Part shown: positions 1-64,000 of the stretch, piece by piece | Layout: the number at the start of each line of letters is the position of its first letter | How positions within the stretch are numbered: the stretch's first letter is position 1 | Source of the DNA: an uncultured Syntrophales bacterium | Lineage (GTDB): Bacteria; Desulfobacterota; Desulfomonilia; Desulfomonilales; Desulfomonilaceae | NCBI GenBank assembly: GCA_964385875.1 | Contig: CAYLRL010000001.1 | Coordinates: 112,131 to 176,130, forward strand | DNA: 64,000 nucleotides | Direction of reading: 5' to 3' | Position numbers and translations under genes: made by a program | Notes under the pieces: model-generated | Seen by the model: only the letters and a program-made list of their open reading frames with translations | Told to the model about the DNA's origin: nothing | The model's database searches: none

Positions 1-227
1 TGGAGCTCGTCGCGGGAGCACTCTTCCTCTACCCACAGGTCTCGCCGGCGGATGTACCCCCAGCCGGGGTGCGCAATCCAGAGCGTTTGGAGCAAGGTTC
101 GGGGCGGGTCGATCCGATAGGTGAACGACGAAGGGTGCAGCCAATAGACACGTCTTTCCGAGTTGGAGATCGGTTCTTCCCGAACTTTGGACTGAAGATA
201 GGCGGAATGTCGCGGCGGCTTGTTCAC
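1..227 (-). CDS. 5' part of an uncharacterised gene running off the left edge (VNKPPRHSAYLQSKVREEPISNSERRVYWLHPSSFTYRIDPPRTLLQTLWIAHPGWGYIRRRDLWVEEECSRDEL...)
   Basis: Own minus-strand translation. GTG at 227 lies 5 nt after GAAGGAGA (233-240), and the frame stays open to position 1. It is absent from the ORF track because it has no stop in the window. No family recognised. Confidence 0.35.
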   Translation of the reverse strand, partial: MNKPPRHSAYLQSKVREEPISNSERRVYWLHPSSFTYRIDPPRTLLQTLWIAHPGWGYIRRRDLWVEEECSRDEL

Positions 228-533
228 CGGTGTCTCCTTCTCGTCCCGGAGCGGATCGTCTGTCCGTCTGGGAGATCGGGGGGGTATTCACGTACACGTG
301 GACCTTTGGTCGATTCTACCGTGAGCGGAGAAGGCTCGTCAACGGACGATCCGGAGTGGGCCTGTTCGGATCGGAGAGCCTCCCTTGACAGGCCGCCGGC
401 TCGTTCACTAAATGTAGAAGGGTTACATGGAAGCCCGAACCACGGCGGTCTCCCCGCGAGCGGCTTCGGCCGCAAAGGTGGCGCCCTCCGGCCGGTCTTC
501 CGCTCCATCGATCTTAATCCGGAAGGACTCGCT

Positions 534-1604
534 ATGGCGGAATATTCCGAAACCGACGCATTCCCTCGCTTACTCGTCACCGCGGTGGGCAGCATGCCCC
601 ATACGGACTGCGCCGAAGCAGTGGACCTGGTGTTGGCCGGCTTATCCGAGGCGCCGCATGCGCCTCAGCTCTCGCGCATGGATCCCCGTGAGCAGATGTG
701 GATTCAATTTACCGAGGGTCTGCCGGGATTTACCGTTGATCTCGAGAACCTAAATTATTACTTCGACACGACCGGTGATCCCCTTGCCGCGGTTGAAGCG
801 TTCTACGCGGAATATCTCACCGTCTTCGAAGGCGGGCCGGCCGACGCGTTCGCGGTCGGCCGCGAATTCGGGCTCGGGATTCATATGTTTCTTGAGCGAC
901 TCAAGAACGAAGGCCGGAAGCGGCCGTTCGTCAAGGTGCAAGTGACGGGCCCCCTCAGTTTCGCGCTGACCGTTACCGATGAGGAAAAGAAGCCGATTTT
1001 CTATCATCCTTTGTTCAAAGACGTCGCGGTCAAGGGGATGGGACTGAAAGCCGCATGGCTCGTGGATCAGTTCAAGCCGTTCGCGGAGAATGTGATCGTC
1101 TTCTTTGACGAGCCCAGTTTGAGCGCGTACGGATCGTCCGCATTCCTTGGGGTTTCCAAGGAAGACGTCATAGAATCGCTCGATGACGTGATCGGCATGG
1201 CGCTGAGCCGCGGCGCCATTCCCGGCGTTCATTGTTGCGGCAATACGGACTGGGGTTTGCTTGCGGAGACGCAAACGCGCATTATTAACTTTGACGCGGT
1301 CGATTACATGGAGACCGTTCCCATCTACGCGTCGCAGCTGGACGATTTTCTTCGGAAAGGCGGCGTGTTCGCATGGGGGGCGGTTCCGAACACGGATCAA
1401 GCGCTGAAGGAGTCCGCCGACGTTGTGCTGAAGCGAACCGAGGAGGGCTTGAACCTCCTGGAGAAGGCGGGCATGGCTCGGGATAAAGCCGCGGAAAAGA
1501 TGATCCTGACCCCGGCGTGCGGATGCGCCGGCATGAGCATGGACGGGGTGGCGGCCGTGTATCGCATTCTTGGGGAACTCGATGCGCGGGCGGGCGCCGC
1601 GTGA
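534..1604 (+). CDS. MetE/URO-D-like zinc methyltransferase-family protein (cobalamin-independent methionine-synthase-like)
   Basis: In ORF 69..1604, protein-like sequence only starts at ATG 534 (MAEYSETDAFPRLLVTAVGSMPH). The HCCGN and TPACGC motifs resemble the His/Cys zinc ligands of MetE C-terminal-domain-type enzymes. The upstream 155 codons are R/G/S-rich and look non-coding. Confidence 0.55.
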   Translation: MAEYSETDAFPRLLVTAVGSMPHTDCAEAVDLVLAGLSEAPHAPQLSRMDPREQMWIQFTEGLPGFTVDLENLNYYFDTTGDPLAAVEAFYAEYLTVFEGGPADAFAVGREFGLGIHMFLERLKNEGRKRPFVKVQVTGPLSFALTVTDEEKKPIFYHPLFKDVAVKGMGLKAAWLVDQFKPFAENVIVFFDEPSLSAYGSSAFLGVSKEDVIESLDDVIGMALSRGAIPGVHCCGNTDWGLLAETQTRIINFDAVDYMETVPIYASQLDDFLRKGGVFAWGAVPNTDQALKESADVVLKRTEEGLNLLEKAGMARDKAAEKMILTPACGCAGMSMDGVAAVYRILGELDARAGAA

Positions 1605-1657
1605 ATTGATTCAACCGATTGTTTTCCAATCCCGAACGGGATCGAGAGGATACCGAG

Positions 1658-2428
1658 ATGAGCACCACATTGGCCGTTGCAGGCAAAGGCGGAGTAGGGA
1701 AGACATCGTTCACCGCGCTGGTGATCAAGGCGCTGCTGGACGAAAAGAAGACCCCGCTGTTGGCCATCGACGCGGACTCCAACTCGAATCTCCATGAAGT
1801 CCTCGGAGTGCGGGAACCCAAAAGCGTCGGCTGCGTGCGGGAAGACAGTCGTAAGCTCGCGGACGACATTCCCGGCGGCATGACCAAGGACCGATTCATG
1901 GAGTACCAAATTCAGGCGTGCCTCGAAGAAGCGGACGATTTCGACTTTCTCTCGATGGGCCGCCCGGAAGGTCCGGGCTGCTACTGCATGGCGAATCACA
2001 TTCTGCGCGACATCATCGGCAAGCTCACCGGCAACTACCAGTATGTGGTGATCGACAATGAAGCCGGTATGGAGCACCTTTCCCGCCGCACGGAAGAGGA
2101 GGTGGATCATCTCTTCATCATATCGGACCCGGCGCCCCGAAGCCTCCGCACCATCGGGCGCATCACCGAGCTGATCGACGAACTCGGCGACCGCATTCGC
2201 AATAAGCACTTCCTGCTGAGCAGGTCGAACGGCGCGGACGACGAAGCGAACGAATCGATCAAGAAAGAGATCGAGAAACTGCCGTACCCGCCGGAGGGCA
2301 GAATCCCGTATGATGAAGCGCTGGTCGGCCTGGATATGGCGGGTAAGCCGCTTCTCGAGATTCCTTCCGATGCGCCGTCGTACGTCGCGGTGAAGTCCAT
2401 CCTGAAAAATTTGGGCGTCATGGCCTGA
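1658..2428 (+). CDS. MinD/ParA-family P-loop ATPase, CooC/AcsF-like (nickel-insertion accessory ATPase type)
   Basis: ATG 1658 is preceded by GAGAGGA. It has a deviant Walker A (AGKGGVGKTS), a DADSNSNL motif, a CxC motif (GPGCYC) typical of CooC, and a Walker B (VVIDNEAGMEHL). Confidence 0.8.
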   Translation: MSTTLAVAGKGGVGKTSFTALVIKALLDEKKTPLLAIDADSNSNLHEVLGVREPKSVGCVREDSRKLADDIPGGMTKDRFMEYQIQACLEEADDFDFLSMGRPEGPGCYCMANHILRDIIGKLTGNYQYVVIDNEAGMEHLSRRTEEEVDHLFIISDPAPRSLRTIGRITELIDELGDRIRNKHFLLSRSNGADDEANESIKKEIEKLPYPPEGRIPYDEALVGLDMAGKPLLEIPSDAPSYVAVKSILKNLGVMA

Positions 2429-2509
2429 TTTCTTCGGCGTTCTTCCCGAATCGAATCGTTCCGGAACGGGTGAGTCGCGGCCGCGTGGAGCGGCCGTGCG
2501 CGCGACGGT

Positions 2510-2535
2510 GTGCGCTCTCCGCACTTTGTGTTTTT
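2510..2535 (+). terminator. Weak rho-independent terminator candidate after the CooC-like gene
   Basis: GTGCG-CTCTC-CGCAC hairpin (2510-2524) followed by TTTGTGTTTTT. The stem is only 5 bp. Confidence 0.35.
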
Positions 2536-2586
2536 CTCCAACAGGTTGAAAATAATACGTTTTGTTGGCGGGGCGCGGAAAACGGC

Positions 2587-2614
2587 TTGACTTTGCAAGC
2601 CGCTCCTCTATAAT
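2587..2614 (+). promoter_or_regulatory. Near-consensus sigma70-type promoter (TTGACT-16 nt-TATAAT)
   Basis: TTGACT at 2587-2592 and TATAAT at 2609-2614, in a locally AT-rich patch of an 800-bp gap. It points at the small ORF at 2719. Confidence 0.45.
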
Positions 2615-2718
2615 GGAAACTATCGATATGTTTAGTTTATTGCTATGCGCCCGCAAGGGGTTATGGGCTTGCCGAATTGAGGCTGGTTTTCGAGGGGTTA
2701 GTCGTGAGGGAGAGGAAT

Positions 2719-2928
2719 ATGGTTTACACGGACGCTCAAGCCTGGTTGGACGCTCACGAGGTCATTGAGTGCAAACCGCTCAAAGGTCGCTGGACGAGAA
2801 AGACCTGTCTCGAGATTTCTCGACGCGCCCAGAAGACACCGAGAAACGCGAAATCCACTGCGCGGAGCGGCTCGCTCCGAACGGTTCCGTGCGCGAATTG
2901 TCCGATTCTGGCGGCTCTGGAAAAATAG
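2719..2928 (+). CDS. Small hypothetical protein (69 aa, four Cys including CANC)
   Basis: ATG 2719 is preceded by GGGAGAGGAA. Sequence: MVYTDAQAWLDAHEVIECKPLKGRWTRKTCLEISRRAQ...PCANCPILAALEK. No family recognised. Confidence 0.35.
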   Translation: MVYTDAQAWLDAHEVIECKPLKGRWTRKTCLEISRRAQKTPRNAKSTARSGSLRTVPCANCPILAALEK

Positions 2929-3157
2929 TACGTTTCCTACCGGCGCAGCTTGATAGGATGAACTTGGGATTTTCCTCAACGCTCTTCCACAGGGAGAGGG
3001 GATAAGGCTGTACGTTCGCGGATGTTTTGCCGTGTCCTCCCCGGGTGGCACAGCCGCAAGAGGGGTTTCACCGAAGCGCCGGCTTTCTTCTCCCTTTCCC
3101 TCCGGGCAGGGTGAGGCCGGGGTGAGACGTTTCGCCGGTTTCCCGCTGCGCCGCGTG

Positions 3158-3199
3158 GAAACCGAAAAGGCTCCGCAGAATCGAGATCCTCGCGGAGCC
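3158..3199 (-). terminator. Rho-independent terminator of the giant response-regulator gene
   Basis: The minus strand reads GGCTCCGC-(15 nt loop)-GCGGAGCC, then TTTTCGGTTT. It lies 30 nt downstream of the stop at 3229-3231. Confidence 0.5.
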
Positions 3200-3228
3200 C
3201 CGGTATACGCTCTTCGACCGTCGACTTA

Positions 3229-6200
3229 CTACGACGACGCCTGCAGTCCGGCGACGATCCGGTCGATCTGATCCTTGACGATCTCCTCGACGGTATCGAG
3301 AAGCTTTGTCTGTATTTCCGTCCGGAGCATGGTGACGATTTCTTCTCGGTTGGGCATGAGCCCCTGGGTCCGTTCGTCGAAGAGCCCGCGGGATACCCGT
3401 TCCAGCCAGACCCGCTCGGGAAGCGCGTCGCCGATGGCGAGCGCGACGCCTTGGCTGAGCACTTCTTGGAACCGTTCCTTGCCGGGGATCGACTGCCGTA
3501 CTGCTTCCAGCATAACTTCGGGTTTCGGGAGCATTTGCGGCAGCGCGTTGTGGAGGTCCGCTCGATCGATCGCGTCGCCGATTCTCCCTTCAAGCGTGAC
3601 TCGCACATCCGCGTGGATCTGCTCCGGTGTCGGCAAGAGCGTCACCAGCCGCTGCTCGATGTGAGCAAGGATCTCTTCGGACGAGGGCGCTCCGGCCAGG
3701 GCTCTATCAACGCGCTCAAGGACCTCTTCCCGCTGCGGGATAGACCCGAGCGCGACGTCGATCCGTTGATTTACCGTCTCTCGCGACGGTATGCTTTCGA
3801 GGGCCCGCTCCAGTCGAGCCATGACTTCATCTCCCGACACCACCTGCAGGGCCGTGTCGATCCGATCGGTGAAGACTTCCTGAGAGGGAACCGCCTCACG
3901 GAGGAGGGCGTCCACACGGTCGGTAACGGCCGAGGCGGGGGGGAATGCGTCCATGGCTTGATCGACTCGAGCGTTGATCTCTTCGTTCGTCGGAAACGCG
4001 TCGATAGCTCGATCAATGCGGGCGTTCACGTCATCCGCGGTAGGAAGCTCGCCGAGGACTTTGTCCAACCGCTCGCTGACCATCTCCGGCGATATCGATT
4101 TCGAGATGGCGTCATCCAGCCGTTCGTTTATCGAGTCGAGAGAGGGGATTCGTTCAAGCGCTCGGTCCATATGCTCCGAGACGACGGTCGACGAAAACGC
4201 CTCCTGAATCGCTTCATCCAGTTTGCTCGTCACTGCGTCGGACGACGGGAAGTCGGCGAAGGCCGCTTCCGCACGCTTGGCCACTTCATCCGCAAGGCCG
4301 ATCTCGTTCAGGGTCGCGTCGAGCCGATCCGACACGATCTGCTGCAGGGCCGACGCCTGCAGGCCCTCTTCGACAAGCTCCGAAACACGCTCCGAGGAGG
4401 GAATGCCGGTCAGGGCTTCATCGACGCGGGCCTTGAGATCCTCTTCCGACGGCACGCCCTTGAGCGCTTCATCGACGCGGGCGCTGATCTCCTCGCCGCC
4501 GGGGAGGCCCGCCAACGCGTCGTCGATCCGTTTGATGATCTCTTCCTGAGACGGCACACCCTGCAGGGCGGCGGTGATTTGCTCCTGAAGGCTCTCCGCC
4601 TCGGGGAACATCCCCTTCATGGTTTGGTCGAGGCGTTCGAAGACCGCATCCTGCGTCGGGAGGGCTTCCTTGCAGAGCTCGTCGACGCGCGACATGATCG
4701 CGTCTCTTTCGACCGCGCTCTCTTGAAGGCCCTTGCCGAACGCCTCCAGGAATTCATCCTTGGACGGCAGGACCTCTCTCAACGCGCTCGTCAGCGCTTC
4801 CGAAAAATCCTCCTTCCTTGGTGCAAAGCCTTGAACCGCGGAATAGATTGAACTCCGTACCTGATCGTCAGGTATGGCTTGCTTCAACTGAGTCTCAGCG
4901 ATTGTCCTGAACTGGCCCAGGAGATCGTCAACGGAGGGCATCGCATCCGCGGGGATCGCGGCCGTATAGGTCCCGGTGGGGGCGGGCGCCTCCGGCGGAA
5001 TCGGAGCGGGCCGCGGTTCGGGCGCCGCCTTGTCGAGCGGCTGGGGCATGACGGGAGGATAGTCGGGCTCAGGGATGTCCTCCAAACTCAATTCCTCCGT
5101 TTCGCGACCGACCGGCGGTTCGTCGAACGCAATCTCATCGAGTGAGATGTCTTCGGTTACCTCGAGCATGGGCTCGCCTTCGTCCACGCCTCCGAGGATA
5201 AGCTCGTCTTCTTCTTCCACCGGCGCAGCGGCTTGAACAGGCGGCGGTTCGGCAACCGCGCCCGAGTCTTCTTCATCGAGGGAGATTTCCCGGTCAAGGC
5301 TTACGTCGCCGGTTTCTTCATCAGGGAACTTCTCGGTGGGGAATTCTTCCGTGGGCAACTCCTCGCTGAAGAATTCCTGCGTGGCGATCTCCTCTTCGGA
5401 GACTTCTTCAAGGCTGAGCTCGTCTTCAAGCTCTTCGCCGCCTTCTTCGAGATCCATCTCCCCCAGGTCCATCTCGGGCGGGGCTTCGTGGGGTTCCTCA
5501 ATGTCGACGTCCGCCCGCATTCCGGGCGGGGTCTCGTCGGAGATATCCAGGTCGATTTCGCCGAGGTCTTCATCGGACATGGGGTCGACCTCGATATCTT
5601 CCATGGGAATGGTGGCGTCGGAATCGAGGGCAGCCGGTCCGGAGCCTGCGGCTGAGAATTCGGCGCCCTCCTCGAGGCTCATTTCGGTATCTTCTGTGAA
5701 ATCAATCCCTTCGGTGTCGTCTTCTCCCCCAAGCTCAACCGACTCGAAGTCATCCATCTGCATGGTTGCGGTCTCGGTACCGGTTTCCGCGCTCTCCTCG
5801 AGATCAAGATCGAGCTCGGAGGCGTCCAATTCCGCGGCCTGCTCGGTCTCCATGTCGCCGATGTCGGTGTCCGTATCGGTATCGCCGATCCCCTCCAGTT
5901 CTTCCATTTCCATCTCGCGGATTTCCGTGTCTTCCTCGAGATCGATAACGTCGAGCTCCGCGCCGGACGTGGGATCGGAAACGAGTGAATCGTCGTCCAA
6001 TTCGAGATCTTGCGATGTCAGCACCGAGGAGGGCTCCTGAACCTCGAGAATCTTTCCCACTTCGGTGTCGTCCAGATCGATGCGCTCCTCATCCGCGCCT
6101 TTTTCATCCAGGTCGAGGGCCTCGTCCGTATCCATTTCGAGTTCCAGGCCCAATTCATCCACGTCCATGTCCACCGTTACCGAGTCCTTGGGGATCGGAC

Positions 6201-7026
6201 CGGTGTCGTCGCCCTCGGACGTGACCGAGCCGAAATCGGGAAGGGGGCCTTCTTCGGCTGCGTCAAACTCTTCCTCTCCCTGATCGAGACCGTCCACCTC
6301 GACTTCCAGATCCTCGTCGCTGTCCGAACCACCGAATTCCGGGGCCACGTCGGCCACGAGTTCGATCGTGGGTTCGAGCTCGGGCGCGTCCTCCTGATCG
6401 TCGAGCCCCATATCGTCGAGGTTCAGACGCACAGTGTCCTCATAGGTGTCTTCGCCTTCCAGATCGCCCGCGCTGTCCAGTTCGGCCACCAGCGTGCCCG
6501 TGTCGATCTCGACGGTGTCGCCCACATTGGCGGACGGCTCTTCCTCTTCCGCCGCGGCGCTGGACATGGCGAGGAGCTCTTCCGTCATCGCGCCGGAATC
6601 ATCGTCCGAAAAATCGATAAGGATATCGCCGTCATCATCCCCGACCACATCGGTCTTGCGGAGTCCCAGAAGGGACTCGACCGTGCTCCTCAGGACCGAC
6701 CCATCGATGGGCTTGGAAAGATATCCGTCCGCGCCCGTTCCTTGAACTTCCGACGGCGGCGGACTGCCGGGGTCCCCCGTCATCAGGAGGATCGGCACAT
6801 CCTGGTAGTCGGATGAACCTTTAATACCTTTGACGATTTTCCAACCGGGGGCGTCGGAAAGGATGGCATTGAGTATGATAAGGTCCGGCTTTTCGCTCTT
6901 GATCGCTTTCTTGAGTTCGCCCGACGTGGAGACCGCCACAAACTGGCTGTTCTCCTGCGGGAGCAAGCGCGCCACAGCTTCTCTGCTTGCAGGATCTTTG
7001 TCGGCCACGACGATCCGGTAAGGCAT
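3229..7026 (-). CDS. Giant response-regulator protein (1265 aa): N-terminal receiver domain, ~525-aa D/E-rich tract, P-rich hinge, ~25 tandem 17-aa repeats, C-terminal helical tail
   Basis: ATG at 7026 (MPYRIVVADKDPASREAV...). The receiver hallmarks are present: DKD near the N-terminus, PDLIILNAILSDAPG with the phospho-acceptor Asp, and LLMTG...GADGYLSKP. This is the longest ORF in the region. Confidence 0.85.
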   Translation of the reverse strand: MPYRIVVADKDPASREAVARLLPQENSQFVAVSTSGELKKAIKSEKPDLIILNAILSDAPGWKIVKGIKGSSDYQDVPILLMTGDPGSPPPSEVQGTGADGYLSKPIDGSVLRSTVESLLGLRKTDVVGDDDGDILIDFSDDDSGAMTEELLAMSSAAAEEEEPSANVGDTVEIDTGTLVAELDSAGDLEGEDTYEDTVRLNLDDMGLDDQEDAPELEPTIELVADVAPEFGGSDSDEDLEVEVDGLDQGEEEFDAAEEGPLPDFGSVTSEGDDTGPIPKDSVTVDMDVDELGLELEMDTDEALDLDEKGADEERIDLDDTEVGKILEVQEPSSVLTSQDLELDDDSLVSDPTSGAELDVIDLEEDTEIREMEMEELEGIGDTDTDTDIGDMETEQAAELDASELDLDLEESAETGTETATMQMDDFESVELGGEDDTEGIDFTEDTEMSLEEGAEFSAAGSGPAALDSDATIPMEDIEVDPMSDEDLGEIDLDISDETPPGMRADVDIEEPHEAPPEMDLGEMDLEEGGEELEDELSLEEVSEEEIATQEFFSEELPTEEFPTEKFPDEETGDVSLDREISLDEEDSGAVAEPPPVQAAAPVEEEDELILGGVDEGEPMLEVTEDISLDEIAFDEPPVGRETEELSLEDIPEPDYPPVMPQPLDKAAPEPRPAPIPPEAPAPTGTYTAAIPADAMPSVDDLLGQFRTIAETQLKQAIPDDQVRSSIYSAVQGFAPRKEDFSEALTSALREVLPSKDEFLEAFGKGLQESAVERDAIMSRVDELCKEALPTQDAVFERLDQTMKGMFPEAESLQEQITAALQGVPSQEEIIKRIDDALAGLPGGEEISARVDEALKGVPSEEDLKARVDEALTGIPSSERVSELVEEGLQASALQQIVSDRLDATLNEIGLADEVAKRAEAAFADFPSSDAVTSKLDEAIQEAFSSTVVSEHMDRALERIPSLDSINERLDDAISKSISPEMVSERLDKVLGELPTADDVNARIDRAIDAFPTNEEINARVDQAMDAFPPASAVTDRVDALLREAVPSQEVFTDRIDTALQVVSGDEVMARLERALESIPSRETVNQRIDVALGSIPQREEVLERVDRALAGAPSSEEILAHIEQRLVTLLPTPEQIHADVRVTLEGRIGDAIDRADLHNALPQMLPKPEVMLEAVRQSIPGKERFQEVLSQGVALAIGDALPERVWLERVSRGLFDERTQGLMPNREEIVTMLRTEIQTKLLDTVEEIVKDQIDRIVAGLQASS
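3553..4821 (-). repeat. In-frame tandem array of ~25 units of a 16-18 aa motif (P-S/T-x-E/D-E/D-hydrophobic-x-x-R-hydrophobic-D-x-A-hydrophobic-x-x-hydrophobic)
   Basis: Read directly from the translation: PSQEEIIKRIDDALAGL / PGGEEISARVDEALKGV / PSEEDLKARVDEALTGI / ... / PTADDVNARIDRAIDAF / PTNEEINARVDQAMDAF / ... / PQREEVLERVDRALAGA. Confidence 0.75.
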
Positions 7027-7747
7027 GTCAACCTCGCGGTGGGAGCAGTGATTTTCTTTAAAAATACAAGAAATTCGGCCCAAATGTCAAGTATATTGCA
7101 AGGTAAACCTACGAAACCTCCACTGCGCTATACCCGGAACTCTTCAGGCCTGCTCATCTATTATAACCGATTCCGCCGATATTTTAACATAATCCTTCAT
7201 GGAAATCACGTCGCATGACGCGTCGAACGAACGACCCGTATACCTCGCTTATAAGAAAACAACGGCGGGCTTACGGTCAGCCCCCCGGCGTATCCCCGTC
7301 CGTCGGCGCAACCAAGGGAACTTCATTCCTGAGCGAATGTCTAAACTCGCGTCGATAAGTCCCCGGCAATCGTCCGGCGTGCGGCTGCCGAAATCATGTC
7401 TCAGACCGAAAGGAATCGACCGTGTCCGCGACGCGGGCCCCCGCGCCGAACTTCATCGCGGATCGAAACGGCCCCGCGGCCGCGCTGTTCATCGCAGCGC
7501 GTTCGGCCCCGCGGTTCGTGAAAGGCAAAGCGTCGGGAGATTGGGAACGCCGCGTTCCACGGTCCCGTCTGATGCGCGGGCTGAGGGGCGTGTCGACGAC
7601 TCCGGACGACGTTCGGCATCGGCGGTTGGATGATCTAGAATCGGCTGTAACTAAAAGACTTAAGGCCAGGGAAATTAGGGCATAACTTGACTTGTTAACG
7701 AGAATGTTCTAAGGAACGCTCTCAATCGGAGAAAGGAGAAGGCCTCC

Positions 7748-8503
7748 ATGCATGAAGTCCTCGCCGCAGCATTCCCTACGCAGTCCGTCAGCCCCCACGG
7801 CATGTGGGCCATCATTATGGGGGCCGGCGTGGTTGTCAAGGGAGTTATGGCGCTGCTGCTGCTCTTTTCCGTCGTCTGTTGGGGAATAATCCTGACCAAG
7901 GCGATCACGCTTTCACGGGCGCGCAAAGACACCCAGCTTTTCTTCGACGCGTTTCGCGAATCCCGCAAATTTTCGCTCTTGTACGCGGAAGCCAACCAAC
8001 TCAATTTCAGCCCGTTGGCTCAAGTCTTTAAAGCCGGGTACGCGGAGCTGAACCGACTTTCACGGCTGCAGTCCTCTCAGGCGGCCCGAACCGCGGAATC
8101 CCCCCATGAACCGGAGTATGAACGTTCGGGCATGGACAACGTGGTTCGTTCGCTTCAGCAGGCGGTCACGTCCGAACGGACGCGGCTCGAACGGGGAGTG
8201 AACTTCCTGGCGACCACCGGATCCGCCGCGCCGTTCATCGGCCTCTTCGGAACGGTTTGGGGAATCATGGAGTCGTTCCGGCAGATCGGAATCATGAAGA
8301 GCGCGTCGCTGGCCGTGGTCGCGCCCGGTATCGCAGAGGCGCTCATAGCCACCGCCGCGGGATTGGCCGCTGCGATTCCTGCGGTCATCTTTTACAATTA
8401 CTTCCTCAATCGAATTAACACTGTCTCGATGGAGATGGACAACTTTTCATCCGAGCTCGTCAACATCATCGAGCGTATTTATCTCAACCGCAAAGCCCAT
8501 TAG
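7748..8503 (+). CDS. tolQ: TolQ (MotA/TolQ/ExbB proton-channel family)
   Basis: GAAAGGAGAAGG precedes ATG 7748. The protein has three TM segments and a C-terminal TVWGIM...LAVVAPGIAEALIATAAGLAAAIPAVIFYNYF motif. Gene order is tolQ-tolR-tolA-tolB-pal-cpoB. Confidence 0.9.
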   Translation: MHEVLAAAFPTQSVSPHGMWAIIMGAGVVVKGVMALLLLFSVVCWGIILTKAITLSRARKDTQLFFDAFRESRKFSLLYAEANQLNFSPLAQVFKAGYAELNRLSRLQSSQAARTAESPHEPEYERSGMDNVVRSLQQAVTSERTRLERGVNFLATTGSAAPFIGLFGTVWGIMESFRQIGIMKSASLAVVAPGIAEALIATAAGLAAAIPAVIFYNYFLNRINTVSMEMDNFSSELVNIIERIYLNRKAH

Positions 8504-8546
8504 TTGCGTCCCGAGACGGGCGGACCGCGCTGAGGAGGCGCTTTTC

Positions 8547-8981
8547 ATGGCTTTCAAAGTGAACGGATCGCAACGGACCGCCATGGCGGAGATCAATGTG
8601 ACGCCGTTGGTGGACGTCATGCTGGTGCTGCTCATTATCTTCATGGTGACCGCGCCGATGATGCAGGAGGGCGTGTCGGTGGACCTGCCGGCCGCGCAGG
8701 GCAAACCGCTGGAACGCCGACCCGACACCGAAGAGGTGGTGATATCCATCCGCGATAAGGGCGGAATATTCGTCAACGATAAGGCGGTCAAAGAATCGGA
8801 GCTGACCCAAACCGTCCTGAACGCGACCAAAAAGTCCCCTTCGACACAGGTCTTCCTCCGCGCCGACAAGAATGTGGCGTACGGCGTGGTTGTGCGCACC
8901 ATGGCCGCGCTCAAGGGCGCAGGGATAGCAAATTTGGGTGTGATTACCACGCCTTCGGAGGATTCCGGCACGGCTCAATGA
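8547..8981 (+). CDS. tolR: TolR (ExbD/TolR family)
   Basis: It carries MAEINVTPLVDVMLVLLIIFMVTAP, the ExbD/TolR TM segment with the conserved Asp. Its position after tolQ also supports the call. Confidence 0.9.
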   Translation: MAFKVNGSQRTAMAEINVTPLVDVMLVLLIIFMVTAPMMQEGVSVDLPAAQGKPLERRPDTEEVVISIRDKGGIFVNDKAVKESELTQTVLNATKKSPSTQVFLRADKNVAYGVVVRTMAALKGAGIANLGVITTPSEDSGTAQ

Positions 8982-9874
8982 TTCCCATTCCCAACCAGGG
9001 GCGAGATTCCGTCTCGCCGGCGATGTTGATCGCGTCGTGCATTCTCCACGGAGCGATCCTCCTCTGCCTGGTTTTGGCGCTCGGTCCCGCGGCTCATCGA
9101 CCCGCGCCGCAGGATCGAGACGTTACGCGCGTGAAACTCGTCGAATACAAACCCGGGCCGCCGACCATCGAGAAACTCGATACCCCGTCTTCATGGACCG
9201 AACCGGCGACCAACGCGTCGCGCATGCGGTTGGAGAAGTCCGAACAGTCCAAACCCGACGCCCCGGACGCGCAGGTGAAGCGGAAGCGGCTCGCGGCCGT
9301 CGATAACAACGGTATCAAGTTTCGCAAACGGAAGCCGGCGCGGCGGAGCGAGCGGCCCGCTCCCAAGCCCAAGGAGCCTCAACGCGCGGACAAAGAGAAG
9401 AAGGAAAACTCGGACGAACGCCTCGAGCGGCTCATCGACCGAATTCGGAAACGCGTGGCCCAAAAGAAGGCGCGTGAAAAGCCCGCCGCCGGCGCCCCCG
9501 GAACCGAAGCTCGGGGAGATATCCGGACCGATCCCGAAGTGGCTCGGTGGCTCCTTGCCGTGAGGAGTGCGGTCAACGCGCAATGGCCCGCGCTGTGGAG
9601 GAAAGAAGCCCGGGATCTCGCGGTCGAGATCGGCGTGCAGGTCGCGGACGACGGTCGAGTGACCCATGCCGGCGTCGATAAAAGCTCCGGCGACAGATTC
9701 TTCGATCAATCGGCTCTTAGAGCAGTTTGGCTGGCCTCACCCTTTCCGCCGGTCCCCGAAGCCGCGCGCGAGGAACTGCGCCGAGAAAAGGGACTGGCCC
9801 TGGAATTCACCCCCGGCGGACTGCAATGGGGAAATCAACGCGACGGTTCCTCGCGCCTGCGCACGGCCCGCTGA
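8978..9874 (+). CDS. tolA: TolA-like protein (TM anchor, K/R/E/P-rich linker, TonB/TolA-type C-terminal domain)
   Basis: The ATGA start overlaps the tolR stop. It has one N-terminal TM segment, a charged linker and a ~90-aa C-terminal globular domain. It sits between tolR and tolB. Confidence 0.65.
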   Translation: MIPIPNQGRDSVSPAMLIASCILHGAILLCLVLALGPAAHRPAPQDRDVTRVKLVEYKPGPPTIEKLDTPSSWTEPATNASRMRLEKSEQSKPDAPDAQVKRKRLAAVDNNGIKFRKRKPARRSERPAPKPKEPQRADKEKKENSDERLERLIDRIRKRVAQKKAREKPAAGAPGTEARGDIRTDPEVARWLLAVRSAVNAQWPALWRKEARDLAVEIGVQVADDGRVTHAGVDKSSGDRFFDQSALRAVWLASPFPPVPEAAREELRREKGLALEFTPGGLQWGNQRDGSSRLRTAR

Positions 9875-9910
9875 TCGCCGGTGATAGAGGGAAAGAGAGC
9901 GCTCGATACT

Positions 9911-11266
9911 ATGACCCCGGCCCCACAGCAGTTACATGACAAACCGGAAGGGACCCGGCCGAAACCGGTCGCTCCCGCCGCGCGACGACGGCGCCTTTCG
10001 TCACGATTCATTCATGTTAGGGGACTCGTGATCCTGATGTCGCTCGCTGCTCTTGTTTTCGTCGGACACAACGCGGCGGGCAAAGTCAGACTATCGATCG
10101 AGGGCTCCGGCGCGGCAATGCCCATCGCGGTTCCCGATTTCAGGGTCGCTTCCGGACAATCCGCCGCCGGAACGGAATTGGCCGAGATCCTCCGACGAGA
10201 TTTATACCTCACCGGCCTTTTCGACATTATACCCGGTCGGCCGTCAGGGCCCTCCCCTGAAGCTCCGGACTTCGAACGATGGCTCCAAACCGGCGCGCAA
10301 GCGATCGTCCTCGGCGTGTTCCAGGATTCGGGCGGCCGAGGCGTCCTCGAAGGCCGAATGTACGATACGGCCACACGCGGCCTCATACTCGGCAAGCGGT
10401 TCAGCGGAAGCCCCGACGCGCAACGCCTCATGGTCCACACCCTCGGCGATCGCATCCTCGCAAAGCTCACGGGCGTACCCGGCTGCTTCACGAGCAGAAT
10501 AGCCTTTGTGGGCCTGGGGAAATCCCGAGAAGTCTACTCCATGGACTTCGACGGTCATAACCTGCGCCGAGTGAGCGCAACCAACAGCATCAACATGTCG
10601 CCCGAATGGTCGCCCGACGGGTCCGTGTTGATCTTCACGTCGTACGTGCGGGGCAAGCCGGATTTGTGGGCGCTGAATCTCAAGACGGGAAAGCGTCGGT
10701 TGGTTTCGGGTCGGGCGGGGATAAACGCGTCGGGGCGGTATTCGCCTGACGGCGGGCGGATAGCGCTGTCGACAAACTATAAAGGAATACCTAAGATATT
10801 TGTAATAACTACTCAAGGAAACATAATAAAAAGGTTGACTGACGGGAGGGGTAATGATATCTCTCCCACGTGGTCGCCGGACGGCGCCTCCATCGCTTAC
10901 GTCTCCGACCACACGGGGTCTCCCCAGATCTACGTGATGTCGGTCGATGGGGGCCGAGCCGAGCGACTCACATTCGAGACCAACTACAACACCGACCCGG
11001 ACTGGTCGCCTCGAGGGGACAGGATCGCGTTTACCGCGCGGGTCGAAGGACGGTTTCAGATATGCGCCATGAGAACGGATCGAACGGATTTCAGGGTTTT
11101 GACGAGCCAGGGAACCAACGAGGATCCGGCATGGTCGCCCGACGGCAGAATGATTGCGTTTTCATCCAATCGGGACGGTTCGAAACGGATCTACGTGATG
11201 GACGCGTGGGGGCGTGTGCAGGTCCCGGTGTCGCCGATTCCGGGAAAGTCTCCGGCATGGCGGTGA
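9911..11266 (+). CDS. tolB: TolB periplasmic beta-propeller protein
   Basis: Repeated SPxWSPDG motifs are present: SPEWSPDGS, RYSPDGGRIA, SPTWSPDGASIA, DPDWSPRGDRIA and DPAWSPDGRMIA. ATG 9911 is preferred over GTG 9881, the track start. Confidence 0.9.
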   Translation: MTPAPQQLHDKPEGTRPKPVAPAARRRRLSSRFIHVRGLVILMSLAALVFVGHNAAGKVRLSIEGSGAAMPIAVPDFRVASGQSAAGTELAEILRRDLYLTGLFDIIPGRPSGPSPEAPDFERWLQTGAQAIVLGVFQDSGGRGVLEGRMYDTATRGLILGKRFSGSPDAQRLMVHTLGDRILAKLTGVPGCFTSRIAFVGLGKSREVYSMDFDGHNLRRVSATNSINMSPEWSPDGSVLIFTSYVRGKPDLWALNLKTGKRRLVSGRAGINASGRYSPDGGRIALSTNYKGIPKIFVITTQGNIIKRLTDGRGNDISPTWSPDGASIAYVSDHTGSPQIYVMSVDGGRAERLTFETNYNTDPDWSPRGDRIAFTARVEGRFQICAMRTDRTDFRVLTSQGTNEDPAWSPDGRMIAFSSNRDGSKRIYVMDAWGRVQVPVSPIPGKSPAWR

Positions 11267-11316
11267 GTGTTGAGAGAGGGACGGTCGAAACGGATCGCGA
11301 AAGAACGAGGAAAGCC

Positions 11317-11817
11317 ATGTTCATGAAGAGTGTCCCGCTGAAGGCGGCGATAGCGCTGTGTATCCTCGTGGCCGTCGCCGGCGGGTGTTCCCGGAAGATA
11401 GTGAAGCCCACTCCGCAACAGCCGGGCCCGACGGTTCCGCACCATCCCGGGTCGATTGCGGAGGCGCCGCTCGAGGCGGTTCAGGCGCAGTTGAAAGAGG
11501 TCTACTTCGGGTACGACACCTATGTCTTGACCCCCGAAGCTCAGGCCGCTCTCCAATATAACGCTGAGTTGCTCAGACGAGCGCCGCAGGCCAAGGTGGT
11601 CGCGGAAGGCCATTGCGACGAGCGTGGGACCGACGAGTACAACCTTGCCCTGGGCGAGCGCCGCGCCCGATCCGTGGTGGATTATCTCGTGACGCTCGGG
11701 GTCGAGCCTCATCGGTTGTCAACCGTCTCCTACGGCGAGGAACTTCCGGTAGACCCGGGACATAACGAAGCCGCATGGGCGAAGAACCGACGCGTCTATC
11801 TCCGTGTGACTCAATAA
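11317..11817 (+). CDS. pal: Peptidoglycan-associated lipoprotein Pal (OmpA-like domain)
   Basis: ATG 11317 follows GAGGAAAG. It has a lipobox (LVAVAGGC) and an OmpA-C motif (GHCDERGTDEYNLALGERRA...NRRV). Confidence 0.9.
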   Translation: MFMKSVPLKAAIALCILVAVAGGCSRKIVKPTPQQPGPTVPHHPGSIAEAPLEAVQAQLKEVYFGYDTYVLTPEAQAALQYNAELLRRAPQAKVVAEGHCDERGTDEYNLALGERRARSVVDYLVTLGVEPHRLSTVSYGEELPVDPGHNEAAWAKNRRVYLRVTQ

Positions 11818-11830
11818 TACGGGCGGGGGA

Positions 11831-12706
11831 ATGACCATTATGTGGAGGGAGATACACGGGCATCGCAGGCCGCGCGCGGTCGCGATCCTTACCGCGGCGG
11901 TCGCGATGATGATCGGCGGCTGCCTCACCCGGACGAACAATCCGCCGCTTCCGTACGTCAAACCCGCGCAGTCAGTTCCACAACAGGATCAGGCGAAGCT
12001 CCACCTTGCGGCTCGCCTCCAGGAGATCGATCAGGAGATCGCCCGGCTTCACGGGATCGTCGAACGTCTCCAGGCGGAGGGCGATCCGTCGGCCGCGCTC
12101 CGCAATCTCGAACAGCGTGTCGCGCTCATCGAGCGACAGCTTGGTATCGAGCCCCCCGCGCCGGCAAGCGAATTCACCCCGGCTCCGTCCCAAGAACAAA
12201 CAGCGCCCCCCGTGCCGCCGGCGCAACCGGCCCCTCCGGCGAATCAACCGCCGGCCCCGCCGGCCGTTCAGCAGCCGGCGCCTCAGCAGCATGCCCCCGA
12301 CCAGCGGGTCGAAATCCGGAACAAGCCGCTTCCCACCGATGAGCAGTCATATCGCCGCGCGTACGCGCTGGTCCGGAGCGGATCCACCTCGGAGGCGCTC
12401 CCTCTGCTCCGGGAATTCGTCACTCAGTATCCCAAGAGTCGGTATGTGCCCGACGCGCTCTACTGGATCGGCGACGCGCTCTTCGAAGAAGGGCGCTACG
12501 ATGAAGCCGTGCTTCAGTTCGACCGCGTCGTCAAAGAGCACCCCGGGTCGAAGAAGGAGTTGAGCGCGCTCCTCAAGCTGGGGCAATCATTCGCCAAAAT
12601 GGGCGACCCCCAGTCCTCCCGCATCATCTATGAGAAGCTTTTGAAAGAGCATCCCCACTCGGCCCAAGCCAGACACGCGAAGACACTCCTGAAAGAGCTT
12701 GAATAG
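11831..12706 (+). CDS. cpoB: Tol-Pal system protein CpoB/YbgF (coiled coil + P/A/Q linker + TPR)
   Basis: A signal-like N-terminus is followed by the coiled coil LQEIDQEIARLHGIVERLQ. The C-terminal TPR region reads YRRAYALVRSG...YPKSRYVPDALYWIGDALFEEGRYDEA. It lies directly after pal. Confidence 0.8.
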   Translation: MTIMWREIHGHRRPRAVAILTAAVAMMIGGCLTRTNNPPLPYVKPAQSVPQQDQAKLHLAARLQEIDQEIARLHGIVERLQAEGDPSAALRNLEQRVALIERQLGIEPPAPASEFTPAPSQEQTAPPVPPAQPAPPANQPPAPPAVQQPAPQQHAPDQRVEIRNKPLPTDEQSYRRAYALVRSGSTSEALPLLREFVTQYPKSRYVPDALYWIGDALFEEGRYDEAVLQFDRVVKEHPGSKKELSALLKLGQSFAKMGDPQSSRIIYEKLLKEHPHSAQARHAKTLLKELE

Positions 12707-12899
12707 CCCCGTCGCGGGCGCCTTCGATCTCTCCGCCGACCGTCTTCAGGCGCACACCCACACGGCGCCGTATCACGCGAACCCGGCTGAATGCTTCTGC
12801 GCGGCCGAAAACGCACACAACAGCCGTCGCACGCTTCGGTCGGTCTCAGCGCGAAACACCGTCGCAGGCGACGCGGTCACAATCTCGTTCAAGCGCGCC

Positions 12900-13463
12900 T
12901 TACCGCGCGGGATAGCCTTGATACTGCGGGGCCGCGGCGCCCTGCTGCGGATAACCGTACCCCTGTTGCGCCGGCGCCTGATAGGCCTGAGGCTGCTGAT
13001 ATGCAGGGGGTTGCTGATACGCCTGAGGTTGCTGATACATCTGAGGCTGCGGAGCCTGATAGGCCTGCGGTTGAGCAGGCTGTTGGTACATTTGCGGCTG
13101 CTGCGGGGCCGCGCCCGCGTAACCCTGGGCTTGTCCGGGCGGGTAGTACGTGGTCGTCGGCTGCTGATACTGCTGAGGAGCGCCGTATCCGTACTGGGGA
13201 GGGGCCTGTCCGCCTCCGGGAGCATACTGGGTGTTCGCCTGGGGCGCCCCCTGTTGCCCCGGCGGGCGGGAAGAACCCGAATAGAACGGATTGAAATTGT
13301 AGATGGGATTCCCGGACCACCAAGCTCGTACCTCGCCGATGGCCGAGTTACCGACCGCGTTGCGGCTGGACGATCCCGAGAAGAGATAATCGAGGAAGCC
13401 GTGCGCCGGAGCGGACATTACCATGATTGTCAGCAGCGCAGAGCCGGCAATATACTTTTTCAT
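12900..13463 (-). CDS. Secreted low-complexity Q/P/Y/A/G-rich protein (187 aa)
   Basis: The signal peptide MKKYIAGSALLTIMVMSAPAHG is followed by a ~45-aa ordinary segment and then QQPQAYQ-type degenerate repeats. The mirror-frame ORFs on the other strand are composition artefacts. Confidence 0.6.
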   Translation of the reverse strand: MKKYIAGSALLTIMVMSAPAHGFLDYLFSGSSSRNAVGNSAIGEVRAWWSGNPIYNFNPFYSGSSRPPGQQGAPQANTQYAPGGGQAPPQYGYGAPQQYQQPTTTYYPPGQAQGYAGAAPQQPQMYQQPAQPQAYQAPQPQMYQQPQAYQQPPAYQQPQAYQAPAQQGYGYPQQGAAAPQYQGYPAR

Positions 13464-13704
13464 GATCGGCGCCTCCCTGGAAAGAGCGGTGCTGTGTGCG
13501 TTTACTCTTTTGGATTCTCCCTGTTCTCGGCGTCAGTCGCGTCGGTGCGGCGATCCCTCGCCCTGCGACAGCCGTTTCGAGAACCTTTTTAATTCTACAG
13601 CATTGCACGGCATTTGTCCAGAATGGGAACAAAGGAACCCGGCTGCGCGGTCGAGCGCACGTTTTTCGATGGGAGCGCCGGCGGATTGGAATCGGAGGGA
13701 AGGT

Positions 13705-15042
13705 CTAGCGCAGAGTGCTGCGTTCGGTCGAGGAATCCTTGACGAGGACCATGTCTCCCAACTTGATCAGTCGGGCGCCGGCGACCCGGCGAAAGCGCGA
13801 TTGGAGGGGTTTGGGCACATGTCTTAAGGCGGTGATCATCTTGACCTTGAGCGGGTCGACGTGTTTGCCTTTGACGAGGAGCTGGAAGTCCAGATGCGGA
13901 CCCGTGGCCAAGCCGGTGGCGCCGACGAGACCGATACGTTGTCGCTGCTTGACGCGGCGCCCCTTCTTCACCAGGATTCTGCTGAGATGCCCATAGCGGC
14001 TCTCGAAGCCGTTCTCGTGAGTGATACAGACGTACTTCCCGTAGCCCTTTTTCCATCCCGCGAAGGTAACGACGCCTCGAGCCACCGACCAGACGGGCGT
14101 CCCTTTCGGCGCGCCGTAATCGACGCCGTTGTGTTTGCGCCATACACGAAGAATTGGATGAAAGCGTCTGCCGTATTGTGAGGTGACTCGAAGCACGCTG
14201 AGCGGTGATCGCAGGAAGTTCTTTTTGAGTTCCCGTCCGTTTTCGTCGTAGTAGGTTCCGTTGAAGAGGACCGCGACCTTCTTGCCGGTCTTGCGCCCCT
14301 GGTAGACGGCGCACAGGATTCGACCGTATCCCGACGGACGATCGTCCGCGTAGCGTCGTTCGAAGAGGATTTTGCAGACGTCGCCCCGCATTGATTCGGA
14401 CTGGAAGTCGATATCCCAGCGAAAGACGTTGGTGAGTTTCAGGGCCAATTCCATGCCTTCGCCGGTCTTGAGAAGCGACTCGGTGAGGTTGCCCGCTATG
14501 TCGAAGGAGACGGTTTCGGGCTTGAATTCGAGGACCACTTCCTCTTTCCAGGCCCTGACCTGATTTCCGTCTGCCGTCGCGTGGAAGACATGGGCAACGT
14601 CCATGTCGATGCCGGCCTTGAGGAATCCGCCTTCGCTGTCTAGGGTTATGGTGTATCTGGCGCCGGGCTTGAGCGGTCGATGAGGCGTGAATTTGGGGTC
14701 GAGACCGCTCCTGATAACCGACGCGAGGCTGTGCGCGGCCTTCTCGACCCATTCCGGCTTCGAGATATGATACTCGAGCACCGAGTAGAGCGTGTCCCCT
14801 TGTCCGGTGATGTCCGTTACCTCGACGGAACATACGGGCGCGGATTCCGGTTCGTTCGGAACCTCGGCCTGCGGAATCGCGCACGCGGCCGCGCCGGGCG
14901 GAACCGATGCATTCGCTTTGGGCGGTTCCGTCGCTATCGAGAGTGCGCCGTCAAGATCGGGGATACACCAGAGGTAGCCGCCGACGGCCAATCCGCCGAG
15001 CATGAGGAACGTGAGAAAGAAGATTTTTCCTGACGATCGCAT
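13705..15042 (-). CDS. M23 (LytM-type) peptidoglycan metalloendopeptidase
   Basis: It has an N-terminal TM/signal segment. The C-terminal region reads HNGVDYGAPKGTPVWSVARGVVTFAGW...GYGKYVCITHENGFESRYGHL...GATGLATGPHLDF, giving the HxxxD and HxH zinc motifs. Confidence 0.85.
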   Translation of the reverse strand: MRSSGKIFFLTFLMLGGLAVGGYLWCIPDLDGALSIATEPPKANASVPPGAAACAIPQAEVPNEPESAPVCSVEVTDITGQGDTLYSVLEYHISKPEWVEKAAHSLASVIRSGLDPKFTPHRPLKPGARYTITLDSEGGFLKAGIDMDVAHVFHATADGNQVRAWKEEVVLEFKPETVSFDIAGNLTESLLKTGEGMELALKLTNVFRWDIDFQSESMRGDVCKILFERRYADDRPSGYGRILCAVYQGRKTGKKVAVLFNGTYYDENGRELKKNFLRSPLSVLRVTSQYGRRFHPILRVWRKHNGVDYGAPKGTPVWSVARGVVTFAGWKKGYGKYVCITHENGFESRYGHLSRILVKKGRRVKQRQRIGLVGATGLATGPHLDFQLLVKGKHVDPLKVKMITALRHVPKPLQSRFRRVAGARLIKLGDMVLVKDSSTERSTLR

Positions 15043-15732
15043 GCAGCCCGCACCGAAACGTTCTCGAAAGGGATCCGGGGGAATAACGCTTCTCCCTGTC
15101 TTCGGCTTTCAAAGCTAGCATTAATCCCGGTCTCAGTCAACCTCTTATCGGAAAATGACCGCGTGGAAATGTCACACCGTTTTTTCAACCTGTGGAACAT
15201 TTCCGCATCGGCGCTGTCGTACTCGAATATCCGCAAACACGGTTATGGGTTAAGACGCTCTTCCACAGCACCCTCACGAGGGAGGCGCAGCAGCCGTCTA
15301 AACAGCGGCGGGGAGTACGGGCGCCATGAAACGAGACCAACAGAGCTGGCTGAGGGATTACGCGGTGACCTGTCGAGTTTTCAAGGGCAGATGGAGCATT
15401 CGTCATTGCTTGCGAATGTACAATGACATCAAGGATTTGAGGATCCAGATGTCCTCGAGAGCCAAAGGCAAGGTCACACGTCATGAATCGGCGTACAATC
15501 CGTGCGAGCACTGCCGAGTCCTTGACGAATACCGGCGGGCGCAGTGCCTCGAGGAGCGTTACGCTGAAGCGGGGAATGCGGTGAGCGACGGCGCATGGGC
15601 CGTATGATCCCCTGAAAAACTCCGTTCTCTGGACTGAACCGACACCCGTTCCGGGCGGCGATAACGTTCAACCTTGTCAACCTGAAACAAATCCAACCTG
15701 TTTTCCAACCCTTATCCGCTTCAGCCAACGTT

Positions 15733-18700
15733 TCATGCCATTTCACGCTCGATGACGCCGAGCACGTCATGGACGCCGTGAGGCCGCTTGTCCGGATTCT
15801 TGTCCAAACATTCCAGAATGAGCGGATCGATCCAATCGGGAACCGTCGGATTTGAGAGTCTCGGGGGCGCGGGAAAAACCTTGGCATGTTGGAACTTGAA
15901 ATCGTCGAAGGACGGCCCTTCGAACGGCAGTTCCCCGGTGAGGATAAAGAAGAGCAGCACCCCCAGCGAATAAACCTCGGCCGCGCGCTCCTTGATCACG
16001 CCGGAGCGCGTGCGGAAGAACTCCGGCGGCATATACGCCGGGTTCATGCCGGGCTCCTGCCGGCGAGGCTGCTTGGCCATGGTCAAGTTGCGATATATCT
16101 GCGAGTAACCGAGGCTCGCAATCCTGCACTCGGACAAATCGCCGCTGACGAGGATCTGCGAAGGCTGAAGGTGAAGGTGGAACGCGCGACGAATGCGGCC
16201 GTCCCGCCCTTTGTGATTGTGCGCGTACGCCAGTCCCCTGATGATCGCGCGGGCCAGTTCCATCCGAACATCCAAATCGATGCTTTCTTCCGAAGTGAGG
16301 ACCTGTTCGAGGGTTCGCGGCAGATACGGATGAACGAGCCCCTGTCGATTCTGACCGCTTTTGACGATTTCTTCCAGCCGCAGGACGTTCTCGTGTTCCA
16401 TATTCCACGAGAGTTCGGCCACGTCCTTGACGAATTGCTCGAAAACGTTCGGCTCGAGGAGATCGAACTTGAAGATCCGAAGTAACGCGGTCCTGCCGGT
16501 GTTGACTTCGGATGCGGCGTGCCAGACACCCCATCCGTCCGCGGAGATGACCCCGACCTCTCGGTAGGCCATGGACCCCCTCGTGGGACGGAAAAGTTGC
16601 ATCTCGTCCACTTCACTCCGCATCGACAGGGCTTCATGGCTCGAGACAAAGGTCGTCGCGTCTCGAAGGGGCTGCGGCTCGAGATCGACCGCGTGGACTA
16701 CCTGCTCGGGCTCTTCATAGACTGGACCCGGTTTGGGCGCCGGCGCGGTTTCTTTCGTCGGTTTCTCCGCGTTCTGCTCGGTCCGAGATTGCGGGTTCTT
16801 CTCAGGAAGAGCGCCGGGCTTCGCTTCTTCAGTCGGAGCGGCTTTCCGGGGCTCTTCAGCCGGAGGACGAGCCTTCACCGGAGCGGTCTTCTCTTTTGCG
16901 GCTTTTTTTGCGGCGGGTTTGCCGACGCGTTGCGAGGTTCTCGCCCGCTTCTCCTCGGCCTTCGGGTCCGCGGGAGCTTCGGTTTTCGCTGTGGCGGCCT
17001 GCTTCCGGGCCTGCTTTGGAGCAGGTTTTGCCTCCTCGTGGCCCTCTACCGGCTTGGGGGCCTTCGCCTGCGTCCTTTTCGGCGATTCGGACGACGGCGC
17101 GGCCTGCGTCGCGGCGCGTGATTTCGCATGCTCCGCGTACTGTTTGTACGCCTTCTGTTTGGGATTTCGCTTGGCGGCCTCCGCAATGACCCGAAGGGCC
17201 AACGGATCGGTGGACCTTTTTCCGATCAGCTCCTGCGCGCAGAGCTCGATAACGTCGTCCGTGCCGGTCTGCGTGACGAGATCGAAATGTCCGCCCGCAA
17301 CGGCAAGTTTAGCCGCGCGCTTGGCCGCTTCCCTGTCGCCCGGCCTCTGCCTGCACAGTTCCAGGACGTGTTTGAGCGCCTTGCCGGGCTCGTTTCGCTT
17401 GTTGTAGGCTTCGAGGAGCGCCCGGCGGATGACCGCGTTGTTCGGTTCGTGTCGGATAAGGGCCTCGAAGATCCTGACCGCCTTGTCATCGCTTGCTTGT
17501 CGTTTGACGAGTTGCTTGAGGATCTTCCCATTGAGTTCCCGGTTGCCCTCCTTGATCGTCTCCTCGATCATATCATTGTCGATGACGCATTGAGCCAGGT
17601 CGGACAGATAATCGTGGCCGGGCCCGTCGATCTCATGAAGCAACCGAAGTTTTTCGGTGTATTTCTCCAGATCCCCCTGAGTCAGATAGACCGTGGAAAG
17701 CATTTTGTTCACACCGACCGCGCGCGGCTGGAACTCGAGCACCTTTTCGTACGTCGCGACCGCGTCGGAATGAACTTCGGAGTTGGCGAGATATATCTGC
17801 GCGATCTTCTTGACGATCACCGGATTGCCCTCGGAGAGGGCGTCCCGCACGCGGCCCTGTTCGACGTACAATCGAGCCGCCCGTCCCATGTAGTCTTCTT
17901 CGGCGTTCTTGTCGAGATTCTGGAGCATGGAAAGATGACTTACCGCGTTGCGGAAGTCGCCGGAAGCTTCATACTTGGCTGCCAGCATACGATGGAGCGC
18001 CATATCGGTCCGGTCATACTCGAGGCATTTCTTATAGATTCGTTCCGCCTCGTCGCTCAGGTTCTTGTCGTCCAGAAACTCCGCGCAGATCCTCAGGATG
18101 AGGTCCTTGTTGTTGCGTTCGAGCGCATGATCGGTCGCGTGATTCCGGGTGAGCATGGTCACGGAGTTCCGAATCATCTCGGGATCGGCTGCGTCGGCTT
18201 CCATGAGAGCGGTCAAATGCTCGACGACTTTGGCGGGATTGCCGAGATGGTGATACATGTCATAGAGCTTCTTGCGAATCTCGATGACTTCATCCTTGTC
18301 GGTCTCGACGTGGAGAAGGTCTTCGTATATCTCGGCGGCTTGGGCCTTCTTGCCCATCGCGCTCATCAATTCCATGCCCAGCGCGTAATCCTCGAGCGAT
18401 TTCAGACCGCCGAGGTCGCGCATCTTTTCCCAGGCCATCGCAGCTTCGTGGAACTGATTGGTTCGCTGATAGCAGACGGTCAAACGCCGGTACACGTCGG
18501 GGTTGCGCACTTCGCCGCCCTGGAGCGCGAGATACCGTTGAAATTCCCTGATTGCGCCTTCACAGTCGCCCGCTCGAAAGAGGTCTTCCGCTTCCCGAAT
18601 CAACTCCTGGATTTCGACGGCTCTACGGTCGAGGCCGGCCGACTTGCGCGCGCGTACGAAGAAGAACGCTGCGATAGCCGCCGCGGCGAAGAGGGCGATG

Positions 18701-19050
18701 ACCCCCATGATGATATATTGGGTTACGACGCTTTGACGCTCGGTCTTGAAGGGCACGGTGAACGCGGCGTGGACGTATCCTTCGCGTCCGCTGGGAAGTC
18801 GAATACGGACAAAGCCCGACTCGCGTCCAAGCGCCTCGAAGATGTCGTCTTGCAGCGCGATATCAATTATTTCGGCGCCGTGTCCGGGTTCTTTATATAT
18901 CTCCGTGTTCATTCCGTTGGGGGCTTGGATTTTGATGAGTTCCCCCACTTCTCCCGTCTGAGCCCAAACGGGAGCTCCGAGGATTCCCCCTACGGCCAAA
19001 CACGAAAGCGCGGTAATAATCAACAGTGTTCTCGGCAGAAACGTTTTCAC
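15733..19050 (-). CDS. Multidomain membrane protein: signal peptide, SH3b-like domain, TM helix, long TPR region, K/A/P/E-rich linker, C-terminal Ser/Thr-kinase-like (predicted catalytically dead) domain
   Basis: Signal peptide MKTFLPRTLLIITALSCLAVGG...AQT. The SH3b-like segment reads FVRIRLPSGREGYVHAAF. The TM segment is IIMGVIALFAAAAIAAFFFV, followed by many TPR-like helices. The last 277 aa align by eye to Hanks kinase subdomains. Confidence 0.8.
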   Translation of the reverse strand: MKTFLPRTLLIITALSCLAVGGILGAPVWAQTGEVGELIKIQAPNGMNTEIYKEPGHGAEIIDIALQDDIFEALGRESGFVRIRLPSGREGYVHAAFTVPFKTERQSVVTQYIIMGVIALFAAAAIAAFFFVRARKSAGLDRRAVEIQELIREAEDLFRAGDCEGAIREFQRYLALQGGEVRNPDVYRRLTVCYQRTNQFHEAAMAWEKMRDLGGLKSLEDYALGMELMSAMGKKAQAAEIYEDLLHVETDKDEVIEIRKKLYDMYHHLGNPAKVVEHLTALMEADAADPEMIRNSVTMLTRNHATDHALERNNKDLILRICAEFLDDKNLSDEAERIYKKCLEYDRTDMALHRMLAAKYEASGDFRNAVSHLSMLQNLDKNAEEDYMGRAARLYVEQGRVRDALSEGNPVIVKKIAQIYLANSEVHSDAVATYEKVLEFQPRAVGVNKMLSTVYLTQGDLEKYTEKLRLLHEIDGPGHDYLSDLAQCVIDNDMIEETIKEGNRELNGKILKQLVKRQASDDKAVRIFEALIRHEPNNAVIRRALLEAYNKRNEPGKALKHVLELCRQRPGDREAAKRAAKLAVAGGHFDLVTQTGTDDVIELCAQELIGKRSTDPLALRVIAEAAKRNPKQKAYKQYAEHAKSRAATQAAPSSESPKRTQAKAPKPVEGHEEAKPAPKQARKQAATAKTEAPADPKAEEKRARTSQRVGKPAAKKAAKEKTAPVKARPPAEEPRKAAPTEEAKPGALPEKNPQSRTEQNAEKPTKETAPAPKPGPVYEEPEQVVHAVDLEPQPLRDATTFVSSHEALSMRSEVDEMQLFRPTRGSMAYREVGVISADGWGVWHAASEVNTGRTALLRIFKFDLLEPNVFEQFVKDVAELSWNMEHENVLRLEEIVKSGQNRQGLVHPYLPRTLEQVLTSEESIDLDVRMELARAIIRGLAYAHNHKGRDGRIRRAFHLHLQPSQILVSGDLSECRIASLGYSQIYRNLTMAKQPRRQEPGMNPAYMPPEFFRTRSGVIKERAAEVYSLGVLLFFILTGELPFEGPSFDDFKFQHAKVFPAPPRLSNPTVPDWIDPLILECLDKNPDKRPHGVHDVLGVIEREMA

Positions 19051-19196
19051 GGATATTCCCTCGCGCCGAGGAAGTGCTTATATAAAGACCGGCAGTGTAT
19101 GTACGGCAGCTTACCACGAATAGGAAGTCCGGGCAAATCCGCAATTACCGGACATACCAAAGACAAACACCACCTTCATACGGAGTGATCGATCAG

Positions 19197-20348
19197 ATGG
19201 CGACCGAGAAAAGTTTCGAACAAGGCCCTATTCGTCCGCCAAGCGAGGCGGGCAGTCTCCTGATTCGCGCGACGAGGAACTGTCCATGGAATAAATGCGC
19301 TTTCTGCGGAACCTACACCGGTCGGAAGTTTTCGAGGAGAAGTGTGGATGAGGTCAAGGCCGACATCGACGCGGCTCGGGCCATCCTCGACGACATTAAG
19401 GGAATGTCGTGGAAATCCGGTCAAGGCGGCGGTCTCACCCGGCGAGTTTTGTCCGACGTCTTCCGGAACCCCGCCCTGAACGACTGCTATCGCTCGGTGG
19501 CGTTATGGCAGGCTTCGGGAGGAGACACCGTCTTCCTCCAGGACGCCAATTCGGTGATTCTCTCCACCGACAAGCTCGTCGAGATTCTCAATCATATCAA
19601 GGAAGTATTCCCCGGCGTCACCCGCATCACCTCGTACGCCCGGGCAAATACGCTCAACGCAAAGTCGGTCGACGATTTCAAGCGATTGAAGGCCGCAGGG
19701 CTGACGCGGCTGCACGTGGGTATGGAGTCGGGATCGGACCGGGTGCTCAAGCTGATCGACAAGGGCATGACCGCCCAACAGATCATCGAAGCGGGGCGAA
19801 AAGTTGTCGAATCCGGCATTTCGCTCTGTATGTATATTATCCCGGGCATCGGCGGCAAGGAACTCAGTATGGAAAACGCGCTCGAATCCGCGCGGGTGGT
19901 CAACGCGGTCAATCCGGACCACGTACGTTTCCGCTCGCTCCACGTCCGACGCGGGACCAAATTGAAAGAGATGGAAGAGCGAGGCGAATTCACCGCGCCG
20001 GACGAAGACGAAATCGTGCGGGAAATCAGAACCTTTGTCGAGAAACTCGACGGGGTCACGACCACCCTGGTCAGCGATCATATCCTCAATCTCCTGGAAG
20101 AGGTTGAAGGAACGCTCCCGGACGACAAGGAGAAGATACTCGGGGTGATCGACCGCTATTTGGGCATGTCCGATGAAGATCGCGCGCTCTTCCAACTGGG
20201 TCGGCGAGGCGGCGCGCTCCGCTCCCTCGACGAGTTCGACAACCCCGGCTTGCGAGCCCGGTTGGAGGCCGCCCGGACGGAGATCGAAACGGGAACCGGC
20301 GGCGGGCTCCGCGAGGCGATCCGTCAGATCAAGCATCGTTTTGTTTAG
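19197..20348 (+). CDS. Radical SAM domain protein (cluster motif CPWNKCAFC)
   Basis: Starts at ATG 19197 (MATEKSFEQGPIRPPSEAGSLLIRATRNCPWNKCAFCGTY). GLTRLHVGMESGSD is a SAM-binding-type motif. The first 34 codons of the track ORF are unlikely to be coding. Confidence 0.85.
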   Translation: MATEKSFEQGPIRPPSEAGSLLIRATRNCPWNKCAFCGTYTGRKFSRRSVDEVKADIDAARAILDDIKGMSWKSGQGGGLTRRVLSDVFRNPALNDCYRSVALWQASGGDTVFLQDANSVILSTDKLVEILNHIKEVFPGVTRITSYARANTLNAKSVDDFKRLKAAGLTRLHVGMESGSDRVLKLIDKGMTAQQIIEAGRKVVESGISLCMYIIPGIGGKELSMENALESARVVNAVNPDHVRFRSLHVRRGTKLKEMEERGEFTAPDEDEIVREIRTFVEKLDGVTTTLVSDHILNLLEEVEGTLPDDKEKILGVIDRYLGMSDEDRALFQLGRRGGALRSLDEFDNPGLRARLEAARTEIETGTGGGLREAIRQIKHRFV

Positions 20349-20403
20349 CGGGCTGAGCCCGGCAACAGTCGCCGTGATTTGACATCCCCCGCATTCGAAC
20401 AGC

Positions 20404-20438
20404 AAAAAGCCCCGGTGGTCGAGCCGAGGCTTTTTTTT
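20404..20438. terminator. Bidirectional rho-independent terminator between convergent genes
   Basis: AAAAA-GCCCCGG-TGGTCGA-CCGAGGC-TTTTTTTT: a 7-bp stem with one mismatch, an A-tract upstream and a T8 tract downstream. It lies between the radical SAM gene (+) and the S41 protease gene (-). Confidence 0.6.
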
Positions 20439-20504
20439 GTTCGACGGTCCGCTGCGGCTCCGACGGTCGGAGCGGGAGCGATCACGGACGCCGGCGATCG
20501 GCGC

Positions 20505-21812
20505 CTATTTCTTGTACCACGCGGTGTCGGGCAGCGGCGCTTGATGCTCGAGCTTGTACTTGCGGACCGATACGTCCGACTTGAGCCATTCGAGGGCCCG
20601 GCGCAGCACGATGTCCTTTTCCGGGTCGGCTTTACGTTTCCGGAATCGGCTCAGTCGTCGCTCCTTCTTGTCGAGCTTGGCTTCCTCTTCTTGGAGCTTT
20701 TCCTGTTCCTTTTCCATCTGCTTCTTCAGGTCGACGTCGGGAATGATGCCGGTCTTCTGGATGTGGCGGCCTTTCGGGGTGTAATAATACGCCGTGGTCA
20801 GCCTCAAACCGGAACCGTTCTCGAGCGGGATAATGGTCTGAACGGAGGCCTTGCCGAAGGATTTCGTCCCGAAGACGAGGGCCCTGTCATGGTCCTGGAC
20901 CGCGCCGGCGACGATTTCCGACGCGCTCGCGCTCCCTTCGTTGATCAGGACCGCCAGCTTGAAATCGTAATGGGTTCCGCCCTTCGTGGCGCGGAACTCC
21001 ATCCTTTGATCCTTGACGCGACCGTCCGTATAGACGATCAGTCCCGACTGGATGAAGAGGTTGGCGATCTTGACGGCTTGATCGAGCAGTCCGCCGGGAT
21101 TGTTGCGAAGGTCGAGCACGAGTCCCTTGACGCCCTTATCGCCGCCGTACTCCTTGATTGCCGCCATGAGGTCGTCGTCGGTGCTCTCCTGGAAACTGAC
21201 GACACGGATGTACGGATAGCCTTCCTCCAGCAGTTGGCTCTTCACTGAATGGACATGGATGATGTCGCGCGTGATGGTGAAGTCCTTGAACTTCCGGAAG
21301 CCCTCCCGCATGACCGTGAGCGTGACCTTGGTGCCCTGGGGCCCCCGCATCTGTTTGACGGCCTTGAGAAGCGTGATGTTCTTGGTGGACTTGCCGTCGA
21401 TCTTGATGATGCGATCTCCCGCCTTGAGCCCGGCTTTGTAGGCCGGCGTATCCTCGATGGGAGAAACGATGGTGAGTACGCCGTTGTCGAGCGTGATCTC
21501 TATGCCCAGACCGCCGAATTCACCTTTGGTCTCGACCTGCAATTCCTTGAAGAGGTCGGGGGTAAGGAACGAAGAGTGCGGATCAAGCGACTGAAGCATC
21601 CCGTTGATTGCGCCTTCGATTAGCTCCTTGTCGGAAACCTCCTTCACATAGGTCTTTTCGACGATCCGCATCACCTGGCGGAACAGCTGTAACTGCTTGT
21701 AATCAGGAGACTTGCCGATGGCAGGCCCCGGAAAGGTCGTCATACAGACCGTTCCGAAGCCGATGAGAATCGCGCCGAGTAGGGCGATCTTCCAAATACG
21801 AACGTTCCTCAT
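20505..21812 (-). CDS. ctpA: Carboxy-terminal processing protease (S41 family, PDZ domain)
   Basis: The PDZ segment reads SPIEDTPAYKAGLKAGDRIIKIDG. The S41 motifs are LVLDLRNNPGGLL and INEGSASASEIVAGA...FGKASVQ. Confidence 0.9.
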   Translation of the reverse strand: MRNVRIWKIALLGAILIGFGTVCMTTFPGPAIGKSPDYKQLQLFRQVMRIVEKTYVKEVSDKELIEGAINGMLQSLDPHSSFLTPDLFKELQVETKGEFGGLGIEITLDNGVLTIVSPIEDTPAYKAGLKAGDRIIKIDGKSTKNITLLKAVKQMRGPQGTKVTLTVMREGFRKFKDFTITRDIIHVHSVKSQLLEEGYPYIRVVSFQESTDDDLMAAIKEYGGDKGVKGLVLDLRNNPGGLLDQAVKIANLFIQSGLIVYTDGRVKDQRMEFRATKGGTHYDFKLAVLINEGSASASEIVAGAVQDHDRALVFGTKSFGKASVQTIIPLENGSGLRLTTAYYYTPKGRHIQKTGIIPDVDLKKQMEKEQEKLQEEEAKLDKKERRLSRFRKRKADPEKDIVLRRALEWLKSDVSVRKYKLEHQAPLPDTAWYKK

Positions 21813-21966
21813 GTGCGGTCCTCCACTCTCACGGCGTAAGCTCCAGAAAAAAGCCTACTTCCGAGAAGATCTCAATGGTATCATAGGCGCGGTTTCGTCA
21901 CAAGTGCAGACCTGCCGAGCCGGGGACAAAACTTTGGACACCGCAACCTACAAAGTTGATCCACGA

Positions 21967-22449
21967 ATGATTCCGCCCGTTATCGGCGCGATGATAGCAG
22001 GAGGCGCTCTGGTGACGGTCGAAATGGCGGCCGGTCGCGGCCTGCTTCTGACCTTGATTTTGACGCCGTTTCTCTATATGGGCCTCGAAATCCTCGCTCG
22101 CCGTGTTCGCGTAGACGACGCGGGGGTGACCGTATCGAAATTCCTCCGCACGGTCCGGCTGGATTGGTCGAATCTCCAATCGCTCGACGCGATGAAGGTC
22201 GGCGCCAAGGTGTACGTGATTCTTCTGTCTGAAAGTGGGCGACCCATATTCATCACCAACACGATTTGCCCGTTCAAGGCTTTGACGCAAGATCTGATCG
22301 AGCGAGCGCCGGCGGATACGGTGACGTCCAATGCCCGCGAGTTATTGGCGGACCCGCCGGCGAAGCAGACGCCGTTCATTCAGGCGTGCGTGGTCTGCGT
22401 CGCGATGATCGCCATGCTCGTCGGCAGGCTGCTGGGCTACGGCGGGTAA
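21967..22449 (+). CDS. Hypothetical membrane protein (two N-terminal TM segments, PH-like middle, C-terminal TM)
   Basis: ATG 21967 (MIPPVIGAMIAGGALVTVEMAAGRGLLLTLILTPFLYMGLEIL...). The upstream part of track ORF 21712..22449 overlaps the protease gene start and is unlikely to be real. Confidence 0.45.
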   Translation: MIPPVIGAMIAGGALVTVEMAAGRGLLLTLILTPFLYMGLEILARRVRVDDAGVTVSKFLRTVRLDWSNLQSLDAMKVGAKVYVILLSESGRPIFITNTICPFKALTQDLIERAPADTVTSNARELLADPPAKQTPFIQACVVCVAMIAMLVGRLLGYGG

Positions 22450-22546
22450 GCCCATCGGCCGCGCGGCCGCAAAACTCTTGACAGGCTTTCCGGCCGGCGA
22501 TAAGGTCCGCGGCCGACCGACCACCCCTTCCGAACCCAGGGAGCGC

Positions 22547-23323
22547 ATGATGAAGGTCATACCTTTGGCCAGCGGCAGTTCCGGAAACTCATACCTCATT
22601 CGCGGCAACGGTACCGCAATCCTGGCCGACGCCGGTCTATCCGGCAAGGAGATGACGAAACGACTCGATGAGGCGGGAACGGATCCCGGAAGCCTCACCG
22701 GCATCCTTGTCTCACACGCTCATTTGGATCACATCAAAGGTGTCGGGGTGCTCGCCCGAAAATTCAAGCTCCCGGTGTACATCAATAAAGCCACTTGGAA
22801 GGCGGCCCAGAGTAGGCTGGGCAAAATCGACACGCTTGAATTCTTCGAAACGGGCAGGATCTTCCGCATCGGCGAGTTCCGGATTCACCCCTTTTCGGTG
22901 CCCCACGATTGCGTGGATCCGGTCGGATTTCGGATCACCCGCGGGACCGAACGCCTCGCCGTCGCAACGGACCTCGGCGCGGCTACCGGCCTCGTCGCCG
23001 GCGTGCTGGCCGGCGCCCAGGTGTTGATCCTCGAGAGCAACCACGACCCGGACATGCTCAGAGACGGTCCCTATCCGTGGGACCTCAAGCAGCGTGTCCG
23101 CAGCCGTCTGGGACACCTATCCAACGGCGATTGCGCGAAACTCCTCCAAAGGGTCATCTCCGATGAACTGAAGGCCGTCGTGCTCGGCCATATCTCCGAA
23201 ACCAACAACCTCCCCGAAATCGCGCTCCACAGCGCCCGCTCCACCCTCGACCGAAGCCTGGGCGAAAAGGTCGCGCTCTCCTGCGCTCCTCAAGATCGTC
23301 CCGGTCCTTCCGTCGAATGGTGA
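22547..23323 (+). CDS. MBL-fold metallo-hydrolase (YycJ-like)
   Basis: Starts at ATG 22547 (MMKVIPLASGSSGNSYLIRGNGTAILADAG). It carries SHAHLDHIKG (the HxHxDH motif) and a C-terminal GHIS segment. Confidence 0.85.
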   Translation: MMKVIPLASGSSGNSYLIRGNGTAILADAGLSGKEMTKRLDEAGTDPGSLTGILVSHAHLDHIKGVGVLARKFKLPVYINKATWKAAQSRLGKIDTLEFFETGRIFRIGEFRIHPFSVPHDCVDPVGFRITRGTERLAVATDLGAATGLVAGVLAGAQVLILESNHDPDMLRDGPYPWDLKQRVRSRLGHLSNGDCAKLLQRVISDELKAVVLGHISETNNLPEIALHSARSTLDRSLGEKVALSCAPQDRPGPSVEW

Positions 23324-23471
23324 ACTCGGCGATCTCCGGGGCGCCGACCGGTATTGCAATGTGGCCGGAAGGAGAGTCACGCCGACAACCGTGCGGCGCG
23401 CCCGACGAGTGCGCGTACGCTCAAAGAACCGAAAAACGCCGTCCGCTCGGACGACGTATGCAGAAGCGCCT

Positions 23472-23546
23472 TGGAGGCGGCTGGCGGATTCGAACCGCCG
23501 TATAACGGTTTTGCAGACCGTCGCCTTACCACTTGGCTAAGCCGCC
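23472..23546 (-). tRNA. tRNA-Cys (anticodon GCA), CCA encoded
   Basis: The minus strand reads GGCGGCT-TA-GCCA-AGTGGTA-AGGC-G-ACGGT-CTGCAAA-ACCGT-TATAC-GGCGG-TTCGAAT-CCGCC-AGCCGCC-T-CCA. It forms a full cloverleaf with a TTCGAAT T-loop. Confidence 0.9.
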
Positions 23547-23644
23547 TATGACTGTTAGCATTGTAGTCTAGGACGCATTCGTGGTGATGTCAAGGCGGCT
23601 CGACGCACCGCGGCTCCCGAGCGGCCGACTGATCTCACGTTTTC

Positions 23645-24757
23645 ATGAGGGCTTCATCGATGATCCTCACGTTTTTGCGCATTCTTCCGTTGACGCTGAT
23701 CCTTATCGCCGGCGCCGGCCGCGCGGCCGAGCTCCTAACCGTGACCCTCGGCCACACCGCGGCGGACCGGTCGGCCGTCCGAGCGGGTTTGGACGAGTTC
23801 GCCGAGATGATCGGCGAACGCTCCCAAGGCCGGATCTCCGTGGTTGTGCCCGGCGCGGGCGCTCTGGGCGACGATCGCTTCCTTTTGGAACAGGTCCGGG
23901 CCGGCCGTCTGGAGATGGCGGCTGTCTCCGTGTTCACGCTTCAGAAGATGGTCCCGGAGACGGGTGCTCTTTTGGCGCCGTTTGTCTTTCCGGACCTCGG
24001 GACCGCTCGGGCGGTGTTGGATGATCCGGAGTTCAGAGAACGGCTGTTTTCTTTGTTCGCTCCTCACGGGCTCGTCGCGGTGGGCTGGACCGAGCGCGGA
24101 TTCCTCAATCTCTTCAATTCGCGTATCGACGTTCGCCGGCCAAAGCATTGCGCGGGCCTCCAGATTCGGATTGTGGAACGGCCCTTCATCAACGAAATGA
24201 TGGACCTCCTTCGGATGATCCCGCGGGACATTCACCTCCCGAAGCTCTACGACGCGGTGGCCGCAAGCGAATTGGACGGCATGGAAGAGACCTCGGTCGA
24301 AGCGGTTCGGCTGCGTCTTGCCGGACTGACGCCGCATCTCACGATGACGCGGCATTGTTTCGACGCGGGTATCATCCTCGCGAACGAGTCTTTCTGGAAC
24401 GGCCTCGCCCCTGCGGATCGGGATAGGATCGCGGGAGCGGCCCGGGAAGGACTGCGCGCAAATCGGAACCGCGCCGCGGAACTCGAAGAACGCTTGCCGG
24501 GGCTGGATATCTCGTTCAGGGAGTACTGCCGGCGCAACGGGATCACCGTCATCGAGCTCGACCCTCGGGCGCGGGCGCGCTTTCGAGCCGCGGTGGTAAG
24601 CATCCGCGATCGCTGGGCGAAACGTGTGGGCGAAGATTTTTTTCGCTTCTTTACCGAGAAGGTGGACCGCCTGAGCGGAGACGATGGGAAACCTTTGGCC
24701 GGTTCGGGAGTCGGAACGAAGGATGATCGTCGGAGTTTACCGATAATCGGCGATTAG
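23645..24757 (+). CDS. TRAP-type transporter solute-binding protein (DctP family), orphan
   Basis: The signal peptide reads MILTFLRILPLTLILIAGAGRAAE. The DctP-like body reads LGHTAA...GDDRFLLEQVRAGRLEMAAVS...LLAPFVFPD. The start may be ATG 23660. No DctQ/M gene is adjacent. Confidence 0.75.
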   Translation: MRASSMILTFLRILPLTLILIAGAGRAAELLTVTLGHTAADRSAVRAGLDEFAEMIGERSQGRISVVVPGAGALGDDRFLLEQVRAGRLEMAAVSVFTLQKMVPETGALLAPFVFPDLGTARAVLDDPEFRERLFSLFAPHGLVAVGWTERGFLNLFNSRIDVRRPKHCAGLQIRIVERPFINEMMDLLRMIPRDIHLPKLYDAVAASELDGMEETSVEAVRLRLAGLTPHLTMTRHCFDAGIILANESFWNGLAPADRDRIAGAAREGLRANRNRAAELEERLPGLDISFREYCRRNGITVIELDPRARARFRAAVVSIRDRWAKRVGEDFFRFFTEKVDRLSGDDGKPLAGSGVGTKDDRRSLPIIGD

Positions 24758-24887
24758 CGGCATACCACGATACAACGCTTTAGGTAGTCGCGAAATTGGT
24801 TTGAATTTTCGTGTGATTTAATCTATAGGCATGGACAGGGGTCGACCGCCGTGGTAGTGTCTCCTACGCCCGACCGTACACAGGAGG

Positions 24888-27551
24888 ATGGCTGTGAATC
24901 CGACCGCACGCAGAAGCCGGTCACGACGAAATCCCTTCCGAGACCTTGAGGCGCAGCGTTCCAAGCCCCGGAGGCGAGGATCGCTCTTCGGCGGGATCGT
25001 ACGGCTCGTATTGCTTGCGATGATCGGGTGCGCGGCGGGCGCGGCGGGTGTCGGCGTTCAGGGCTATCTTTATTTCACAAAGAATCTCCCCGGCGTGGAA
25101 AAACTCAAGAATTACAAGCCGCCGATCGTGACGCAGGTGTACGCGTCCAACGGCGATTTGATCGCGGAATTCGCGATGCAGAAGCGGTACGTGGTTCCCA
25201 TCGAGCAGATCCCGCAGCGGCTCCGGGACGCGTTCAAGGCCGCGGAAGACAAGAATTTCATGGATCACGGCGGCTTGGACTATGCGGCCATAGTGAGCGC
25301 GATTGTGGACAATCTGAGGCCGGGCGGGCCTCTACGCGGGGCAAGCACGATCACGCAGCAGGTGGCCAAAACCTTCTTCTTAACACCGGAAAAGACGATC
25401 GAACGAAAGATCAAAGAGGCGATTCTGTCGCGACGAATCGAGAAGGCGCGGACCAAAGACCAAATCCTCCATCTCTACCTCAATCAGATTTATTTGGGGA
25501 GTTCCGCATACGGCGTGGAAGCCGCGGCGCGGATCTATTTCGGAAAGCGCGTGCAAGATTTGACCATCGCCGAGTGCGCTATGATTGCGGGCTTGACCAA
25601 AGCTCCGTCAATGTATTCCCCCAAGCGCAATATGAAGAGGGCGCTCGAGCGCCGCGCCTACGTTCTGAAACGGATGCTCGAGGACGGGGCGATTACCCGA
25701 GAGGAGCATGACGCGGCCATGAGGGAGAAGCCGGTCCTCGTCGAGACGGTCGATCATTACAAGGAGATCGTTCCGCAGTTCTCGGAGCATGTTCGTCGGT
25801 ACCTGGTGAATAAATACGGTGTGGATGCGGTCACCAAGGACGGCCTCCAGGTGTACACCACCGTGGATATCGACATGACGCGGGCCGCGGAGAAGTCCGT
25901 GGAAAATGGACTGGAGGAGCTCGATCATCGACAGGGGTACCGCGGCCCCTTGAAGCGGTTGACCGTCCAGGGCGTGGTGGAGTTCTTGACCGAAAAGACG
26001 AAGGCGATGAACGAGCCTCTCCGCTTCGGCGACGTAACGGAAGGCGTCGTAACCGGCGTCGATAATCGATATGTCTATGTCCGGATGGGCAGCTATATAA
26101 CCGACGAGACGAAGAAGGAATATGTGGGTCGGATTCCGATCGATCCCGAGACCGACTGGTGGGTCCGCAGACCGTATGTCCGAGCGGACGTACGAACCGT
26201 GAACTTCGCCGAGGGCGATCTGCCGTTCAAGGTGGGCGACCTGATTCTCGTGCGGCTGATCGACCCGAATGTGCGGCGCAGGGAACTCTATCTCAAGAAG
26301 CACGGGCGCAAAGACCCGGAGATGAAGAATTACAACCATCTCTCCGAAGAAGATCTCGAGTGGTTTCCCCTGTCCGTCCACCAAGAGCCGATCGCTGAAG
26401 CTGCGATCATGCTGAGGGAAAATCGAACGGGCTACGTTCGGGTGCTCCTGGGCGGTCGAAACTTCGACGAAGCAAAATACAATCGCGCGGTCCAGGCTCG
26501 GCGGCAGCCGGGGTCATCCTTCAAGCCCGTCATATATGCGGCGGCCCTGAACAAGGGCTTCACCTGCGCGGATATGATCCTCGACTCGCCGTTGGCCCTC
26601 TCGATTGCGGGCACGGGCGAAGTGTGGCGACCGAAGAACTATCGCGGCGGCTATCAGGGCCCGGTTTCGTTCCGGGAGGCCATCGTGAAATCCCGGAATA
26701 TTCCGACGATCAAGATTCTCCAGCAGATCGGGATCGATCACGCGAAGGCCTATGCGCGGAAGATGGGCTATACGTCCCGTTTAGCGAACAACTTGACGAT
26801 GGCGCTGGGCTCGACGGGAGTCTCGCTCGAGGAACAGATCAACGCGTATTCGGTCTTTCCCAACCGCGGCTATCTGATACCGTCGGTCTACGTGACCAAG
26901 GTCGTCGACAGGAACGGTAAGGTCCTTGAAGAGCATCTGCCGCCGGTGCTCCTCGACGATCCCGCGCAGATGGACCGGCCGAGCTTCCAACGGGTCTCCC
27001 ATGCGCCGGAAAGATCCCCGGGCGCGTCGGAAACGCACGGGAAGGGCGCGTCCTTTCTCCGCAGAAGAATCGACGATGCGACAGCCTACATCATGACCGA
27101 CCTCCTCCGGGACGTGGTCCAAAACGGGACCGCGACCATCCTCAAAAAGATCCTGGGCAGAAGCGATCTGGCCGGCAAGACCGGGACCACCAACGAGAAT
27201 GTGGACGCCTGGTTCATGGGTTTCACTCCGGACTTCACCTGCGGCGTCTGGGTGGGATTCGACGACGAGCATACCTTGGGCGAGGGAGAAACCGGCGGCA
27301 AAGCGGCCGCGCCCATCTGGGGTTACTTTATGAGACAAGTCCTGGCGAATATGCCGGAAAAGGAGTTCCCCGAGTCCAAGGCGGTCGAATACCGCCGCAT
27401 CGACCCGCGCACGGGCCTGGTCGCGGCCACCGCGGGAGGCGGGTACGAAGAGGTGTTCAAGATGGGGAGCGGTCCCGCGGAATTGCTCGAACCGCGTCTC
27501 ATCAAGGGCGCCCGATTCGGATACTCCGGCGCCGAACTCGACCAGTTCTGA
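24888..27551 (+). CDS. mrcA: Penicillin-binding protein 1A (GT51 glycosyltransferase + transpeptidase)
   Basis: The GT51 motifs are EDKNFMDHGGLD, RGASTITQQVAK and RKIKEA. The transpeptidase motifs are SSFKP (SxxK), SRN and KTGTT. AGGAGG abuts ATG 24888, so GTG 24894 may be the true start. Confidence 0.9.
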   Translation: MAVNPTARRSRSRRNPFRDLEAQRSKPRRRGSLFGGIVRLVLLAMIGCAAGAAGVGVQGYLYFTKNLPGVEKLKNYKPPIVTQVYASNGDLIAEFAMQKRYVVPIEQIPQRLRDAFKAAEDKNFMDHGGLDYAAIVSAIVDNLRPGGPLRGASTITQQVAKTFFLTPEKTIERKIKEAILSRRIEKARTKDQILHLYLNQIYLGSSAYGVEAAARIYFGKRVQDLTIAECAMIAGLTKAPSMYSPKRNMKRALERRAYVLKRMLEDGAITREEHDAAMREKPVLVETVDHYKEIVPQFSEHVRRYLVNKYGVDAVTKDGLQVYTTVDIDMTRAAEKSVENGLEELDHRQGYRGPLKRLTVQGVVEFLTEKTKAMNEPLRFGDVTEGVVTGVDNRYVYVRMGSYITDETKKEYVGRIPIDPETDWWVRRPYVRADVRTVNFAEGDLPFKVGDLILVRLIDPNVRRRELYLKKHGRKDPEMKNYNHLSEEDLEWFPLSVHQEPIAEAAIMLRENRTGYVRVLLGGRNFDEAKYNRAVQARRQPGSSFKPVIYAAALNKGFTCADMILDSPLALSIAGTGEVWRPKNYRGGYQGPVSFREAIVKSRNIPTIKILQQIGIDHAKAYARKMGYTSRLANNLTMALGSTGVSLEEQINAYSVFPNRGYLIPSVYVTKVVDRNGKVLEEHLPPVLLDDPAQMDRPSFQRVSHAPERSPGASETHGKGASFLRRRIDDATAYIMTDLLRDVVQNGTATILKKILGRSDLAGKTGTTNENVDAWFMGFTPDFTCGVWVGFDDEHTLGEGETGGKAAAPIWGYFMRQVLANMPEKEFPESKAVEYRRIDPRTGLVAATAGGGYEEVFKMGSGPAELLEPRLIKGARFGYSGAELDQF

Positions 27552-27791
27552 TCCGTTCATCCGACACGAGAAGGGGCCCGCTGAGGTGAGTCGCGGTCCG
27601 AAAAGGGGGAGCGGACGCGCTCGGCCTCCGCGCGCAGGGGGAGGAGTTCGGCCGTTCTGCGATCCCTAAGAGCGCGAAAAGCGGTGAAGGCGCGTCCAGG
27701 AAGCGGTATTGGAGGCGAATTGTCCGAGTTCCCCCGGGAAAAACGGTGGCTTTCGCGGTTTTAGGCGGCCATTTTGGGGATAAGACGGAGC

Positions 27792-27819
27792 TTGACACCG
27801 GTTCGATGTCGGTTATATT
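27792..27819 (+). promoter_or_regulatory. Sigma70-type promoter candidate upstream of lon (TTGACA-16 nt-TATATT)
   Basis: TTGACA at 27792-27797 and TATATT at 27814-27819, about 120 nt upstream of the lon ATG. A second GAGCTTGAC box occurs about 60 nt downstream. Confidence 0.45.
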
Positions 27820-27939
27820 TGTATGGTAGCGCATTTTTCCCGGGGATAGAGCGAGCTTGACGCGTCCCCGGACATCTTCGATCATTTCGATCCGTTGTGC
27901 GTTTGCGCTCGGGACGCGCGACTCTATAAGGAATAGTGA

Positions 27940-30477
27940 ATGACTGACGAAAGCAAGAAACGAACCGACTTCTCAACCGAATACGTGGCCTCGGACACAC
28001 CGCAGATCAACTTCGAGGACATTCCCGATCGAATGCCGCTTCTGCCGGTGCGTGACGTGGTTATCTACTCGTATATGATTCTCCCCTTGATGGTCGGCAG
28101 GGAGAAGTCGATCAAAGCGGTCGAGAAGGCCATGGAAGGCGACCGCCTCATATTCCTGGCGACCCAAAAGGAGTCGAGCGAGGAAGATCCCGGTCCCGAC
28201 GGGATTTACAACATGGGAACCGTGGCGCTCATCGTGAAGATGCTCAAGCTCCCCGACGGACGCGTGAAGATTCTCGTGCAGGGGTTGGCCAAAGCGGGGA
28301 TCGTGGCGTACGAGTCGCTCTCGCCCTCATTCGATGTTCAGATAGCGAAGATTCCTGAGTCTTCGATCCCGGTGACGATCGAGATCGAAGCGCTCATGCG
28401 GTCGGTCAAGGAGAATTCCGAGAAGATACTCCAGCTGCGGGGCATCATTTCGCCGGACGCGGTGGCGATCCTCGATTCCATCGAAGACCCGGGACGGCTC
28501 GCGGATTTGGTGGCGTCGAATCTCAAGCTGAGGGTCGAAGAATCCCAGGCGATCCTCGAGGTGCTCGATCCGGTCGAGCGGCTCAAGCAGGTCAATGAAC
28601 TGCTCTCGAAGGAGCTGGAGCTTTCGGCCATGCAGGCCAAAATCCAGACCCAGGCCAAGGAAGAGATGGGGAAGACCCATCGCGAGTATTTCCTGCGTGA
28701 GCAACTCAAGGCCATCCAGACCGAACTGGGTGAAATCGACGAGAAGACCAAGGAAATCGACGAGTTTAAGGAGAAGATCGCCAAGGCCAAGATGCCGGAA
28801 GAGGTCGAGAAGGAAGCGGAAAAGCAACTCAACCGACTCGGCCAGATGCACCCCGACGCGGCCGAAGCGACGATTATCCGCACCTATCTGGACTGGATGG
28901 TCGAACTTCCCTGGTCCAAGTCCACCCGCGACAAGCTCGACATGAAGCGGGCCAAGCGTATCCTCGACGAGGATCACTACGATCTGGAACGGGTCAAGGA
29001 CCGCATTCTCGAATACTTGGGCGTCCGGAAGCTCAACCGGAAGATGAAGGGCCCCATCCTGTGTTTCGTGGGTCCTCCGGGCGTGGGCAAGACCTCGCTC
29101 GGCAAGTCGATCGCGAGGGCGCTCGGCCGGAAGTTCACCAGGATTTCGCTCGGCGGCGTCCGGGATGAAGCCGAAATTCGGGGTCATCGTCGGACCTACA
29201 TCGGCGCGCTTCCCGGCCGGATTATTCAGGGTCTGAAGACCGCGGGATCGAACAACCCGGTCTTCATGCTCGACGAGATCGACAAGGTGGGCGCGGATTT
29301 CAGAGGCGATCCCTCCGCGGCGCTGCTCGAAGTGCTCGACCCGGAGCAGAACCACGCGTTTTCCGATCACTACCTGAATGTGGATTTCGACCTGTCCAAG
29401 GTGATGTTCATCGCGACCGCGAACGTCTCCGACACGATCATCCCGGCGCTGAGAGACCGCATGGAGATCATCGAACTCTCCGGGTATGTGGATGAAGAGA
29501 AGCTCAAGATCGCGCGACAGTTCCTGATTCCGCGACAGATCAAGGAAAACGGCATCAAGAAGGATGATTTCAACATCTCGGACGACGCGCTCCTCAATCT
29601 CATCAACCAGTACACCCGAGAGGCCGGTCTGCGGAACCTGGAACGGGAAATCGCCAACCTGTGCCGGAAGATCGCTCGGAAGATCGCCGAAAGCCAGAAG
29701 CGGATTCCGCGTATCACCGCCAAGAATCTCAACAAGTTTCTCGGCGTGCCTAAATACCTGCCGGAAACCGAGCGACGAGACGATGAAGTCGGCGTCGCTA
29801 CGGGATTGGCCTGGACGCCCTACGGCGGCGATATCCTGCACATCGAAGCCACACCCATGGAAGGGAAGGGCAACCTCCTTCTCACGGGCCAACTCGGCGA
29901 CGTGATGAAGGAGTCGGGCCAGGCCGCGTTGACCTACTTCCGCTTCAGGGCCGCGTCCTTTGACACGGATGAAAAGTTTTACAATTCAAAGGATATCCAT
30001 GTTCACGTCCCCGCCGGGGCCATTCCCAAGGACGGCCCGTCGGCCGGCGTCACCATGGCCACCGCGGTCATCAGCGCGCTCACCGGCATACCTGTCCGCG
30101 CCGATGTGGCCATGACCGGCGAGATCACCCTGAGAGGCGCCGTCCTCCCGGTAGGGGGCCTGCGCGAGAAGTCCCTGGCAGCGCTTCGGGCCAAGATTCA
30201 TACGGTCATCGTCCCGGAGAAGAACGCCAAGGACCTCGATGAGATCCCGAAGCACATCCGTCGCAAGATCGACTTCAAGCTGGTCGATCATATGGACGAC
30301 GTGCTCAAGGTCGCACTGGCGCATGATCCGGAGAAGTCGAGCGACAAAGGGACGTCGACCGAAACCGAAAAAGAAAGAAGCAAGAAGGCGGCTTCGTCCA
30401 AGGCAGGCGAGTCTCGACGCGGCGGCGGGTCACGCAAGAAACCGGACCGACCGAGCGCGGGAGTCACCACCTCCTAA
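27940..30477 (+). CDS. lon: ATP-dependent Lon protease (LonA)
   Basis: It has the LON N-domain, a Walker A (GPPGVGKTS), a Walker B (VFMLDEIDK) and the protease motif [14 protein letters not shown] with the catalytic Ser. A K/S/E-rich C-terminal tail follows. Confidence 0.95.
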
Positions 30478-30491
30478 TATCGGGAGCTTGA

Positions 30492-31457
30492 ATGGAAATA
30501 GCGCTTACCGCCCTCTATGTGCTCCTCATCGCTGCGGGAATCGGCTGGATCGTGTACAGGCTTTTCTCAGTGATGAAACAACAGGAGGAACGCGAGGCCC
30601 GGTGGGACCACTACGACAACGACGAGGCCTTCGCCCGATTCATGGAAGGGTTGGGCCGGGAGACCGGTGAACGAACCGCGTCTCCCGCGTCCACGGGCAT
30701 TGCGGGAACAGGGGGGCCTGAGCCCCCCAATCCCGTGCCCCGCGCTCACGATGAAATCCGGGCGCCGATTCGGCCGGAAAAACCCACGCCGGAGAAGCCC
30801 GCGCCTCGACGAGGGGCCCTCCCGTCCCCTTCGGCCGACGCCCCGCCTGAGACGGCGGCGCAAGAACGCCCTCCAAGAAAAGCGGCTGCCGCGCCGAAGT
30901 CCCGTCCGCCTGAACGACCGGCGGCGCAGTCGGCCAAGCCGGTGGCACGCCCCGCCGCTGAAACTCCACAACCGAAAAAGCCGAAAGGGAGCGCCCCTCA
31001 ATCCCAACGGAAACAGGCGCCCGCGCAGCCGCCGAAGAAGAGAAGCCCCGAATCTCAGCCGGAGCGGAAACCTTCGGCTCGACCCACGGGAAAGGCTCGA
31101 TCGCCCCAACCTGAACAAAAGGCGCCCCGAAAAGCGCCCTCGCAGCCGGCGGAGCGACCTCCTCAACGAAGACCCGTTCAGCAACCGCCGCAGAAGCCCG
31201 CACAACAGTCCCCGCAGAAGTCCTCCGGGCAACCCGAGCGGAAGCCTGCGGCTCAACCCGTGCGAAAACCCGCCCAACCCGCGCCGCAACACAAGAGACC
31301 GGCGTCCCCCAAGCCTGCAGCCCCGGAATCCGCCCCGAGGAAGCCCACTCCCGCTCGGGGGAAGCCCGAGGACGAACAGGCCCCGCGCAAAAAGCTCGTC
31401 CCTCTGAAAGAGCAACAAGAGCCCCCGCCCAAGCCCCGCCCCGAGGAAGACGACTAG
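30492..31457 (+). CDS. Membrane-anchored P/A/K/Q/R-rich low-complexity protein (321 aa)
   Basis: It starts 14 nt after the lon stop. One N-terminal TM segment (IALTALYVLLIAAGIGWIVYRLF) is followed by ~250 aa of PxxP/KP-rich sequence. Alternative-frame ORFs on both strands are composition artefacts. Confidence 0.6.
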   Translation: MEIALTALYVLLIAAGIGWIVYRLFSVMKQQEEREARWDHYDNDEAFARFMEGLGRETGERTASPASTGIAGTGGPEPPNPVPRAHDEIRAPIRPEKPTPEKPAPRRGALPSPSADAPPETAAQERPPRKAAAAPKSRPPERPAAQSAKPVARPAAETPQPKKPKGSAPQSQRKQAPAQPPKKRSPESQPERKPSARPTGKARSPQPEQKAPRKAPSQPAERPPQRRPVQQPPQKPAQQSPQKSSGQPERKPAAQPVRKPAQPAPQHKRPASPKPAAPESAPRKPTPARGKPEDEQAPRKKLVPLKEQQEPPPKPRPEEDD

Positions 31458-31561
31458 CTGCCCTTGTGACCGGCTCGCCCACGGGTTTGCGCATCGTCGG
31501 GGCACGGATGATCCGTCACGTCCCGTAACAGTGACAACCGTGACGTGCGCTCATCATACAA

Positions 31562-31581
31562 GGGGGAGACTCATCTCCCCC
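31562..31581 (+). other. Perfect 8-bp hairpin GGGGGAGA-CTCA-TCTCCCCC (possible terminator or RNA element; no T-tract)
   Basis: Read directly from the sequence. It lies 105 nt downstream of the P-rich gene stop. Confidence 0.3.
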
Positions 31582-32131
31582 TCCAAGCCTCCCCCATCGA
31601 GATATCAATGGCTTGTCGCTATCCCGGTGAACGGTTACCGTAAGTGATAGCGGCGTCTTGGCGGAGTCGTCCAAAAATCTTCAGCGGATTTTCAGGGGGA
31701 CTGCGTACGGGTGGCGGCGGTAGAGGGACGTCGTTGCGTCGGGTGTTCAGGATGGTGAATAAGCGAGGTGGCTGTCGACCGGGAAGATTGCGCGGCGCTT
31801 CGGCCGAGTCACGACAGCCGCCGGGGGGCGATTCAGGCTCGTTTCTGCGGAACGAAAAGTCGAGTTCGCAGTCTTCCGACGCCGGCCCATGATGAGCTCC
31901 GGGGGGCGGACTCGATGCTATTTCGGCGGGTTTTCTCAGTATGCGGTTCGTCTGAAGGCAGCGGGCCGGACACAGCAGTCGATCGTTCGGCCGGTCGAAC
32001 GGAATTGCGGGTTTTCCTTGACTACCGGTGGTTCTTGCCTGTAGTTTAGCCGGTAATCACGGTTGGCAAAGGACCGGGGTTAACCAACCTTGGGGACTCG
32101 ACTCACCACCCACAAAAAAAAGGAGGTTGAG

Positions 32132-33214
32132 GTGAAGGTACAACGATTTGCGCTCATCGTCGCGGTCTGCCTTATCACTGCGGGCTTGCTCGCGGGCCCT
32201 GCGCTGGGCAAGGCGCCGTCCCTGGAGAAGTGGAAGCCGGCCTTCGATCCTTCAGGAGCGAAGTACACGTGCATCGTATCCAACGTCTCACACCCGGTCC
32301 TCAAGGGAGTTTACGCCGGATTTGCCATCCGGGACGAACTCTGGAAGCGGACCGACGGCAAGATTTTCATCGACTTCAAACCCTTCTCGATGCTCGGCGG
32401 AGAGGTGGAAGTCCTCAACCAGCTTCAGATGGGCGCGATCCAGGGTATGGGGGTCAGCTCGGTTGCGGCGACCAACCTGGGTCCCCGATTCGGACTTATC
32501 AATCTTCCCTTTCTCGTCAATTCTTTTGAGAAGCTGGACAAGTTCGTGAACAGCGGCAAGCTGTTCGATCATTTCATGATGGCCATGGACCATCAGGGGA
32601 TCATGGGTCTGGACATCACCGGGTACGGCAACTACGGCTGGGCCACGACTACGCCGGTAAAGACCCTGGCGGATGCGAAGAAGGTGAAATTTCGGACCGC
32701 CGAAGCCGCTGTCAACCAGATGCTCTATCAGCAGTGGGGTCTGAACGCGGTCGTGATGCCGTGGCCGGATGTTCCCGTAGCGCTGAAGCAGGGGGTGATC
32801 ACCGGCTTGGATCACACGCCGGCGGTATGCAACATCACGAAGAAATTCGAGGTGTGCAAGTACTACACGTTCATCAATTACGCTCAGGGTCTGTTCATCT
32901 GGATCTTCAACAAGTCCTGGTTCGAGGCGCTGCCCGAGGATCTGCAAAAGACCTTCACCGAAGTGGTGCACGAGGTCTGCGCCAAGGTCCGTAAGGAGAC
33001 GGTGCTGCAGGAGGCCAACCAGATCGAGGACGCCAAGAGCAAGGGCATCGAATTCTTCACGCTCCCGGAAAAGGACATGGCGACCCTGAAGAAACAGGGC
33101 GACGCGGTCCACAAGAAGTACGCTCCTGAAATCAACAAGTTGTATCCCGGTGATACGTACAAGCCCGGGAATTACCTGGAAGAAGTCCAGGGGTACATGG
33201 GCTACAAGCCGTAA
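32132..33214 (+). CDS. dctP: TRAP transporter substrate-binding protein DctP
   Basis: GTG 32132 lies 7 nt after AGGAGG. The signal peptide reads VKVQRFALIVAVCLITAGLLAGPALG. The body is DctP-like (LGGEVEVLNQLQMGAIQG, INLPFLV) and is followed by dctQ and dctM. Confidence 0.85.
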   Translation: MKVQRFALIVAVCLITAGLLAGPALGKAPSLEKWKPAFDPSGAKYTCIVSNVSHPVLKGVYAGFAIRDELWKRTDGKIFIDFKPFSMLGGEVEVLNQLQMGAIQGMGVSSVAATNLGPRFGLINLPFLVNSFEKLDKFVNSGKLFDHFMMAMDHQGIMGLDITGYGNYGWATTTPVKTLADAKKVKFRTAEAAVNQMLYQQWGLNAVVMPWPDVPVALKQGVITGLDHTPAVCNITKKFEVCKYYTFINYAQGLFIWIFNKSWFEALPEDLQKTFTEVVHEVCAKVRKETVLQEANQIEDAKSKGIEFFTLPEKDMATLKKQGDAVHKKYAPEINKLYPGDTYKPGNYLEEVQGYMGYKP

Positions 33215-33231
33215 GCCGGAACAAACGACCG

Positions 33232-33265
33232 GGGGGTTTTCACAGCCCCCCTTTTGTTCTTTTTG
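33232..33265 (+). terminator. Intercistronic hairpin + T-tract between dctP and dctQ (partial terminator or attenuator)
   Basis: GGGGGG-TTTTCACAG-CCCCCC followed by TTTTGTTCTTTTT. Confidence 0.55.
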
Positions 33266-33383
33266 ATGTCGACGGGATCAGGGGAACGCTCCTGTTCGTT
33301 TTTTCGCATGTGTGGAGCTACGTATCGATCGCGGCCGTGGAACGTCGTACGGTCGTCCGCAACAAAGCCGAAGGTGTCGACCC

Positions 33384-33890
33384 ATGTTCGGAAAAATCCT
33401 CAACGTAATCGATAAAGTTCTTACATTTTTCGAAGAATGGACCCTGTTCGTCTCGGTGATGGTTGCGCTTGGCGCGCTGTTCTGCAACGTGGTGTTGCGC
33501 TATGGGTTCAACTACACGCTGGCTTGGTCGGAAGAGCTGGTCCGCGAAGTGATCATCTACACCACGTTCATTGGCTGCGGCGCCGCTGTGAAGAACCGTT
33601 CGATGATCAAGATCGATGCGCTTGTGCAGCTGGTTCCGGTGTTTAAGGTCCCCTTGAGTTACTTCAGCAACTTGGCCACGATCGTTTTCGCGGGGGTGAT
33701 GATCTTTTACGGGTGGAAGATGGCGGCTTTACAGGTGACGACTCACCAGAAGACGATCATCATGCAGATCCCGTTGGTCTATCTCTATTCGATCCTTCCA
33801 GTCATGGGCGTCACCATGTTTCTTCGCACCATCCAGGTGATTTACGAGGACACCCACGAGTTGCTGGCCTCGCGGTCCGCGGAAACATGA
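33384..33890 (+). CDS. dctQ: TRAP transporter small permease DctQ
   Basis: ATG 33384 (MFGKILNVIDKVLTFFEEWTLFVSVMVALGALFCNVVLRY...WSEELVR). It has four TM segments and sits between dctP and dctM. Confidence 0.85.
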   Translation: MFGKILNVIDKVLTFFEEWTLFVSVMVALGALFCNVVLRYGFNYTLAWSEELVREVIIYTTFIGCGAAVKNRSMIKIDALVQLVPVFKVPLSYFSNLATIVFAGVMIFYGWKMAALQVTTHQKTIIMQIPLVYLYSILPVMGVTMFLRTIQVIYEDTHELLASRSAET

Positions 33891-33964
33891 CGGGAGCGAT
33901 TCGTTCCATGTCGCACGTGCCGAAGGAAGTCCCGGGACCGACGCCGAACTAGGAGACAGACCCT

Positions 33965-35260
33965 ATGGAATCAAGCCACGTAATCGTCCTATTGATTCTG
34001 TTAGGCTGCATGGCCGGCTACGTGCCGGTGTTCATGTGCCTTTTTTTCACCGCGGTTCTGGGTTTCGTCCTCTTTACCGATCTCCCCGTCCTGTTGCTCG
34101 CTCAGACGCTTTTCCGAAGCCTCGACAATTTTGCGCTCGTGGTGGTGCTCTTCTTCATCCTCTGCGGCAATATCATGACTACGGGCTCGATTGTCGAGAA
34201 ACTCATCAAGGTCGCCAATGCGCTGGTGAGCTGGCTTCCGGGCGGTCTCGGCATGGCCGGCGTGCTGGCGTGCGGTCTGTTCGGCGCCATTTCGGGATCG
34301 ACGGTGGCTACGGTGGTGGCGCTCGGGGGCTTCATGATCCCTGCGCTGATCGAGAACGGCTATCCGAAAAAATACACCCTCGGCTTGATGACCACGTCAC
34401 CGAATCTGGGGGTCATTATCCCGCCGAGCATCGGGATGATCCTCTATTCCATGATCAGCAACGTTTCCCTGGAGGGCCTCTTCCTGACGGGCTTCGTCCC
34501 GGGGGCGCTGATCATGCTTCTGACCTGCGGGTACAGCTTCTTCTACTTCCACAACAAGAAGGAAATCACGCGGTTGCCGGTTCCCACGGTTCGTGAAGTG
34601 TTCTCGGTATTGCGAGAAGGATTTTGGTCGCTCATGCTGCCGGTTATCATCTTCGGCGGCATTTTCTCGGGGGCGTTTACTGCGAACGAGGCCGCTGTGG
34701 TGGCGTGTGTGTACGCGTTCATCGTGGAGATCTTCATCCACCGGTCGATGAAGCTCAACCAGGTCAAGCAGGTTACCGTGTCGTCCGCGGTTACCTCCGC
34801 GACGCTGCTCATAATCGTGGCGGGAGCGACCTGCTTCGGTCGATTGCTGACCCTGGAAAACATCCCGGGTCAAATCACGGAGGCGGTCCTTTCGGCGATT
34901 CAGTCTCCTATGGCGTTCCTGTTTGCCATGAACATCCTTCTGCTCATCGTAGGCATGTTCATGGATATCATCTCTGCGACGATGATCCTGGGGCCGGTCT
35001 TTTTGCCGATGCTCGGAGCGTTCGGGGTGGATCCGATGCACTTCGGCCTGATCATGACCGTGAACCTGGCGATCGGCTATTGCACGCCTCCGATGGGCGT
35101 CAGCCTGTACATCACCGGCGCGATTTCCAATTCGAGCCTCATTTACGTGTCCAAAGCGGTGCTGCCGTTCATCATTATTCAGATGAGCGTGCTTGTGATC
35201 ATTACCTATATGCCGGATCTGGTGCTTTGGCTGCCGCGGGCCATGGGCTTCCTTCAGTAG
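33965..35260 (+). CDS. dctM: TRAP transporter large permease DctM
   Basis: A 431-aa polytopic membrane protein with DctM-like motifs (GGLGMAGVLACGLFGAISGSTVATV, PPSIGMILY, CTPPMG). Confidence 0.9.
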   Translation: MESSHVIVLLILLGCMAGYVPVFMCLFFTAVLGFVLFTDLPVLLLAQTLFRSLDNFALVVVLFFILCGNIMTTGSIVEKLIKVANALVSWLPGGLGMAGVLACGLFGAISGSTVATVVALGGFMIPALIENGYPKKYTLGLMTTSPNLGVIIPPSIGMILYSMISNVSLEGLFLTGFVPGALIMLLTCGYSFFYFHNKKEITRLPVPTVREVFSVLREGFWSLMLPVIIFGGIFSGAFTANEAAVVACVYAFIVEIFIHRSMKLNQVKQVTVSSAVTSATLLIIVAGATCFGRLLTLENIPGQITEAVLSAIQSPMAFLFAMNILLLIVGMFMDIISATMILGPVFLPMLGAFGVDPMHFGLIMTVNLAIGYCTPPMGVSLYITGAISNSSLIYVSKAVLPFIIIQMSVLVIITYMPDLVLWLPRAMGFLQ

Positions 35261-35492
35261 GCCCGCTCGATTTCGGCTTAAGCGCGGCTGCGAGGGAGAA
35301 AGAAGCGGACCGCAGGGAGCCCGGCGAGGTTGAGTGTCCGAGCGGCGCCGGAATCGGTGTGGGTGCGGGTACGGCCGGGTAGGGTATTTCGCTCAGCGGC
35401 GCGCACGCCGACGGTCGCGATCGTTCGACGGCCCCGACGCCGACGGTCCGAAGTCCGTGAGTTACCGCGGAGAAGAATGGGTCGGGGAACGG

Positions 35493-36047
35493 CTAAACCC
35501 CTTTGGTGGTGATCTTCTCATCGTGCATGAGGCGTTCGCTGATCCCTCTCCCGACGGTGTAGGTTCGCTCGAACTCGGCCCAGAAGCGCTTATCCTTTTC
35601 TTTCCAGTCCGGCCCGAAGCGTTCGTCGAAGAATTCACCCAAACGCTCAAAGAGAAGTTTCCACGGCGGCTCACCCTCCTCGTACGCCTTGAAGAGCGAG
35701 GCCAAGAGTTCGTCGAGGTCGGGCAGGGTCTCCTTGGGAAGATAGGAGATAGCCCCTTTTCGGATGCATTGCAGCAGCGTTTCCGGATTGACGGCGTGGG
35801 CGGTGAGCATGACCGTGGGGAAATTCCGGGCGACGGATTCCTCGAGCAATTTCAATCCGTTTACCCCCATAATGTCGAGGATGACGAGATCATATCGATT
35901 GTCCTTTAATTTCTTCGACGCCGTTTCATAGGTCTTTGCCGTGTCGATCTTCGATTCGGAAAGAATTTCTTCGATCGACTCGAGCACGTCGGGTTCGTCG
36001 TCCACGGCAAGGATACGTTTTCCCGCCAAATATGATGTATTCGTCAT
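35493..36047 (-). CDS. Response regulator: receiver domain plus ~60-aa C-terminal extension, no recognisable output domain
   Basis: The receiver motifs are KRILAVDDEPDV, YDLVILDIMGVNG, VMLTAH and ISYLPKE. Confidence 0.8.
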   Translation of the reverse strand: MTNTSYLAGKRILAVDDEPDVLESIEEILSESKIDTAKTYETASKKLKDNRYDLVILDIMGVNGLKLLEESVARNFPTVMLTAHAVNPETLLQCIRKGAISYLPKETLPDLDELLASLFKAYEEGEPPWKLLFERLGEFFDERFGPDWKEKDKRFWAEFERTYTVGRGISERLMHDEKITTKGV

Positions 36048-36334
36048 AGTCCGCTACTCCGTAAAACATGATGCCGCGTTTCTTCTCGATTAGAACAGTT
36101 CCCGGTCTGATTGTCAAGCTCCGCAACCGACTTTGACGCGCCCGACATCCGGCTCCGAGCGGCCTTTCCGGTCCGGGCCGTGACAAGGAAACCTTCACGG
36201 CGGATTGGGCGGCGAACCGGCCTTAAGTCGGCGCGTTCCAAACCGGCGCTCTCGGTGAGTCGCGCCGCGGCTTGCTCTGCGCCAGGAAACAGAGTAACGT
36301 GGCGGATTGGAAACGCCTCATGCGGGAGGAATCT

Positions 36335-36565
36335 ATGGCCGACGAGAATAAACCCAAATGGACAATGGAACGTGTTCACGCAGAAATAGCCGAAGCGCGC
36401 ACGAAGCTCTTCGTGGTGGCCAAAGTGCTCGAGACGGGCGGGCTCACGTTTACCGACAACCAGGAATGGGCGCTGGTGGTGGACCCGCTTCTCAGGGATA
36501 TTCTCACCAACGCAGGCGCGATTCAGAGTCTGGTGCGGGAGGCGGAGGAGCAACCGGCGGAATGA
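36335..36565 (+). CDS. Small hypothetical protein (76 aa)
   Basis: ATG 36335 follows GGGAGGAA. The sequence is MADENKPKWTMERVHAEIAEARTKLFVVAKVLETGGLTFTDNQEW... No family recognised. Confidence 0.35.
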   Translation: MADENKPKWTMERVHAEIAEARTKLFVVAKVLETGGLTFTDNQEWALVVDPLLRDILTNAGAIQSLVREAEEQPAE

Positions 36566-36739
36566 CGCGATCCGTGGAAGCCGCCTCAAGCCCGGCGAAC
36601 CATAACGTGAAATCTTTCGAGCTCGGCTTGAGAACCGAACCGGCCGTTACCTCGTCGCGATCGCTCGGTAACGGCCGGAAAAAGTAATCGCCTTCGGCGG
36701 AAACGGGCCGAAGGGATATCGAGTCAATTCACGTGCAGG

Positions 36740-37777
36740 CTACTCGCTTCGCTTGCCCCACCGAAACTTGCGATCATCCGGCTCTTTGGACTTGACTTCG
36801 ACCCGCGCGCCCTGAGAAGAGGAACCGTCGGATTCTCTCGACTGAACACCAGGCTCGGAACCGACGATGGACGGCTTGCCCTCTTTGCCCCAACTGTAGG
36901 CGCGGCGGCTTTCCGGCTTGGATTCCTGCTCGGGCTCGTCTTTGGGCTTACCCCACGCGAAGGTCTCTCTGGAGGATGATTCCGCCGGCTTCCGCCGAGC
37001 CTGACGGTTCACTGGGCGCGGTGAACTCTCGGTGGGCGTCCGGGTTACGGCGGCGGGTCTTCGAATCGGAGGACGGGACGGCCGAACCGCCTGCCGAGGC
37101 TGAGGAGCGGGCGCCTGCACGGTCGCTTCTTCTTCCGCGTAATCCTCGTTCGGGTCCCAGTATATTTCGCTCTCGACCCGCTCGGTCTTCTCGCTGAAGA
37201 AGTCGTCATCCCAGTCGACGGTCACATTGCTCTGGGCGGCCGGTTGAGCGCTCGTCGTTTGAGGAGCGGGTCGGGCCGCCGCGGCCTGTTGAGCCTGCTG
37301 CGCCTGTTGGGCCTGCTGAGCCTGGAGAAGGCGCTGCTGCTGATAGTACTGGTTATAGTACTGATTCCAGTAGTCCTGCTGCGTGTACGCCTGCCCCGCC
37401 GCGCCGTACTGTTGTTGGCCGTAGCCCTCCTGTCCGTATTGGCCGTACTGCTGGGGATCGTACTGCTGGGGGGCGTACTGCTGCGCGCCGCCGTACCCCG
37501 GCTGAGCGTATTGTTCGTAGCCCTGTCCGCCGTACTGGCCGTATTGCTGCGGATCGTATTGCTGGGGGGCGGATTGTTGTCCGTAGCCGGGTTGAGCGTA
37601 TTGTCCGCCATAGCCTTGCTGACCGTACTGTCCGTACCCGTACTGTTGTTGTCCATATGCGCCGTACGCCTGACCCTGACCGGGATAGTAGCCGTCGTAG
37701 GCGCCCTGGGCGAAAACCCAGCCGGTCGCCCCGAGGCTGAATAGCATTATTGTCGTGACCGCAAGCAGTCGTCTCAT
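36740..37777 (-). CDS. Secreted Q/Y/G-rich low-complexity protein (345 aa) with a poly-(QAQ) tract and three C-terminal aromatic-x-WGK motifs
   Basis: The signal peptide is MRRLLAVTTIMLFSLGATGWVFAQ. About 130 aa of QQYGxGQY-type repeats follow, then QAQQAQQAQQAQQ. The tail carries FAWGKP, YSWGKE and FRWGKR. Confidence 0.65.
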   Translation of the reverse strand: MRRLLAVTTIMLFSLGATGWVFAQGAYDGYYPGQGQAYGAYGQQQYGYGQYGQQGYGGQYAQPGYGQQSAPQQYDPQQYGQYGGQGYEQYAQPGYGGAQQYAPQQYDPQQYGQYGQEGYGQQQYGAAGQAYTQQDYWNQYYNQYYQQQRLLQAQQAQQAQQAQQAAAARPAPQTTSAQPAAQSNVTVDWDDDFFSEKTERVESEIYWDPNEDYAEEEATVQAPAPQPRQAVRPSRPPIRRPAAVTRTPTESSPRPVNRQARRKPAESSSRETFAWGKPKDEPEQESKPESRRAYSWGKEGKPSIVGSEPGVQSRESDGSSSQGARVEVKSKEPDDRKFRWGKRSE

Positions 37778-37967
37778 ACCGTGACTCCTTTCGTCCGGTT
37801 CGGCGATGCGCCGGTCTCCGGACGGACTTTCAAGTTTAACAAGTCGCCCAAAGCGCAGGGAATTTGCTTTAAATTCTATTGAATTCCCTTTGAAAAATCA
37901 AGCCATTTTTTTTGAGACTCGCAGCCGCTCGTTGACTTGATTTCTCCTTCCGGATATCGTCCGACTC

Positions 37968-38840
37968 ATGAAAGCGGCCCATCTTTCAGACCTTCATCTC
38001 GGGCGCCGCACGTCCGGCGAAAAACTGAAATCGCTGACAACGGATCTGCTCTACGGACGCCCGGATGTGCTCATCGTGAGCGGAGACGTAACCGACCGCG
38101 GCTCGGTCGCTCAGTTCAAGTGGGCCCGGGAATTTCTCGACGCGCTGGCTATACCCTATATTGCGGTTCCGGGAAATCGGGAGATCGGCCTGACCGCGCC
38201 GTGGGAATGGATGTTCCCGCGGACCGCCATGAATCGTTTCAGCCGATACTTCGGTCCGAAAGACCGCGTGGTTTATGTGTCCGAAGAGCACAAGGCGGCG
38301 TTTTTCGGACTCAACTCGGTACACTGGTTCCCGTCGTGGCCCGGCTCGATCACCCGCGAAACCCGGTACTGGCTTCGCGAGGAGACTGCGCGCTACCCGG
38401 GCTATTTCAAGGCCGTCTTTCTCCACCATCCGGTCCTGCCGGTCATCCGGGGGTCGTCCTTTTGGGCTCACACATTCACCGAAGCCGGTGAAGTATTGAA
38501 CATCTGCACGGAAAACGGCGTCTCCCTTGTTATGCAGGGCCATAAACATCGATCCGCCATTATGGAGTTTACCGCAACGGAACGCAACGCCACGGTGATC
38601 GTATCGGCCGGAGGAGCGCCGCTCATGCCGTTTTGGGATTCCTCGTACCACCTGATCCGAATCACTGCTGATCGTTTCACGGTGAGCACGCGGGATTTCG
38701 TCGACAACAAATTCCAGGATACCGCAATATTCAGCTTTCCTCTCGAGAACGGAGTCATTCCCGGACGCTCGCTATCCGTGCCTGCCACTGATCCGGACGC
38801 CGGCGAACACGCCGCGATTCGATTCTCTCCGGCCCCCTAG
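37968..38840 (+). CDS. Calcineurin-like metallophosphoesterase
   Basis: The metallophosphoesterase signature motifs are all present: LSDLHLG (DxH), SGDVTDRG (GDxxDR), VPGNRE (GNHE-like) and QGHKHR. Confidence 0.8.
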   Translation: MKAAHLSDLHLGRRTSGEKLKSLTTDLLYGRPDVLIVSGDVTDRGSVAQFKWAREFLDALAIPYIAVPGNREIGLTAPWEWMFPRTAMNRFSRYFGPKDRVVYVSEEHKAAFFGLNSVHWFPSWPGSITRETRYWLREETARYPGYFKAVFLHHPVLPVIRGSSFWAHTFTEAGEVLNICTENGVSLVMQGHKHRSAIMEFTATERNATVIVSAGGAPLMPFWDSSYHLIRITADRFTVSTRDFVDNKFQDTAIFSFPLENGVIPGRSLSVPATDPDAGEHAAIRFSPAP

Positions 38841-39538
38841 GCGGCGCCGTCTGACCGGCTTTCCATGCGGTTCCGCTTATTTTCCTCCGCGTCGGAACGT
38901 CGAATATAGAGCGGCGCGACTGTGTGCAATTCACTACGCGCTCCACGACGCACTCTTTGGAGCGCCAGGAACGCGCACGCCGGCGCGGAGGGCGTCAATC
39001 CCGGTCGGATGGTCACTCGCGAAGACGCCAACTCGGGCCCCAGTTCCGGGTGCGCGCACAGAATCACTTCCTCGGAGATCTTCTGGAGCCCCCGGACGAA
39101 GTCGTTCCGATCCCGGAGGGCGGGCTCTTCGAGCAGACGCAGGACCCCGGCTTCCTTGCGATAGGACGCGGTGTAGAGCTGGGATCGCTTCGCGTCGATC
39201 GCCGCGACTCCCCGTTCACCCTCCTGCAGGGCCTGCCACGCGAGAATCTCGAGAGAGTCGACACCGTAGAGAGGCTTTCCGAGCGCGAGCGCCATTCCTT
39301 TCATAGTCGCGAGGCCGATTCTCACTCCGGAGAACGATCCCGGGCCCACCGCTGCAGCGAAGCAATCGATCTCGGAGGGTTGCAGGTCGAGCGCGGAAAG
39401 AAGATCGAAGATCACGGGCGTGAGGCGTTCCAAATGCTCTCTCCCCGGGGGAAGCTCTCTCTTGGCGACCGCGAGATCGTCCTGGACGATCGCCGCGCCG
39501 AGCGTCGGAGTCGTCGTATGAACCGCCAATATGATCAC
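38837..39538 (-). CDS. tsaB: tRNA t6A37 biosynthesis protein TsaB (YeaZ)
   Basis: N-terminal MIILAVHTTTPTLGAAIV, followed by VGPGSFSGVRIGLATMKGMALALGKPLYGV. Confidence 0.85.
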   Translation of the reverse strand: MIILAVHTTTPTLGAAIVQDDLAVAKRELPPGREHLERLTPVIFDLLSALDLQPSEIDCFAAAVGPGSFSGVRIGLATMKGMALALGKPLYGVDSLEILAWQALQEGERGVAAIDAKRSQLYTASYRKEAGVLRLLEEPALRDRNDFVRGLQKISEEVILCAHPELGPELASSRVTIRPGLTPSAPACAFLALQRVRRGARSELHTVAPLYIRRSDAEENKRNRMESRSDGAA

Positions 39539-39587
39539 GAACGATTCTCCGATGAGAGATGCGATCGATCCGAACCGGTCCGATCGG

Positions 39588-40667
39588 CTATTTGGGTTGA
39601 AGGGACCAGCCCTGAGTTAATACTCGAGTGATATCGTTATAGAAGACGAGCACCATCAGGAAGATGATGAAGACCAGGCCCGCATGGGTTGCGATCTCTC
39701 TGACCTTGCCAGTGACCGGCCTGCGGATGACCGCTTCGATGGCGAAGAACATCAGATGCCCGCCGTCGAGAATCGGCACCGGCAAGAGGTTGATGATCGC
39801 GAGGTTGATGCTGATGAAACTCAGCAGGAATATGAAGTAGGAGACGCCCGCTTTGAGGCTCTCTCCCGACGCCTGAACGATCGTGATGGGGCCGGAGAGG
39901 GCTTTCGAGCTCATCTCTCCTTTGACGATCCTGACGAGGGTCTCGACAACGAGGCCCGTCAGGTGAAAGGTGAAGCGCGTCCCCTCGTATATCGCGCCGA
40001 CAAATCCTAATTCGATTTCTTTCCCGGACGGCGCGACGCCGATCTGTCCCCGAGGATTGCCGAAAAGGTCCTTCTGTTCGGACAGTTGCGGCGTGATGGG
40101 AATCTTTTTGGTTTGACCGTCGCGCTCAACGCTGAGAACAATCTGCTGCTCGGGCTTCTTCTCGATGAGCCTGCGCATGTCTTCCCATCGCTTGACGGAC
40201 ACGCCGTCGACCGCAGTCACGGTGTCGCCGGCTTTGACTCCGGCTTCCATGGCGGGCGTATTCTCGATGACCTTACCGATTTCGCTGGCGTAGACCGGTC
40301 GCCATCCCGCCGCGAAGCCTATGCACAGAAGGACCATGGCGATGATGTAGTTGGACAACGGTCCGGCGGCGACCACCGCCATGCGCGCGAGCAGGGGTTT
40401 GCCGGAAAAGGATCGTCCTTCGTCTTCCGGCGAGACTTCCTCGTCCGACTCGGGGTCCTCCCCAAGCAGCTTGACATAACCCCCGAGGGGTATCCAACTG
40501 AGAATATATTCCGTCTCCCCCCATTTTCGTTTGATCGCAGCTGGCGGAAAGCCGAGAGAGAACTTGAGCACCTTGACCCCGACCGACTTGGCGACCAGGA
40601 AGTGTCCGAATTCATGAACGAAGATCAAAACACCCAGAAGAATGACGAATCCTATGAAATACTCCAA
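39588..40667 (-). CDS. rseP: RIP site-2 metalloprotease RseP (M50, PDZ)
   Basis: HEFGHFLVA is the HExxH motif. A PDZ segment (PAMEAGVKAGDTVTAVDG) and NLLPVPILDGGH are also present. Confidence 0.9.
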   Translation of the reverse strand: MEYFIGFVILLGVLIFVHEFGHFLVAKSVGVKVLKFSLGFPPAAIKRKWGETEYILSWIPLGGYVKLLGEDPESDEEVSPEDEGRSFSGKPLLARMAVVAAGPLSNYIIAMVLLCIGFAAGWRPVYASEIGKVIENTPAMEAGVKAGDTVTAVDGVSVKRWEDMRRLIEKKPEQQIVLSVERDGQTKKIPITPQLSEQKDLFGNPRGQIGVAPSGKEIELGFVGAIYEGTRFTFHLTGLVVETLVRIVKGEMSSKALSGPITIVQASGESLKAGVSYFIFLLSFISINLAIINLLPVPILDGGHLMFFAIEAVIRRPVTGKVREIATHAGLVFIIFLMVLVFYNDITRVLTQGWSLQPK

Positions 40668-40786
40668 TATTTCAGCCTCCGAGCCGATCTTGAAGGGGGA
40701 ACGATTTCACTTATTGACGATTCCCCTTTGAAATTGTTCCGATTAAATATAGAATCTTTTGCCTGGAAAACAAGCCCTTTTCTCCA

Positions 40787-41446
40787 TTGAGCGGTGGAGC
40801 CTTGAAGATAGGAATTCTCGGCGGCACTTTCAATCCTCCTCATTTCGGGCATCTTCGACTGGCCGAAGAGGCGGTCGACGAACACGGTCTCGATCGCGTC
40901 ATGTTCATTCCCGCATTTATACCGCCCCATAAGGGTCCGGAAAACGTCGCTCGATCGAATCATCGCCTCGAGATGACCCGAACCGCATGTCGAGAAAACC
41001 CCCGTTTTGAGGTCTCCGATTGGGAAATCAGGCGCGAAGGGCTGTCGTACACCGTCAAGACGCTGGCGCATTTCGACTCCTCCCTGGATGGGGATCTCTA
41101 CTTCATCATGGGGACGGATTCACTGAGGGAGATGCGCACGTGGAAAGCGGCGGAACGGCTGCCGGCGCTCGCCAACTTCCTCGTGGTCGCGCGTCCCGGA
41201 ACCGAGTTCGATGCGGCGTGGGAGGAGCTTCCCGAACGCATCCGCACAGAGTATCGGCGGGAAGGAGATCGGCTCGTTCATACGAGCTCGAAGATATTGA
41301 TTCCGTCACCGGTTCGAGGGCTCGCTGTCTCCTCGACGCGTATCCGAGATCTCTTGAAAGAAGGGCGCAGCATTCGATATCTTGTGCCCGAAGCGGTGAG
41401 GGAGCATATTATGCGCAACAGCTTATATGGGTCGAATTATTCATGA
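40787..41446 (+). CDS. nadD: Nicotinate-nucleotide adenylyltransferase NadD
   Basis: It carries GILGGTFNPPHFGHL and a C-terminal SSTRIR motif. The start is TTG (40787 or 40802). Confidence 0.85.
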   Translation: MSGGALKIGILGGTFNPPHFGHLRLAEEAVDEHGLDRVMFIPAFIPPHKGPENVARSNHRLEMTRTACRENPRFEVSDWEIRREGLSYTVKTLAHFDSSLDGDLYFIMGTDSLREMRTWKAAERLPALANFLVVARPGTEFDAAWEELPERIRTEYRREGDRLVHTSSKILIPSPVRGLAVSSTRIRDLLKEGRSIRYLVPEAVREHIMRNSLYGSNYS

Positions 41447-41880
41447 AATCCCCAACCAGAGTATCCGCTTCTCCATCCAAGGAAAAGGCCGAATCGCTCC
41501 TCAGGGCGGCGCTCTCCAAGAAAGCCCAAAATCCCGTACTCATTCGAATGGACGGCATCACGACGCTCGCCGACTATTTTCTCATCGTGTCGGGCCGCTC
41601 ACCAAGGCATGCCACGGCGGTGGCCGAAGCCGTCCTCATGGACGGCCGTAAGCGGAAGCTCCCCAAATACTCGGAGGAAGGCGTCCGGGAGGGGACGTGG
41701 GCTTTACTGGATTTCGGGGATGTGGTCGTCCATGTGTTTCACGAACCCGTTCGGCAATTCTACGACCTGGAAGGCCTCTGGGCGGAAGCCCCGCGTGAGG
41801 AGTTTCCCCCGGATCTTCGCCAAGAGATCGAAGAGGCCCAAGAGACAGCTGAAGACGAAGACGAATGGGACGAGTGGTAG
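41443..41880 (+). CDS. rsfS: Ribosomal silencing factor RsfS (iojap)
   Basis: An ATGA overlap joins it to the nadD stop. The motifs are LADYFLIVSGRSPRHATAVAEAV and WALLDFGDVVVHVF...R.FYDLEGLW. An acidic tail follows. Confidence 0.85.
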   Translation: MKSPTRVSASPSKEKAESLLRAALSKKAQNPVLIRMDGITTLADYFLIVSGRSPRHATAVAEAVLMDGRKRKLPKYSEEGVREGTWALLDFGDVVVHVFHEPVRQFYDLEGLWAEAPREEFPPDLRQEIEEAQETAEDEDEWDEW

Positions 41881-41902
41881 GCGCGATCTCTGCGATTTCG
41901 CC

Positions 41903-42202
41903 CTACTTTTTGAAGAGCTCCTCCAGCTTCTGTTTCGCCTTGGCTGCCCGGTCGGCGCCGCCCACCGACAACGCGTCCTGCCGGAGCGTGAAGTAATCGC
42001 AGAAATTGCGGCGATCCTTTACTTCTTCCTTTTCCGCTTGGGGCTCACGGCATTGGTTCGGCGCGGTCTCGTCGTAGTCCCTGCAGTTCAGGCAGCAATG
42101 AACGTCCGAGCCGCATTGGGGACAGGTGTCGTTCCGGAACGGTCGTTCTTCGAACACCAACTCAACGCCGCAATGATGGCATACGCCCTTTTTCATGATC
42201 AT
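41903..42202 (-). CDS. Small Cys-rich zinc-ribbon protein (99 aa)
   Basis: The CHHCG...CPQCG...CCLNC pairs suggest two zinc knuckles. The tail is K/E-rich and helical. No family name recalled. Confidence 0.55.
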   Translation of the reverse strand: MIMKKGVCHHCGVELVFEERPFRNDTCPQCGSDVHCCLNCRDYDETAPNQCREPQAEKEEVKDRRNFCDYFTLRQDALSVGGADRAAKAKQKLEELFKK

Positions 42203-42412
42203 CCTCTTGCGCCGGTTTTTTCAGGCGGCTATGGTATACCGGTTCGGGGCGATCCATCAACAGGTGGATTTTATCCGTCGGAAGGCCGAACGCGCGGCAG
42301 GGCGGTCGGAGATGTCCGACGCCCCCGCCCGAGCGTCCTCGCGTTCGGGGTTGATTTCGGCCGGGCTCGCTCGGACGCGATCCGGTTCAGGATCATATCG
42401 GAGAATGTTGCT

Positions 42413-42823
42413 ATGGAAGAGAGCTTCCTCGTTCGATTGCCCAAAGGCGCGGACCTCCTCGAGTCCATAACCCGGGCCTTTCAAGACCGTTCGATCAAGA
42501 AGGGCGCCTTCAACCTCGTAGGCGCGGTTGATAAGGCCGTCATCGCCTATTACGACCCGAATACCCGGGAGTATGGGAACCAGGAATTACCGGGGCTCCT
42601 CGAAATCGCCGCGTGCATGGGAAACGTCTCGGAGAAGGACGGAGACACCTTTGTTCACGCCCACATCGTCCTCGGTCGTCCCGATTTCAGCTGCGCGGGC
42701 GGTCATCTCATGCCGGGGACGATCATCTTTGCGGCCGAGCTCTATGGATATCCGGTTCCGGGAACGGTTCCGATTCGTGAATTCGATGAACCCACAGGCC
42801 TTGCGCTCTGGTCGAACGCGTGA
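42413..42823 (+). CDS. PPC (DUF296) domain protein
   Basis: ATG 42413. The core LEIAACMGNVS...FVHAHIVLGRPDFSCAGGHLMPGTIIFAAELYGY matches the PPC/DUF296 core as I remember it. The upstream 268 codons of track ORF 41609..42823 are not credible. Confidence 0.7.
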   Translation: MEESFLVRLPKGADLLESITRAFQDRSIKKGAFNLVGAVDKAVIAYYDPNTREYGNQELPGLLEIAACMGNVSEKDGDTFVHAHIVLGRPDFSCAGGHLMPGTIIFAAELYGYPVPGTVPIREFDEPTGLALWSNA

Positions 42824-42970
42824 CGCTTCCGGCGTTTGGCCGGTTCCGGACGAGTCGAAAACATGACGGCCGTCGCGGGAGTGAGCCGGCGACAGCGCTC
42901 GACATCGGCGTGCGGCTGAGGGTTCGCTCCGAACCACATTCTGCCGTTCGCGTGGAAGGGACCTGAATTT

Positions 42971-43915
42971 GTGCGTCTGAACGACATCATCCTCTTCATT
43001 GTGGTCTTCGGCTCGATGGCGCTTGCGGTGTACGTGCCGAGTATGGGCAAAGTTTTTCAGCCCTACCTCGTCTATTTCATGATGTCGCTGCTTTTTTTGA
43101 GCTTCATCCGTATCGATTTCAAGGCGCTGTTGGACACGTCCGCGACGGCTGCGGTTCGGCTGGCGATCCTTGCGTTTATCAAGCTTGTCGCGCTTCCCGC
43201 TGCGCTCTACGGTCTGACGCTTATGCTCGCGCCCGAGTATGCGGTCCCGGTCCTGCTGCTCTCGGGAATCTCGACGGGCGTGGTCGCGCCGTTCATCGGA
43301 AGTCTCATCGATGCAGACATCGCCCGCATTCTCCGTATGGTGATTGTCACATCGCTGATCGTTCCGTTTTCGCTGCCGGTGCTCGTCAAGATTCTCGCAG
43401 GCGCGGAAATGACCATCCCCGTGGGGGTGATGATCCGGCTGCTGGCGTTCGTGATTTTTGTTCCCATCGCCGCGGTGGCGCTTCTGAGGAGGTTCGCTCC
43501 GAGAGTCCTGGAAGAGGTGGGCCGCCGCGCGTTTCCGCTCTCGTTGACGTTCTTCGCGCTCTGCAACCTCGGCGTTTTCTCCAAGTATTCGTCGTTCTTC
43601 TTCGAATACCCGGGCAAGCTTGTCTTCTGTGTGGCTCTCGCATATGCGCTCTCCGTCGTCTATTACGGGACCGGCTTTCTCGTGACCGTGGGAAAACCGA
43701 TGTCCGAGCGACTCGCCGCGGGGGTCGGGCTCGGCGTCATGAACAACGTTCTGGTTATCGTTTTTTCTTCGGAGTTCTTCGGGCCGCTCTCGCCGACCCT
43801 GGCCGCGATGTATATGTTTCCCTTCTATACGATGATCGTCCCGGTGAAACTGATCGCGAATTACCTGTCCGATCCCGCGGAGACGACCGCAAGGTCCCCG
43901 GGGGGGAGCGATTAG
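42971..43915 (+). CDS. Polytopic membrane transporter, bile-acid:sodium-symporter (BASS/SBF)-like
   Basis: A 314-aa protein with about 9-10 TM segments and a general resemblance to SBF-like carriers. The assignment is tentative. Confidence 0.5.
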   Translation: MRLNDIILFIVVFGSMALAVYVPSMGKVFQPYLVYFMMSLLFLSFIRIDFKALLDTSATAAVRLAILAFIKLVALPAALYGLTLMLAPEYAVPVLLLSGISTGVVAPFIGSLIDADIARILRMVIVTSLIVPFSLPVLVKILAGAEMTIPVGVMIRLLAFVIFVPIAAVALLRRFAPRVLEEVGRRAFPLSLTFFALCNLGVFSKYSSFFFEYPGKLVFCVALAYALSVVYYGTGFLVTVGKPMSERLAAGVGLGVMNNVLVIVFSSEFFGPLSPTLAAMYMFPFYTMIVPVKLIANYLSDPAETTARSPGGSD

Positions 43916-43968
43916 CCGATCCGCGCGCATTGATAAGATTCAGCGAAAGGTAAGACGTCCGACCGATT

Positions 43969-44982
43969 ATGACGAAGACACCCCCCCGCTTGGTTCTCGC
44001 CCTCCTCTGCGTCTGCGCTCTTCTTGGCCAATCATGCAGGCTCGGGTCGGACGATTCGTTTGTTCGGATTGACCGCTTGCTCCTCGGCACGCTCGTCCAG
44101 ATCACAGTGGGAGGGGAGCGGAAACAGGCGCAATTGGCCGCGGAAGCCGCGGCGGATGAAATCAAACGCGTCGAGGCGCTCACCTCGTTTCACGCTTCCT
44201 CCGAACTCACCGAGATCAACGACCGCGCCGGCGACGAGTCAGTTTCCGTCGATCCCGAGCTCGCCGCGCTCATCCGCCGAAGCCTTGAACTTTCGAGACA
44301 AACCGACGGCGCGTTCGACCCGACCGTCGGGTCGCTCTCGACGCTGTGGAACTTCAGCGGCGAAAAACCTCGAGTTCCCGAGGCCTCGGAGATCGCGGAC
44401 GCGCTCGCGTCCATCGGCCGGGACCGCGTGACGGTCGATCAGGGCGCCGCCGCGGTTCGGCCGGCTGAAAAGGGGACGGCGCTGGACCTCGGGGCCGTCG
44501 CGAAGGGATACGCGCTCGACCGCGCCGCCGCGGCGCTGAAACGCCTCGGTGTCGAGCACGCGTTGATCAACGCCGGCGGAGACATCATCGTGGTCGGCGG
44601 CAAGACCGATGAAACGCCGTGGCGCGTCGGAGTTCGGGACCCTCGAACGCCGGGGGGCGTCGTCGCGATAGCGGAACTCACCGAGGGGGCCATCGTAACG
44701 TCGGGCGACTACGAACGGTACTTCGAGAGCGACGGAGTCCGTTGGCACCACATTCTCGACCCGAAGACCGGCTATCCGGCAACCGGCATGCAGTCGGTCA
44801 CCATCGTCGCCCCGGACGGCGTCACCGCGGACGCTTTGGCGACCGGGGTGTTCGTGCTCGGACCGGAGAAAGGGATGCGACTCATCGAAGAAACGCCGGA
44901 CGTGGATGGGTTCTGTATCGACGGGGAGGGCCGGATATCGATGTCGTCCGGGGCGAAATCCCTTTTCAATATGAAGCGGTGA
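43969..44982 (+). CDS. apbE: FAD:protein FMN transferase ApbE
   Basis: It has a lipoprotein-like N-terminus and ApbE motifs (AFDPTVG, LDLGAVAKGYALD, INAGGDI, HHILDPKTGYPA, ADALATG). Confidence 0.85.
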   Translation: MTKTPPRLVLALLCVCALLGQSCRLGSDDSFVRIDRLLLGTLVQITVGGERKQAQLAAEAAADEIKRVEALTSFHASSELTEINDRAGDESVSVDPELAALIRRSLELSRQTDGAFDPTVGSLSTLWNFSGEKPRVPEASEIADALASIGRDRVTVDQGAAAVRPAEKGTALDLGAVAKGYALDRAAAALKRLGVEHALINAGGDIIVVGGKTDETPWRVGVRDPRTPGGVVAIAELTEGAIVTSGDYERYFESDGVRWHHILDPKTGYPATGMQSVTIVAPDGVTADALATGVFVLGPEKGMRLIEETPDVDGFCIDGEGRISMSSGAKSLFNMKR

Positions 44983-45054
44983 TTGCGTTTGACCTTGATT
45001 CACGGGCGGGAACAAGGTAGAATGCCATTTCGGTAGAGTGTTCGGACTGAAGCA

Positions 45055-45291
45055 ATGAAATCAACGATTCGAAAGCTGATCCTCATTCTTGCCCTTCTCG
45101 CCGCGACGGCCGCCACAGGCTGCGTCAGCTGTATTCCGCAGTACGTCGCGCCGCCTGAAGGACCGGTCTCGGGCTGCTATCCCGTCGGCCACGATCCCTA
45201 CGTGCCGATGGATCACAATCCGTCGATGCTCAATCCGTGGGATCTTCTCACGTCCGTCGCCGCGCCGTGGGTGTACGGCCCGCCTCGATAA
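45055..45291 (+). CDS. Small lipoprotein (78 aa)
   Basis: Signal peptide plus lipobox (LLAATAATGC). P-rich mature part. Confidence 0.5.
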   Translation: MKSTIRKLILILALLAATAATGCVSCIPQYVAPPEGPVSGCYPVGHDPYVPMDHNPSMLNPWDLLTSVAAPWVYGPPR

Positions 45292-45389
45292 GGCGCCGCA
45301 TTCAGTTTCACAGCAGTCACGCAAGCCGGGTCTTCGCGTTCGCGCCCACGGAGGCGCGTCGTCCGTAGATCGTGGGACGGCTCCGGCGT

Positions 45390-45989
45390 CTAGAAGCGCG
45401 GGCCCCGCGTTGCGGCCTTTTCCTGCCGATTGAAGCCGACGTACAACTCGGTGTAACGCTTCTTGATCCACTTGCGCGTGGCCAGGACGGCACGGGCATA
45501 GCGCTGCGCGGCTCTCGGATGGTCGCTGTTGTACGCGCTCAACGCGGGGACGATGTCCTTGTAGAGCGCGAGGTAGTATTTGAGCACCCGGAGCCCCGCG
45601 TCCGCGTTGTTTTCGGGGTTGAGCAGATCCCGGTAGGATAGGCCGAACTTTCGCGCCCACGACGGGGCATGGACTTGGAACATCCCTCGGCAGTTTCGAT
45701 GATTCACCACGTTGTTGCGGAAGCCGCTTTCCACGTAGACGATCGCCAGGAACAGCCACATGTCCCCGCATGTGACGCGACCGAAATGTTTGTTGCCCGC
45801 GCGAGCGATCGCCAAGGAAATCTCCTTGGCGTTGTCCGGGGCCACCCTCCCGTTCGTCATTTCCATGATGATCATCGAGCAAATGTCCATGCCGTGGCGA
45901 TGGACTCGAGCGGCGGTCGCGTCCTGATACCAAGCGGCCGTAAACAACATCGCCGCAATAATTATCCAGGCTTTGCGCCTCATTTGCAC
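45390..45989 (-). CDS. Lytic transglycosylase (SLT domain)
   Basis: It has a signal peptide. The SLT region reads AIVYVESGFRNNVVNHRNCRGMFQV...AGLRVLKYY, which includes the catalytic E-S and the MFQ motif. Confidence 0.8.
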   Translation of the reverse strand: MQMRRKAWIIIAAMLFTAAWYQDATAARVHRHGMDICSMIIMEMTNGRVAPDNAKEISLAIARAGNKHFGRVTCGDMWLFLAIVYVESGFRNNVVNHRNCRGMFQVHAPSWARKFGLSYRDLLNPENNADAGLRVLKYYLALYKDIVPALSAYNSDHPRAAQRYARAVLATRKWIKKRYTELYVGFNRQEKAATRGPRF

Positions 45990-46072
45990 ACCCTCCCGAT
46001 CTCGGAACGGACGCGCGCCCCACTGAGGGAGGCGCGCGTCACGTCGTAACCCCGACAGACGCTACCGCGCGA

Positions 46073-46426
46073 TCATTTGGGAAGCTCGGGTTTCTTCGGA
46101 ACGGGGATCGAGGCCGCGGACTTCTTGGACACGCGCTTGGCTTTGTCGTTTCCCCAGTATTCGAAGGGCATGGAGAGTGGCGACAGCGCAAGACCCGCAG
46201 TGGCCTTGACCAGATCCAGACAGGGGTTGAACAGTCCGAACGTGTTCCGGGCGATCCCGGTGAGTCGATCGTGCGTGTTTGCCGCAATCGACGTTCCCCT
46301 GTCATAAACCGAGTTTCCGGCGTTGACGACAACCGAACCCACGCTCTTTCCGGGATCGGCGAACGCCGTGACCGAAAAGGCGAGGGCTATGCAGAGAGAA
46401 AGGGCGATTATCAAAGCTCTAAACAT
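46073..46426 (-). CDS. Secreted hypothetical protein (117 aa)
   Basis: ATG 46426 follows GGAGGTGT. The signal peptide is MFRALIIALSLCIALAFSVTAFA, and the C-terminal tail is K-rich. Confidence 0.5.
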   Translation of the reverse strand: MFRALIIALSLCIALAFSVTAFADPGKSVGSVVVNAGNSVYDRGTSIAANTHDRLTGIARNTFGLFNPCLDLVKATAGLALSPLSMPFEYWGNDKAKRVSKKSAASIPVPKKPELPK

Positions 46427-46572
46427 GAGGTTACACCTCCGAATAATAGAAACTGCGTAATTATCCCATATTTTTATGTCTTTTGTCAAGCTCGTACGGT
46501 CGGGGGCTTTCCTTTAGGGCTCGTTCGTGCTAATAGTGATACGGAAAGCACTTTTCACGGAGAGGGTTGATC

Positions 46573-46914
46573 ATGAAAGCGATCGTCTTGCTGGTCGTAG
46601 CGGGTCTGTTCCTGTGCGCCCCTCTGGCGATGGGGCAACAGGCGCCGATGTATGACAACACATATCGCGGTCCGATGAATCAGTACGGCCACGCGGTGTA
46701 CAAGCCGTACATGACTCGACAACAGGCGGCCCAACAGCCCCGGTACGGCTACCCGGACAACGGTGTATTGCCGCAGGCCTGGAAGGGACTGAACAGAGTG
46801 GGGAACTACCTCTGGCAGTACATGCCCGCGCCCGTGCGAGGCGTTGAACCGCAATATCGCCGGGCTGCGGAACAGGGGAGCGTAAACGTCATATTCGTTC
46901 CGGGCAGCCGCTGA
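46573..46914 (+). CDS. Secreted Q/Y/P-rich small protein (113 aa)
   Basis: The signal peptide is MKAIVLLVVAGLFLCAPLAMG. The mature part begins QQAPMYDNTYRGPMNQYGHAVYKPYMTRQQAAQQPRYGYP... Confidence 0.5.
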   Translation: MKAIVLLVVAGLFLCAPLAMGQQAPMYDNTYRGPMNQYGHAVYKPYMTRQQAAQQPRYGYPDNGVLPQAWKGLNRVGNYLWQYMPAPVRGVEPQYRRAAEQGSVNVIFVPGSR

Positions 46915-47066
46915 GAATGTGCTCCAAAGCCGAGGCGCGAGCGGCGCGTCGAAAATCGGGCGCTTGACAACCCCTACGGAGACGATGTCGTGAAGAAGGG
47001 GGCGGTTCGGCTGCGGATCGTTCCCTTTTTCATTGAAGGTCGGGATTTTTCCATGAGGAGGAACGA

Positions 47067-48059
47067 GTGCTCAACGACACCGATCTCATGAAGGTTCAGG
47101 ATATCGCGGCCCGCCTGGCCGAGCCGGTGACACTGCACGTCTCGGGTGCGCGGGAAGGAGAGCCGTTCGACGAAAACCTGGCCAACACGGCTCGGCAGAT
47201 AGCGGGTGTGTCCGCGAACCGGATTCTTCTCGAGGAGGTCGATCCGCCGATCTTTCTCGGCAAACCGAGCGTGACGATTTCGTCGTCCAAAGGCGGCAAT
47301 ATCCACTACCTGATGGCGCCCGAGGGCTTGGAACTCGATCCGTTCCTCGACGGAATCGCATGGATGGGGGGCGCGGAGGAAGCTCCCCGTTCGGATGAGA
47401 TCGATCGCCTCTCGTCGCTCTCGTCGCCCGTTTCGGTTCTTGCGCTCGCTGCGACTGTGTGCCCGCATTGTCCGATGGTCATTCGTACGGTCCTCTCAGC
47501 TGCGGTCGGCCGACCTCTGATCAAGGTGTCGGTCGTCGACGCGGTTCAGTTCTCGGACATGGCCGAACAGTACAAGGTCAGGGCGACGCCGACCGTGATC
47601 ATCAACGGCGCGGCCACACTTGTGGGGCAGGTGACCGCGGGCGAACTCACGGACCACATTCTGGGCGCGAGTATACCGGAGTCGCTCACGGAGACCCTCG
47701 ATTCAATGATCAAAGCGGGGAGGGCATCGGACGCGGCCGCCCTGGTCTGCGATCGGAAGAGGCCGGACGCGCTGCTTCCGATCTATCTGTCTCAAGAGTT
47801 CTCGGTTCGGATGGGCGCGTTGGTGGCGCTGGAAGAGGCGTTGGAGATCGACGCACGGTGCCTCGATCCCATCGTGGATCGGCTCATCGAGCTGCTCTCC
47901 TCGGACGACACCGCGCTTCGGGGCGATACGGCCGTGCTTCTCGGGAAGGTCGGCGACAAGCGTGCCGCGCCCGCGATCAAACAGCTCCTCGAGGACGAGA
48001 ACGAAGACGTTCGGGACGCGGCGGAAGAAGCGCTCGATGAACTGGAAGGCGGTGAGTGA
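47067..48059 (+). CDS. Thioredoxin/glutaredoxin-fold protein (CPHC) fused to C-terminal HEAT-like repeats
   Basis: GTG 47067 follows GAGGAGG. The fold motifs are VCPHCP and ATPTVIING. The HEAT-like region reads LLSSDDTALRGDTAVLLGKVGDKRAAPAIKQLLEDENEDVRDAAEEAL. Confidence 0.7.
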   Translation: MLNDTDLMKVQDIAARLAEPVTLHVSGAREGEPFDENLANTARQIAGVSANRILLEEVDPPIFLGKPSVTISSSKGGNIHYLMAPEGLELDPFLDGIAWMGGAEEAPRSDEIDRLSSLSSPVSVLALAATVCPHCPMVIRTVLSAAVGRPLIKVSVVDAVQFSDMAEQYKVRATPTVIINGAATLVGQVTAGELTDHILGASIPESLTETLDSMIKAGRASDAAALVCDRKRPDALLPIYLSQEFSVRMGALVALEEALEIDARCLDPIVDRLIELLSSDDTALRGDTAVLLGKVGDKRAAPAIKQLLEDENEDVRDAAEEALDELEGGE

Positions 48060-48227
48060 CGGACGCGGCTCGGTCGGCGCGTTAATCGGTCCGGACGAAG
48101 ACTTCGAAGCCTTTGACGAGACCCGATCGCGGTGATATGGAAGTGATACGGAAACGGGCGGTCCGCCTCACCGTAAGCGGCCGGAGAAGCATTCCAAATC
48201 GATGACAGTCAGCGCAGGCGGCCCATT

Positions 48228-48971
48228 ATGAGGGAAAAATCGAAGGAAAAGGGGAATCGTCTCTGGTTCAGGCTCGTATTATTTCTCGTGCCGCGGATCG
48301 TCGGCGCGTACTTCGGTTTCGTCAGATTGACGTCGCGGATCGTCATTCTGAATCCCGAACACGAGCAACGAATCTGTAAGCGTCGTCCTTTTGTCGGCTC
48401 CTGTTTTCACGGCACCATGCTCTGGCCTGTTTACCATTGCCGGCAGTACCCCGGCGTGATTATGGTCAGTCGGTCATGGGACGGGGAGATCATCGACCGC
48501 TGCATCCGGCGGTGGGGGTTCGATACGACGCGCGGATCATCCTCCAAAGGGGGAAAAGACGCGCTGACCGCGATGATCGAACGCATCCGGGAGAATAATT
48601 ACTGCTCGGGCCTTGCGGTTGACGCTCCCCGCGGACCTGCGGGGAAGGTCAAAATGGGGATCATCACCCTCGGTCGCGAGACCGGCCAACCCATCGTTCC
48701 GTTGGTCAGTTGGGCGACCCGCAAGCTGCAATTCAGGTCATGGGATCGCATGATACTGCCCCTGCCGTTCAGCACGATCGTGCTGGCGTTCGGCCGACCC
48801 ATCGAGATTCCCACGGGTTTGGCCCCGGAAGGGTACGAGGCCCTGCGGCTTGAATTGGAAAACGAAATGAAGCGCATAACCTACCAAGCGGTGGACGAAG
48901 TGAACGCGCTCATGGAGAAAGGGCGATCGGGCGAGTTCGAAAAGGCGGACGCGGGCGCTCTCTTTGATTAG
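48228..48971 (+). CDS. DUF374-type lysophospholipid-acyltransferase-like protein
   Basis: FHGTMLWPVY, SRSWDGEII...RWGFDTTRGSSSKGG and GLAVDAPRGPAGKVKMG match my recollection of the DUF374 family. Confidence 0.65.
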   Translation: MREKSKEKGNRLWFRLVLFLVPRIVGAYFGFVRLTSRIVILNPEHEQRICKRRPFVGSCFHGTMLWPVYHCRQYPGVIMVSRSWDGEIIDRCIRRWGFDTTRGSSSKGGKDALTAMIERIRENNYCSGLAVDAPRGPAGKVKMGIITLGRETGQPIVPLVSWATRKLQFRSWDRMILPLPFSTIVLAFGRPIEIPTGLAPEGYEALRLELENEMKRITYQAVDEVNALMEKGRSGEFEKADAGALFD

Positions 48972-49200
48972 GTATTCTGAGGAGAATGGGAAACCAAGAC
49001 CCCGCCGACCGATTCCTCGGTCACACTTCATTCTTAGATCGAGTCGGAATAAACGTCACGGACAAGGGAAGACGGATTTCGCGCTGCGGAAGGGCGGCCG
49101 ACGAGCGTCCGGCCGGCCGGGTTTGGGTCTCGGTTATCCTTGACTTGCTTCATTTTCAGCGCATTATCGACGCAGATCGCTGCGCGCCGGTGAGGAGGAC

Positions 49201-50295
49201 ATGATGTCGGAATCGATCTATCACGATCTGAGAGAGCAATTGGACCAGTATTCCATTGGATTTCCCGCAACCGAGTCCGGAGTTGAAATCAAACTGCTCA
49301 AGAAGCTCTTCACCGAGGACGAAGCGGGAATGTACCTGGACCTGACGCTTCAGCTGGAAACCCCCGAGTCCGTCTCGAAGCGGACGGGCCGCGACGCGGA
49401 TGAGATTGCCCGGCTGCTGGAGACTATGGCCGAGAAGGGGCTGATTTTTCGGCTGAAGCGGCCCGACTCGGTCAAGTACGGCGCCGTGCCGTTCGTAGTC
49501 GGCTCGTGGGAGTTCCAGTTGGGTTCTCTGGATCGTGAGCTTGCACTGCTTTTCGAGGAGTATTTCTCCGAAGCCTTTGGAAGAACGGGCCTCGCGATCG
49601 AGCCGCCCATGCGGACCATTCCCGTAAATAAGGCGATCTCACACTCCTGGCAGGTAGCGCCTTATGACGACCTGCGAAAAATCCTCGAGGACAAAGAGAA
49701 CATTGCGGTCGCGAACTGCATCTGCAGGGTGCAGAAGGGTCTCATCGGTCATGAATGCGACAAGCCCCTCGAGGTCTGCTTCATGTTCGGCGCTCACGCC
49801 GACTATTATGTGGACAAGGGCATGGCCCGTCGAATCGACTGCGATGAAGCGTCGAAAATCCTCGACCGATGCGATGAAGCGGGCTTGGTTCCTCAGCCGT
49901 TCAACGCGCAGAATCCGGGCGGTTTCTGCAATTGCTGCGGCGATTGCTGCGGGATTCTTCGGTCGATCAAGTTGAGTCCAAAGCCTGCGATGAGCGTGCG
50001 ATCGAGTTATTACGCTGAAGTGGACTCGGAACTCTGTTCCGGTTGCGAAACCTGCATTGACCGTTGCCAGATGGAGGCGATCACGATGGGCGACGATGAG
50101 ATCGCGCTCATCGACCTGGAACGGTGCATCGGCTGCGGGCTGTGCGTGACCACTTGTCCGTCGGAAGCGCTCTCATTGCTGCAGAAAAGTGAAGGCTCAC
50201 GCTACACGCCGCCGGCCGACGGACGGGAGCTCTTCATGGCGCTTTCGCAGAAGCGCGGCACGTCGCTGATCCCGCTCAAGATGATGAAGGGATAG
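49201..50295 (+). CDS. 4Fe-4S dicluster domain protein with additional Cys-rich segment
   Basis: GAGGAGG precedes the ATG. CSGCETCIDRC and CIGCGLCVTTCP are two ferredoxin-type motifs. A further CNCCGDCCG cluster is also present. Confidence 0.8.
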   Translation: MMSESIYHDLREQLDQYSIGFPATESGVEIKLLKKLFTEDEAGMYLDLTLQLETPESVSKRTGRDADEIARLLETMAEKGLIFRLKRPDSVKYGAVPFVVGSWEFQLGSLDRELALLFEEYFSEAFGRTGLAIEPPMRTIPVNKAISHSWQVAPYDDLRKILEDKENIAVANCICRVQKGLIGHECDKPLEVCFMFGAHADYYVDKGMARRIDCDEASKILDRCDEAGLVPQPFNAQNPGGFCNCCGDCCGILRSIKLSPKPAMSVRSSYYAEVDSELCSGCETCIDRCQMEAITMGDDEIALIDLERCIGCGLCVTTCPSEALSLLQKSEGSRYTPPADGRELFMALSQKRGTSLIPLKMMKG

Positions 50296-50306
50296 AGCCT
50301 TATCGC

Positions 50307-50795
50307 TTGATCGTCGTCTTCGGTCCGGGGTGTTGTGAGTTCCTGCGCGCGTCGTCCGGTTCGGCGACGGCCCTGCTCGCGATGAACACCGTCTTTGGGC
50401 TGATTTTTCAAGTCGACGAAGTGGAAGCTGCGGATCCCTCACGTGCGGCGACGAACACGGAAGCGCTGGATGGCCGATTCATTTTCGACGATCATGTGCG
50501 CTTCGCGCATGACGAATATGACCATCCCGCGTTGCCGGCGCTTCGGGAATACACGGCGAATCATTCCAATCCCGAAATCAGAGGCGATAAACCCACCTTT
50601 GAAAAGATCCGCTTCGAGAATTTCCCGGACGAGCTCTACGCCGGGAGTCGGACCACGATCGCAGTGCTCGGCGAAGAGCCAAACGCCGTTCGGCCTCGAA
50701 CGCGCGACGGTAACGGTCACGCCGGACGGGCGTACGGCTCTGTGTGCGACCGCCCGGCCCCCTCCGGTTCTTTTCTTCACGCTATCCAAACTTGA
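50307..50795 (+). pseudogene. Possible remnant of an amidohydrolase-like gene (weak call)
   Basis: FIFDDHVRFAHDEY...FENFPDELYAGSRTTIAVLGE resembles the N-terminal part of TIM-barrel amidohydrolases. The ORF degenerates and stops after about 160 codons. Confidence 0.25.
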
Positions 50796-50901
50796 CAGTC
50801 TGCGCATACGGCCCGTACGCTAAGCGGCGCCCGCATCGCGTATGGCCGGCGTTTCCCGGTTCTGCCGACATCGATATACCCCCTGACTGCGGAGGCTCCT
50901 C

Positions 50902-52137
50902 ATGACGTTTTTCGACGTGATCTTCTACGTATCGCTGGCGGGCGGCTTCCTCATGGCGTTTTCGTTGGGCGCGAACGATGTGGCCAATTCGATGGCCTCC
51001 GCGGTCGGCGCCCGTGCGATTACGGTGTGGCAGGCGGTGGCGATAGCCGGCGTGATGAACTTCTTCGGGGCCGTCTTTCTCGGCGCACATGTGACCGCGA
51101 CCATTGCCAAGGGGATCGTCAACCCCGAGATGGTGACGGACGTGCACGTCCTGGCGGTGGGGATGTTCTCAGTGCTCCTGAGCGCGGGTCTCTTTGTTCT
51201 CATGTCAACCCTGACCGCCTTCCCGGTTTCGTCGACGCATGCGGTCGTGGGCGGCCTCATTGGGTTCGCTTATCTCGCAGCGGGTCCGGAGAGCGTTCAG
51301 TGGTCGAAACTCACGGAGATATTCATATCCTGGGTCCTCAGCCCGGTGCTGGCCGGGATAATCGCCGGCGCGGTTTACGGACTGATCAAGCTTACCCTGG
51401 CCGAGAAAGGCGACGTGACCGCGCGGGTGAAGAAATGGTGTCCCATTTGGATGGCGTTTGCGGCCGGCGTCATTGCGCTTGCCCTGACGCTCGACGCGGA
51501 GCCCGCGGCAAAGATCAGGAAGGATTGGTTCCTCATCTGCTTGGTGGTGATCTTCTTCGTGCTGTTCATGTGGGAGATGGGGAAGAACCTCATCCGTGAG
51601 TATCTGGAAAAGTCGCCGGATCACAAGGCCGCGGTCGAGCAGATTTTTCGACGTCTGCAGATTTTCACGTCATCGTACGTGGCGCTCGCCCACGGCTCGA
51701 ACGATGTGGCCAACGCCTTCGGTCCCGTGACGGCCATCTACTTGATTTCCAAGTATCACAAACTTCCGGCGCACGGCGAGGCGCCGACAATGATGCTCGT
51801 GATCGGCGGTATCGGTATCGCGGTCGGTATCTCCGCGCTCGGGCATCGGGTGATGAAGACCGTCGGGGAAGGGATTACCAAGCTGAACAACTCCCGCGGC
51901 TTTTCTGTGGATTTCTCTGTCGCCTCGACCGTCCTGTTGGCTTCGCGGCTGGGGATACCGGTCTCGTCGACGACGGTGGCCGTGGGAGCGGTCACCGGTG
52001 TCGGACTGGTTCAGGGGCGCAAGAACGTAGACCATTGGCTGCTGGCAAAAATCTTTCTCGTGTGGGTGGTCACCATACCCATAGCCGCGGTCACCTGCGG
52101 GTTGATTTTCCTGCTGCTCAGGACGATTTTCCTCTAA
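50902..52137 (+). CDS. pit: Inorganic phosphate transporter, PiT family
   Basis: GGAGG precedes the ATG. The GANDVANS motif is duplicated (GANDVANSMASAVG and HGSNDVANAFGP). The protein is polytopic. Confidence 0.9.
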   Translation: MTFFDVIFYVSLAGGFLMAFSLGANDVANSMASAVGARAITVWQAVAIAGVMNFFGAVFLGAHVTATIAKGIVNPEMVTDVHVLAVGMFSVLLSAGLFVLMSTLTAFPVSSTHAVVGGLIGFAYLAAGPESVQWSKLTEIFISWVLSPVLAGIIAGAVYGLIKLTLAEKGDVTARVKKWCPIWMAFAAGVIALALTLDAEPAAKIRKDWFLICLVVIFFVLFMWEMGKNLIREYLEKSPDHKAAVEQIFRRLQIFTSSYVALAHGSNDVANAFGPVTAIYLISKYHKLPAHGEAPTMMLVIGGIGIAVGISALGHRVMKTVGEGITKLNNSRGFSVDFSVASTVLLASRLGIPVSSTTVAVGAVTGVGLVQGRKNVDHWLLAKIFLVWVVTIPIAAVTCGLIFLLLRTIFL

Positions 52138-52199
52138 AGGCGCGGCGGTCGTCGGATAGGCGCCTCGAAGGCGCCGGCGTCGCAGTCGAGGAGCGTGAG

Positions 52200-52505
52200 A
52201 TGGACGATGACAGGAAAACGGACGAAAGCGTCGAGCATGACGAGATTTTCAAGTCTCGCACATTCTTCATAAGCGGACGAGCGATCGACCTCATGGAGCA
52301 ACTCCGCGCCAAACTGGGATGGAGCCAACATGAGATCGTGACGCGGGCGATCGAGATCCTCTGGGAACAGGATAAGCAGGTGGAAGGACAGCCCGAAAAA
52401 GAACGCCCCCCACACCTCTCTCTTTTGGTCGAGCGCCTTCTGAAGCGCATCGGGGGTCTGGAACGCAGGGTGGATGAACTCGAGCGAAAGAACTCGGGCG
52501 AATGA
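52200..52505 (+). CDS. Small ribbon-helix-helix-like protein (101 aa)
   Basis: ATG 52200. RTFFISGRAIDLMEQLRAKLGWSQHEIVTRAIEILW fits a beta-alpha-alpha RHH pattern. A coiled-coil tail follows. Confidence 0.4.
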   Translation: MDDDRKTDESVEHDEIFKSRTFFISGRAIDLMEQLRAKLGWSQHEIVTRAIEILWEQDKQVEGQPEKERPPHLSLLVERLLKRIGGLERRVDELERKNSGE

Positions 52506-52595
52506 GGCGTTCACCGCAGTCTCATGGCGGGGTTTGTCACGCTCAGGTTTTCAAGCCGGCATAACCCGCCGCACCGAGAAGTAGTCGTGAGCCAA

Positions 52596-53204
52596 TCAGC
52601 GATCCACGATCAGCTTCGGTTCGTTTTGATTGCCGGCTGAATGGAGCAGGCCGGCCGCGAATCGGTGCGCCTGTTCGCGAATGTCCTCGCCCATATCGTC
52701 GGGCTTTGTCGTGAAAGGTATGATCAAGGCGCCGGCGTATGTGCACTTGAGGTAGTGGGCGAAGCGAGGGAAAAGCTCCATGAGCAGATCGCAGTTGTCT
52801 TCGATTTGATCTTCACAGGTGATTACCGCGGCCAGCGACTTGCCGGTGAGCAGCGACAGCCATTCGTCGGTCCCGAAGCCCGTTACCAGGCTGCAATGCC
52901 GGTCGATGAACGCCTTGAGTTGAGAACTGGGTCCCCAGAAGTAGTTCGGCGTGGCGTACACGATCGCGGCCGACGAGAGAGTATTCTCCAGCAAGCGAAC
53001 CCCATCGTCCCCTTGAGGACACCCGATTCGATCGCTGTGTCGCTTGCACGTGTGGCAGCCCTTACAGCTGCGCACCGTATGATCGGTCAGATTGACGCGG
53101 TCGATTTGGTGACCCGTCGCACTCACGGTTTCTTCGATCCATGAGAGGACGCGATTGGTATTACCCTTCTTTCGGGGACTGCCCAGGACCGTGGTGAACT
53201 TCAT
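52596..53204 (-). CDS. Flavodoxin-like fold NAD(P)H-dependent FMN reductase / iron-sulfur flavoprotein-like protein
   Basis: ATG 53204 follows GGAGAG. The N-terminus is MKFTTVLGSPRKKGNTN, and a CKGCHTC motif is present. The 137-codon upstream extension in the track ORF looks non-coding. Confidence 0.75.
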   Translation of the reverse strand: MKFTTVLGSPRKKGNTNRVLSWIEETVSATGHQIDRVNLTDHTVRSCKGCHTCKRHSDRIGCPQGDDGVRLLENTLSSAAIVYATPNYFWGPSSQLKAFIDRHCSLVTGFGTDEWLSLLTGKSLAAVITCEDQIEDNCDLLMELFPRFAHYLKCTYAGALIIPFTTKPDDMGEDIREQAHRFAAGLLHSAGNQNEPKLIVDR

Positions 53205-53483
53205 ACGCCGCTCTCCATTCCGCGCTTCTTGGCGCCGCTCGATCACAGCCAATGACAATACGCCCAACGACCGCCCGCGATCAACAACGGAATCGCTCCG
53301 AAATGGGAACGCCCACGGGAGGGCTTCACTGCTTGTGCGCCAAATCCAAGGGGCTGGCATAGATAACTCATCGGTATCGTCCTTTTGGTACTGTTGAGCT
53401 TGAGCCCGAAGGTACTGTAGCACGCTATTGACAAGAGCGCGCGTCATGATAAGCAACTCACCGAGAACACAGACGCGAGAGGC

Positions 53484-53512
53484 TTGCCGCAAGCACGGCT
53501 TTGTTGTACAAT
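53484..53512 (+). promoter_or_regulatory. Sigma70-type promoter candidate (TTGCCG-17 nt-TACAAT) for the low-GC cassette
   Basis: TTGCCG at 53484-53489 and TACAAT at 53507-53512. It lies inside the 5' extension of track ORF 53428..54279, which argues for the GTG 53551 start. Confidence 0.45.
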
Positions 53513-53550
53513 ATGACCCGGGAAGATCTAGACGAGGCACAGGTCCGACG

Positions 53551-54279
53551 GTGAAGACACCCAAGAAAATTGAGCCGAGCCCTCTGGTGGAAGCAGTAGC
53601 GGATGTGCGCTTCAACCCCTCTATTCCACCCGCTGCCGTTTTCGGTTACGTGTACGGCCGGCTCAGAGAGGACTATGGTAGCCCGCATCCACTACCAATC
53701 CTCCAGGTTCCGGAAGAGATTCGCGAAAAGGACGCAAATCTCACTTTTCAGCCTCATTACCGTTTGGAGAGCAAACCGTTCGTGCTTCAGATGGGCCCGC
53801 GGATTTTCAATGTTGCCGCCCTGGAGCCGGAATATCCGGGATGGGGGGATTTTCGGAAGGAGATTCTTAGGCTCTTCACCATTTTCTGTGACGTTGGGGT
53901 TATCGGAGAGACAACTCGGATTGGCATGCGGTACATAAACTTTTTCGAACGGAACGTGTTTGAAATCTCAAGGTTCTGTGTGACGTTGGGAGATTCGCCG
54001 TTATCAGACGAGAAGACTGTCCTGCGCGTGCAATTCTTCGATGACAACTGGGTAACGGCCATTCAGGTCACGAACGATGGAAGCATCCAGACGGGTGGGG
54101 ATTTTAAGAGGGGTTCGGTCATCGATCTGGACACTTTCTGCTCGAACCCAGATCTTACGGAAAACCCACCTGAGGTGTTCCCTGAGCTAATCGAAAACGG
54201 ACACGAACTGCTAAAAAGGAAGTTCTTTGAAAGTCTCAAGGAAGACTTCGTGGCTTCTTTGAACCCGGAGTACGATTAG
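53551..54279 (+). CDS. TIGR04255-like uncharacterised protein (cassette ORF A)
   Basis: The start is probably GTG 53551 (the track ORF starts at 53428). PSPLVEAVADVRF near the N-terminus and TTRIGMRYINFF mid-protein match my memory of the TIGR04255 family. The local G+C is low. Confidence 0.6.
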   Translation: MKTPKKIEPSPLVEAVADVRFNPSIPPAAVFGYVYGRLREDYGSPHPLPILQVPEEIREKDANLTFQPHYRLESKPFVLQMGPRIFNVAALEPEYPGWGDFRKEILRLFTIFCDVGVIGETTRIGMRYINFFERNVFEISRFCVTLGDSPLSDEKTVLRVQFFDDNWVTAIQVTNDGSIQTGGDFKRGSVIDLDTFCSNPDLTENPPEVFPELIENGHELLKRKFFESLKEDFVASLNPEYD

Positions 54280-54288
54280 GAGGAATTT

Positions 54289-54603
54289 ATGTTCGACGAT
54301 CTGCGGTCCCAGATTTGCTGTCTGATTGCTGCGCCTCTCCTTTGCAGCGGTCTAGTCGGTGGGGCAACCTCCATGACCGGCAGTTCCTTTCTTGCTTCAG
54401 CTTCCGCCGGCCCGCAAGCCGCCCAGGCAAGAGGAGAGGAGCCAAGTGTGCTGGCAAGAGGATACGAGATGGTTGGCTCAGCAGACCTTCAGTATTCCGT
54501 GGCCGTTGTGGAGAAGCTCCTCAAACACTTCCTCGAAAAGGCCGAAACTTTTTCACCGGACGAGTTGGAAGTTATCGAGAAGGAATTTTGGAATCTTGGA
54601 TGA
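54289..54603 (+). CDS. Hypothetical protein (cassette ORF B, 104 aa)
   Basis: The ATG lies 5 nt after AGGAGG, which overlaps the ORF A stop. The N-terminal half is hydrophobic and the C-terminal half is helical (LQYSVAVVEKLLKHFLEKAETFSPDELEVIEKEFW). It may be fused to ORF C (see findings). Confidence 0.5.
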   Translation: MFDDLRSQICCLIAAPLLCSGLVGGATSMTGSSFLASASAGPQAAQARGEEPSVLARGYEMVGSADLQYSVAVVEKLLKHFLEKAETFSPDELEVIEKEFWNLG

Positions 54604-55219
54604 GAAAGTTGAACATATTCAACAGCATCTTCCTCAGTATCTCTCCTTGGCAGAGACTACCGAGTTATTGCGCCAAATTAATGAGCAATTTCCGGATATT
54701 CACCCTTCCCGCATGTACACCGCAGTGCATGCAGAAGAAAAGATCATATATCAGGGTGATGGAATAGCAGATCTGCTCTACGTCTATCTTCCGTATAAGG
54801 ACCGCCGCCCCTACAATTGCATGGTCTTTTCAAATACGTGTGACATGGACCTCAGTAACCCGACCCAGCCGCGCCCGGCTATCTGCTATGCACCGATCAT
54901 AAGGCTTGACAAGTTCTCGGACGCACTTGCGCATAGGCTGAATTGGACGCCTGAGCAAATTGGGTCGCGTCTGCAAGCCATCAGGTCCCAGAGGATTACA
55001 ACTGTGTTTTATCTACCAAAAGGGGGGCTGTTGGGGTCGGAATCGGTGGTTCTTATGGACAGAATATGTCACTGCGCCAGTGATTCGATTCGACGTGAAG
55101 AAATCCCGTCTCGTCGGCTCTTTACGCTCAGTCAGATTGGAGCTTATCTGTTCTTCTTCAAGTTGTCGGTCCACCTGCTACGTATGACCGACAAGGTGGA
55201 GCGGTCGATTTCCCCATAA
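54596..55219 (+). CDS. Hypothetical protein (cassette ORF C, ~207 aa)
   Basis: Protein-like translation in this frame starts at TTG 54596 (LDEKVEHIQQHLPQYLSLAETTELLRQINEQF...), 8 nt before the ORF B stop, with GAAGGA upstream. No family recognised. Confidence 0.5.
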   Translation: MDEKVEHIQQHLPQYLSLAETTELLRQINEQFPDIHPSRMYTAVHAEEKIIYQGDGIADLLYVYLPYKDRRPYNCMVFSNTCDMDLSNPTQPRPAICYAPIIRLDKFSDALAHRLNWTPEQIGSRLQAIRSQRITTVFYLPKGGLLGSESVVLMDRICHCASDSIRREEIPSRRLFTLSQIGAYLFFFKLSVHLLRMTDKVERSISP

Positions 55220-55551
55220 CAGAAATCCGACCGGCCGGAGGCTATCGAACCTTTTTTCATGACCCACTCAAGTCTTGACACCCACTCCAAGAACGCCCCT
55301 TAAAGACTTCAAAACTTCCGGACTCTTGTAACTCGCGACATATTGAGGCGCAGAAGCCTGTCTCGCTCCTGGGCCATTTTCACAAAGGAGGCAGTAGTCA
55401 TTCTTTGCAGGCGGTTACGATCTACTTCTGGTTCGCGCCCCGGCTCCAAATTTCATCGGTTGTTCAGTAAAAACACTATGCTAAGCCATTAGATGCCATG
55501 CCCATATGAGTGGGCCAATCCTCGAATTCAACCGGGGCGACTCGGACCGCC

Positions 55552-55581
55552 TTGACACTGCGCCGCGCGCACGCCGATAAT
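55552..55581 (+). promoter_or_regulatory. Promoter candidate for the antiporter gene (TTGACA-18 nt-GATAAT)
   Basis: Read directly from the sequence. The spacer is one nt longer than optimal. Confidence 0.35.
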
Positions 55582-55622
55582 AAACGCTTTTCGCCCCATT
55601 CGGACTCGATGGTGGATCTCCG

Positions 55623-57107
55623 ATGGCGTACAGCCTGGCGCTGATCATCATTCTCGGACTTGCCGCGGACTATGTGTTCCGTCGGATGAAACTGCCCGGC
55701 CTCGTGGGCATGCTTCTGGCCGGGGTGGTCGTAGGGCCGTATGCGCTCGACCTGATGCGGCCCGAGATGATGGACGTTTCCGCTGACTTCCGCCGTATCG
55801 CGCTCATCGTGATTCTGCTGCGAGCGGGGTTCGAGCTTCACCGGGATACGCTCAATCGGGTGGGGCGGCCGGCGCTCATCATGAGCGCGGTCCCCGCGAT
55901 CTTCGAGATCGTCGCGGTGGTGGCGATCGCGCCGAGATTGCTCGACATGACTTACCTCGACGCCGCGGTGCTCGGCTCGATTCTGGCCGCGGTGTCGCCG
56001 GCGGTGGTCGTTCCGCTCATGATCGATTTCATGGATCGCGGCCGCGGGACCAAGAAAGGCATACCCACGCTCATCCTCGGCGCGTCCTCGGTGGACGACG
56101 TCTTCGTCATCGTCCTTTTCACGATCTTCCTCGGGATGTACGGCGGGGGCGATGTGAATATCGCCGCGAAGCTCGCCGAGATTCCCGTCTCGATCGTCCT
56201 GGGGATTGTTGTCGGGCTCATTCCCGGATACGTGCTCCTGAAGCTCTTTGAACGCTTCGACTGGAAGCCGCCCAAACGAACCCTGCTGGTTGTGGCGGTC
56301 GCAATCCTCCTCACATGGCTCGAACATGCGACCAAGGATTACGTGGCGGTTGCGAGCCTTCTCGGGGTCATGGCGATCGGGTTCATCATCCTCGAACGCG
56401 CGGAGCCCATCGCTCATCTGATCTCGCAAAAGCTGAAAAAGGTGTGGGTCTTCGCAGAGTTGCTCCTCTTCGTGCTGGTCGGCGCGCAGGTGAACATCCA
56501 TGTGGCGTGGAAGGCCGGTCTCGCGGGATTGGCGATCATCGGCTTCGGGCTGATCTTCCGCAGTATCGGGACTTACCTTTCGCTGCTGGGAACCCCGCTC
56601 AACCGCAACGAACGTCTCTTCTGCGTGATCGCGTACGTGCCGAAAGCGACCGTACAGGCAGCCATCGGAGCAGTCCCCCTCGCGGCCGGGGTGGCCGCCG
56701 GCGAGGTCATCCTCGCAATCGCGGTGCTCTCGATTCTCGTCACTGCGCCGCTTGGCGCGATCGGCGTCACCTTCTTCGGCGAACGCATCCTCGACCGTGA
56801 AGAGAAGCCGTCCCACCGATTCCGAGACCTCCGGGAAAAGCTGGACCTTCCCCGCGTGGGCGAACGTGTCCGCAACAAGCGCCACGGAACCGTCTGGAAG
56901 ATCATCGAGGAAAGGGAAGTCTGGATCGCCCCGACACAAGCCGGCGCGCCGGGAACCTCCGGCGACGGCCTCATCCCCGCCATCTCCATCCGCTACTGGA
57001 AAGACGACCCCAACACCGCTCGAGGAACCGGCGCCACCCGCTTCTACCGCTACAGCGCAGTCGACCCGTCTTTTCACGATCATTGGGAAGTGCTGTATGA
57101 TTGGTGA
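55623..57107 (+). CDS. Cation:proton antiporter (CPA1/CPA2-type Na+/H+ exchanger) with a ~100-aa soluble C-terminal extension
   Basis: MAYSLALIIILGLAADYVFRRMKLPGLVGMLLAGVVVGP is a typical N-terminus. About 12 TM segments follow. G+C is backbone-like (65% in line 56701). Confidence 0.85.
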   Translation: MAYSLALIIILGLAADYVFRRMKLPGLVGMLLAGVVVGPYALDLMRPEMMDVSADFRRIALIVILLRAGFELHRDTLNRVGRPALIMSAVPAIFEIVAVVAIAPRLLDMTYLDAAVLGSILAAVSPAVVVPLMIDFMDRGRGTKKGIPTLILGASSVDDVFVIVLFTIFLGMYGGGDVNIAAKLAEIPVSIVLGIVVGLIPGYVLLKLFERFDWKPPKRTLLVVAVAILLTWLEHATKDYVAVASLLGVMAIGFIILERAEPIAHLISQKLKKVWVFAELLLFVLVGAQVNIHVAWKAGLAGLAIIGFGLIFRSIGTYLSLLGTPLNRNERLFCVIAYVPKATVQAAIGAVPLAAGVAAGEVILAIAVLSILVTAPLGAIGVTFFGERILDREEKPSHRFRDLREKLDLPRVGERVRNKRHGTVWKIIEEREVWIAPTQAGAPGTSGDGLIPAISIRYWKDDPNTARGTGATRFYRYSAVDPSFHDHWEVLYDW

Positions 57108-57121
57108 ACGGAGGCGCAAGG

Positions 57122-57151
57122 TTGACTGCGCCTTCGCGTGCGCCGTAATAT
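57122..57151 (+). promoter_or_regulatory. Promoter candidate for ptuA-like gene (TTGACT-18 nt-TAATAT)
   Basis: It lies immediately after the antiporter stop and overlaps a GGCGCA-N8-TGCGCC hairpin (57113-57132). Confidence 0.35.
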
Positions 57152-57229
57152 GCATCCAGTCGATCGCGGCTGAAAGTGAAGCACAAGCCGATCGGCGAAA
57201 CGCGGTCCCGTCCGCTAAAGGGGTTCCAA

Positions 57230-58489
57230 ATGCGTGTGAGAAGTCTCACGATGGAGAATTTCAGAGGAATTCAGGAGATGACTCTCGACTTTGGTGAGTC
57301 CCCCAGAATAGTGCTCATCGGTGAGAACGGGACCGGTAAGTCGAGCATCCTTGATTGTCTGGCAATTCTTTTGTCTCGGTTTTTGGTGCGTGTCCGAAAA
57401 GGCGCAGGTCGCGAGTTTACGAAGTACGACGTACGAGTGGGTAGCGGTTTCACGCGGGCCGCCATAAAGGTGAAGGTCCTGGGGGAAGATCTCGAGTGGA
57501 CGGTGGGCAAACGCAAGTCCGGAGGCGGTAAACAAACAATAAGCAACCTCAGCCAAATCAAGGAAAAGGCTTCCCGGATAATCGAACGTATGGAAGAAAC
57601 ATCTGGATTCGCCCTGCCCGTTGCGGTGTACTACAGCGTCAATCGGGCGGTCCTCGATATACCCCTGAGAATACGGAAGAAGCATGCCTTCGATCAACCA
57701 GCTGCGTACGACACGGCGCTTTCGGGCGCCCGAAATAACTTCCGGCTTTTTTTTGAGTGGTTCCGGAACAGAGAGGATTTGGAAAACGAGGAGCGAAGCG
57801 TTCGACGGGACTTGGACTACGTCGACCATCAACTCGAAGCCGCCCGAACGGCCATCGCAGGCATGATGGGAGAGGGATACTCGGGCCTCCGGGTGCGGCG
57901 CGCTCCGTTGCGGATGGTGATTCGCAAGGAAGGTCTCGAACTAAGGGTCAATGAGCTGTCCGACGGCGAAAAATGCCTCCTGGCGCTTATCGGAGATTTG
58001 GCGCGGCGTTTGGCTATAGCCAATCCGCTTTCATCAAGGCCCTTGGAAGGGTCGGGCGTAGCACTGATCGATGAGGTGGAGCTCCACCTCCACCCTGCGT
58101 GGCAACGAGATGTCGTGCGCAGACTGCCGGAGATCTTCCCCAATTGTCAATTCTTCATGACCACGCATTCGCCGCAGGCGCTTAGTCAGGCGCACCAAGA
58201 GGAAATCGTCCTTCTTCTCCACAGCGATGAAGGTATACAGGCGTCCATGCCCGGCGGTCGCTCGTTCGGACGCGACTCGAATCGCATTCTGCAGGAAGTA
58301 ATGGGTGTCGCGGAGAGGCCTCCGGACGTGAAAGAGGAGTTGGAGAGGCTGTTCCGATACCTCGCGGCGGGAAAAACGGAACAGGCCGAACAACTTCGAT
58401 CGAACCTGGAAGATCGGTTGGGCGAGGATGACACCATGCTTGTGAGAGCGGATGTCTTCAAAAAGAGGCGGGAGGTCCTTGGGAAGTGA
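57230..58489 (+). CDS. ptuA: Septu-type PtuA-like ABC/AAA_15-21 family ATPase
   Basis: The N-terminus is MRVRSLTMENFRGI. The ATPase motifs are Walker A (GENGTGKSS), an ABC-signature-like LSDGEK, Walker B (ALIDEVELHLHP) and an H-loop (TTHSP). It is followed by an overlapping HNH gene. Confidence 0.72.
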   Translation: MRVRSLTMENFRGIQEMTLDFGESPRIVLIGENGTGKSSILDCLAILLSRFLVRVRKGAGREFTKYDVRVGSGFTRAAIKVKVLGEDLEWTVGKRKSGGGKQTISNLSQIKEKASRIIERMEETSGFALPVAVYYSVNRAVLDIPLRIRKKHAFDQPAAYDTALSGARNNFRLFFEWFRNREDLENEERSVRRDLDYVDHQLEAARTAIAGMMGEGYSGLRVRRAPLRMVIRKEGLELRVNELSDGEKCLLALIGDLARRLAIANPLSSRPLEGSGVALIDEVELHLHPAWQRDVVRRLPEIFPNCQFFMTTHSPQALSQAHQEEIVLLLHSDEGIQASMPGGRSFGRDSNRILQEVMGVAERPPDVKEELERLFRYLAAGKTEQAEQLRSNLEDRLGEDDTMLVRADVFKKRREVLGK

Positions 58490-59169
58490 AGTATATCCGC
58501 AAGAGGAGATCGCCCGGAGAGCTCAACGACTGGAAGAACGCAAACCGAACACCGATCACATTAGGGGAGATGGTGTGGGAAGACTTGGACACCGCAGCCA
58601 AGGAGTCAACGCGGAGCAGTCTCCTCCTGGAGCAAGGCTGCCTATGTTGTTATTGCGGCGCGAGAGTCAAACCGCAAAGCGGCCACGTCGAACACATTAA
58701 GTCGCAAAGTCGTTTTCCCGACGAGCGGTTCAACTATAAGAATCTACTGTTCTCGTGCGACGGCGGGCAACGTAACGCGCGGACGGTCTCCGGCCGAAGA
58801 CCCGGGCCTCGGCACTGCGGCCCTCGTAAGGCGGATACATTTCGCGAACGAATGGTTACTCCGCTCGAGCGCATCTGTGAAGACTGTTTTATCTATACCG
58901 CGGACGGACAAATCCTGCCGAATGATCGCTCGGCTCGGTCCGCCGACGCCCAAATGACGATCGAAATACTCGGTCTGGATGAGGCAAGAGTCAAGAACGC
59001 CAGGCAGGCGGCGATCGCTCAAGTCATAGAAGACGAACACGGCCGAGTTATCCGGCTTTCCGACGATGAGATTGAGCGGCTCGCCCGGGCTTTTGAACAA
59101 CCCGACGAAGACGGTAGATTCCAGCCTTACTGTTTCCCGATAGTTCAAGTCCTCAAGAGCATAGTCTGA
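58486..59169 (+). CDS. ptuB: Septu-type PtuB-like HNH nuclease (TIGR02646-like)
   Basis: A GTGA start/stop overlap joins it to ptuA. CCYCGARVKPQSGHVEHIKSQSRFP...YKNLLFSC is an HNH-type motif as in the TIGR02646 family. Confidence 0.72.
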   Translation: MKYIRKRRSPGELNDWKNANRTPITLGEMVWEDLDTAAKESTRSSLLLEQGCLCCYCGARVKPQSGHVEHIKSQSRFPDERFNYKNLLFSCDGGQRNARTVSGRRPGPRHCGPRKADTFRERMVTPLERICEDCFIYTADGQILPNDRSARSADAQMTIEILGLDEARVKNARQAAIAQVIEDEHGRVIRLSDDEIERLARAFEQPDEDGRFQPYCFPIVQVLKSIV

Positions 59170-59262
59170 AAACGCCCAAGACTCGCAATGAGTATCACTT
59201 GAACATCTACTCCGCACCGGCTACCATAATCGGTCGTGAATTCATTGGAAGGAGCGACCGTC

Positions 59263-59553
59263 ATGAAGTGTCCGGTATGCGGAGACGTCACCCTGGCTAT
59301 CTCGGAACGGCAGGGGATTGAAATTGATTATTGCCCGGAGTGTCGAGGCGTTTGGCTCGATCGCGGCGAATTGGACAAGATCATCGAGCGGAGCGGCGCG
59401 GAGCAGGAGCCGCCTCGGGAGGCCCGGCGAGAGCCGCCTCGGGAGCGGCGCGACGAGTATGAGCGTCGCAAGGACGACGACTACTACAAGGACAAGTATC
59501 ACTACAAAAAGAAGAAAAAGAGCTTCCTCTCCGAGATTTTCGATTTCGACTGA
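59263..59553 (+). CDS. TFIIB-type zinc-ribbon protein with highly charged tail
   Basis: ATG 59263 follows GGAAGGAG. The sequence MKCPVCGDVTLAISERQGIEIDYCPECRGVWLDRGELDKI is followed by an R/E/K/D/Y-rich tail. Confidence 0.7.
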   Translation: MKCPVCGDVTLAISERQGIEIDYCPECRGVWLDRGELDKIIERSGAEQEPPREARREPPRERRDEYERRKDDDYYKDKYHYKKKKKSFLSEIFDFD

Positions 59554-59632
59554 GAACCGATCGATGGGAGACGGGAGAGACGGTGGGGAGACGGAACCGC
59601 CCGCGGTTCGAGCGGTTCCGGGATAAGTCGTT

Positions 59633-60226
59633 TTAGGCTGACGCCAAGGCTCGGCCTTCTTGGAAGGCCTGAAGGTTGATGTCGACGAGCTTGGGCGGGA
59701 GGTTCTCCTTGAGCATGGTTTCGTACACGTCCGCGGGGATATCCAGGTAGGTGGAGAGCAGGCCCAGGAAGATCACGTTGAGCGTCCGGGGATTGCCCAC
59801 CTTCTTCGCGGCCGCGGTTCCGTCGACAACGAGCGCGCTTGGGACCTTCTCCTTGATCTTGTCGAGGATGCCGGCGGGGTAATCCTGTTGGCCGGTGAAG
59901 ACGGCCGGCGGCAGGATCTTGTGATCGTTGACGATCACCTTGCCGTCGGAGGCCAGAAGCGGGAAGTAGCGGACCGTTTCCATTTGTTCGAAGGAGACGA
60001 GCACATCCGCCTCACCCATCTTTATGATCGGCGAACTCACCGTCTTGCCGAAGCGGACGTGGCTCGACACCGAGCCGCCCCGCTGAGCCATTCCGTGGAT
60101 CTCGTTTTTCTTCACGTCGTATCCGTGGCGAGCCGCCACCTTGCCGAGGACGTCGCTGGCGAGGATGATCCCTTGACCCCCGACGCCGACGATAAGCACA
60201 TTCCACACATCCTTGCCGTTGTTCAT
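59633..60226 (-). CDS. iorB: Indolepyruvate:ferredoxin oxidoreductase beta subunit
   Basis: It carries VLIVGVGGQGIILASDVLG...EIHGMAQRGGSV and overlaps the iorA stop. Confidence 0.85.
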   Translation of the reverse strand: MNNGKDVWNVLIVGVGGQGIILASDVLGKVAARHGYDVKKNEIHGMAQRGGSVSSHVRFGKTVSSPIIKMGEADVLVSFEQMETVRYFPLLASDGKVIVNDHKILPPAVFTGQQDYPAGILDKIKEKVPSALVVDGTAAAKKVGNPRTLNVIFLGLLSTYLDIPADVYETMLKENLPPKLVDINLQAFQEGRALASA

Positions 60227-62007
60227 GACGCCTCCTTGATCGCATCGAACTTGCAGACCTCGAAGCAGGTCCGGCAGCCCACACAGAGCGCTTCGTTGAT
60301 TTTCGAGTAGCCTTTGCGCTTCTCACCCTCGGGGCGGGGTTCCTCGAATTTCACGAATTCGAGAGCCGGACACCCGGTATTGATACAGGCCTTGCAACCC
60401 TTACAGACATCCGCGTCGATGGTGAGCGACGTGTCCGGAAGGATACGGTCGGTCTTGAGCAGCGCGCACGGGGCTACAGCGATGATGAGGGACGGCTCCT
60501 GAGCTTCCAATTCCTCTTTGACCACCTTTTCCAGATCTCGAACCTCGTACGGATTGGCGTTCCGAATGCGCTTGAATCCGAACGACTCCGCCAGCTTCTC
60601 GATGTCCACCTCGATCGTGGGTTCGTGCCGGAGCGTGAACCCGGTTCCGGGATGCGGCTGCGCGCCGGTCATGGCCGTGGTGCGGTTGTCCATGATGACC
60701 ACGGTGGTGTGTCCGCCGTTGTATGCGAGGTCCAAGAGCGAGGTCATACCGGAATGGAAAAAGGTGGAGTCGCCGATAACCGCGACCGCCTTGCCTTCGG
60801 CCAGATCGCCGAGGGCTCGGGACAGTCCCGAAGCGATGCCGATGCCCGCGCCCATACAGAGGCAGTTGTCGAGCATGCCCAGGGGCGGCAGCGCGCCGAG
60901 GGTGTAGCACCCGATGTCGCCGGCCACGTAGACCTTATTCTTTTTGAGCGCGGAGAAGGTGGCTCGATGCGGACACCCCGGGCACATATTGGGCGGCCTC
61001 ATGGGAAGTTCCAGATCGATCGGGCCGATGGACTTCGCGGACGATTTGCCCTTGACCGCCTCCTCGACCCGTTCGGGCGAGAGCTCGCCGCAGAGTCCGG
61101 TAAGCTCCTTGCCTTCGCACTGAACGCCCATCAACCGCACGGTCTCCTCGATGATGGGATCGAGGTCCTCGATGATGATCAGCCGGTCCACTTTCGAGGC
61201 AAAGTCTTTGATGAGCTTTTCGGGCAGCGGCCAGACCATGCCGAGCTTCAGGAACGACGCTTCGGGCAAGGCCTCTTTGGCGTACGCGTACGCGACACCG
61301 GCCGAAATGATCCCAAGCGACGGATCGCCCATCTCGATCTTGTTGAGCGCAAAGGACTCGCCGAACTCCGAAAGGTCCTTCAGCCGTTGTTCCACGATTG
61401 GATGTCGCCGACGCGCGAAGCCCGGCAGCATCACGTGCTTGGGCGGGTCTTTCTTGAGTCCGAGTTCAACCGGTCCGAGCTTCCGTTGCCCGAGTTCGAC
61501 GAGGGACATGGAATGGGATATTCGGGTCGAGCTGCGGAGAATGACCGGGGTGTCGAATTGCTCGCTGATTTTGAATGCTTCGCCCATGAAGTCGAGACAT
61601 TCCTGACTGTCCGAAGGCTCCAGGCACGGGACTTTTCCGAATTTGGCGTAGTTGCGGGTGTCCTGCTCGTTCTGGGACGAGTGCATGTCCGGATCGTCGC
61701 AGACCACGAGGACCAAACCGCCCTGAACGCCGGTATACGAAAGCGTCATAAAGGGGTCGGCGGCTACGTTGAGTCCCACGTGCTTCATAATCGCCAGCGA
61801 CCGTGCGCCGCCATATGACCCGCCCGAGGCAACTTCGAGCGCGACCTTTTCGTTCGGGGCCCAACCGGCCTTAATTTCCGGGTACCGCTCCCCTACATAC
61901 TGGAGAATCTCCGTGCTGGGAGTGCCCGGATACGCCGACGCCAGGATGACCCCATGTTCGTAGGCCCCACGAGCTATAGCTTCGTTTCCTGACAACAATT
62001 CTTTCAC
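60223..62007 (-). CDS. iorA: Indolepyruvate:ferredoxin oxidoreductase alpha subunit (TPP, two 4Fe-4S motifs)
   Basis: The N-terminus is MKELLSGNEAIARGAYEHGVILASAYPGTPSTEI. A TPP-binding region (GDSTFFHSG) is present. The C-terminal Fe-S motifs are CKGCKACINTGCP and CVGCRTCFEVC. Confidence 0.9.
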   Translation of the reverse strand: MKELLSGNEAIARGAYEHGVILASAYPGTPSTEILQYVGERYPEIKAGWAPNEKVALEVASGGSYGGARSLAIMKHVGLNVAADPFMTLSYTGVQGGLVLVVCDDPDMHSSQNEQDTRNYAKFGKVPCLEPSDSQECLDFMGEAFKISEQFDTPVILRSSTRISHSMSLVELGQRKLGPVELGLKKDPPKHVMLPGFARRRHPIVEQRLKDLSEFGESFALNKIEMGDPSLGIISAGVAYAYAKEALPEASFLKLGMVWPLPEKLIKDFASKVDRLIIIEDLDPIIEETVRLMGVQCEGKELTGLCGELSPERVEEAVKGKSSAKSIGPIDLELPMRPPNMCPGCPHRATFSALKKNKVYVAGDIGCYTLGALPPLGMLDNCLCMGAGIGIASGLSRALGDLAEGKAVAVIGDSTFFHSGMTSLLDLAYNGGHTTVVIMDNRTTAMTGAQPHPGTGFTLRHEPTIEVDIEKLAESFGFKRIRNANPYEVRDLEKVVKEELEAQEPSLIIAVAPCALLKTDRILPDTSLTIDADVCKGCKACINTGCPALEFVKFEEPRPEGEKRKGYSKINEALCVGCRTCFEVCKFDAIKEAS

Positions 62008-62468
62008 GGCTGTCTCACCTTTCTAGTTTACCGGCGTTGCCGGTTGATTGACGATAATCGGCGACGGATATTCCATGCCTTGATGCGCCGTACGAGCTAT
62101 TTTTTCTTTTCGAACAGCTGGGATTTCGGTATCCACGGAAATCCATGGATGAGGTAAAACGGTCACTTTTTATCCTAGACGGGGTTGAAAAGTGTGTCAA
62201 GAACTTCAGGAAATGGGCGCTTGTGTAATCGGGGCGCCATGACTTAACAAGGATATTTTATTAATGATACACTAGAAGAAAGGGGCGGCGGGCCTGGAAG
62301 ATTGTTCAGGATAATGAACTCAGCACGGCGTTCGCCGGCCGAACCGGCGGCCGGCATGTCAAGGGGTCCCGCCGAATTATGCTTTTAAGGATTGCTTTTT
62401 TGCTTGTAACATGCTAAATTAACGCATTATTTCTACAAAATCCCAGGGCATCTCCTAAAAAGGTTCGT

Positions 62469-63557
62469 ATGACCGGATATCGCTCCGTCACGCAGGCTAT
62501 GGCTCTGCTGCTGTCTCTTCTGATCGTGGGAATCGCCTCGGACTCCGCGCGGGCCGATTTTTCCGCTACATGGATCGAACGGTGGCTTGCGGAAAAGGTC
62601 TTCCGCATGGGCTCATCCAAACCCGCCGGCAGCGCCAAAGCCATGCTTGCCGCCAACGCCGCGTTTCCCAGAATGACCAAGATCGTGCCCGGCGCGTATG
62701 GAGGCGGTCGAGATGCGGCGGACCACCCAGCCGAGGACCGTTTCCCGGATACTCCCGATGCGTCCGCGGACGCGTTTCTCCGCGAAGTGACCGCCGAACC
62801 TCCGGCGTTGGAAACCGCGGGAGATTGGGCCGCGCATGTTGTCCCGCTTATGCACGGAGCGGCCGTCCTTCCCGACGGCCCGTTCGATTTCGAGCGTGAG
62901 ACCGATCTTTCGGATCGCGTCTGCATGGCCGATCCGAGAGTCCTGGATGCGTTTACCGAGCCGACCGAGCTTCTGTGGGAAATGGGACGGTTTCCGGTCG
63001 GGGTGGAAGGCAGATTTCACGATATTGAAATCCAAGTCAGTCATTCTCGCCATGAATTCAAGCTCTTCGGAACGTCCTTCTTCGGAAAACGCGAGGTCCT
63101 CTACGAATGCCGCGTCGGTCTGGGCTCCCGCTCGTTTCCCACACCGGTCGGCGTGTACTTCGTTACCCACATCTACGACGACGATCCCTGGTGGATACCG
63201 CCGCAGAACCGCGCGTGGGCCTGGGGGCAATCCCCGAGCAAACGGGTGTACGGCGGCACCATGGCGCCCCTCCTGAAGAAACGCCTCGTCCGCTCCAGGA
63301 ACAACAACCGCGACGTCGAAGAATTGATCGAACGCAAAGTGAGGTTGGACGATTACGGGTACCGCTTCCACGGCACCAACGCGCCGCGAAGCATCGGTCG
63401 GAATCAGTCCCACGGATGCGTCCGAATGCTGCCCAAAGACGCGGCCAAGGTCGCCAAGCTGATCAAGGAGTACGTGGGCGGCGTCGGCCGAAGTGAATCC
63501 GAAAACGGCGAGTTCGTGCTTCTGAGCCGTCCCGTGCGTTTGAATCTCATCCGTTAG
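62469..63557 (+). CDS. L,D-transpeptidase (YkuD domain)
   Basis: It has a signal peptide. YRFHGTNAPRSIGRNQSHGCVRM contains the catalytic His/Cys motif. Confidence 0.85.
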   Translation: MTGYRSVTQAMALLLSLLIVGIASDSARADFSATWIERWLAEKVFRMGSSKPAGSAKAMLAANAAFPRMTKIVPGAYGGGRDAADHPAEDRFPDTPDASADAFLREVTAEPPALETAGDWAAHVVPLMHGAAVLPDGPFDFERETDLSDRVCMADPRVLDAFTEPTELLWEMGRFPVGVEGRFHDIEIQVSHSRHEFKLFGTSFFGKREVLYECRVGLGSRSFPTPVGVYFVTHIYDDDPWWIPPQNRAWAWGQSPSKRVYGGTMAPLLKKRLVRSRNNNRDVEELIERKVRLDDYGYRFHGTNAPRSIGRNQSHGCVRMLPKDAAKVAKLIKEYVGGVGRSESENGEFVLLSRPVRLNLIR

Positions 63558-63793
63558 CTCGTCGAGTCCTTTCCACAATCCGATCCCCCGTGACGCTCGC
63601 GTCCTCCGGACGGTTGCGGTCCGCCCCCAAATAGTGTTAAATGATGATATATATAGGCGGAGGCTATGATCGAGGGGCGAAGCGACGCGCCGGCAGCCGT
63701 ACCCTGGTCGTCCGCCTCGAATCGAAACCCGATCGATCCGGTATCGGTCGGGCCGGCCGATCACACCCTCACCGGCCCGAAGATGAGGTTCGA

Positions 63794-64000
63794 ATGAAGA
63801 ATGACGCGATCACATTAACGTCGCTGTCCAAAACCTCCGGTTGAGCCGCCAAGATTGGTCCGGGGGACCTGGACCTAGCGCTGTGCGGACTCGACATACC
63901 GATCCCTCCCGAGGCGCTGACGGGTGTCGGTGGTTCCGAGGACGCGGGTGTGTACAAATTGAACGATACGACCGCCTTGGTGCAGACGATTGATTTTTTC
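63794..64000 (+). CDS. selD: Selenide, water dikinase SelD, 5' part; selenocysteine (UGA) at codon 17; runs off the right edge
   Basis: MKNDAITLTSLSKTSG-TGA(63842-63844)-AAKIGPGDLDLALCGLDIPIPPEALTGVGGSEDAGVYKLNDTTALVQTIDFF. The frame stays open through the TGA. The TGA aligns with the catalytic Cys17 of E. coli SelD (GAGCGCK), and the K aligns with Lys20. Confidence 0.8.
63857..63869 (+). promoter_or_regulatory. Candidate bacterial SECIS-like hairpin core (GGUCC-GGG-GGACC)
   Basis: A 5-bp G/C stem with a G-rich loop starts 12 nt after the UGA. It is short, and the extended pairing could not be evaluated by eye. Confidence 0.3.

Follow-up and report, generated by a model that had tools for sequence, protein, structure and literature searches.

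We analyzed a 64,000-nucleotide stretch of DNA (the window), in which a minus-strand gene at 3229..7026 encodes a pseudo-response-regulator protein of 1265 amino acids. The gene starts with an ATG at 7026, preceded by a GAGG ribosome-binding site 5 nt upstream, and ends with a stop codon at 3229-3231; the N-termini of orthologues read M-[SP]-Y-R-I-V-V-A-D-K-D. A consensus scan alone gave a sigma-70-like promoter match (TTGACA-18-TATTTT, 10 of 12 positions) at 7061..7090 on the same strand, 35 nt upstream of the start codon. The adjoining genes, which serve here as context only, form the divergently transcribed tolQ-tolR-tolA-tolB-pal-cpoB cluster on the plus strand (7748..12706; MotA_ExbB, ExbD, TonB_2, TolB_N/PD40, OmpA and TPR/YfiO in Pfam), with the lipobox of Pal at 11317. 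Also adjacent to the gene is a conserved protein of 69 aa. This placement agrees with an earlier note on the same DNA. An ORF between the gene and tolQ (7199-7633) was rejected as a gene and is conserved in no locus. The exact sequence of the 1265-residue protein is absent from a collection of 15 billion proteins, and a literature search turned up nothing on the protein, on 17-residue repeats like those in it or on response regulators of Desulfomonile encoded beside tol-pal.

The only domain of the protein matched by Pfam, NCBIfam or PADLOC is a CheY-like receiver at its N-terminus (residues 4-122; 6661..7017, minus strand), and the same searches found neither a DNA-binding nor an enzymatic output domain, as the earlier note had held. 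The receiver matched PF00072 over residues 6-117 (E = 6e-13; 49.4 bits, cutoff 30.2) and, in the PDB, the receivers of PleD, PhoB, CheY and FrzS. Its active site is degenerate, with two of the five catalytic residues replaced. Alignment with PleD places Asn53 at the position of the phospho-acceptor Asp53 ('PDLIILN' here vs 'PDIILLD'; codon at 6868..6870, minus strand), and Lys10 stands in place of the second aspartate of the acidic Mg2+ pocket ('IVVADK' vs 'ILVVDD'; codon at 6997..6999, minus strand). Asp9, Thr83, Tyr102 and Lys105 are retained, and neither Thr83 (LLMTGD) nor Lys105 (YLSKP) differs between the window protein and its orthologue P0001. Residue 53 is asparagine at 20 of 21 orthologue loci and serine at the remaining one (L012), the A-D-K-D motif is invariant or near-invariant in the orthologues, and a canonical aspartate occupies the acceptor position only in the short paralogue P0042.

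The domain hence has the fold and the Thr/Lys pair of a canonical phospho-accepting receiver and lacks the acceptor aspartate and the acidic pair of the Mg2+ pocket. Domains with a recognizable receiver fold that lack the acceptor aspartate or other catalytic residues are termed aspartate-less receivers (ALRs) or pseudo-receivers (PMC4395418, PMC12632262), and the N-terminal domain fits this description. With Asn53 and Lys10 present in nearly all orthologues, it is, judging by its residues, a pseudo-receiver and not a working response regulator, so that of the response regulator first described at this locus the receiver stands and the working regulator does not. The retained Asp9, Thr83, Tyr102 and Lys105 and the canonical aspartate of P0042 would suit a protein that is phosphorylated and has the repeat array as its output, but the replacements at the acceptor site and in the Mg2+ pocket, together with the finding that FrzS, which lacks the acceptor aspartate, binds neither Mg2+ nor a phosphoryl analogue (PMC1974792), bring this reading close to refutation, and we consider it highly improbable.

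A polyanionic region follows the receiver (residues 126-643; 5098..6651, minus strand), delimited by its composition and its conservation among orthologues. Residues 126-690 (565 residues) contain 203 Asp and Glu and 12 Lys and Arg, a net charge of -191. Nine islands of short conserved motifs lie within the region (residues 138-155, 166-183, 194-209, 218-225, 281-293, 323-345, 360-377, 547-569 and 619-630); they are 55-88% conserved among 25 orthologues and recur in P0019, which has no receiver. The very long spacer that had been noticed here is thus acidic, but with nine conserved islands it is not featureless. Its length is almost constant among orthologues, and it has no family match. A Pro/Ala-rich linker (residues 644-696; 4939..5097, minus strand; PEPDYPPVMPQPLDKAAPEPRPAPIPPEAPAP), weakly conserved and gapped in the alignment to P0001, leads into the repeat array. 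The protein ends with a conserved helical region (residues 1165-1265; 3232..3534, minus strand), recognized by conservation and predicted long helices, which likewise has no family match. It holds LPERVWLERVSRGLFDERT (residues 1202-1220), within an island (1201-1222) that is 81% conserved, and a terminal amphipathic helix of ~38-41 residues starting at residue 1225.

The interval 3553-4821, in which the repeat had been noticed, encodes residues 736-1158 of the 1265-residue protein. Periodicity, register layout and a unit HMM extended the array to residues 697-1164 (3535..4938, minus strand), or ~27 units when degenerate ones are included. BLOSUM62 autocorrelation of residues 736-1165 peaked at lag 17 (z = 14.8 relative to 200 shuffled sequences), with further peaks at lags 34, 51, 68, 85 and 102 (z = 10-12); because the signal at lag 17 exceeds that at lag 34, the unit comprises one helix and not a hairpin. 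Laid out in rows of 17, the core of the array (residues 808-1130; 3637..4605, minus strand), which was delimited by register layout and information content, forms 19 units in strict register, including one of 18 and one of 16 residues. About six degenerate units precede it (697-807) and about two follow (1131-1164), and the unit HMM picks up 20-21 units. These results bear out the earlier count of about 25 units of 16-18 residues, and all seven peptides then quoted as examples are found in the translation.

The consensus of the unit is P-S-x-E-E-[IV]-x-x-R-h-D-x-A-L-x-[AG]-h. Information content in the array of the window protein is highest at P1, E4, V6, R9, D11, A13 and L14, in agreement with the logo of 380 units from 28 family proteins, where we found Pro at position 1 in 90% of the units, Ser/Thr at 2 in 80%, Glu/Asp at 4 in 85%, Ile/Val/Leu at 6 in 89%, Arg/Lys at 9 in 93%, a hydrophobic residue at 10 in 97%, Asp/Glu at 11 in 86%, Ala at 13 in 66% and Leu/Ile/Val at 14 in 84%. 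When a three-unit family profile was run against the six-frame translation of the window, the 1265-residue ORF was the sole match (E = 1.3e-113). A tandem repeat at the DNA level was rejected, since Tandem Repeats Finder reported none in the array; its only matches were at 4373-4395 and at 5324-5384, the latter being the acidic region's PTEEFPTEKFP motif. Mean identity between units is 30% for amino acids and 47% for nucleotides, compared with 29% out of register. The repeat is therefore old and maintained by selection at the protein level, and not the product of a recent amplification.

We compared the repeat with known families. Pfam-A gave no credible repeat match with the whole protein or with 63 three-unit segments; helical repeats of the TPR, HEAT and Sel1 types had no match at E ≤ 1 in these searches, and three Thymosin/WH2 matches among the 63 segments were far below threshold (best E = 0.0079) and carry no weight. 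NCBIfam gave no repeat match with the whole protein or either half, PADLOC gave nothing credible, and PHROGs returned a single marginal match to an unnamed family (E = 3.9e-4). The best E values against PDB sequences, 0.24 with phmmer and 0.028 with a 51-column profile, are noise. The tandem 17-residue repeat is thus confirmed as real and matches no curated family, in line with the initial impression that its type could not be named. Its unit type is shared with other proteins, however: the same profile recurs in the C-terminal tails of M56/BlaR1-like proteins.

The units are helical in prediction, as proposed earlier. DSSP assigned a helix of 12-13 residues and a loop of 4-5 residues to each unit in both AlphaFold models; the helical hydrophobic moment of the array is 0.42 compared with 0.27 in shuffles, with a peak at 100 degrees (z ~4.9), and each copy of the unit pair shows, independently of the other, covariation within the helix at i/i+3 and i/i+4. 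Drawn as a helical wheel, the unit would have its hydrophobic stripe (positions 6, 10, 13, 14 and 17) flanked by Arg9 on one side and by Asp11 and Glu4 on the other, as side-by-side helices joined by a ladder of salt bridges would need. For the solenoid that was also suggested, model confidence was too low to show such a fold, and neither AlphaFold run yielded a usable tertiary structure. AlphaFold gave a pLDDT of 46.8 for a single sequence (576 aa) and of 58.7 with a six-row alignment of non-overlapping eight-unit blocks from the window protein and P0001, with pTM values of 0.23-0.32 over both runs. Foldseek produced only meaningless matches, all with E > 1 and none at E ≤ 0.001. No covariation between adjacent units was detected among the 380 units of the 28 family proteins, which leaves helix-helix packing unproven.

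A word-indexed homologue search returned one full-length orthologue (P0001) and fragments, and the family came into view through an exhaustive HMMER search and a genome scan. By these, clear orthologues were found only in Desulfomonilaceae/Desulfomonilales (20 genome loci), which addresses the phyletic distribution that the earlier note had wished to see determined. Mean identity across 25 orthologues is 66% in the receiver, 53% in the C-terminal region and 26% in the array. The number of units varies widely; orthologues are 897-1630 residues long, and their length correlates with the span of the array (r = 0.98) and not with that of the acidic region (r = 0.05). The receiver and the C-terminus are conserved and length follows the array, and the protein therefore has the fixed ends and variable middle that are typical of a tether or ruler.

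Could the protein serve Tol-Pal from the cytoplasm as its dedicated partner or regulator, for example by binding a cytoplasmic loop of TolQ and connecting TolQ with the divisome? The window and all 21 related loci share the divergent arrangement with the tolQ cluster, so the neighborhood is conserved. It is not specific, however, because the loci all belong to a single family or order and the flanking genes are equally syntenic: synteny spans the whole ±10 kb within one family, and genes on both sides that are unrelated to Tol-Pal, encoding a CooC-like ATPase, an M23 peptidase and a Ser/Thr kinase, are conserved to the same degree. The gene order therefore carries little weight. Pfam and NCBIfam detected no homology of the 1265-residue protein to TolQ, TolR, TolA, TolB, Pal, CpoB or YbgC, which leaves gene adjacency as the link, and no clear orthologue was found in other lineages that have Tol-Pal. 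We regard such a partnership as improbable.

Our preferred reading, to which we give slightly less than even chances, is a cytoplasmic scaffold or tether that acts independently of phosphorylation and has a helical rod of variable length. The pseudo-receiver, unable to take a phosphoryl group, would probably be a docking or dimerization head, as in FrzS. The ~520 residues behind it are probably disordered, and their short hydrophobic-acidic conserved motifs resemble binding sites for partners. In the array, P-S-x-E-E-I can be read as an N-cap with a hydrophobic staple, R-h-D-x-A-L as the core and [AG]-h-P as a C-cap, so that ~25 individually capped amphipathic helices might form an elongated helical-repeat rod, whose length could evolve by gain and loss of units. 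The C-terminal helical region with its long amphipathic helix would probably oligomerize the protein or anchor it to a partner. What the analysis shows is how the domains are arranged, that the acceptor aspartate is lost, that the array is periodic and helical in character with a varying number of units, and that the family keeps to one lineage; the geometry of the rod, the role as scaffold or tether and any tie to the envelope or Tol-Pal are inferred.

Other readings of the same features were weighed against the scaffold. The array could be multivalent, with each capped helix binding one copy of a partner, such as a subunit of a filament or lattice, and serve as a template or ruler like nebulin or tandem WH2 motifs. 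This would account for the surface-type residues Arg9, Asp11 and Glu4, which are conserved to the same extent as the hydrophobic ones, and it is consistent with the lack of covariation between units, the low tertiary confidence of AlphaFold and the wide differences in copy number among orthologues. On the other hand, it has no known partner, the five hydrophobic positions of each 17-residue unit would form a stripe that stands exposed in the free protein, and the Thymosin/WH2 segments matched far below threshold; we consider it unlikely, though the strongest of the alternatives. Somewhat less likely still is a protein whose functional core is the polyanionic region, a polar hub or condensate like PopZ or HubP or a sink for cations or basic proteins, in which the array would provide only oligomerization or spacing. 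The extreme acidity of the 565 residues, the nine motif islands, their presence without a receiver in P0019 and the near-constant length of the region fit this idea, which leaves the strong position-specific conservation of 380 units unexplained; moreover, Pfam and NCBIfam revealed neither LysM, transmembrane or FimV domains nor any similarity to PopZ. It may also be that the extreme net charge (-50 in the array, -191 in the acidic region), and not a rod, is the functional feature. An artefact of low complexity or composition, or a non-coding ORF in GC-rich DNA, might be suspected from the several long overlapping ORFs on the opposite strand. It is refuted by a periodicity that greatly exceeds that of shuffles and by conservation of the protein over its full length in more than 20 genomes, the receiver being present in this frame only, and we give it next to no credence.

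If the array of the proposed scaffold folds regularly, it adds to the known helical tandem repeats a type with 17 residues and one helix per unit; to our knowledge, every curated alpha-repeat unit is longer. The 380 units collected, with related arrays in M56/BlaR1-like proteins, would then make a family ready for Pfam. In addition, the protein offers a clear natural case of a pseudo-receiver joined to neither a DNA-binding nor an enzymatic output, which bears on the roles of pseudo-receivers (PMC12632262). The family is confined to a little-studied and mostly uncultured order, and its immediate value lies in annotation and structure and not in mechanism. More speculatively, and with a low probability in our estimate, the repeat might define a new class with one short helix per repeat, found in the pseudo-receiver scaffolds of Desulfomonilales, in the tails of M56/BlaR1-like sensors and possibly in phage fibre-like proteins, and would here be a ruler or tether, tunable by evolution, that keeps a polyanionic hub with its motifs at a fixed spacing from a C-terminal anchor at an envelope or division site by Tol-Pal.

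Among known proteins, FrzS joins a pseudo-receiver to a long helical domain and is an established localization scaffold (PMC1974792, PMC9811614, PMC12632262). Like FrzS and AglZ of Myxococcus xanthus, the window protein has an N-terminal receiver that lacks the acceptor aspartate and keeps the switch tyrosine, a long all-helical C-terminus and no output domain of the enzymatic or DNA-binding kind. The sequence relation is limited to the receiver (2gkg, E = 2.3e-6), and FrzS comes from another lineage and has no 565-residue polyanionic region. Instead of the long uninterrupted coiled coil of FrzS and AglZ, there are helices of 12-13 residues broken every 17 residues by a proline, which is present in 90% of the units. 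RomR, also from M. xanthus, has a canonical receiver, is much smaller and is not known to carry a 17-residue array. It resembles the window protein in that its receiver is followed by Pro-rich and acidic low-complexity regions, and it is a polar scaffold (PMC2034494).

HubP/FimV and PopZ have no sequence similarity to the window protein. These proteins have very acidic, repeat-bearing cytoplasmic regions that recruit several partners, with conserved terminal modules and a variable middle. The LysM domain, transmembrane segment and FimV C-terminal domain of HubP/FimV were not detected here by Pfam or NCBIfam, and the N-terminus is a cytoplasmic receiver, unlike that of a HubP/FimV polar hub.

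Tandem amphipathic helices bounded by proline or glycine also build the elongated exchangeable apolipoproteins (11/22-mers) and the TPR, HEAT and LRV alpha-solenoids. The period here is 17, not 11/22, 24, 34 or ~40, with one helix per unit; the signal at 17 is stronger than that at 34, which sets the array apart from the TPR/HEAT/Sel1 hairpins of ~34-47 residues, and neither the whole protein nor the 63 segments matched the apolipoprotein, TPR, HEAT or LRV families in Pfam. The net acidity of the array argues against lipid binding. NUMOD3 of homing endonucleases has tandem units of ~17 residues as well (S-E-E-T-x-x-K-[IM]-S-x-A-x-x-G; weak matches in P0026, P0036 and P0040), but NUMOD3 is strongly basic and binds DNA, whereas the array is acidic (net charge -50), and PF07460 matched neither the whole protein nor the 63 segments.

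The array also resembles the C-terminal tails of the M56/BlaR1-like proteins P0027, P0030, P0033 and P0041 and P0025, whose 17-residue P-[ST]-x-E-E arrays follow the same profile in register and also lie outside the coverage of Pfam and NCBIfam. hhalign aligned the array with the profile of the M56/BlaR1-like tails over 51 columns (probability 97.8%, E = 6.6e-13), although periodic sequences inflate profile scores, so that the similarity of this helix-capping motif and amphipathic helix could be convergent. The tails lack the Arg9/Asp11 signature and stand behind a membrane peptidase domain, probably outside the cytoplasm. Look-alike 17-mers occur in phage fibre-like proteins. By its period and by its pattern of Pro1, Ser/Thr2, acidic residues at positions 4/5, hydrophobic residues at 6, 10, 14 and 17 and Ala13, the array of the window protein falls, together with the M56/BlaR1-like tails, in a class of 17-residue P-[ST]-x-E-E capped-helix repeats, whether through common ancestry or through convergence.

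The repeat gene runs on the minus strand from an ATG at 7026, preceded by a GAGG ribosome-binding site 5 nt 5' of it, to a stop codon at 3229-3231 and encodes a protein of 1265 amino acids. An earlier note, written from the sequence alone, had claimed about 25 tandem helix-forming repeats of 17 residues at 3553-4821, which corresponds to residues 736-1158, and we confirmed the array. BLOSUM62 autocorrelation of residues 736-1165 gave a sharp peak at lag 17 (200 shuffles, z = 14.8), higher than that at lag 34, and further peaks at all multiples of 17 up to 102 (z = 10-12). Arranged in rows of 17, 19 units including one 18-mer and one 16-mer kept strict register in residues 808-1130, flanked by about six degenerate units upstream (697-807) and about two downstream; a unit HMM found 20-21 units in the protein. 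In a six-frame translation of the window this ORF was the sole match to the three-unit family profile (E = 1.3e-113), and it is hardly conceivable that the protein is an artefact. Tandem Repeats Finder detected no DNA-level repeat in the array, and the mean identity between units was 30% for amino acids and 47% for nucleotides (out of register, 29%). The repeats are old and diverged, and are kept by selection at the protein level.

Within the window units, information content was highest at P1, E4, V6, R9, D11, A13 and L14. The family-wide pattern, from 380 distinct units of 28 family proteins, agreed with this: proline at position 1 (90%), Ser/Thr at 2 (80%), Glu/Asp at 4 (85%), Ile/Val/Leu at 6 (89%), Arg/Lys at 9 (93%), a hydrophobic residue at 10 (97%), Asp/Glu at 11 (86%), alanine at 13 (66%) and Leu/Ile/Val at 14 (84%). 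Both AlphaFold runs predicted one helix of 12-13 residues and a loop of 4-5 residues per unit, whereas the tertiary arrangement was modelled with low confidence (pLDDT 46.8 and 58.7, pTM ≤0.32). The helical hydrophobic moment of the units was 0.42 compared with 0.27 in shuffles, with its maximum at 100 degrees, and the top covariation linked i/i+3 and i/i+4 inside the helix in both copies of the unit pair, all of which supports the helix-forming character proposed for the unit. Covariation between adjacent units was not found among the family unit pairs, and a Foldseek search with the predicted array returned nothing below E = 1. According to helix-capping rules, P-S-x-E-E-I would place Pro at N', Ser/Thr at the N-cap and Glu at N3 (a capping box), with Ile/Val at N4 as a hydrophobic staple, and [AG]-h-P would supply a C-cap and then Pro. 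A helical wheel groups the hydrophobic positions 6, 10, 13, 14 and 17 into a single stripe, with Arg9 along one edge and Asp11/Glu4 along the opposite edge, a layout that would suit side-by-side helices with a salt-bridge ladder.

Of 1.84 billion representative proteins searched exhaustively with HMMER, only 41 matched at E ≤ 1e-3, including about 18 orthologues, and the exact window protein was absent from the public protein collection searched. Scanning one genome per GTDB species identified 20 orthologous loci, most labelled Desulfomonile, Desulfomonilaceae or Desulfomonilales and the others known by generic MAG labels alone (uncultured delta proteobacterium, Pseudomonadota, Syntrophaceae). 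This uncharacterised family is restricted to a single lineage. Orthologues span 897-1630 aa, and their length tracks how far the array region extends (236-1013 aa; r = 0.98), not the length of the acidic region (r = 0.05). The array is thus the module that varies in length, with a conserved end on either side. Among the largest orthologues is that of locus L018 (7718-12610; about 1630 aa, array region about 1000 residues), and P0009 is of similar size (1608 aa). Five long-read MAG loci (L009, L010, L016, L019 and L020) have truncated, frameshift-like ORFs in the repeat gene, and the short paralogues P0023 and P0042 (480 aa) contain only 2-3 units. The protein P0019 (611 aa) has the repeat without a receiver, and its array precedes some of the acidic-region islands also found in the repeat protein; the modules have therefore been shuffled.

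The weak tail of the HMMER search held other proteins with 17-residue periodic units: M56/BlaR1-like membrane proteins (P0027, P0030, P0033 and P0041), whose C-terminal tails contain units such as MPTEEELERIIEQAMAD; the small protein P0025 (LPTKSEMNEAINEAIKD); the phage tail-fibre-like P0024 and P0028, with similar units; and NUMOD3 arrays. Profile comparison covered the M56/P0025 units only, which aligned in register with a family profile of 63 three-unit segments from Desulfomonilales repeat proteins (hhalign probability 97.8%, E = 6.6e-13), scores of a kind that periodic sequences inflate. The likeness could reflect homology or convergence on a helix-capping motif and an amphipathic helix; the Arg9/Asp11 signature was specific to the Desulfomonilales family. 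The repeat type, which the earlier note could not name, had no match in any curated library searched, and Pfam and NCBIfam cover none of these 17-residue arrays except NUMOD3. Arrays of the P-[ST]-x-E-E type may constitute a wider, unnamed repeat class.

The protein had been described as a response regulator, and residues 4-122 are indeed a receiver domain (PF00072, E = 6e-13), but in alignments to PleD and further receivers of solved structure Asn53 falls at the phospho-acceptor position ('PDLIILN' compared with 'PDIILLD' in PleD) and Lys10 at the second acidic-pocket position. These two replacements make a working response regulator most improbable, with Asp9, Thr83, Tyr102 and Lys105 retained. 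Of 21 orthologue loci, 20 have Asn at the acceptor position and L012 has Ser; a canonical Asp was found only in the paralogue P0042. The domain is a pseudo-receiver, as the term is used in PMC4395418 and PMC12632262, and its PDB matches include the solved FrzS pseudo-receiver. Outside the receiver, Pfam, NCBIfam and PADLOC returned no match, in line with the claimed lack of a DNA-binding or enzymatic output domain. Residues 126-690 contain 203 Asp+Glu and 12 Lys+Arg (net charge -191); the long spacer is as acidic as claimed but not featureless, since alignment of 25 orthologues revealed nine islands of 55-88% identity, for example DFSDDDSGAMTEELLAMS, VGDTVEIDTGTLVAEL, YEDTVRLNLDDMGLD, EPTIELVA, DSVTVDMDVDELG, VIDLEEDTEIREMEMEEL, QEFFSEELPTEEFPTEKFP and PMLEVTEDISLD. 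At the DNA level the gene has just one sizeable tandem repeat (5324-5384, period 15/30), which codes for the conserved PTEEFPTEKFP motif of this region, not for the 17-residue array. A Pro/Ala-rich linker (residues 644-696) precedes the array. Identity among orthologues is 53% over the C-terminal 100 residues, compared with 26% for the array; this part includes LPERVWLERVSRGLFDERT and ends in a long amphipathic helix (about 38-41 residues).

The best-supported reading, which we hold tentatively, is that the repeat protein is a phosphorylation-independent scaffold or tether. The pseudo-receiver head would serve in docking or dimerisation, the polyanionic region would carry short linear motifs, the helical repeats would form a rod of variable length between the ends, and the conserved C-terminal helical part would be an anchor or oligomerisation element. 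The length-variable array might instead present multivalent motifs in a ruler-like manner, as nebulin or WH2 repeats do, which we consider unlikely, and somewhat less likely still is that the acidic region with its islands is the functional core. The repeat gene is divergent from tolQ-tolR-tolA-tolB-pal-cpoB, as noted earlier for the window, and this placement is kept in 21 of 21 related loci, but it is not specific: the genes on the opposite side, namely a small conserved ORF, a CooC/MinD-type ATPase gene and, at a greater distance, those for an M23 peptidase and a Ser/Thr kinase, are equally syntenic. The neighbourhood is thus truly conserved but says nothing about function, and a role as a specific partner of Tol-Pal is doubtful.

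Hub proteins are often partnered by ParA/MinD-type ATPases. The P-loop ATPase of the CooC/MinD/ParA type (1619-2428, plus strand; PF01656) follows an ORF at 504-1604 (plus strand; no match in Pfam or NCBIfam) after 15 nt, and almost every related locus keeps this pair downstream; the ATPase, however, looks CooC-like and lies in its own operon. Convergent with and directly downstream of the repeat gene lies a 69-aa ORF (2719-2928, plus strand; MVYTDAQAWLDAHEVIECKPLKG...CANCPILAALEK) without a match in NCBIfam, which has 65-81% identity in 18 of 21 related loci, a higher conservation than that of the repeat protein. Here 721 nt (7027-7747) separate the repeat gene from tolQ, compared with about 400-430 nt in relatives, and this intergenic region contains no Rfam family; a 144-aa ORF within it (7199-7633) matched nothing in the related loci and probably does not represent a gene. 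Immediately 3' of cpoB, a 297-aa ORF (12699-13592, plus strand) showed only weak, partial similarity to two related loci and had no match in Pfam or NCBIfam. A gene at 15733-19050 (minus strand), syntenic in most related loci, encodes a 1105-aa protein with SH3_3, many TPR repeats and a C-terminal Ser/Thr kinase domain. The sole Rfam/ARAGORN match in the 64-kb window was a tRNA-Cys (GCA) at 23472-23546 (minus strand).

The acidic hubs HubP/FimV and PopZ are among the closest functional analogues of the repeat protein. So are FrzS/AglZ and RomR (PMC1974792, PMC9811614, PMC2034494). The repeat protein lacks the coiled coil that defines FrzS/AglZ, the LysM, transmembrane and FimV domains that define HubP/FimV, and the sequence similarity that would define membership in any of the four, and therefore stands outside these families. 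Its general kind, in which a pseudo-receiver is joined to a long, acidic helical scaffold rich in repeats, is already known, and the protein is well suited to annotation and structural study rather than being a mechanistic surprise.

Follow-up and report, generated by a model that had tools for sequence, protein, structure and literature searches.

In the window, a stretch of 64,000 nucleotides from an uncultured Syntrophales bacterium (Desulfomonilaceae), one intact gene encodes a 1105-aa protein that carries a C-terminal Hanks-type kinase fold on an SH3b-TM-TPR architecture and lacks all five residues for phosphotransfer, namely the beta3 Lys, the HRD Asp, the Lys and Asn of the catalytic loop, and the DFG Asp. 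Given the family-wide absence of these residues, the conservation of their replacements and strong purifying selection, a pseudokinase on a receptor or scaffold protein is the best-supported reading of the sequence, and the initial annotation, which had favoured a scaffold or receptor over an enzyme, is supported on the same grounds. The SH3b-TPR protein is probably type-I receptor-like, with its C-terminal domain acting as some form of non-catalytic binding module, and its most likely role is that of a non-catalytic docking receptor. It represents a new family within a kind of protein that is already recognised and opens no new category of biology, with a function that we infer.

Bacterial pseudokinases have been catalogued, with almost no experiments on them, and the SH3b-TPR family is unlike all seven published families in lineage, motifs and architecture. 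Its type-I receptor topology would join a wall-binding-type ectodomain, through a long TPR arm in the cytoplasm, to a dead kinase at the C-terminus, and the unusually clean, conserved set of replacements together with a near-invariant linear motif make direct tests easy to design. Beyond that, the wider degenerate-kinase clade, which is defined by a common insertion, has lost catalytic residues to different degrees and is a useful natural series on the repurposing of the kinase fold.

Domain architecture and predicted topology

According to the open reading frame list and its translation, the gene occupies positions 15733-19050 of the (-) strand, on which all features described below are located, with a GTG start and a stop codon at 15733-15735. 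The window's copy contains no stops or frameshifts, and about 50 full-length orthologues could be found, with whole-length identities of 41-48%. A promoter and terminator scan of positions 15000-19400 revealed nothing above shuffled expectation.

The arrangement that had been described for this protein, with a signal peptide, an SH3-TM-TPR scaffold and a K/A/P/E-rich linker in front of the kinase domain, was recovered from an SH3_3 match, two hydrophobic segments, helical repeats and a disordered stretch. The putative signal peptide (aa 1-30; 18961-19050) has a K/R n-region, a hydrophobic core and the end VWA|Q, and the orthologues have equivalent N-termini ending in A/G-Q. It is followed by an SH3b-like beta domain (aa 37-101; 18748-18942), for which AlphaFold2 (AF2) predicted seven strands with pLDDT of 88-91, and in which residues 51-97 matched Pfam SH3_3 (PF08239) only just above the cut-off (31.5 versus 27 bits). 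The two hydrophobic segments of the protein are residues 3-31, within the signal peptide, and residues 106-136, a single TM helix (18643-18735) in which the 19-residue Kyte-Doolittle window peaks at 2.70 and the AF2 helix begins at residue 114. Since the helix is followed by the positively charged RARKS, the positive-inside rule indicates that the TPR region, linker and pseudokinase are cytoplasmic; together with the signal peptide, the SH3b domain and the single TM helix, we infer that the SH3b domain is periplasmic.

The predicted cytoplasmic part begins with a TPR-like superhelix of about 25 helices and about 500 aa (aa 140-648; 17107-18633), which was recognised by several Pfam TPR families and modelled with pLDDT >90, with the helical repeats placed at residues 163-648 in the full-length model. 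Foldseek with the full-length model returned the TPR superhelices of OGT and CTR9, which are generic TPR matches only, and the best-conserved part of the whole protein (residues 301-470) lies in this region. The K/A/P/E-rich linker of about 150 aa (aa 649-795; 16666-17106) has pLDDT <50 and a mean identity to orthologues of just 14%, and the disordered stretch in the full-length model spans residues 646-812. Within this disorder lies a short linear motif, A-T-T-F-V-S-S (aa 798-804; 16639-16659; family consensus V-T-T-F-V-S-G), which is near-invariant among 41 orthologues (T799 in 38; T800, F801, V802 and S803 in 40 each), with pLDDT <50 across residues 796-811. The TTFVS motif is a candidate phospho-acceptor or docking site.

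A kinase fold with conserved catalytic replacements

The C-terminal domain (aa 819-1105; 15736-16596) had been assigned to the Hanks-type kinases by eye, and this assignment is borne out by a Pfam Pkinase match (PF00069, aa 882-1091, E 4e-18, 66.2 bits versus a cut-off of 31.7), by an AF2 model with the bilobal PknB-like fold (pLDDT 89.8, pTM 0.87), and by PknB and PknA as the top PDB matches of that model in Foldseek (E 1e-16, TM 0.70-0.83). Scores against the NCBIfam models of the MADS6 antiphage kinase (NF047741; 71 versus a cut-off of 460) and PknB_PASTA_kin (NF033483; 64.8 versus 450) represent generic kinase-fold similarity only. In the phmmer alignment to Mycobacterium tuberculosis PknB, R858 pairs with K40, HLHLQPSQ with HRDVKPAN, and SLG with DFG. 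The by-eye register was likewise reproduced by a MAFFT alignment that included 12 canonical kinases, by hmmalign together with the 13 canonical kinases of the same genome, and by the AF2 model with its PknB and PknA matches, and none of the three alignments placed a Lys, an Asp or a DFG-Asp at the catalytic positions. A wrong register is thus ruled out by the agreement of four independent alignments or superpositions, and the coordinates first given for the Arg, HLHLQPSQ and SLG proved exact.

Catalytic columns were read in 51 orthologues and further columns in 41. The Gly-rich loop S-A-D-G-W-G-V-W (aa 836-843; 16522-16545), rightly called degenerate at the outset, has the family columns D (51/51), G (47), W (51/51) and G (48), where canonical kinases read G-G-M-G; D838 occupies the second Gly of GxGxxG and W840 the position of PknB Met22, and in the AF2 model the loop forms a turn of three residues that connects strands 829-837 and 841-848. 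The beta3 (VAIK) Lys is replaced by R858 (16477-16479), with R in 49/51 orthologues and K in 12/12 reference kinases. H-R-D-L-K-P-x-N is replaced by H-L-H-L-Q-P-S-Q (aa 958-965; 16156-16179), whose columns in the 51 orthologues are H in all; L in 44; H in 45 (otherwise Q in three and T, N or D in one each); Q in 44 and H in seven; and Q in 29, L in seven, H in five, V and M in three each and N in two. S-L-G takes the place of D-F-G (aa 979-981; 16108-16116), and the DFG Asp column contains G (31), S (12), N (4), C (2) or A (2) and never Asp in the 51 orthologues. The alphaC Glu position is variable (E20/Q17/A6/D4).

The structural C-lobe motifs are retained, as had been noted, with PPE (E1010 51/51), D/E-x-Y-S-x-G and the subdomain XI Arg (51/51). 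The activation segment (aa 982-1010; 16021-16107) is of full length to P-P-E, with R987, R996 and E1010 in 41/41 orthologues and a conserved Ser/Thr at position 990 (T24/S12 of 41). Between helix E and the catalytic-loop strand lies a clade-specific insertion, H-K-G-R-D-G-R-I-R-R (aa 946-955; 16186-16215), which aligns with an 8-residue gap in all canonical kinases, is conserved at D950 (39/41), G951 (41/41) and R954 (35/41), and is common to the zinc-ribbon and TPR-only pseudokinase clades.

The positions at which an active Ser/Thr kinase requires its catalytic residues are thus held by R858, H960, Q965 and S979, and of the three residues (VAIK-Lys, HRD-Asp and DFG-Asp), the lack of at least one of which defines a pseudokinase by sequence, all are gone, which is conserved in the orthologues. 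The check for the same substitutions in orthologues had been suggested from the start, and the replacements are seen again in about 50 orthologues with identities of only 36-57%, indicating that they did not arise by chance. A "migrated" Lys or Asp as in WNK was rejected, since the invariant-column lists contain, apart from the P-loop D838, neither of these residues as a conserved position in the N-lobe or the catalytic loop.

The residues that replace the catalytic ones (R858, H958, H960 and Q962) are themselves conserved, which could point to a pocket of another kind, for ligand binding or for catalysis. Some proteins first called pseudokinases have unexpected activities, and H958 and H960 are near-invariant at catalytic-loop positions, so that His958-x-His960 with Arg858 might perform a non-canonical reaction, such as an unusual phosphotransfer, an AMPylation-like reaction or another. 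Nevertheless, this would have to proceed without any of the five canonical catalytic residues, without the P-loop glycines and without a remaining metal ligand; moreover, position 960 is Asp in the orthologue P0053 and Q, T or N in others, which a catalytic His would not tolerate, and the sister clades have S, N, M or A at this HRD Asp position. An atypical enzyme is very improbable.

A ligand-gated switch could operate with no catalysis at all, if the remodelled pocket (R858, D838, W840, H958, H960 and Q962) bound a nucleotide or small molecule without metal and thereby altered the conformation of the domain and its choice of partners, and the replacement residues are indeed conserved as catalytic residues normally are. 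The acidic residue at the second P-loop Gly (PKA Gly52) would, however, presumably repel phosphates, neither an Asn nor an Asp is left as metal holder, and the alphaC Glu position varies as given above. In some pseudokinases a beta3 Arg nevertheless does not preclude nucleotide binding (KSR1 and EphB6, and predicted for ActPs2 and DYD; PMC12599244), and on balance we regard such a switch as unlikely. For the docking receptor, it is suggested from the alignment positions that the P-loop Asp, the tip Trp and the absence of metal-binding residues would probably keep ATP out and hold the domain in a single conformation.

Selection, distribution and genomic setting

The dN/dS of the pseudokinase domain was 0.04-0.24 (24 ranked pairs with 74-99% aa identity; dS was saturated in one more pair), which indicates a selected pseudokinase rather than a decaying one. 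With 57% identity to orthologues, versus 14% for the linker, the C-lobe surpasses the SH3b domain and two of the three TPR segments in conservation, and the kinase-fold domain as a whole is one of the most conserved regions of the protein. An evolutionary relic, in which a functional SH3b-TPR protein carries a decaying kinase domain, would be in line with the loss of all catalytic residues, but it is contradicted by these dN/dS values and by the domain-wise conservation, and the reading frame of the window's copy is intact and the domain folds with high confidence in AF2, so that this explanation is hardly credible. The gene is present as a single copy per genome in 42/70 Desulfomonilales genomes and 22/26 genera, and all hosts belong to the Desulfomonilales, in most of which it is vertically inherited.

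The neighbourhood of the gene comprises Tol-Pal, M23, CtpA and radical SAM genes, with the radical SAM gene in 38/39 neighbourhoods, a 93-aa gene in 38/39 and the M23 gene in 34/39. In the four genera without the pseudokinase the neighbourhood is unchanged and the 93-aa gene directly adjoins the radical SAM gene; where present, the pseudokinase gene lies as an antisense insert between these two. Because the neighbourhood is identical where the gene is absent, synteny is uninformative on function; coupling by synteny to Tol-Pal, the M23 endopeptidase, CtpA or the radical SAM protein was rejected, and the gene context, compared with gene-lacking genomes, gave no support for an envelope role or a link to the neighbouring envelope genes.

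The same genome encodes 13 canonical Hanks kinases, two PP2C phosphatases and five FHA-domain matches in four open reading frames. Under the preferred reading of a docking receptor, the SH3b ectodomain would bind peptidoglycan or an envelope protein, thereby positioning or gating the protein, and a docking platform in the cytoplasm would be built from the TPR superhelix together with the C-lobe surfaces that the pseudokinase has kept intact. The likeliest inputs may be the TTFVS motif and the activation-segment Ser/Thr, which one of the 13 Hanks kinases could phosphorylate in trans, and the phosphorylated sites could then be read by FHA-domain proteins, as with MviN and FhaA. This specific phospho-motif and FHA step is drawn by analogy and is put forward only tentatively.

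In the tree, the sister clade (support 98/91) consists of soluble zinc-ribbon proteins with a C-terminal pseudokinase, such as P0133, P0136, P0140 and the copy in the same genome (G000:C15:50439-51926), and these are absent from the same four genera as the SH3b-TPR pseudokinase. They share the insertion H-R/K-G-x-D-G-x-x-R-R/K and an EPGxxPAxxxPE activation segment and likewise lack the HRD Asp, but they are of about 480 aa, have an N-terminal CxxC...CxxC ribbon and no SH3b-TM-TPR region, and have retained the beta3 Lys as well as an acidic residue in the DFG motif (D/E-C-G). One could imagine the membrane SH3b-TPR and soluble zinc-ribbon proteins as a catalysis-free signalling pair, in which the wall state would be read via SH3b and relayed by pairing, either pseudokinase-pseudokinase or pseudokinase-kinase, and by phospho-dependent TTFVS docking. 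This is a rather improbable proposal; if true, the mycobacterial MviN-PknB-FhaA circuit would have in this pair a Gram-negative counterpart that evolved independently.

Comparison with known kinase and pseudokinase families

Seven families of bacterial pseudokinases have been described, among which MviN is the sole worked example, in addition to EssB/YukC (PMC12599244), and the SH3b-TPR protein belongs to none of them by their own diagnostic features. ActPs2 (O'Boyle et al. 2025) is similar in the beta3 Lys to Arg replacement, the loss of the HRD Asp and DFG Asp, and membrane association. It is, however, actinobacterial, with HRD Asp replaced by Asn, a deleted DFG, a beta3-alphaC insert of about 32 aa, an activation-loop insert of about 250 aa and a C-terminal TM; in our protein the HRD Asp has become His, the DFG site still reads x-L-G and both inserts are missing, so that only the beta3 Arg matches among the ActPs2 diagnostic motifs. 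The GLW family has GLW for HRD and Leu/Trp for the beta3 Lys (PMC12599244), in contrast to H-L-H and Arg here, and the DYD family has DYD at DFG and keeps the HRD Asp and catalytic Asn, both lost here along with a change to G/S-L-G. For DLHK, the HRD Asp is retained according to PMC12599244, whereas in the "Atlas" preprint it is given as lost in 99-100%; DLHK and CP1 have no TM helix and CP1 is an ATPase fusion, whereas the SH3b-TPR protein has lost the HRD Asp, has one TM helix and contains no COG3899 ATPase domain. In the TPR-bearing families of the "Atlas" preprint, the TPRs are C-terminal of the kinase, unlike the order found here.

The closest matches are PASTA kinases: PknB, PknA and Stk1 are the best in sequence (E 4e-13) and fold (TM up to 0.83) and resemble the SH3b-TPR protein in their receptor-like plan, in which a wall-binding ectodomain is linked by one TM helix to a kinase fold in the cytoplasm. 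They are, however, active, with an N-terminal kinase and C-terminal PASTA repeats, whereas the order is inverted here, the ectodomain is SH3b and the catalytic residues are replaced. Eukaryotic receptor pseudokinases (PTK7, RYK, ROR1/2 and plant RLK pseudokinases) also combine a signal peptide, an ectodomain, one TM and a dead kinase used as a docking or allosteric module, but they are of tyrosine-kinase-like or RLK lineages with other ectodomains and have no specific sequence relationship to our protein, so that the likeness is one of design only.

MviN (Rv3910; ActPs3; PDB 3UQC) did not rank among the top sequence matches in phmmer or the top fold matches in Foldseek. It is actinobacterial and differs in domain order and TM side; the hallmark of ActPs3 is a deleted activation loop, whereas here the stretch from S-L-G to P-P-E is complete with 32 residues and the TM helix (106-136) is N-terminal of the kinase-fold domain, which sets the protein apart from ActPs3. 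Both are nevertheless membrane proteins whose intracellular pseudokinase lacks each of the three catalytic motifs and which also carry an extracytoplasmic domain of a sugar- or wall-binding type. In M. tuberculosis, MviN serves as a scaffold that, once phosphorylated by PknB, brings in the FHA protein FhaA (PMC12599244), and it would be the best functional analogy for the SH3b-TPR pseudokinase, as a likeness of working mode and not of family membership.

A kinase fold without catalytic or metal-binding residues

The pseudokinase gene (15733..19050, minus strand) is an intact 1105-codon open reading frame with a GTG start, of which the last 277 codons encode the pseudokinase part. Pfam placed SH3_3 at residues 51-97 (31.5 bits, cut-off 27), several TPR families at residues ~150-580 and Pkinase at residues 882-1091 (E 4e-18, 66 bits, cut-off 31.7), and a hydropathy scan of the 1105-aa protein found only two membrane-grade hydrophobic segments, 3-31 and 106-136. 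Since the first carries a K/R n-region and an A/G-Q end in all orthologues, it is a signal peptide, and as RARKS follows the second, the positive-inside rule would place the SH3b domain in the periplasm and everything beyond residue 136 in the cytoplasm. The full-length AlphaFold2 model, built with 43 orthologues as input (mean pLDDT 80.9), comprised a beta domain (37-101), a helix starting at residue 114, a TPR-like superhelix of ~25 helices (163-648, pLDDT >90), a disordered stretch (646-812, pLDDT <50) and a kinase-like domain (819-1105). Pfam, hydropathy and this model together bear out the signal peptide, SH3b-like domain, single TM helix, TPR and linker proposed in the initial annotation, establishing a receptor-like domain order.

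The kinase subdomains had been read by eye, and four routes agree that this register is correct. A phmmer search against PDB sequences aligned query residues 7-263 to M. tuberculosis PknB (E 4e-13), with R858 (exactly at 16477-16479) opposite K40, HLHLQPSQ (16156-16179) opposite HRDVKPAN, and SLG (16108-16116) opposite DFG. Identical columns were obtained by MAFFT with 51 family members and 12 canonical kinases, and again by hmmalign, here with the 13 canonical kinases of the window's genome. The AlphaFold2 model of residues 796-1105 (pLDDT 89.8, pTM 0.87) had PknB and PknA as its top PDB matches (E 1e-16, TM ≤0.83 on target).

The catalytic Asp, Lys and Asn of the HRDLKPxN motif are all replaced in the window's protein, and the replacements recur across the 51-sequence alignment, as expected for the claimed pseudokinase. 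The beta3 Lys column contains Arg in 49 sequences and Leu in 2, the catalytic-loop Lys column Gln in 44 and His in 7, the catalytic-loop Asn column mainly Gln (Q29, L7, H5, V3, M3, N2), and the DFG Asp column never Asp (G31, S12, N4, C2, A2), while the alphaC Glu column is variable. The Gly-rich loop, rightly described as degenerate, reads D(51)-G(47)-W(51)-G(48) against G-G-M-G in canonical kinases. His at the HRD Asp column in 45 of 51 (otherwise Q3, T1, N1, D1) would suit an atypical enzyme acting through His-x-His, which we consider very improbable; besides D838 of the P-loop, the invariant-column lists of the N-lobe and catalytic loop contain no other conserved Lys or Asp. The structural motifs of the C-lobe are kept, namely P-P-E with the invariant E1010, D/E-x-Y-S-x-G and the invariant Arg of subdomain XI. 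What is established is a kinase fold in which no catalytic or metal-binding residue remains.

The dN/dS of the pseudokinase domain was 0.04-0.24 in the 24 ranked orthologue pairs with a computable value (74-99% amino acid identity; one further pair had saturated dS), and mean identity to orthologues was 57% in the C-lobe, against 61% in the best TPR segment, 34% in SH3b and 14% in the linker. Selection thus maintains the dead active site and constrains the replacement residues as well, so that catalytic loss fixed under purifying selection is established and a functionless relic is scarcely credible. Three further features mark the family. A 10-residue insertion ahead of the catalytic-loop strand (H-K-G-R-D-G-R-I-R-R, residues 946-955; D950 39/41, G951 41/41) is absent from all canonical kinases aligned. 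A short V-T-T-F-V-S-G motif is nearly invariant (T799 in 38 of 41; T800, F801, V802 and S803 each in 40) within the otherwise unconserved, disordered linker, and the activation segment is of full length with a conserved Ser/Thr at 990 (36/41).

Lineage restriction and gene neighbourhood

A search of 5.8 billion proteins yielded ~50 full-length orthologues (995-1145 aa, kinase part 36-57% identical), all from metagenome bins of Desulfomonile or Desulfomonilaceae, below which scores fall steeply to generic kinases; when 1.8 billion cluster representatives were searched exhaustively with HMMER, only 14 clusters belonged to this family. The 39 loci from one species-level genome set were likewise all Desulfomonilales, judged by record title. 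In an order-wide survey (70 genomes, one family, 26 genera), 42 genomes from 22 genera carried exactly one copy. In five of these 42, the pseudokinase part lies in an open frame of only 380-821 aa (G027:C1:204100-205023, G029:C3:408214-409143, G031:C58:3276-4199, G040:C56:54729-55655 and G041:C17:11941-12870), so the gene is interrupted upstream of the kinase fold there, which could reflect genuine splits or frameshifts that arose when the low-complexity linker was assembled.

In the next-best single-domain matches the insertion is present and the HRD Asp is missing. They include a zinc-ribbon group of ~480 aa whose N-terminus carries a CxxC...CxxC ribbon (proteins P0133, P0136, P0140, P0148), a TPR and pseudokinase group without TM helix (P0141, P0149) and a further group retaining H-L-D. 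A maximum-likelihood tree split the family and related groups from 24 canonical kinases (support 100/100), with the studied family sister to the zinc-ribbon group (98/91). The window's genome encodes one zinc-ribbon paralogue outside the window (G000:C15:50439-51926, minus strand, identical to P0140), a soluble protein (~480 aa) in which a CPVCG...CPACG ribbon at the N-terminus is followed by an acidic linker and, at the C-terminus, a kinase fold. H-L-M stands at its H-R-D site and E-C-G at its D-F-G site, and it shares the HRGKDG insertion. This paralogue occurs in 40/70 genomes and 21/26 genera. Both pseudokinases are missing from the same four genera (g2, g3, g4, g19), whose genomes are smaller with fewer kinase candidates; because the genomes are related, this co-absence may represent a single event. 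Many very long, unrelated tandem-kinase proteins from public metagenomes (P0130, P0131, P0144, P0146 and others; 2400-2600 aa, four to six kinase domains), in which degenerate copies (HGH, HRS, HRN; GLG) precede canonical ones, dominate whole-protein scores in pseudokinase-query searches.

The gene's neighbours are a radical SAM gene in divergent orientation and a 93-aa gene in convergent orientation (each 38/39 loci), past which lie genes for an M23 (ShyC/MepM-like) endopeptidase (34/39) and a Q/P-rich secreted protein (31/39), with CtpA and tolQRAB-pal-cpoB on opposite sides. An envelope-module reading of this synteny was rejected, as genomes lacking the pseudokinase keep the entire neighbourhood unaltered; there the 93-aa gene immediately precedes the radical SAM gene, about 270 bp upstream and in the same orientation (L058:5903-7538, L059:6728-8348). 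The pseudokinase gene is thus inserted antisense into a conserved setting, as at 15326-20348 of the window, where its 3.3 kb lie between the two genes; its synteny reflects inheritance and does not speak for coupling, and the SH3b ectodomain is the sole support for any envelope role.

The 93-aa gene (15326-15607, plus strand) is a real, conserved gene within the 690 bp that separate the pseudokinase and M23 genes, a gap that had seemed free of genes. Its product had no Pfam or NCBIfam match; syntenic frames were 48-64% identical in a five-sequence alignment and 53-79% by tblastn at 38/39 loci. Four Cys are conserved (C16, C28, C60-x-x-C63; one of the five frames is N-terminally short, and only C60 and C63 are invariant in all five), a pattern that looks zinc-ribbon-like. 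The gene occurs in 64/70 genomes and, like the radical SAM gene, in 26/26 genera, and likely forms a two-gene unit with the YtqA/Elp3-like radical SAM gene in genera without the pseudokinase. For the M23 peptidase (13705-15042, minus strand), the top NCBIfam matches (ShyC, ShyA, MepM) were all under cut-offs. M23 enzymes have H-x-H (PHLHF) at a site where the translation of the window's copy reads G-P-H-L-D-F, so that this enzyme may carry Asp in place of the second His, which is a zinc ligand.

Proposed function and comparison with known pseudokinases

The pseudokinase domain is probably a non-catalytic binding module. The SH3b domain would bind the wall or an envelope protein, and the TPR arm and intact C-lobe could serve as a docking platform. 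ATP is probably excluded by Asp at the second P-loop glycine (D838) and Trp at the loop tip (W840); for comparison, aromatic residues occupy the pocket of MviN (PMC12599244). A switch that binds its ligand without metal is an unlikely alternative. For the binding module, candidate sites of trans-phosphorylation by the genome's 13 canonical kinases are T/S990 and TTFVS, where Thr has Val at +3. The genome's FHA proteins (four open reading frames with five domain matches) could read these sites and its two PP2C phosphatases could reset them, a step that we put forward only tentatively.

Compared by published descriptions, none of the seven bacterial families reviewed in 2025 (ActPs1-3, GLW, CP1, DYD and DLHK; PMC12599244) accommodates the studied family. 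ActPs3/MviN differs in its deleted activation loop and C-terminal TM helix, the beta3 Arg is all that ActPs2 has in common with the studied family, the defining motifs of GLW and DYD are missing, and CP1 is fused to an ATPase. DLHK is described as retaining the HRD Asp (PMC12599244), which the studied family lacks, whereas the Atlas preprint reports its loss in 99-100% of DLHK members. PknB and PknA are structurally closest, for the proposed function MviN is the closest model, and there is a general likeness in design to eukaryotic receptor pseudokinases. Bacterial pseudokinases are a known kind; what is new is an undescribed, lineage-restricted family among them, with a putative function as a binding module.

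Follow-up and report, generated by a model that had tools for sequence, protein, structure and literature searches.

A selD-like reading frame at the 3' edge of the window (the whole stretch of DNA that was analyzed, 64 kb, G000:C1:112131-176130) is interrupted by an in-frame TGA at codon 17. The question raised by this locus is whether the TGA ends the gene or is read as selenocysteine (Sec). The sequence, its relatives and the remainder of the genome indicate that the locus is almost certainly the 5' end of a functional Sec-type selD, in which UGA-17 is decoded as Sec by means of SelB and a downstream hairpin. A sequence-only reading of the same DNA had reached a similar view, and its separate claims were compared with the results given below.

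The selD reading frame and its product

The frame begins with ATG (63794-63796), continues as MKNDAITLTSLSKTSG and reaches the TGA at 63842-63844. Past this codon it is open to base 64000 and translates as AAKIGPGDLDLALCGLDIPIPPEALTGVGGSEDAGVYKLNDTTALVQTIDFF, starting with AAKIGPGDL and ending with SEDAGVYKLNDTTALVQTIDFF at the window edge. The earlier claim that an in-frame TGA interrupts selD, with the frame remaining open to the edge, was thus borne out by translation. On the parent contig the gene terminates with TGA at window-equivalent 64841-64843, giving a product of 349 residues (Table 1). The start codon is fixed by related genomes: in many of the 30 loci fetched from them (see below), an in-frame stop lies a short way upstream of the corresponding Met.

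For model scoring, the 349-residue product was written with C in place of U. The downstream frame had been called SelD by eye, and the full-length product scored 359 bits against the SelD equivalog model TIGR00476 (cut-off 125), in agreement with that call, and 314.7 bits against NF002098 (cut-off 299). The 69-residue piece inside the window matched TIGR00476 by itself (E 4e-14). In keeping with a PurM-like fold, the AIRS N-terminal domain (PF00586, 94.2 bits) was located at residues 49-156 and the AIRS C-terminal domain (PF02769, 66.4 bits) at residues 169-341. In a genome-wide TIGR00476 search the gene scored 352.7 bits with 1 TGA, and it was the only selD in the genome (99% complete). A second match to the SelD model, at C46, was ThiL and was rejected as a Cys-type back-up.

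The best matches of solved structure were SelD of E. coli (3u0o, 2.6e-69) and of Aquifex aeolicus (2yye, 1.3e-67). The alignment to E. coli SelD was gapless over residues 2-36 and placed U17 on Cys17 and K20 on Lys20, as the sequence-only reading had proposed; the match as a whole extended over residues 2-337 with the same numbering. D50, D67, N86, D90 and the D of CTDITGFG were identical to E. coli D51, D68, N87, D91 and D227 (3u0o), which we take from the published structures to be residues of the ATP/metal site. The E. coli enzyme differs in having Cys (UGC) at position 17, no SECIS, and the loop GCGCK, compared with GUAAK here.

Two upstream neighbors in the window, a YkuD-domain protein and an oxidoreductase alpha-like protein (Table 1), have no evident tie to selenium metabolism; the former had no NCBIfam match. 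On the other side of selD, shortly after the window ends, 100 N in a row (either a gap in the scaffold or sequence that was withheld) are bordered on both sides by repeat copies, GGCCCCGGTGAGGCGATGAGATTGCTTCGCTCCGCTCGCAATGACAC and GGCGCCGGTGAGGCGCTGAGATTGCTTCGCTCCGCTCG; the repeat is likely a dispersed one at which the assembly broke.

Table 1. Positions of features at the selD locus and of Sec-related genes elsewhere in the genome. Numbers without a contig label are window positions.
Feature	Position	Strand	Evidence or remark
selD 5' part, codons 1-69 of 349	63794..64000	+	ORF translation, TIGR00476
selD, full gene	G000:C1:175924-176973		parent contig
Probable ribosome-binding site (GAGG), 5 nt upstream of the ATG	63785..63788	+	suggested by sequence reading
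UGA codon 17, predicted Sec (catalytic Sec/Cys position of SelD)	63842..63844	+	alignment, conservation
AAG codon for Lys20, a lysine conserved in the N-terminal glycine-rich loop	63851..63853	+	E. coli alignment
Putative bacterial SECIS upper stem-loop	63857..63875	+	folding, relatives' pairing; overlaps G-P-G-D-L-D codons
Hairpin 5' arm GGUCCGGG	63857-63864		
Hairpin loop GGA	63865-63867		
Hairpin 3' arm CCUGGACC	63868-63875		
Upstream neighbor, 362 residues	62469-63557	+	YkuD L,D-transpeptidase domain (PF03734), HGC motif
Upstream neighbor, 594 residues	60223-62007	-	indolepyruvate/2-oxoacid:ferredoxin oxidoreductase alpha-like; POR_N, TPP_enzyme_C, 4Fe-4S domains
100-N run with flanking repeat copies, 3' of selD	64900-65100 (window-equivalent)		
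selA	C3:25647-26993		581.9 bits
selB	C25:24830-26707		381.6 bits, model positions 1-580 of 581, C-terminal region included
tRNA-Sec (selC)	C17:25767-25860		73.4 bits, anticodon TCA (UCA)
FdhA-type molybdopterin oxidoreductase, 3 copies			motif H-x-A-R-x-U-H; one in-frame TGA each
MvhD/FlpD, 3 copies			G-U-H-x-G-x-C-H-Y in two, C-H-W-U in one; one in-frame TGA each
HdrA, 2 copies			motif FPTNDCxxU; one in-frame TGA each
SO_0444-family Cu/Zn efflux transporter, 1 copy			motif L-U-S-C; NF033936, 358 bits; one in-frame TGA
The nine preceding genes, outside the window, each with its TGA at the canonical Sec position	G000:C1:53276, C1:56291, C6:5122, C6:6743, C6:9981, C54:30110, C28:13156, C106:3156, C40:6196		
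DUF5619 protein, 103 residues, outside the window	G000:C180:2484-2792	+	PF18505, 86.5 bits; in-frame TGA at C180:2673
DUF5619 paralogue	C7:83204-83488		Cys at the TGA site, no stop

Conservation of the TGA and competing readings of the codon

Orthologues were searched for in 40 related genomes (24 from the same family, plus 16 from another family within its class), and 30 loci were fetched. Exactly one in-frame TGA was found in the selD orthologues of 40/40 relatives, at protein identities of 47-72%, and it occupied the same G-U-A-x-K column in 30/30 of the fetched loci. The recurrence of the codon at one column in related selD genes is not due to chance. Columns A10 and A11, in the region of the Lys20 codon, were invariant across the 30.

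One alternative is a genome-wide reassignment of UGA (to Trp or Gly, for example), or its read-through by a near-cognate tRNA in place of Sec-tRNA. This was judged very unlikely. Codes that assign an amino acid to TGA do leave the frame open, but TGA is the commonest stop of this genome (59.5% G+C), ending 1170/2185 long coding-like ORFs, and it also terminates selD itself; therefore the code is not reassigned. Cys-type homologues have their catalytic Cys at the aligned residue, and a dedicated tRNA-Sec (anticodon UCA), SelA and SelB are all encoded in the genome.

Loss of function through a nonsense mutation at codon 17 would agree with the behavior of a table 11 ORF caller, which stops at 63844, and would make selD a pseudogene. 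Such a pseudogene is extremely improbable, as the TGA is retained at the same column in relatives (40/40 with one TGA) down to 47% identity, the 332 downstream codons are intact with every catalytic residue kept, and this is the sole selD of a genome in which selA, selB, selC and no fewer than nine further Sec genes have been retained. The sequence-only reading had favored recoding over a pseudogene, and on this point the relatives support it.

A restart of translation downstream of UGA-17, which would give an N-terminally truncated SelD, has next to no probability. An in-frame GTG is present at codon 53, but codons 18-52 are without ATG, GTG or TTG, the protein encoded from the UGA to codon 53 is conserved in all relatives, and a codon-53 start would lose the glycine-rich loop with Sec17 and Lys20. 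In E. coli, SelD mutants indicate that the glycine-rich loop is needed for activity.

Finally, the TGA could stand for a TGC or TGT through an error of sequencing or assembly, and the enzyme would then be a Cys-type SelD. This needs a difference of only one base, but is scarcely credible given the TGA in 40/40 relatives, the SECIS-like hairpin 3' of the codon, and a Logan contig (run SRR7048219, different assembler; window 59712 to 64675-equivalent, 3 mismatches/4964 bases) that is identical at the TGA.

The hairpin 3' of the UGA

Decoding of UGA-17 as Sec would depend on an RNA element downstream of it, and a hairpin is found there. A GGUCC-GGG-GGACC hairpin beginning 12 nt after the UGA had been noted by eye. 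The starting point (63857) was correct, but the 5 bp stem with its GGG loop was replaced by a stem of 8 bp with a GGA loop, which was the most stable and best conserved register (-12.6 kcal/mol for the 8-bp hairpin alone vs. -7.0 kcal/mol for the 5-bp register). The 64 nt from the UGA fold at -26.6 kcal/mol; shuffled sequences average -19.5 (z = -2.2).

The bacterial SECIS (bSECIS) model of bSECISearch, as a review presents it (PMC13188914 Fig. 2), allows 3-9 nt in the loop and 4-16 bp in the stem, and asks for G at the loop's first two positions, a UGA-to-loop distance of 16-37 nt and MFE <= -7.5 kcal/mol. With 8 bp, a GGA loop, 20 nt from UGA to loop and -12.6 kcal/mol, the selD hairpin falls within the model on all four constraints; its loop is of the smallest size allowed, and binding of SelB is a prediction. 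In some relatives the register appears to be shifted, giving a loop of 5 nt. An Rfam search around the UGA with permissive thresholds returned chance-level matches only and no bacterial SECIS family.

As RNAalifold alone, run on 30 sequences, predicted three apical pairs and no others, stem pairs were counted on the stated structure. Across the 30 relatives the eight stem pairs were 89% formed, and pairing dropped to 57% or less when the 3' partners were slid along. Compensatory changes were observed at pair 23-27 (G-C to A-U in four sequences) and at pair 17-33 (G-C to C-G in one sequence), and the observed covariation score was reached by 0/500 shuffles. Four-fold degenerate sites in the stem were limited to pairing bases: column 18 was T in 29/30, and column 21, opposite U29, was G or A only. 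At the degenerate loop site, column 24, all four bases occurred. The covariation support suggested by these alignments is real but modest, with 2/8 pairs involved in a conserved coding stretch of related genomes.

Two other structures were considered and set aside. The 5-6 bp register (loop GGG) was 86% paired, with no two-sided changes and a score not above shuffles, at -7.0 kcal/mol. Folding of the single sequence also gave a long lower helix that takes in the UGA; this helix was only 65% paired in relatives and was dropped.

The four sequences with the change at pair 23-27 were class-level relatives in which GGG-GAC (Gly-Asp) has become GAG-GUU (Glu-Val), turning G-C into A-U, such that the protein change coincides with the compensatory change in the RNA. 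As the hairpin is made of the catalytic-loop codons (G-P-G-D-L-D), there may be mutual constraint between the RNA structure and the sequence of the active site; this idea is taken up again below.

Selenocysteine machinery, other Sec-type genes and meaning of the locus

The sequence-only reading had expected a full Sec machinery, together with other genes split by UGA. The genome is 99.2% complete, and selA, selB and tRNA-Sec(UCA) were all present, so that the first expectation was confirmed. The FdhA, MvhD, HdrA and SO_0444 transporter genes of Table 1 answer the second. These belong to listed selenoprotein families (PMC1794560, PMC13188914). At least nine further Sec genes were counted in a scan that relied on family searches or on a Cys paralogue within the genome, and the selenoproteome is probably larger than these nine and selD. 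A codon-usage score separated true Sec sites from noise poorly (the score upstream in selD was ~0) and was replaced by the Sec/Cys paralogue search. Most of what that search matched paired TGA with R or G; these matches were artefacts of antisense frames and were not kept. The tRNA 2-selenouridine synthase selU (TIGR03167) was not found in the 99% complete genome, and selenophosphate seems to serve selenocysteine synthesis only in this organism.

A separate observation concerns a DUF5619 protein with an in-frame TGA in the motif A-I-C-U-G-D-D. Its paralogue and the homologues in 15 relatives have Cys at that site and no stop; one truncated match, in relative G007, also has TGA. The codon may represent either a lineage-specific Cys-to-Sec change or a pseudogene. 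DUF5619 was not found named among the selenoprotein families in the review PMC13188914.

By analogy with the E. coli system, SelB-GTP carrying Sec-tRNA(Sec) would bind the hairpin and deliver selenocysteine to UGA-17, yielding the 349-residue enzyme with the catalytic loop G-U-A-A-K. As a selenide, water dikinase, known too as selenophosphate synthetase, SelD would then convert selenide and ATP to selenophosphate, from which, with Ser-tRNA(Sec), SelA would form Sec-tRNA(Sec), and this would supply both SelD and no fewer than nine further selenoproteins of the organism. As the sole selD is Sec-dependent and selU is lacking, selenium activation would rely on a self-sustaining loop. That it forms such a loop with no Cys-type back-up, and that the SECIS RNA and the active-site sequence constrain each other, is put forward tentatively, as a possibility about which we are somewhat doubtful.

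The nearest named SelD relatives were from Syntrophaceae, Smithella, a 'delta proteobacterium' and Dehalococcoidia MAGs, at ~50% identity. The loop of A. aeolicus SelD (2yye/2zod, 2zau), SGCAAKVGPGDL, almost equals SGUAAKIGPGDL here, with the UGA on its loop Cys. The native Aquifex protein is itself a Sec enzyme that was crystallized as a Sec-to-Cys variant; it comes from another phylum, and its C-terminal half is more diverged.

FdhA and SelD have the widest distribution of the bacterial selenoproteins (PMC1794560), and among prokaryotic selenoprotein families SelD ranks second in breadth of distribution, its Sec lying in the selenium-binding loop at the N-terminus (PMC13188914). Of the selenoprotein-rich Deltaproteobacteria that PMC1794560 tabulates, most are listed with a Sec-type SelD, including Syntrophobacter fumaroxidans, Syntrophus aciditrophicus, Desulfovibrio vulgaris and Geobacter spp. 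(PMC1794560 Table 3). The Sec-type SelD of Deltaproteobacteria/Desulfobacterota shares with the present gene the in-frame UGA in the N-terminal glycine-rich loop, and both occur with selA, selB, selC and many FdhA, FrhD/MvhD and HdrA selenoproteins; there was no difference of substance. The Sec-type selD described here is an already known, widespread arrangement in anaerobic bacteria.

The locus is a further example of a class already well described, and it raises no new biological question. Its main value is in annotation. A table 11 ORF caller would give a 16-residue or 67-residue stub, so that selD is missed or truncated, and the same caller would likewise miss or truncate at least nine other genes (FdhA, MvhD, HdrA, Cu/Zn efflux transporter). 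With the Sec trait recognized, the genes of formate and hydrogen metabolism in this anaerobe can be modeled correctly.
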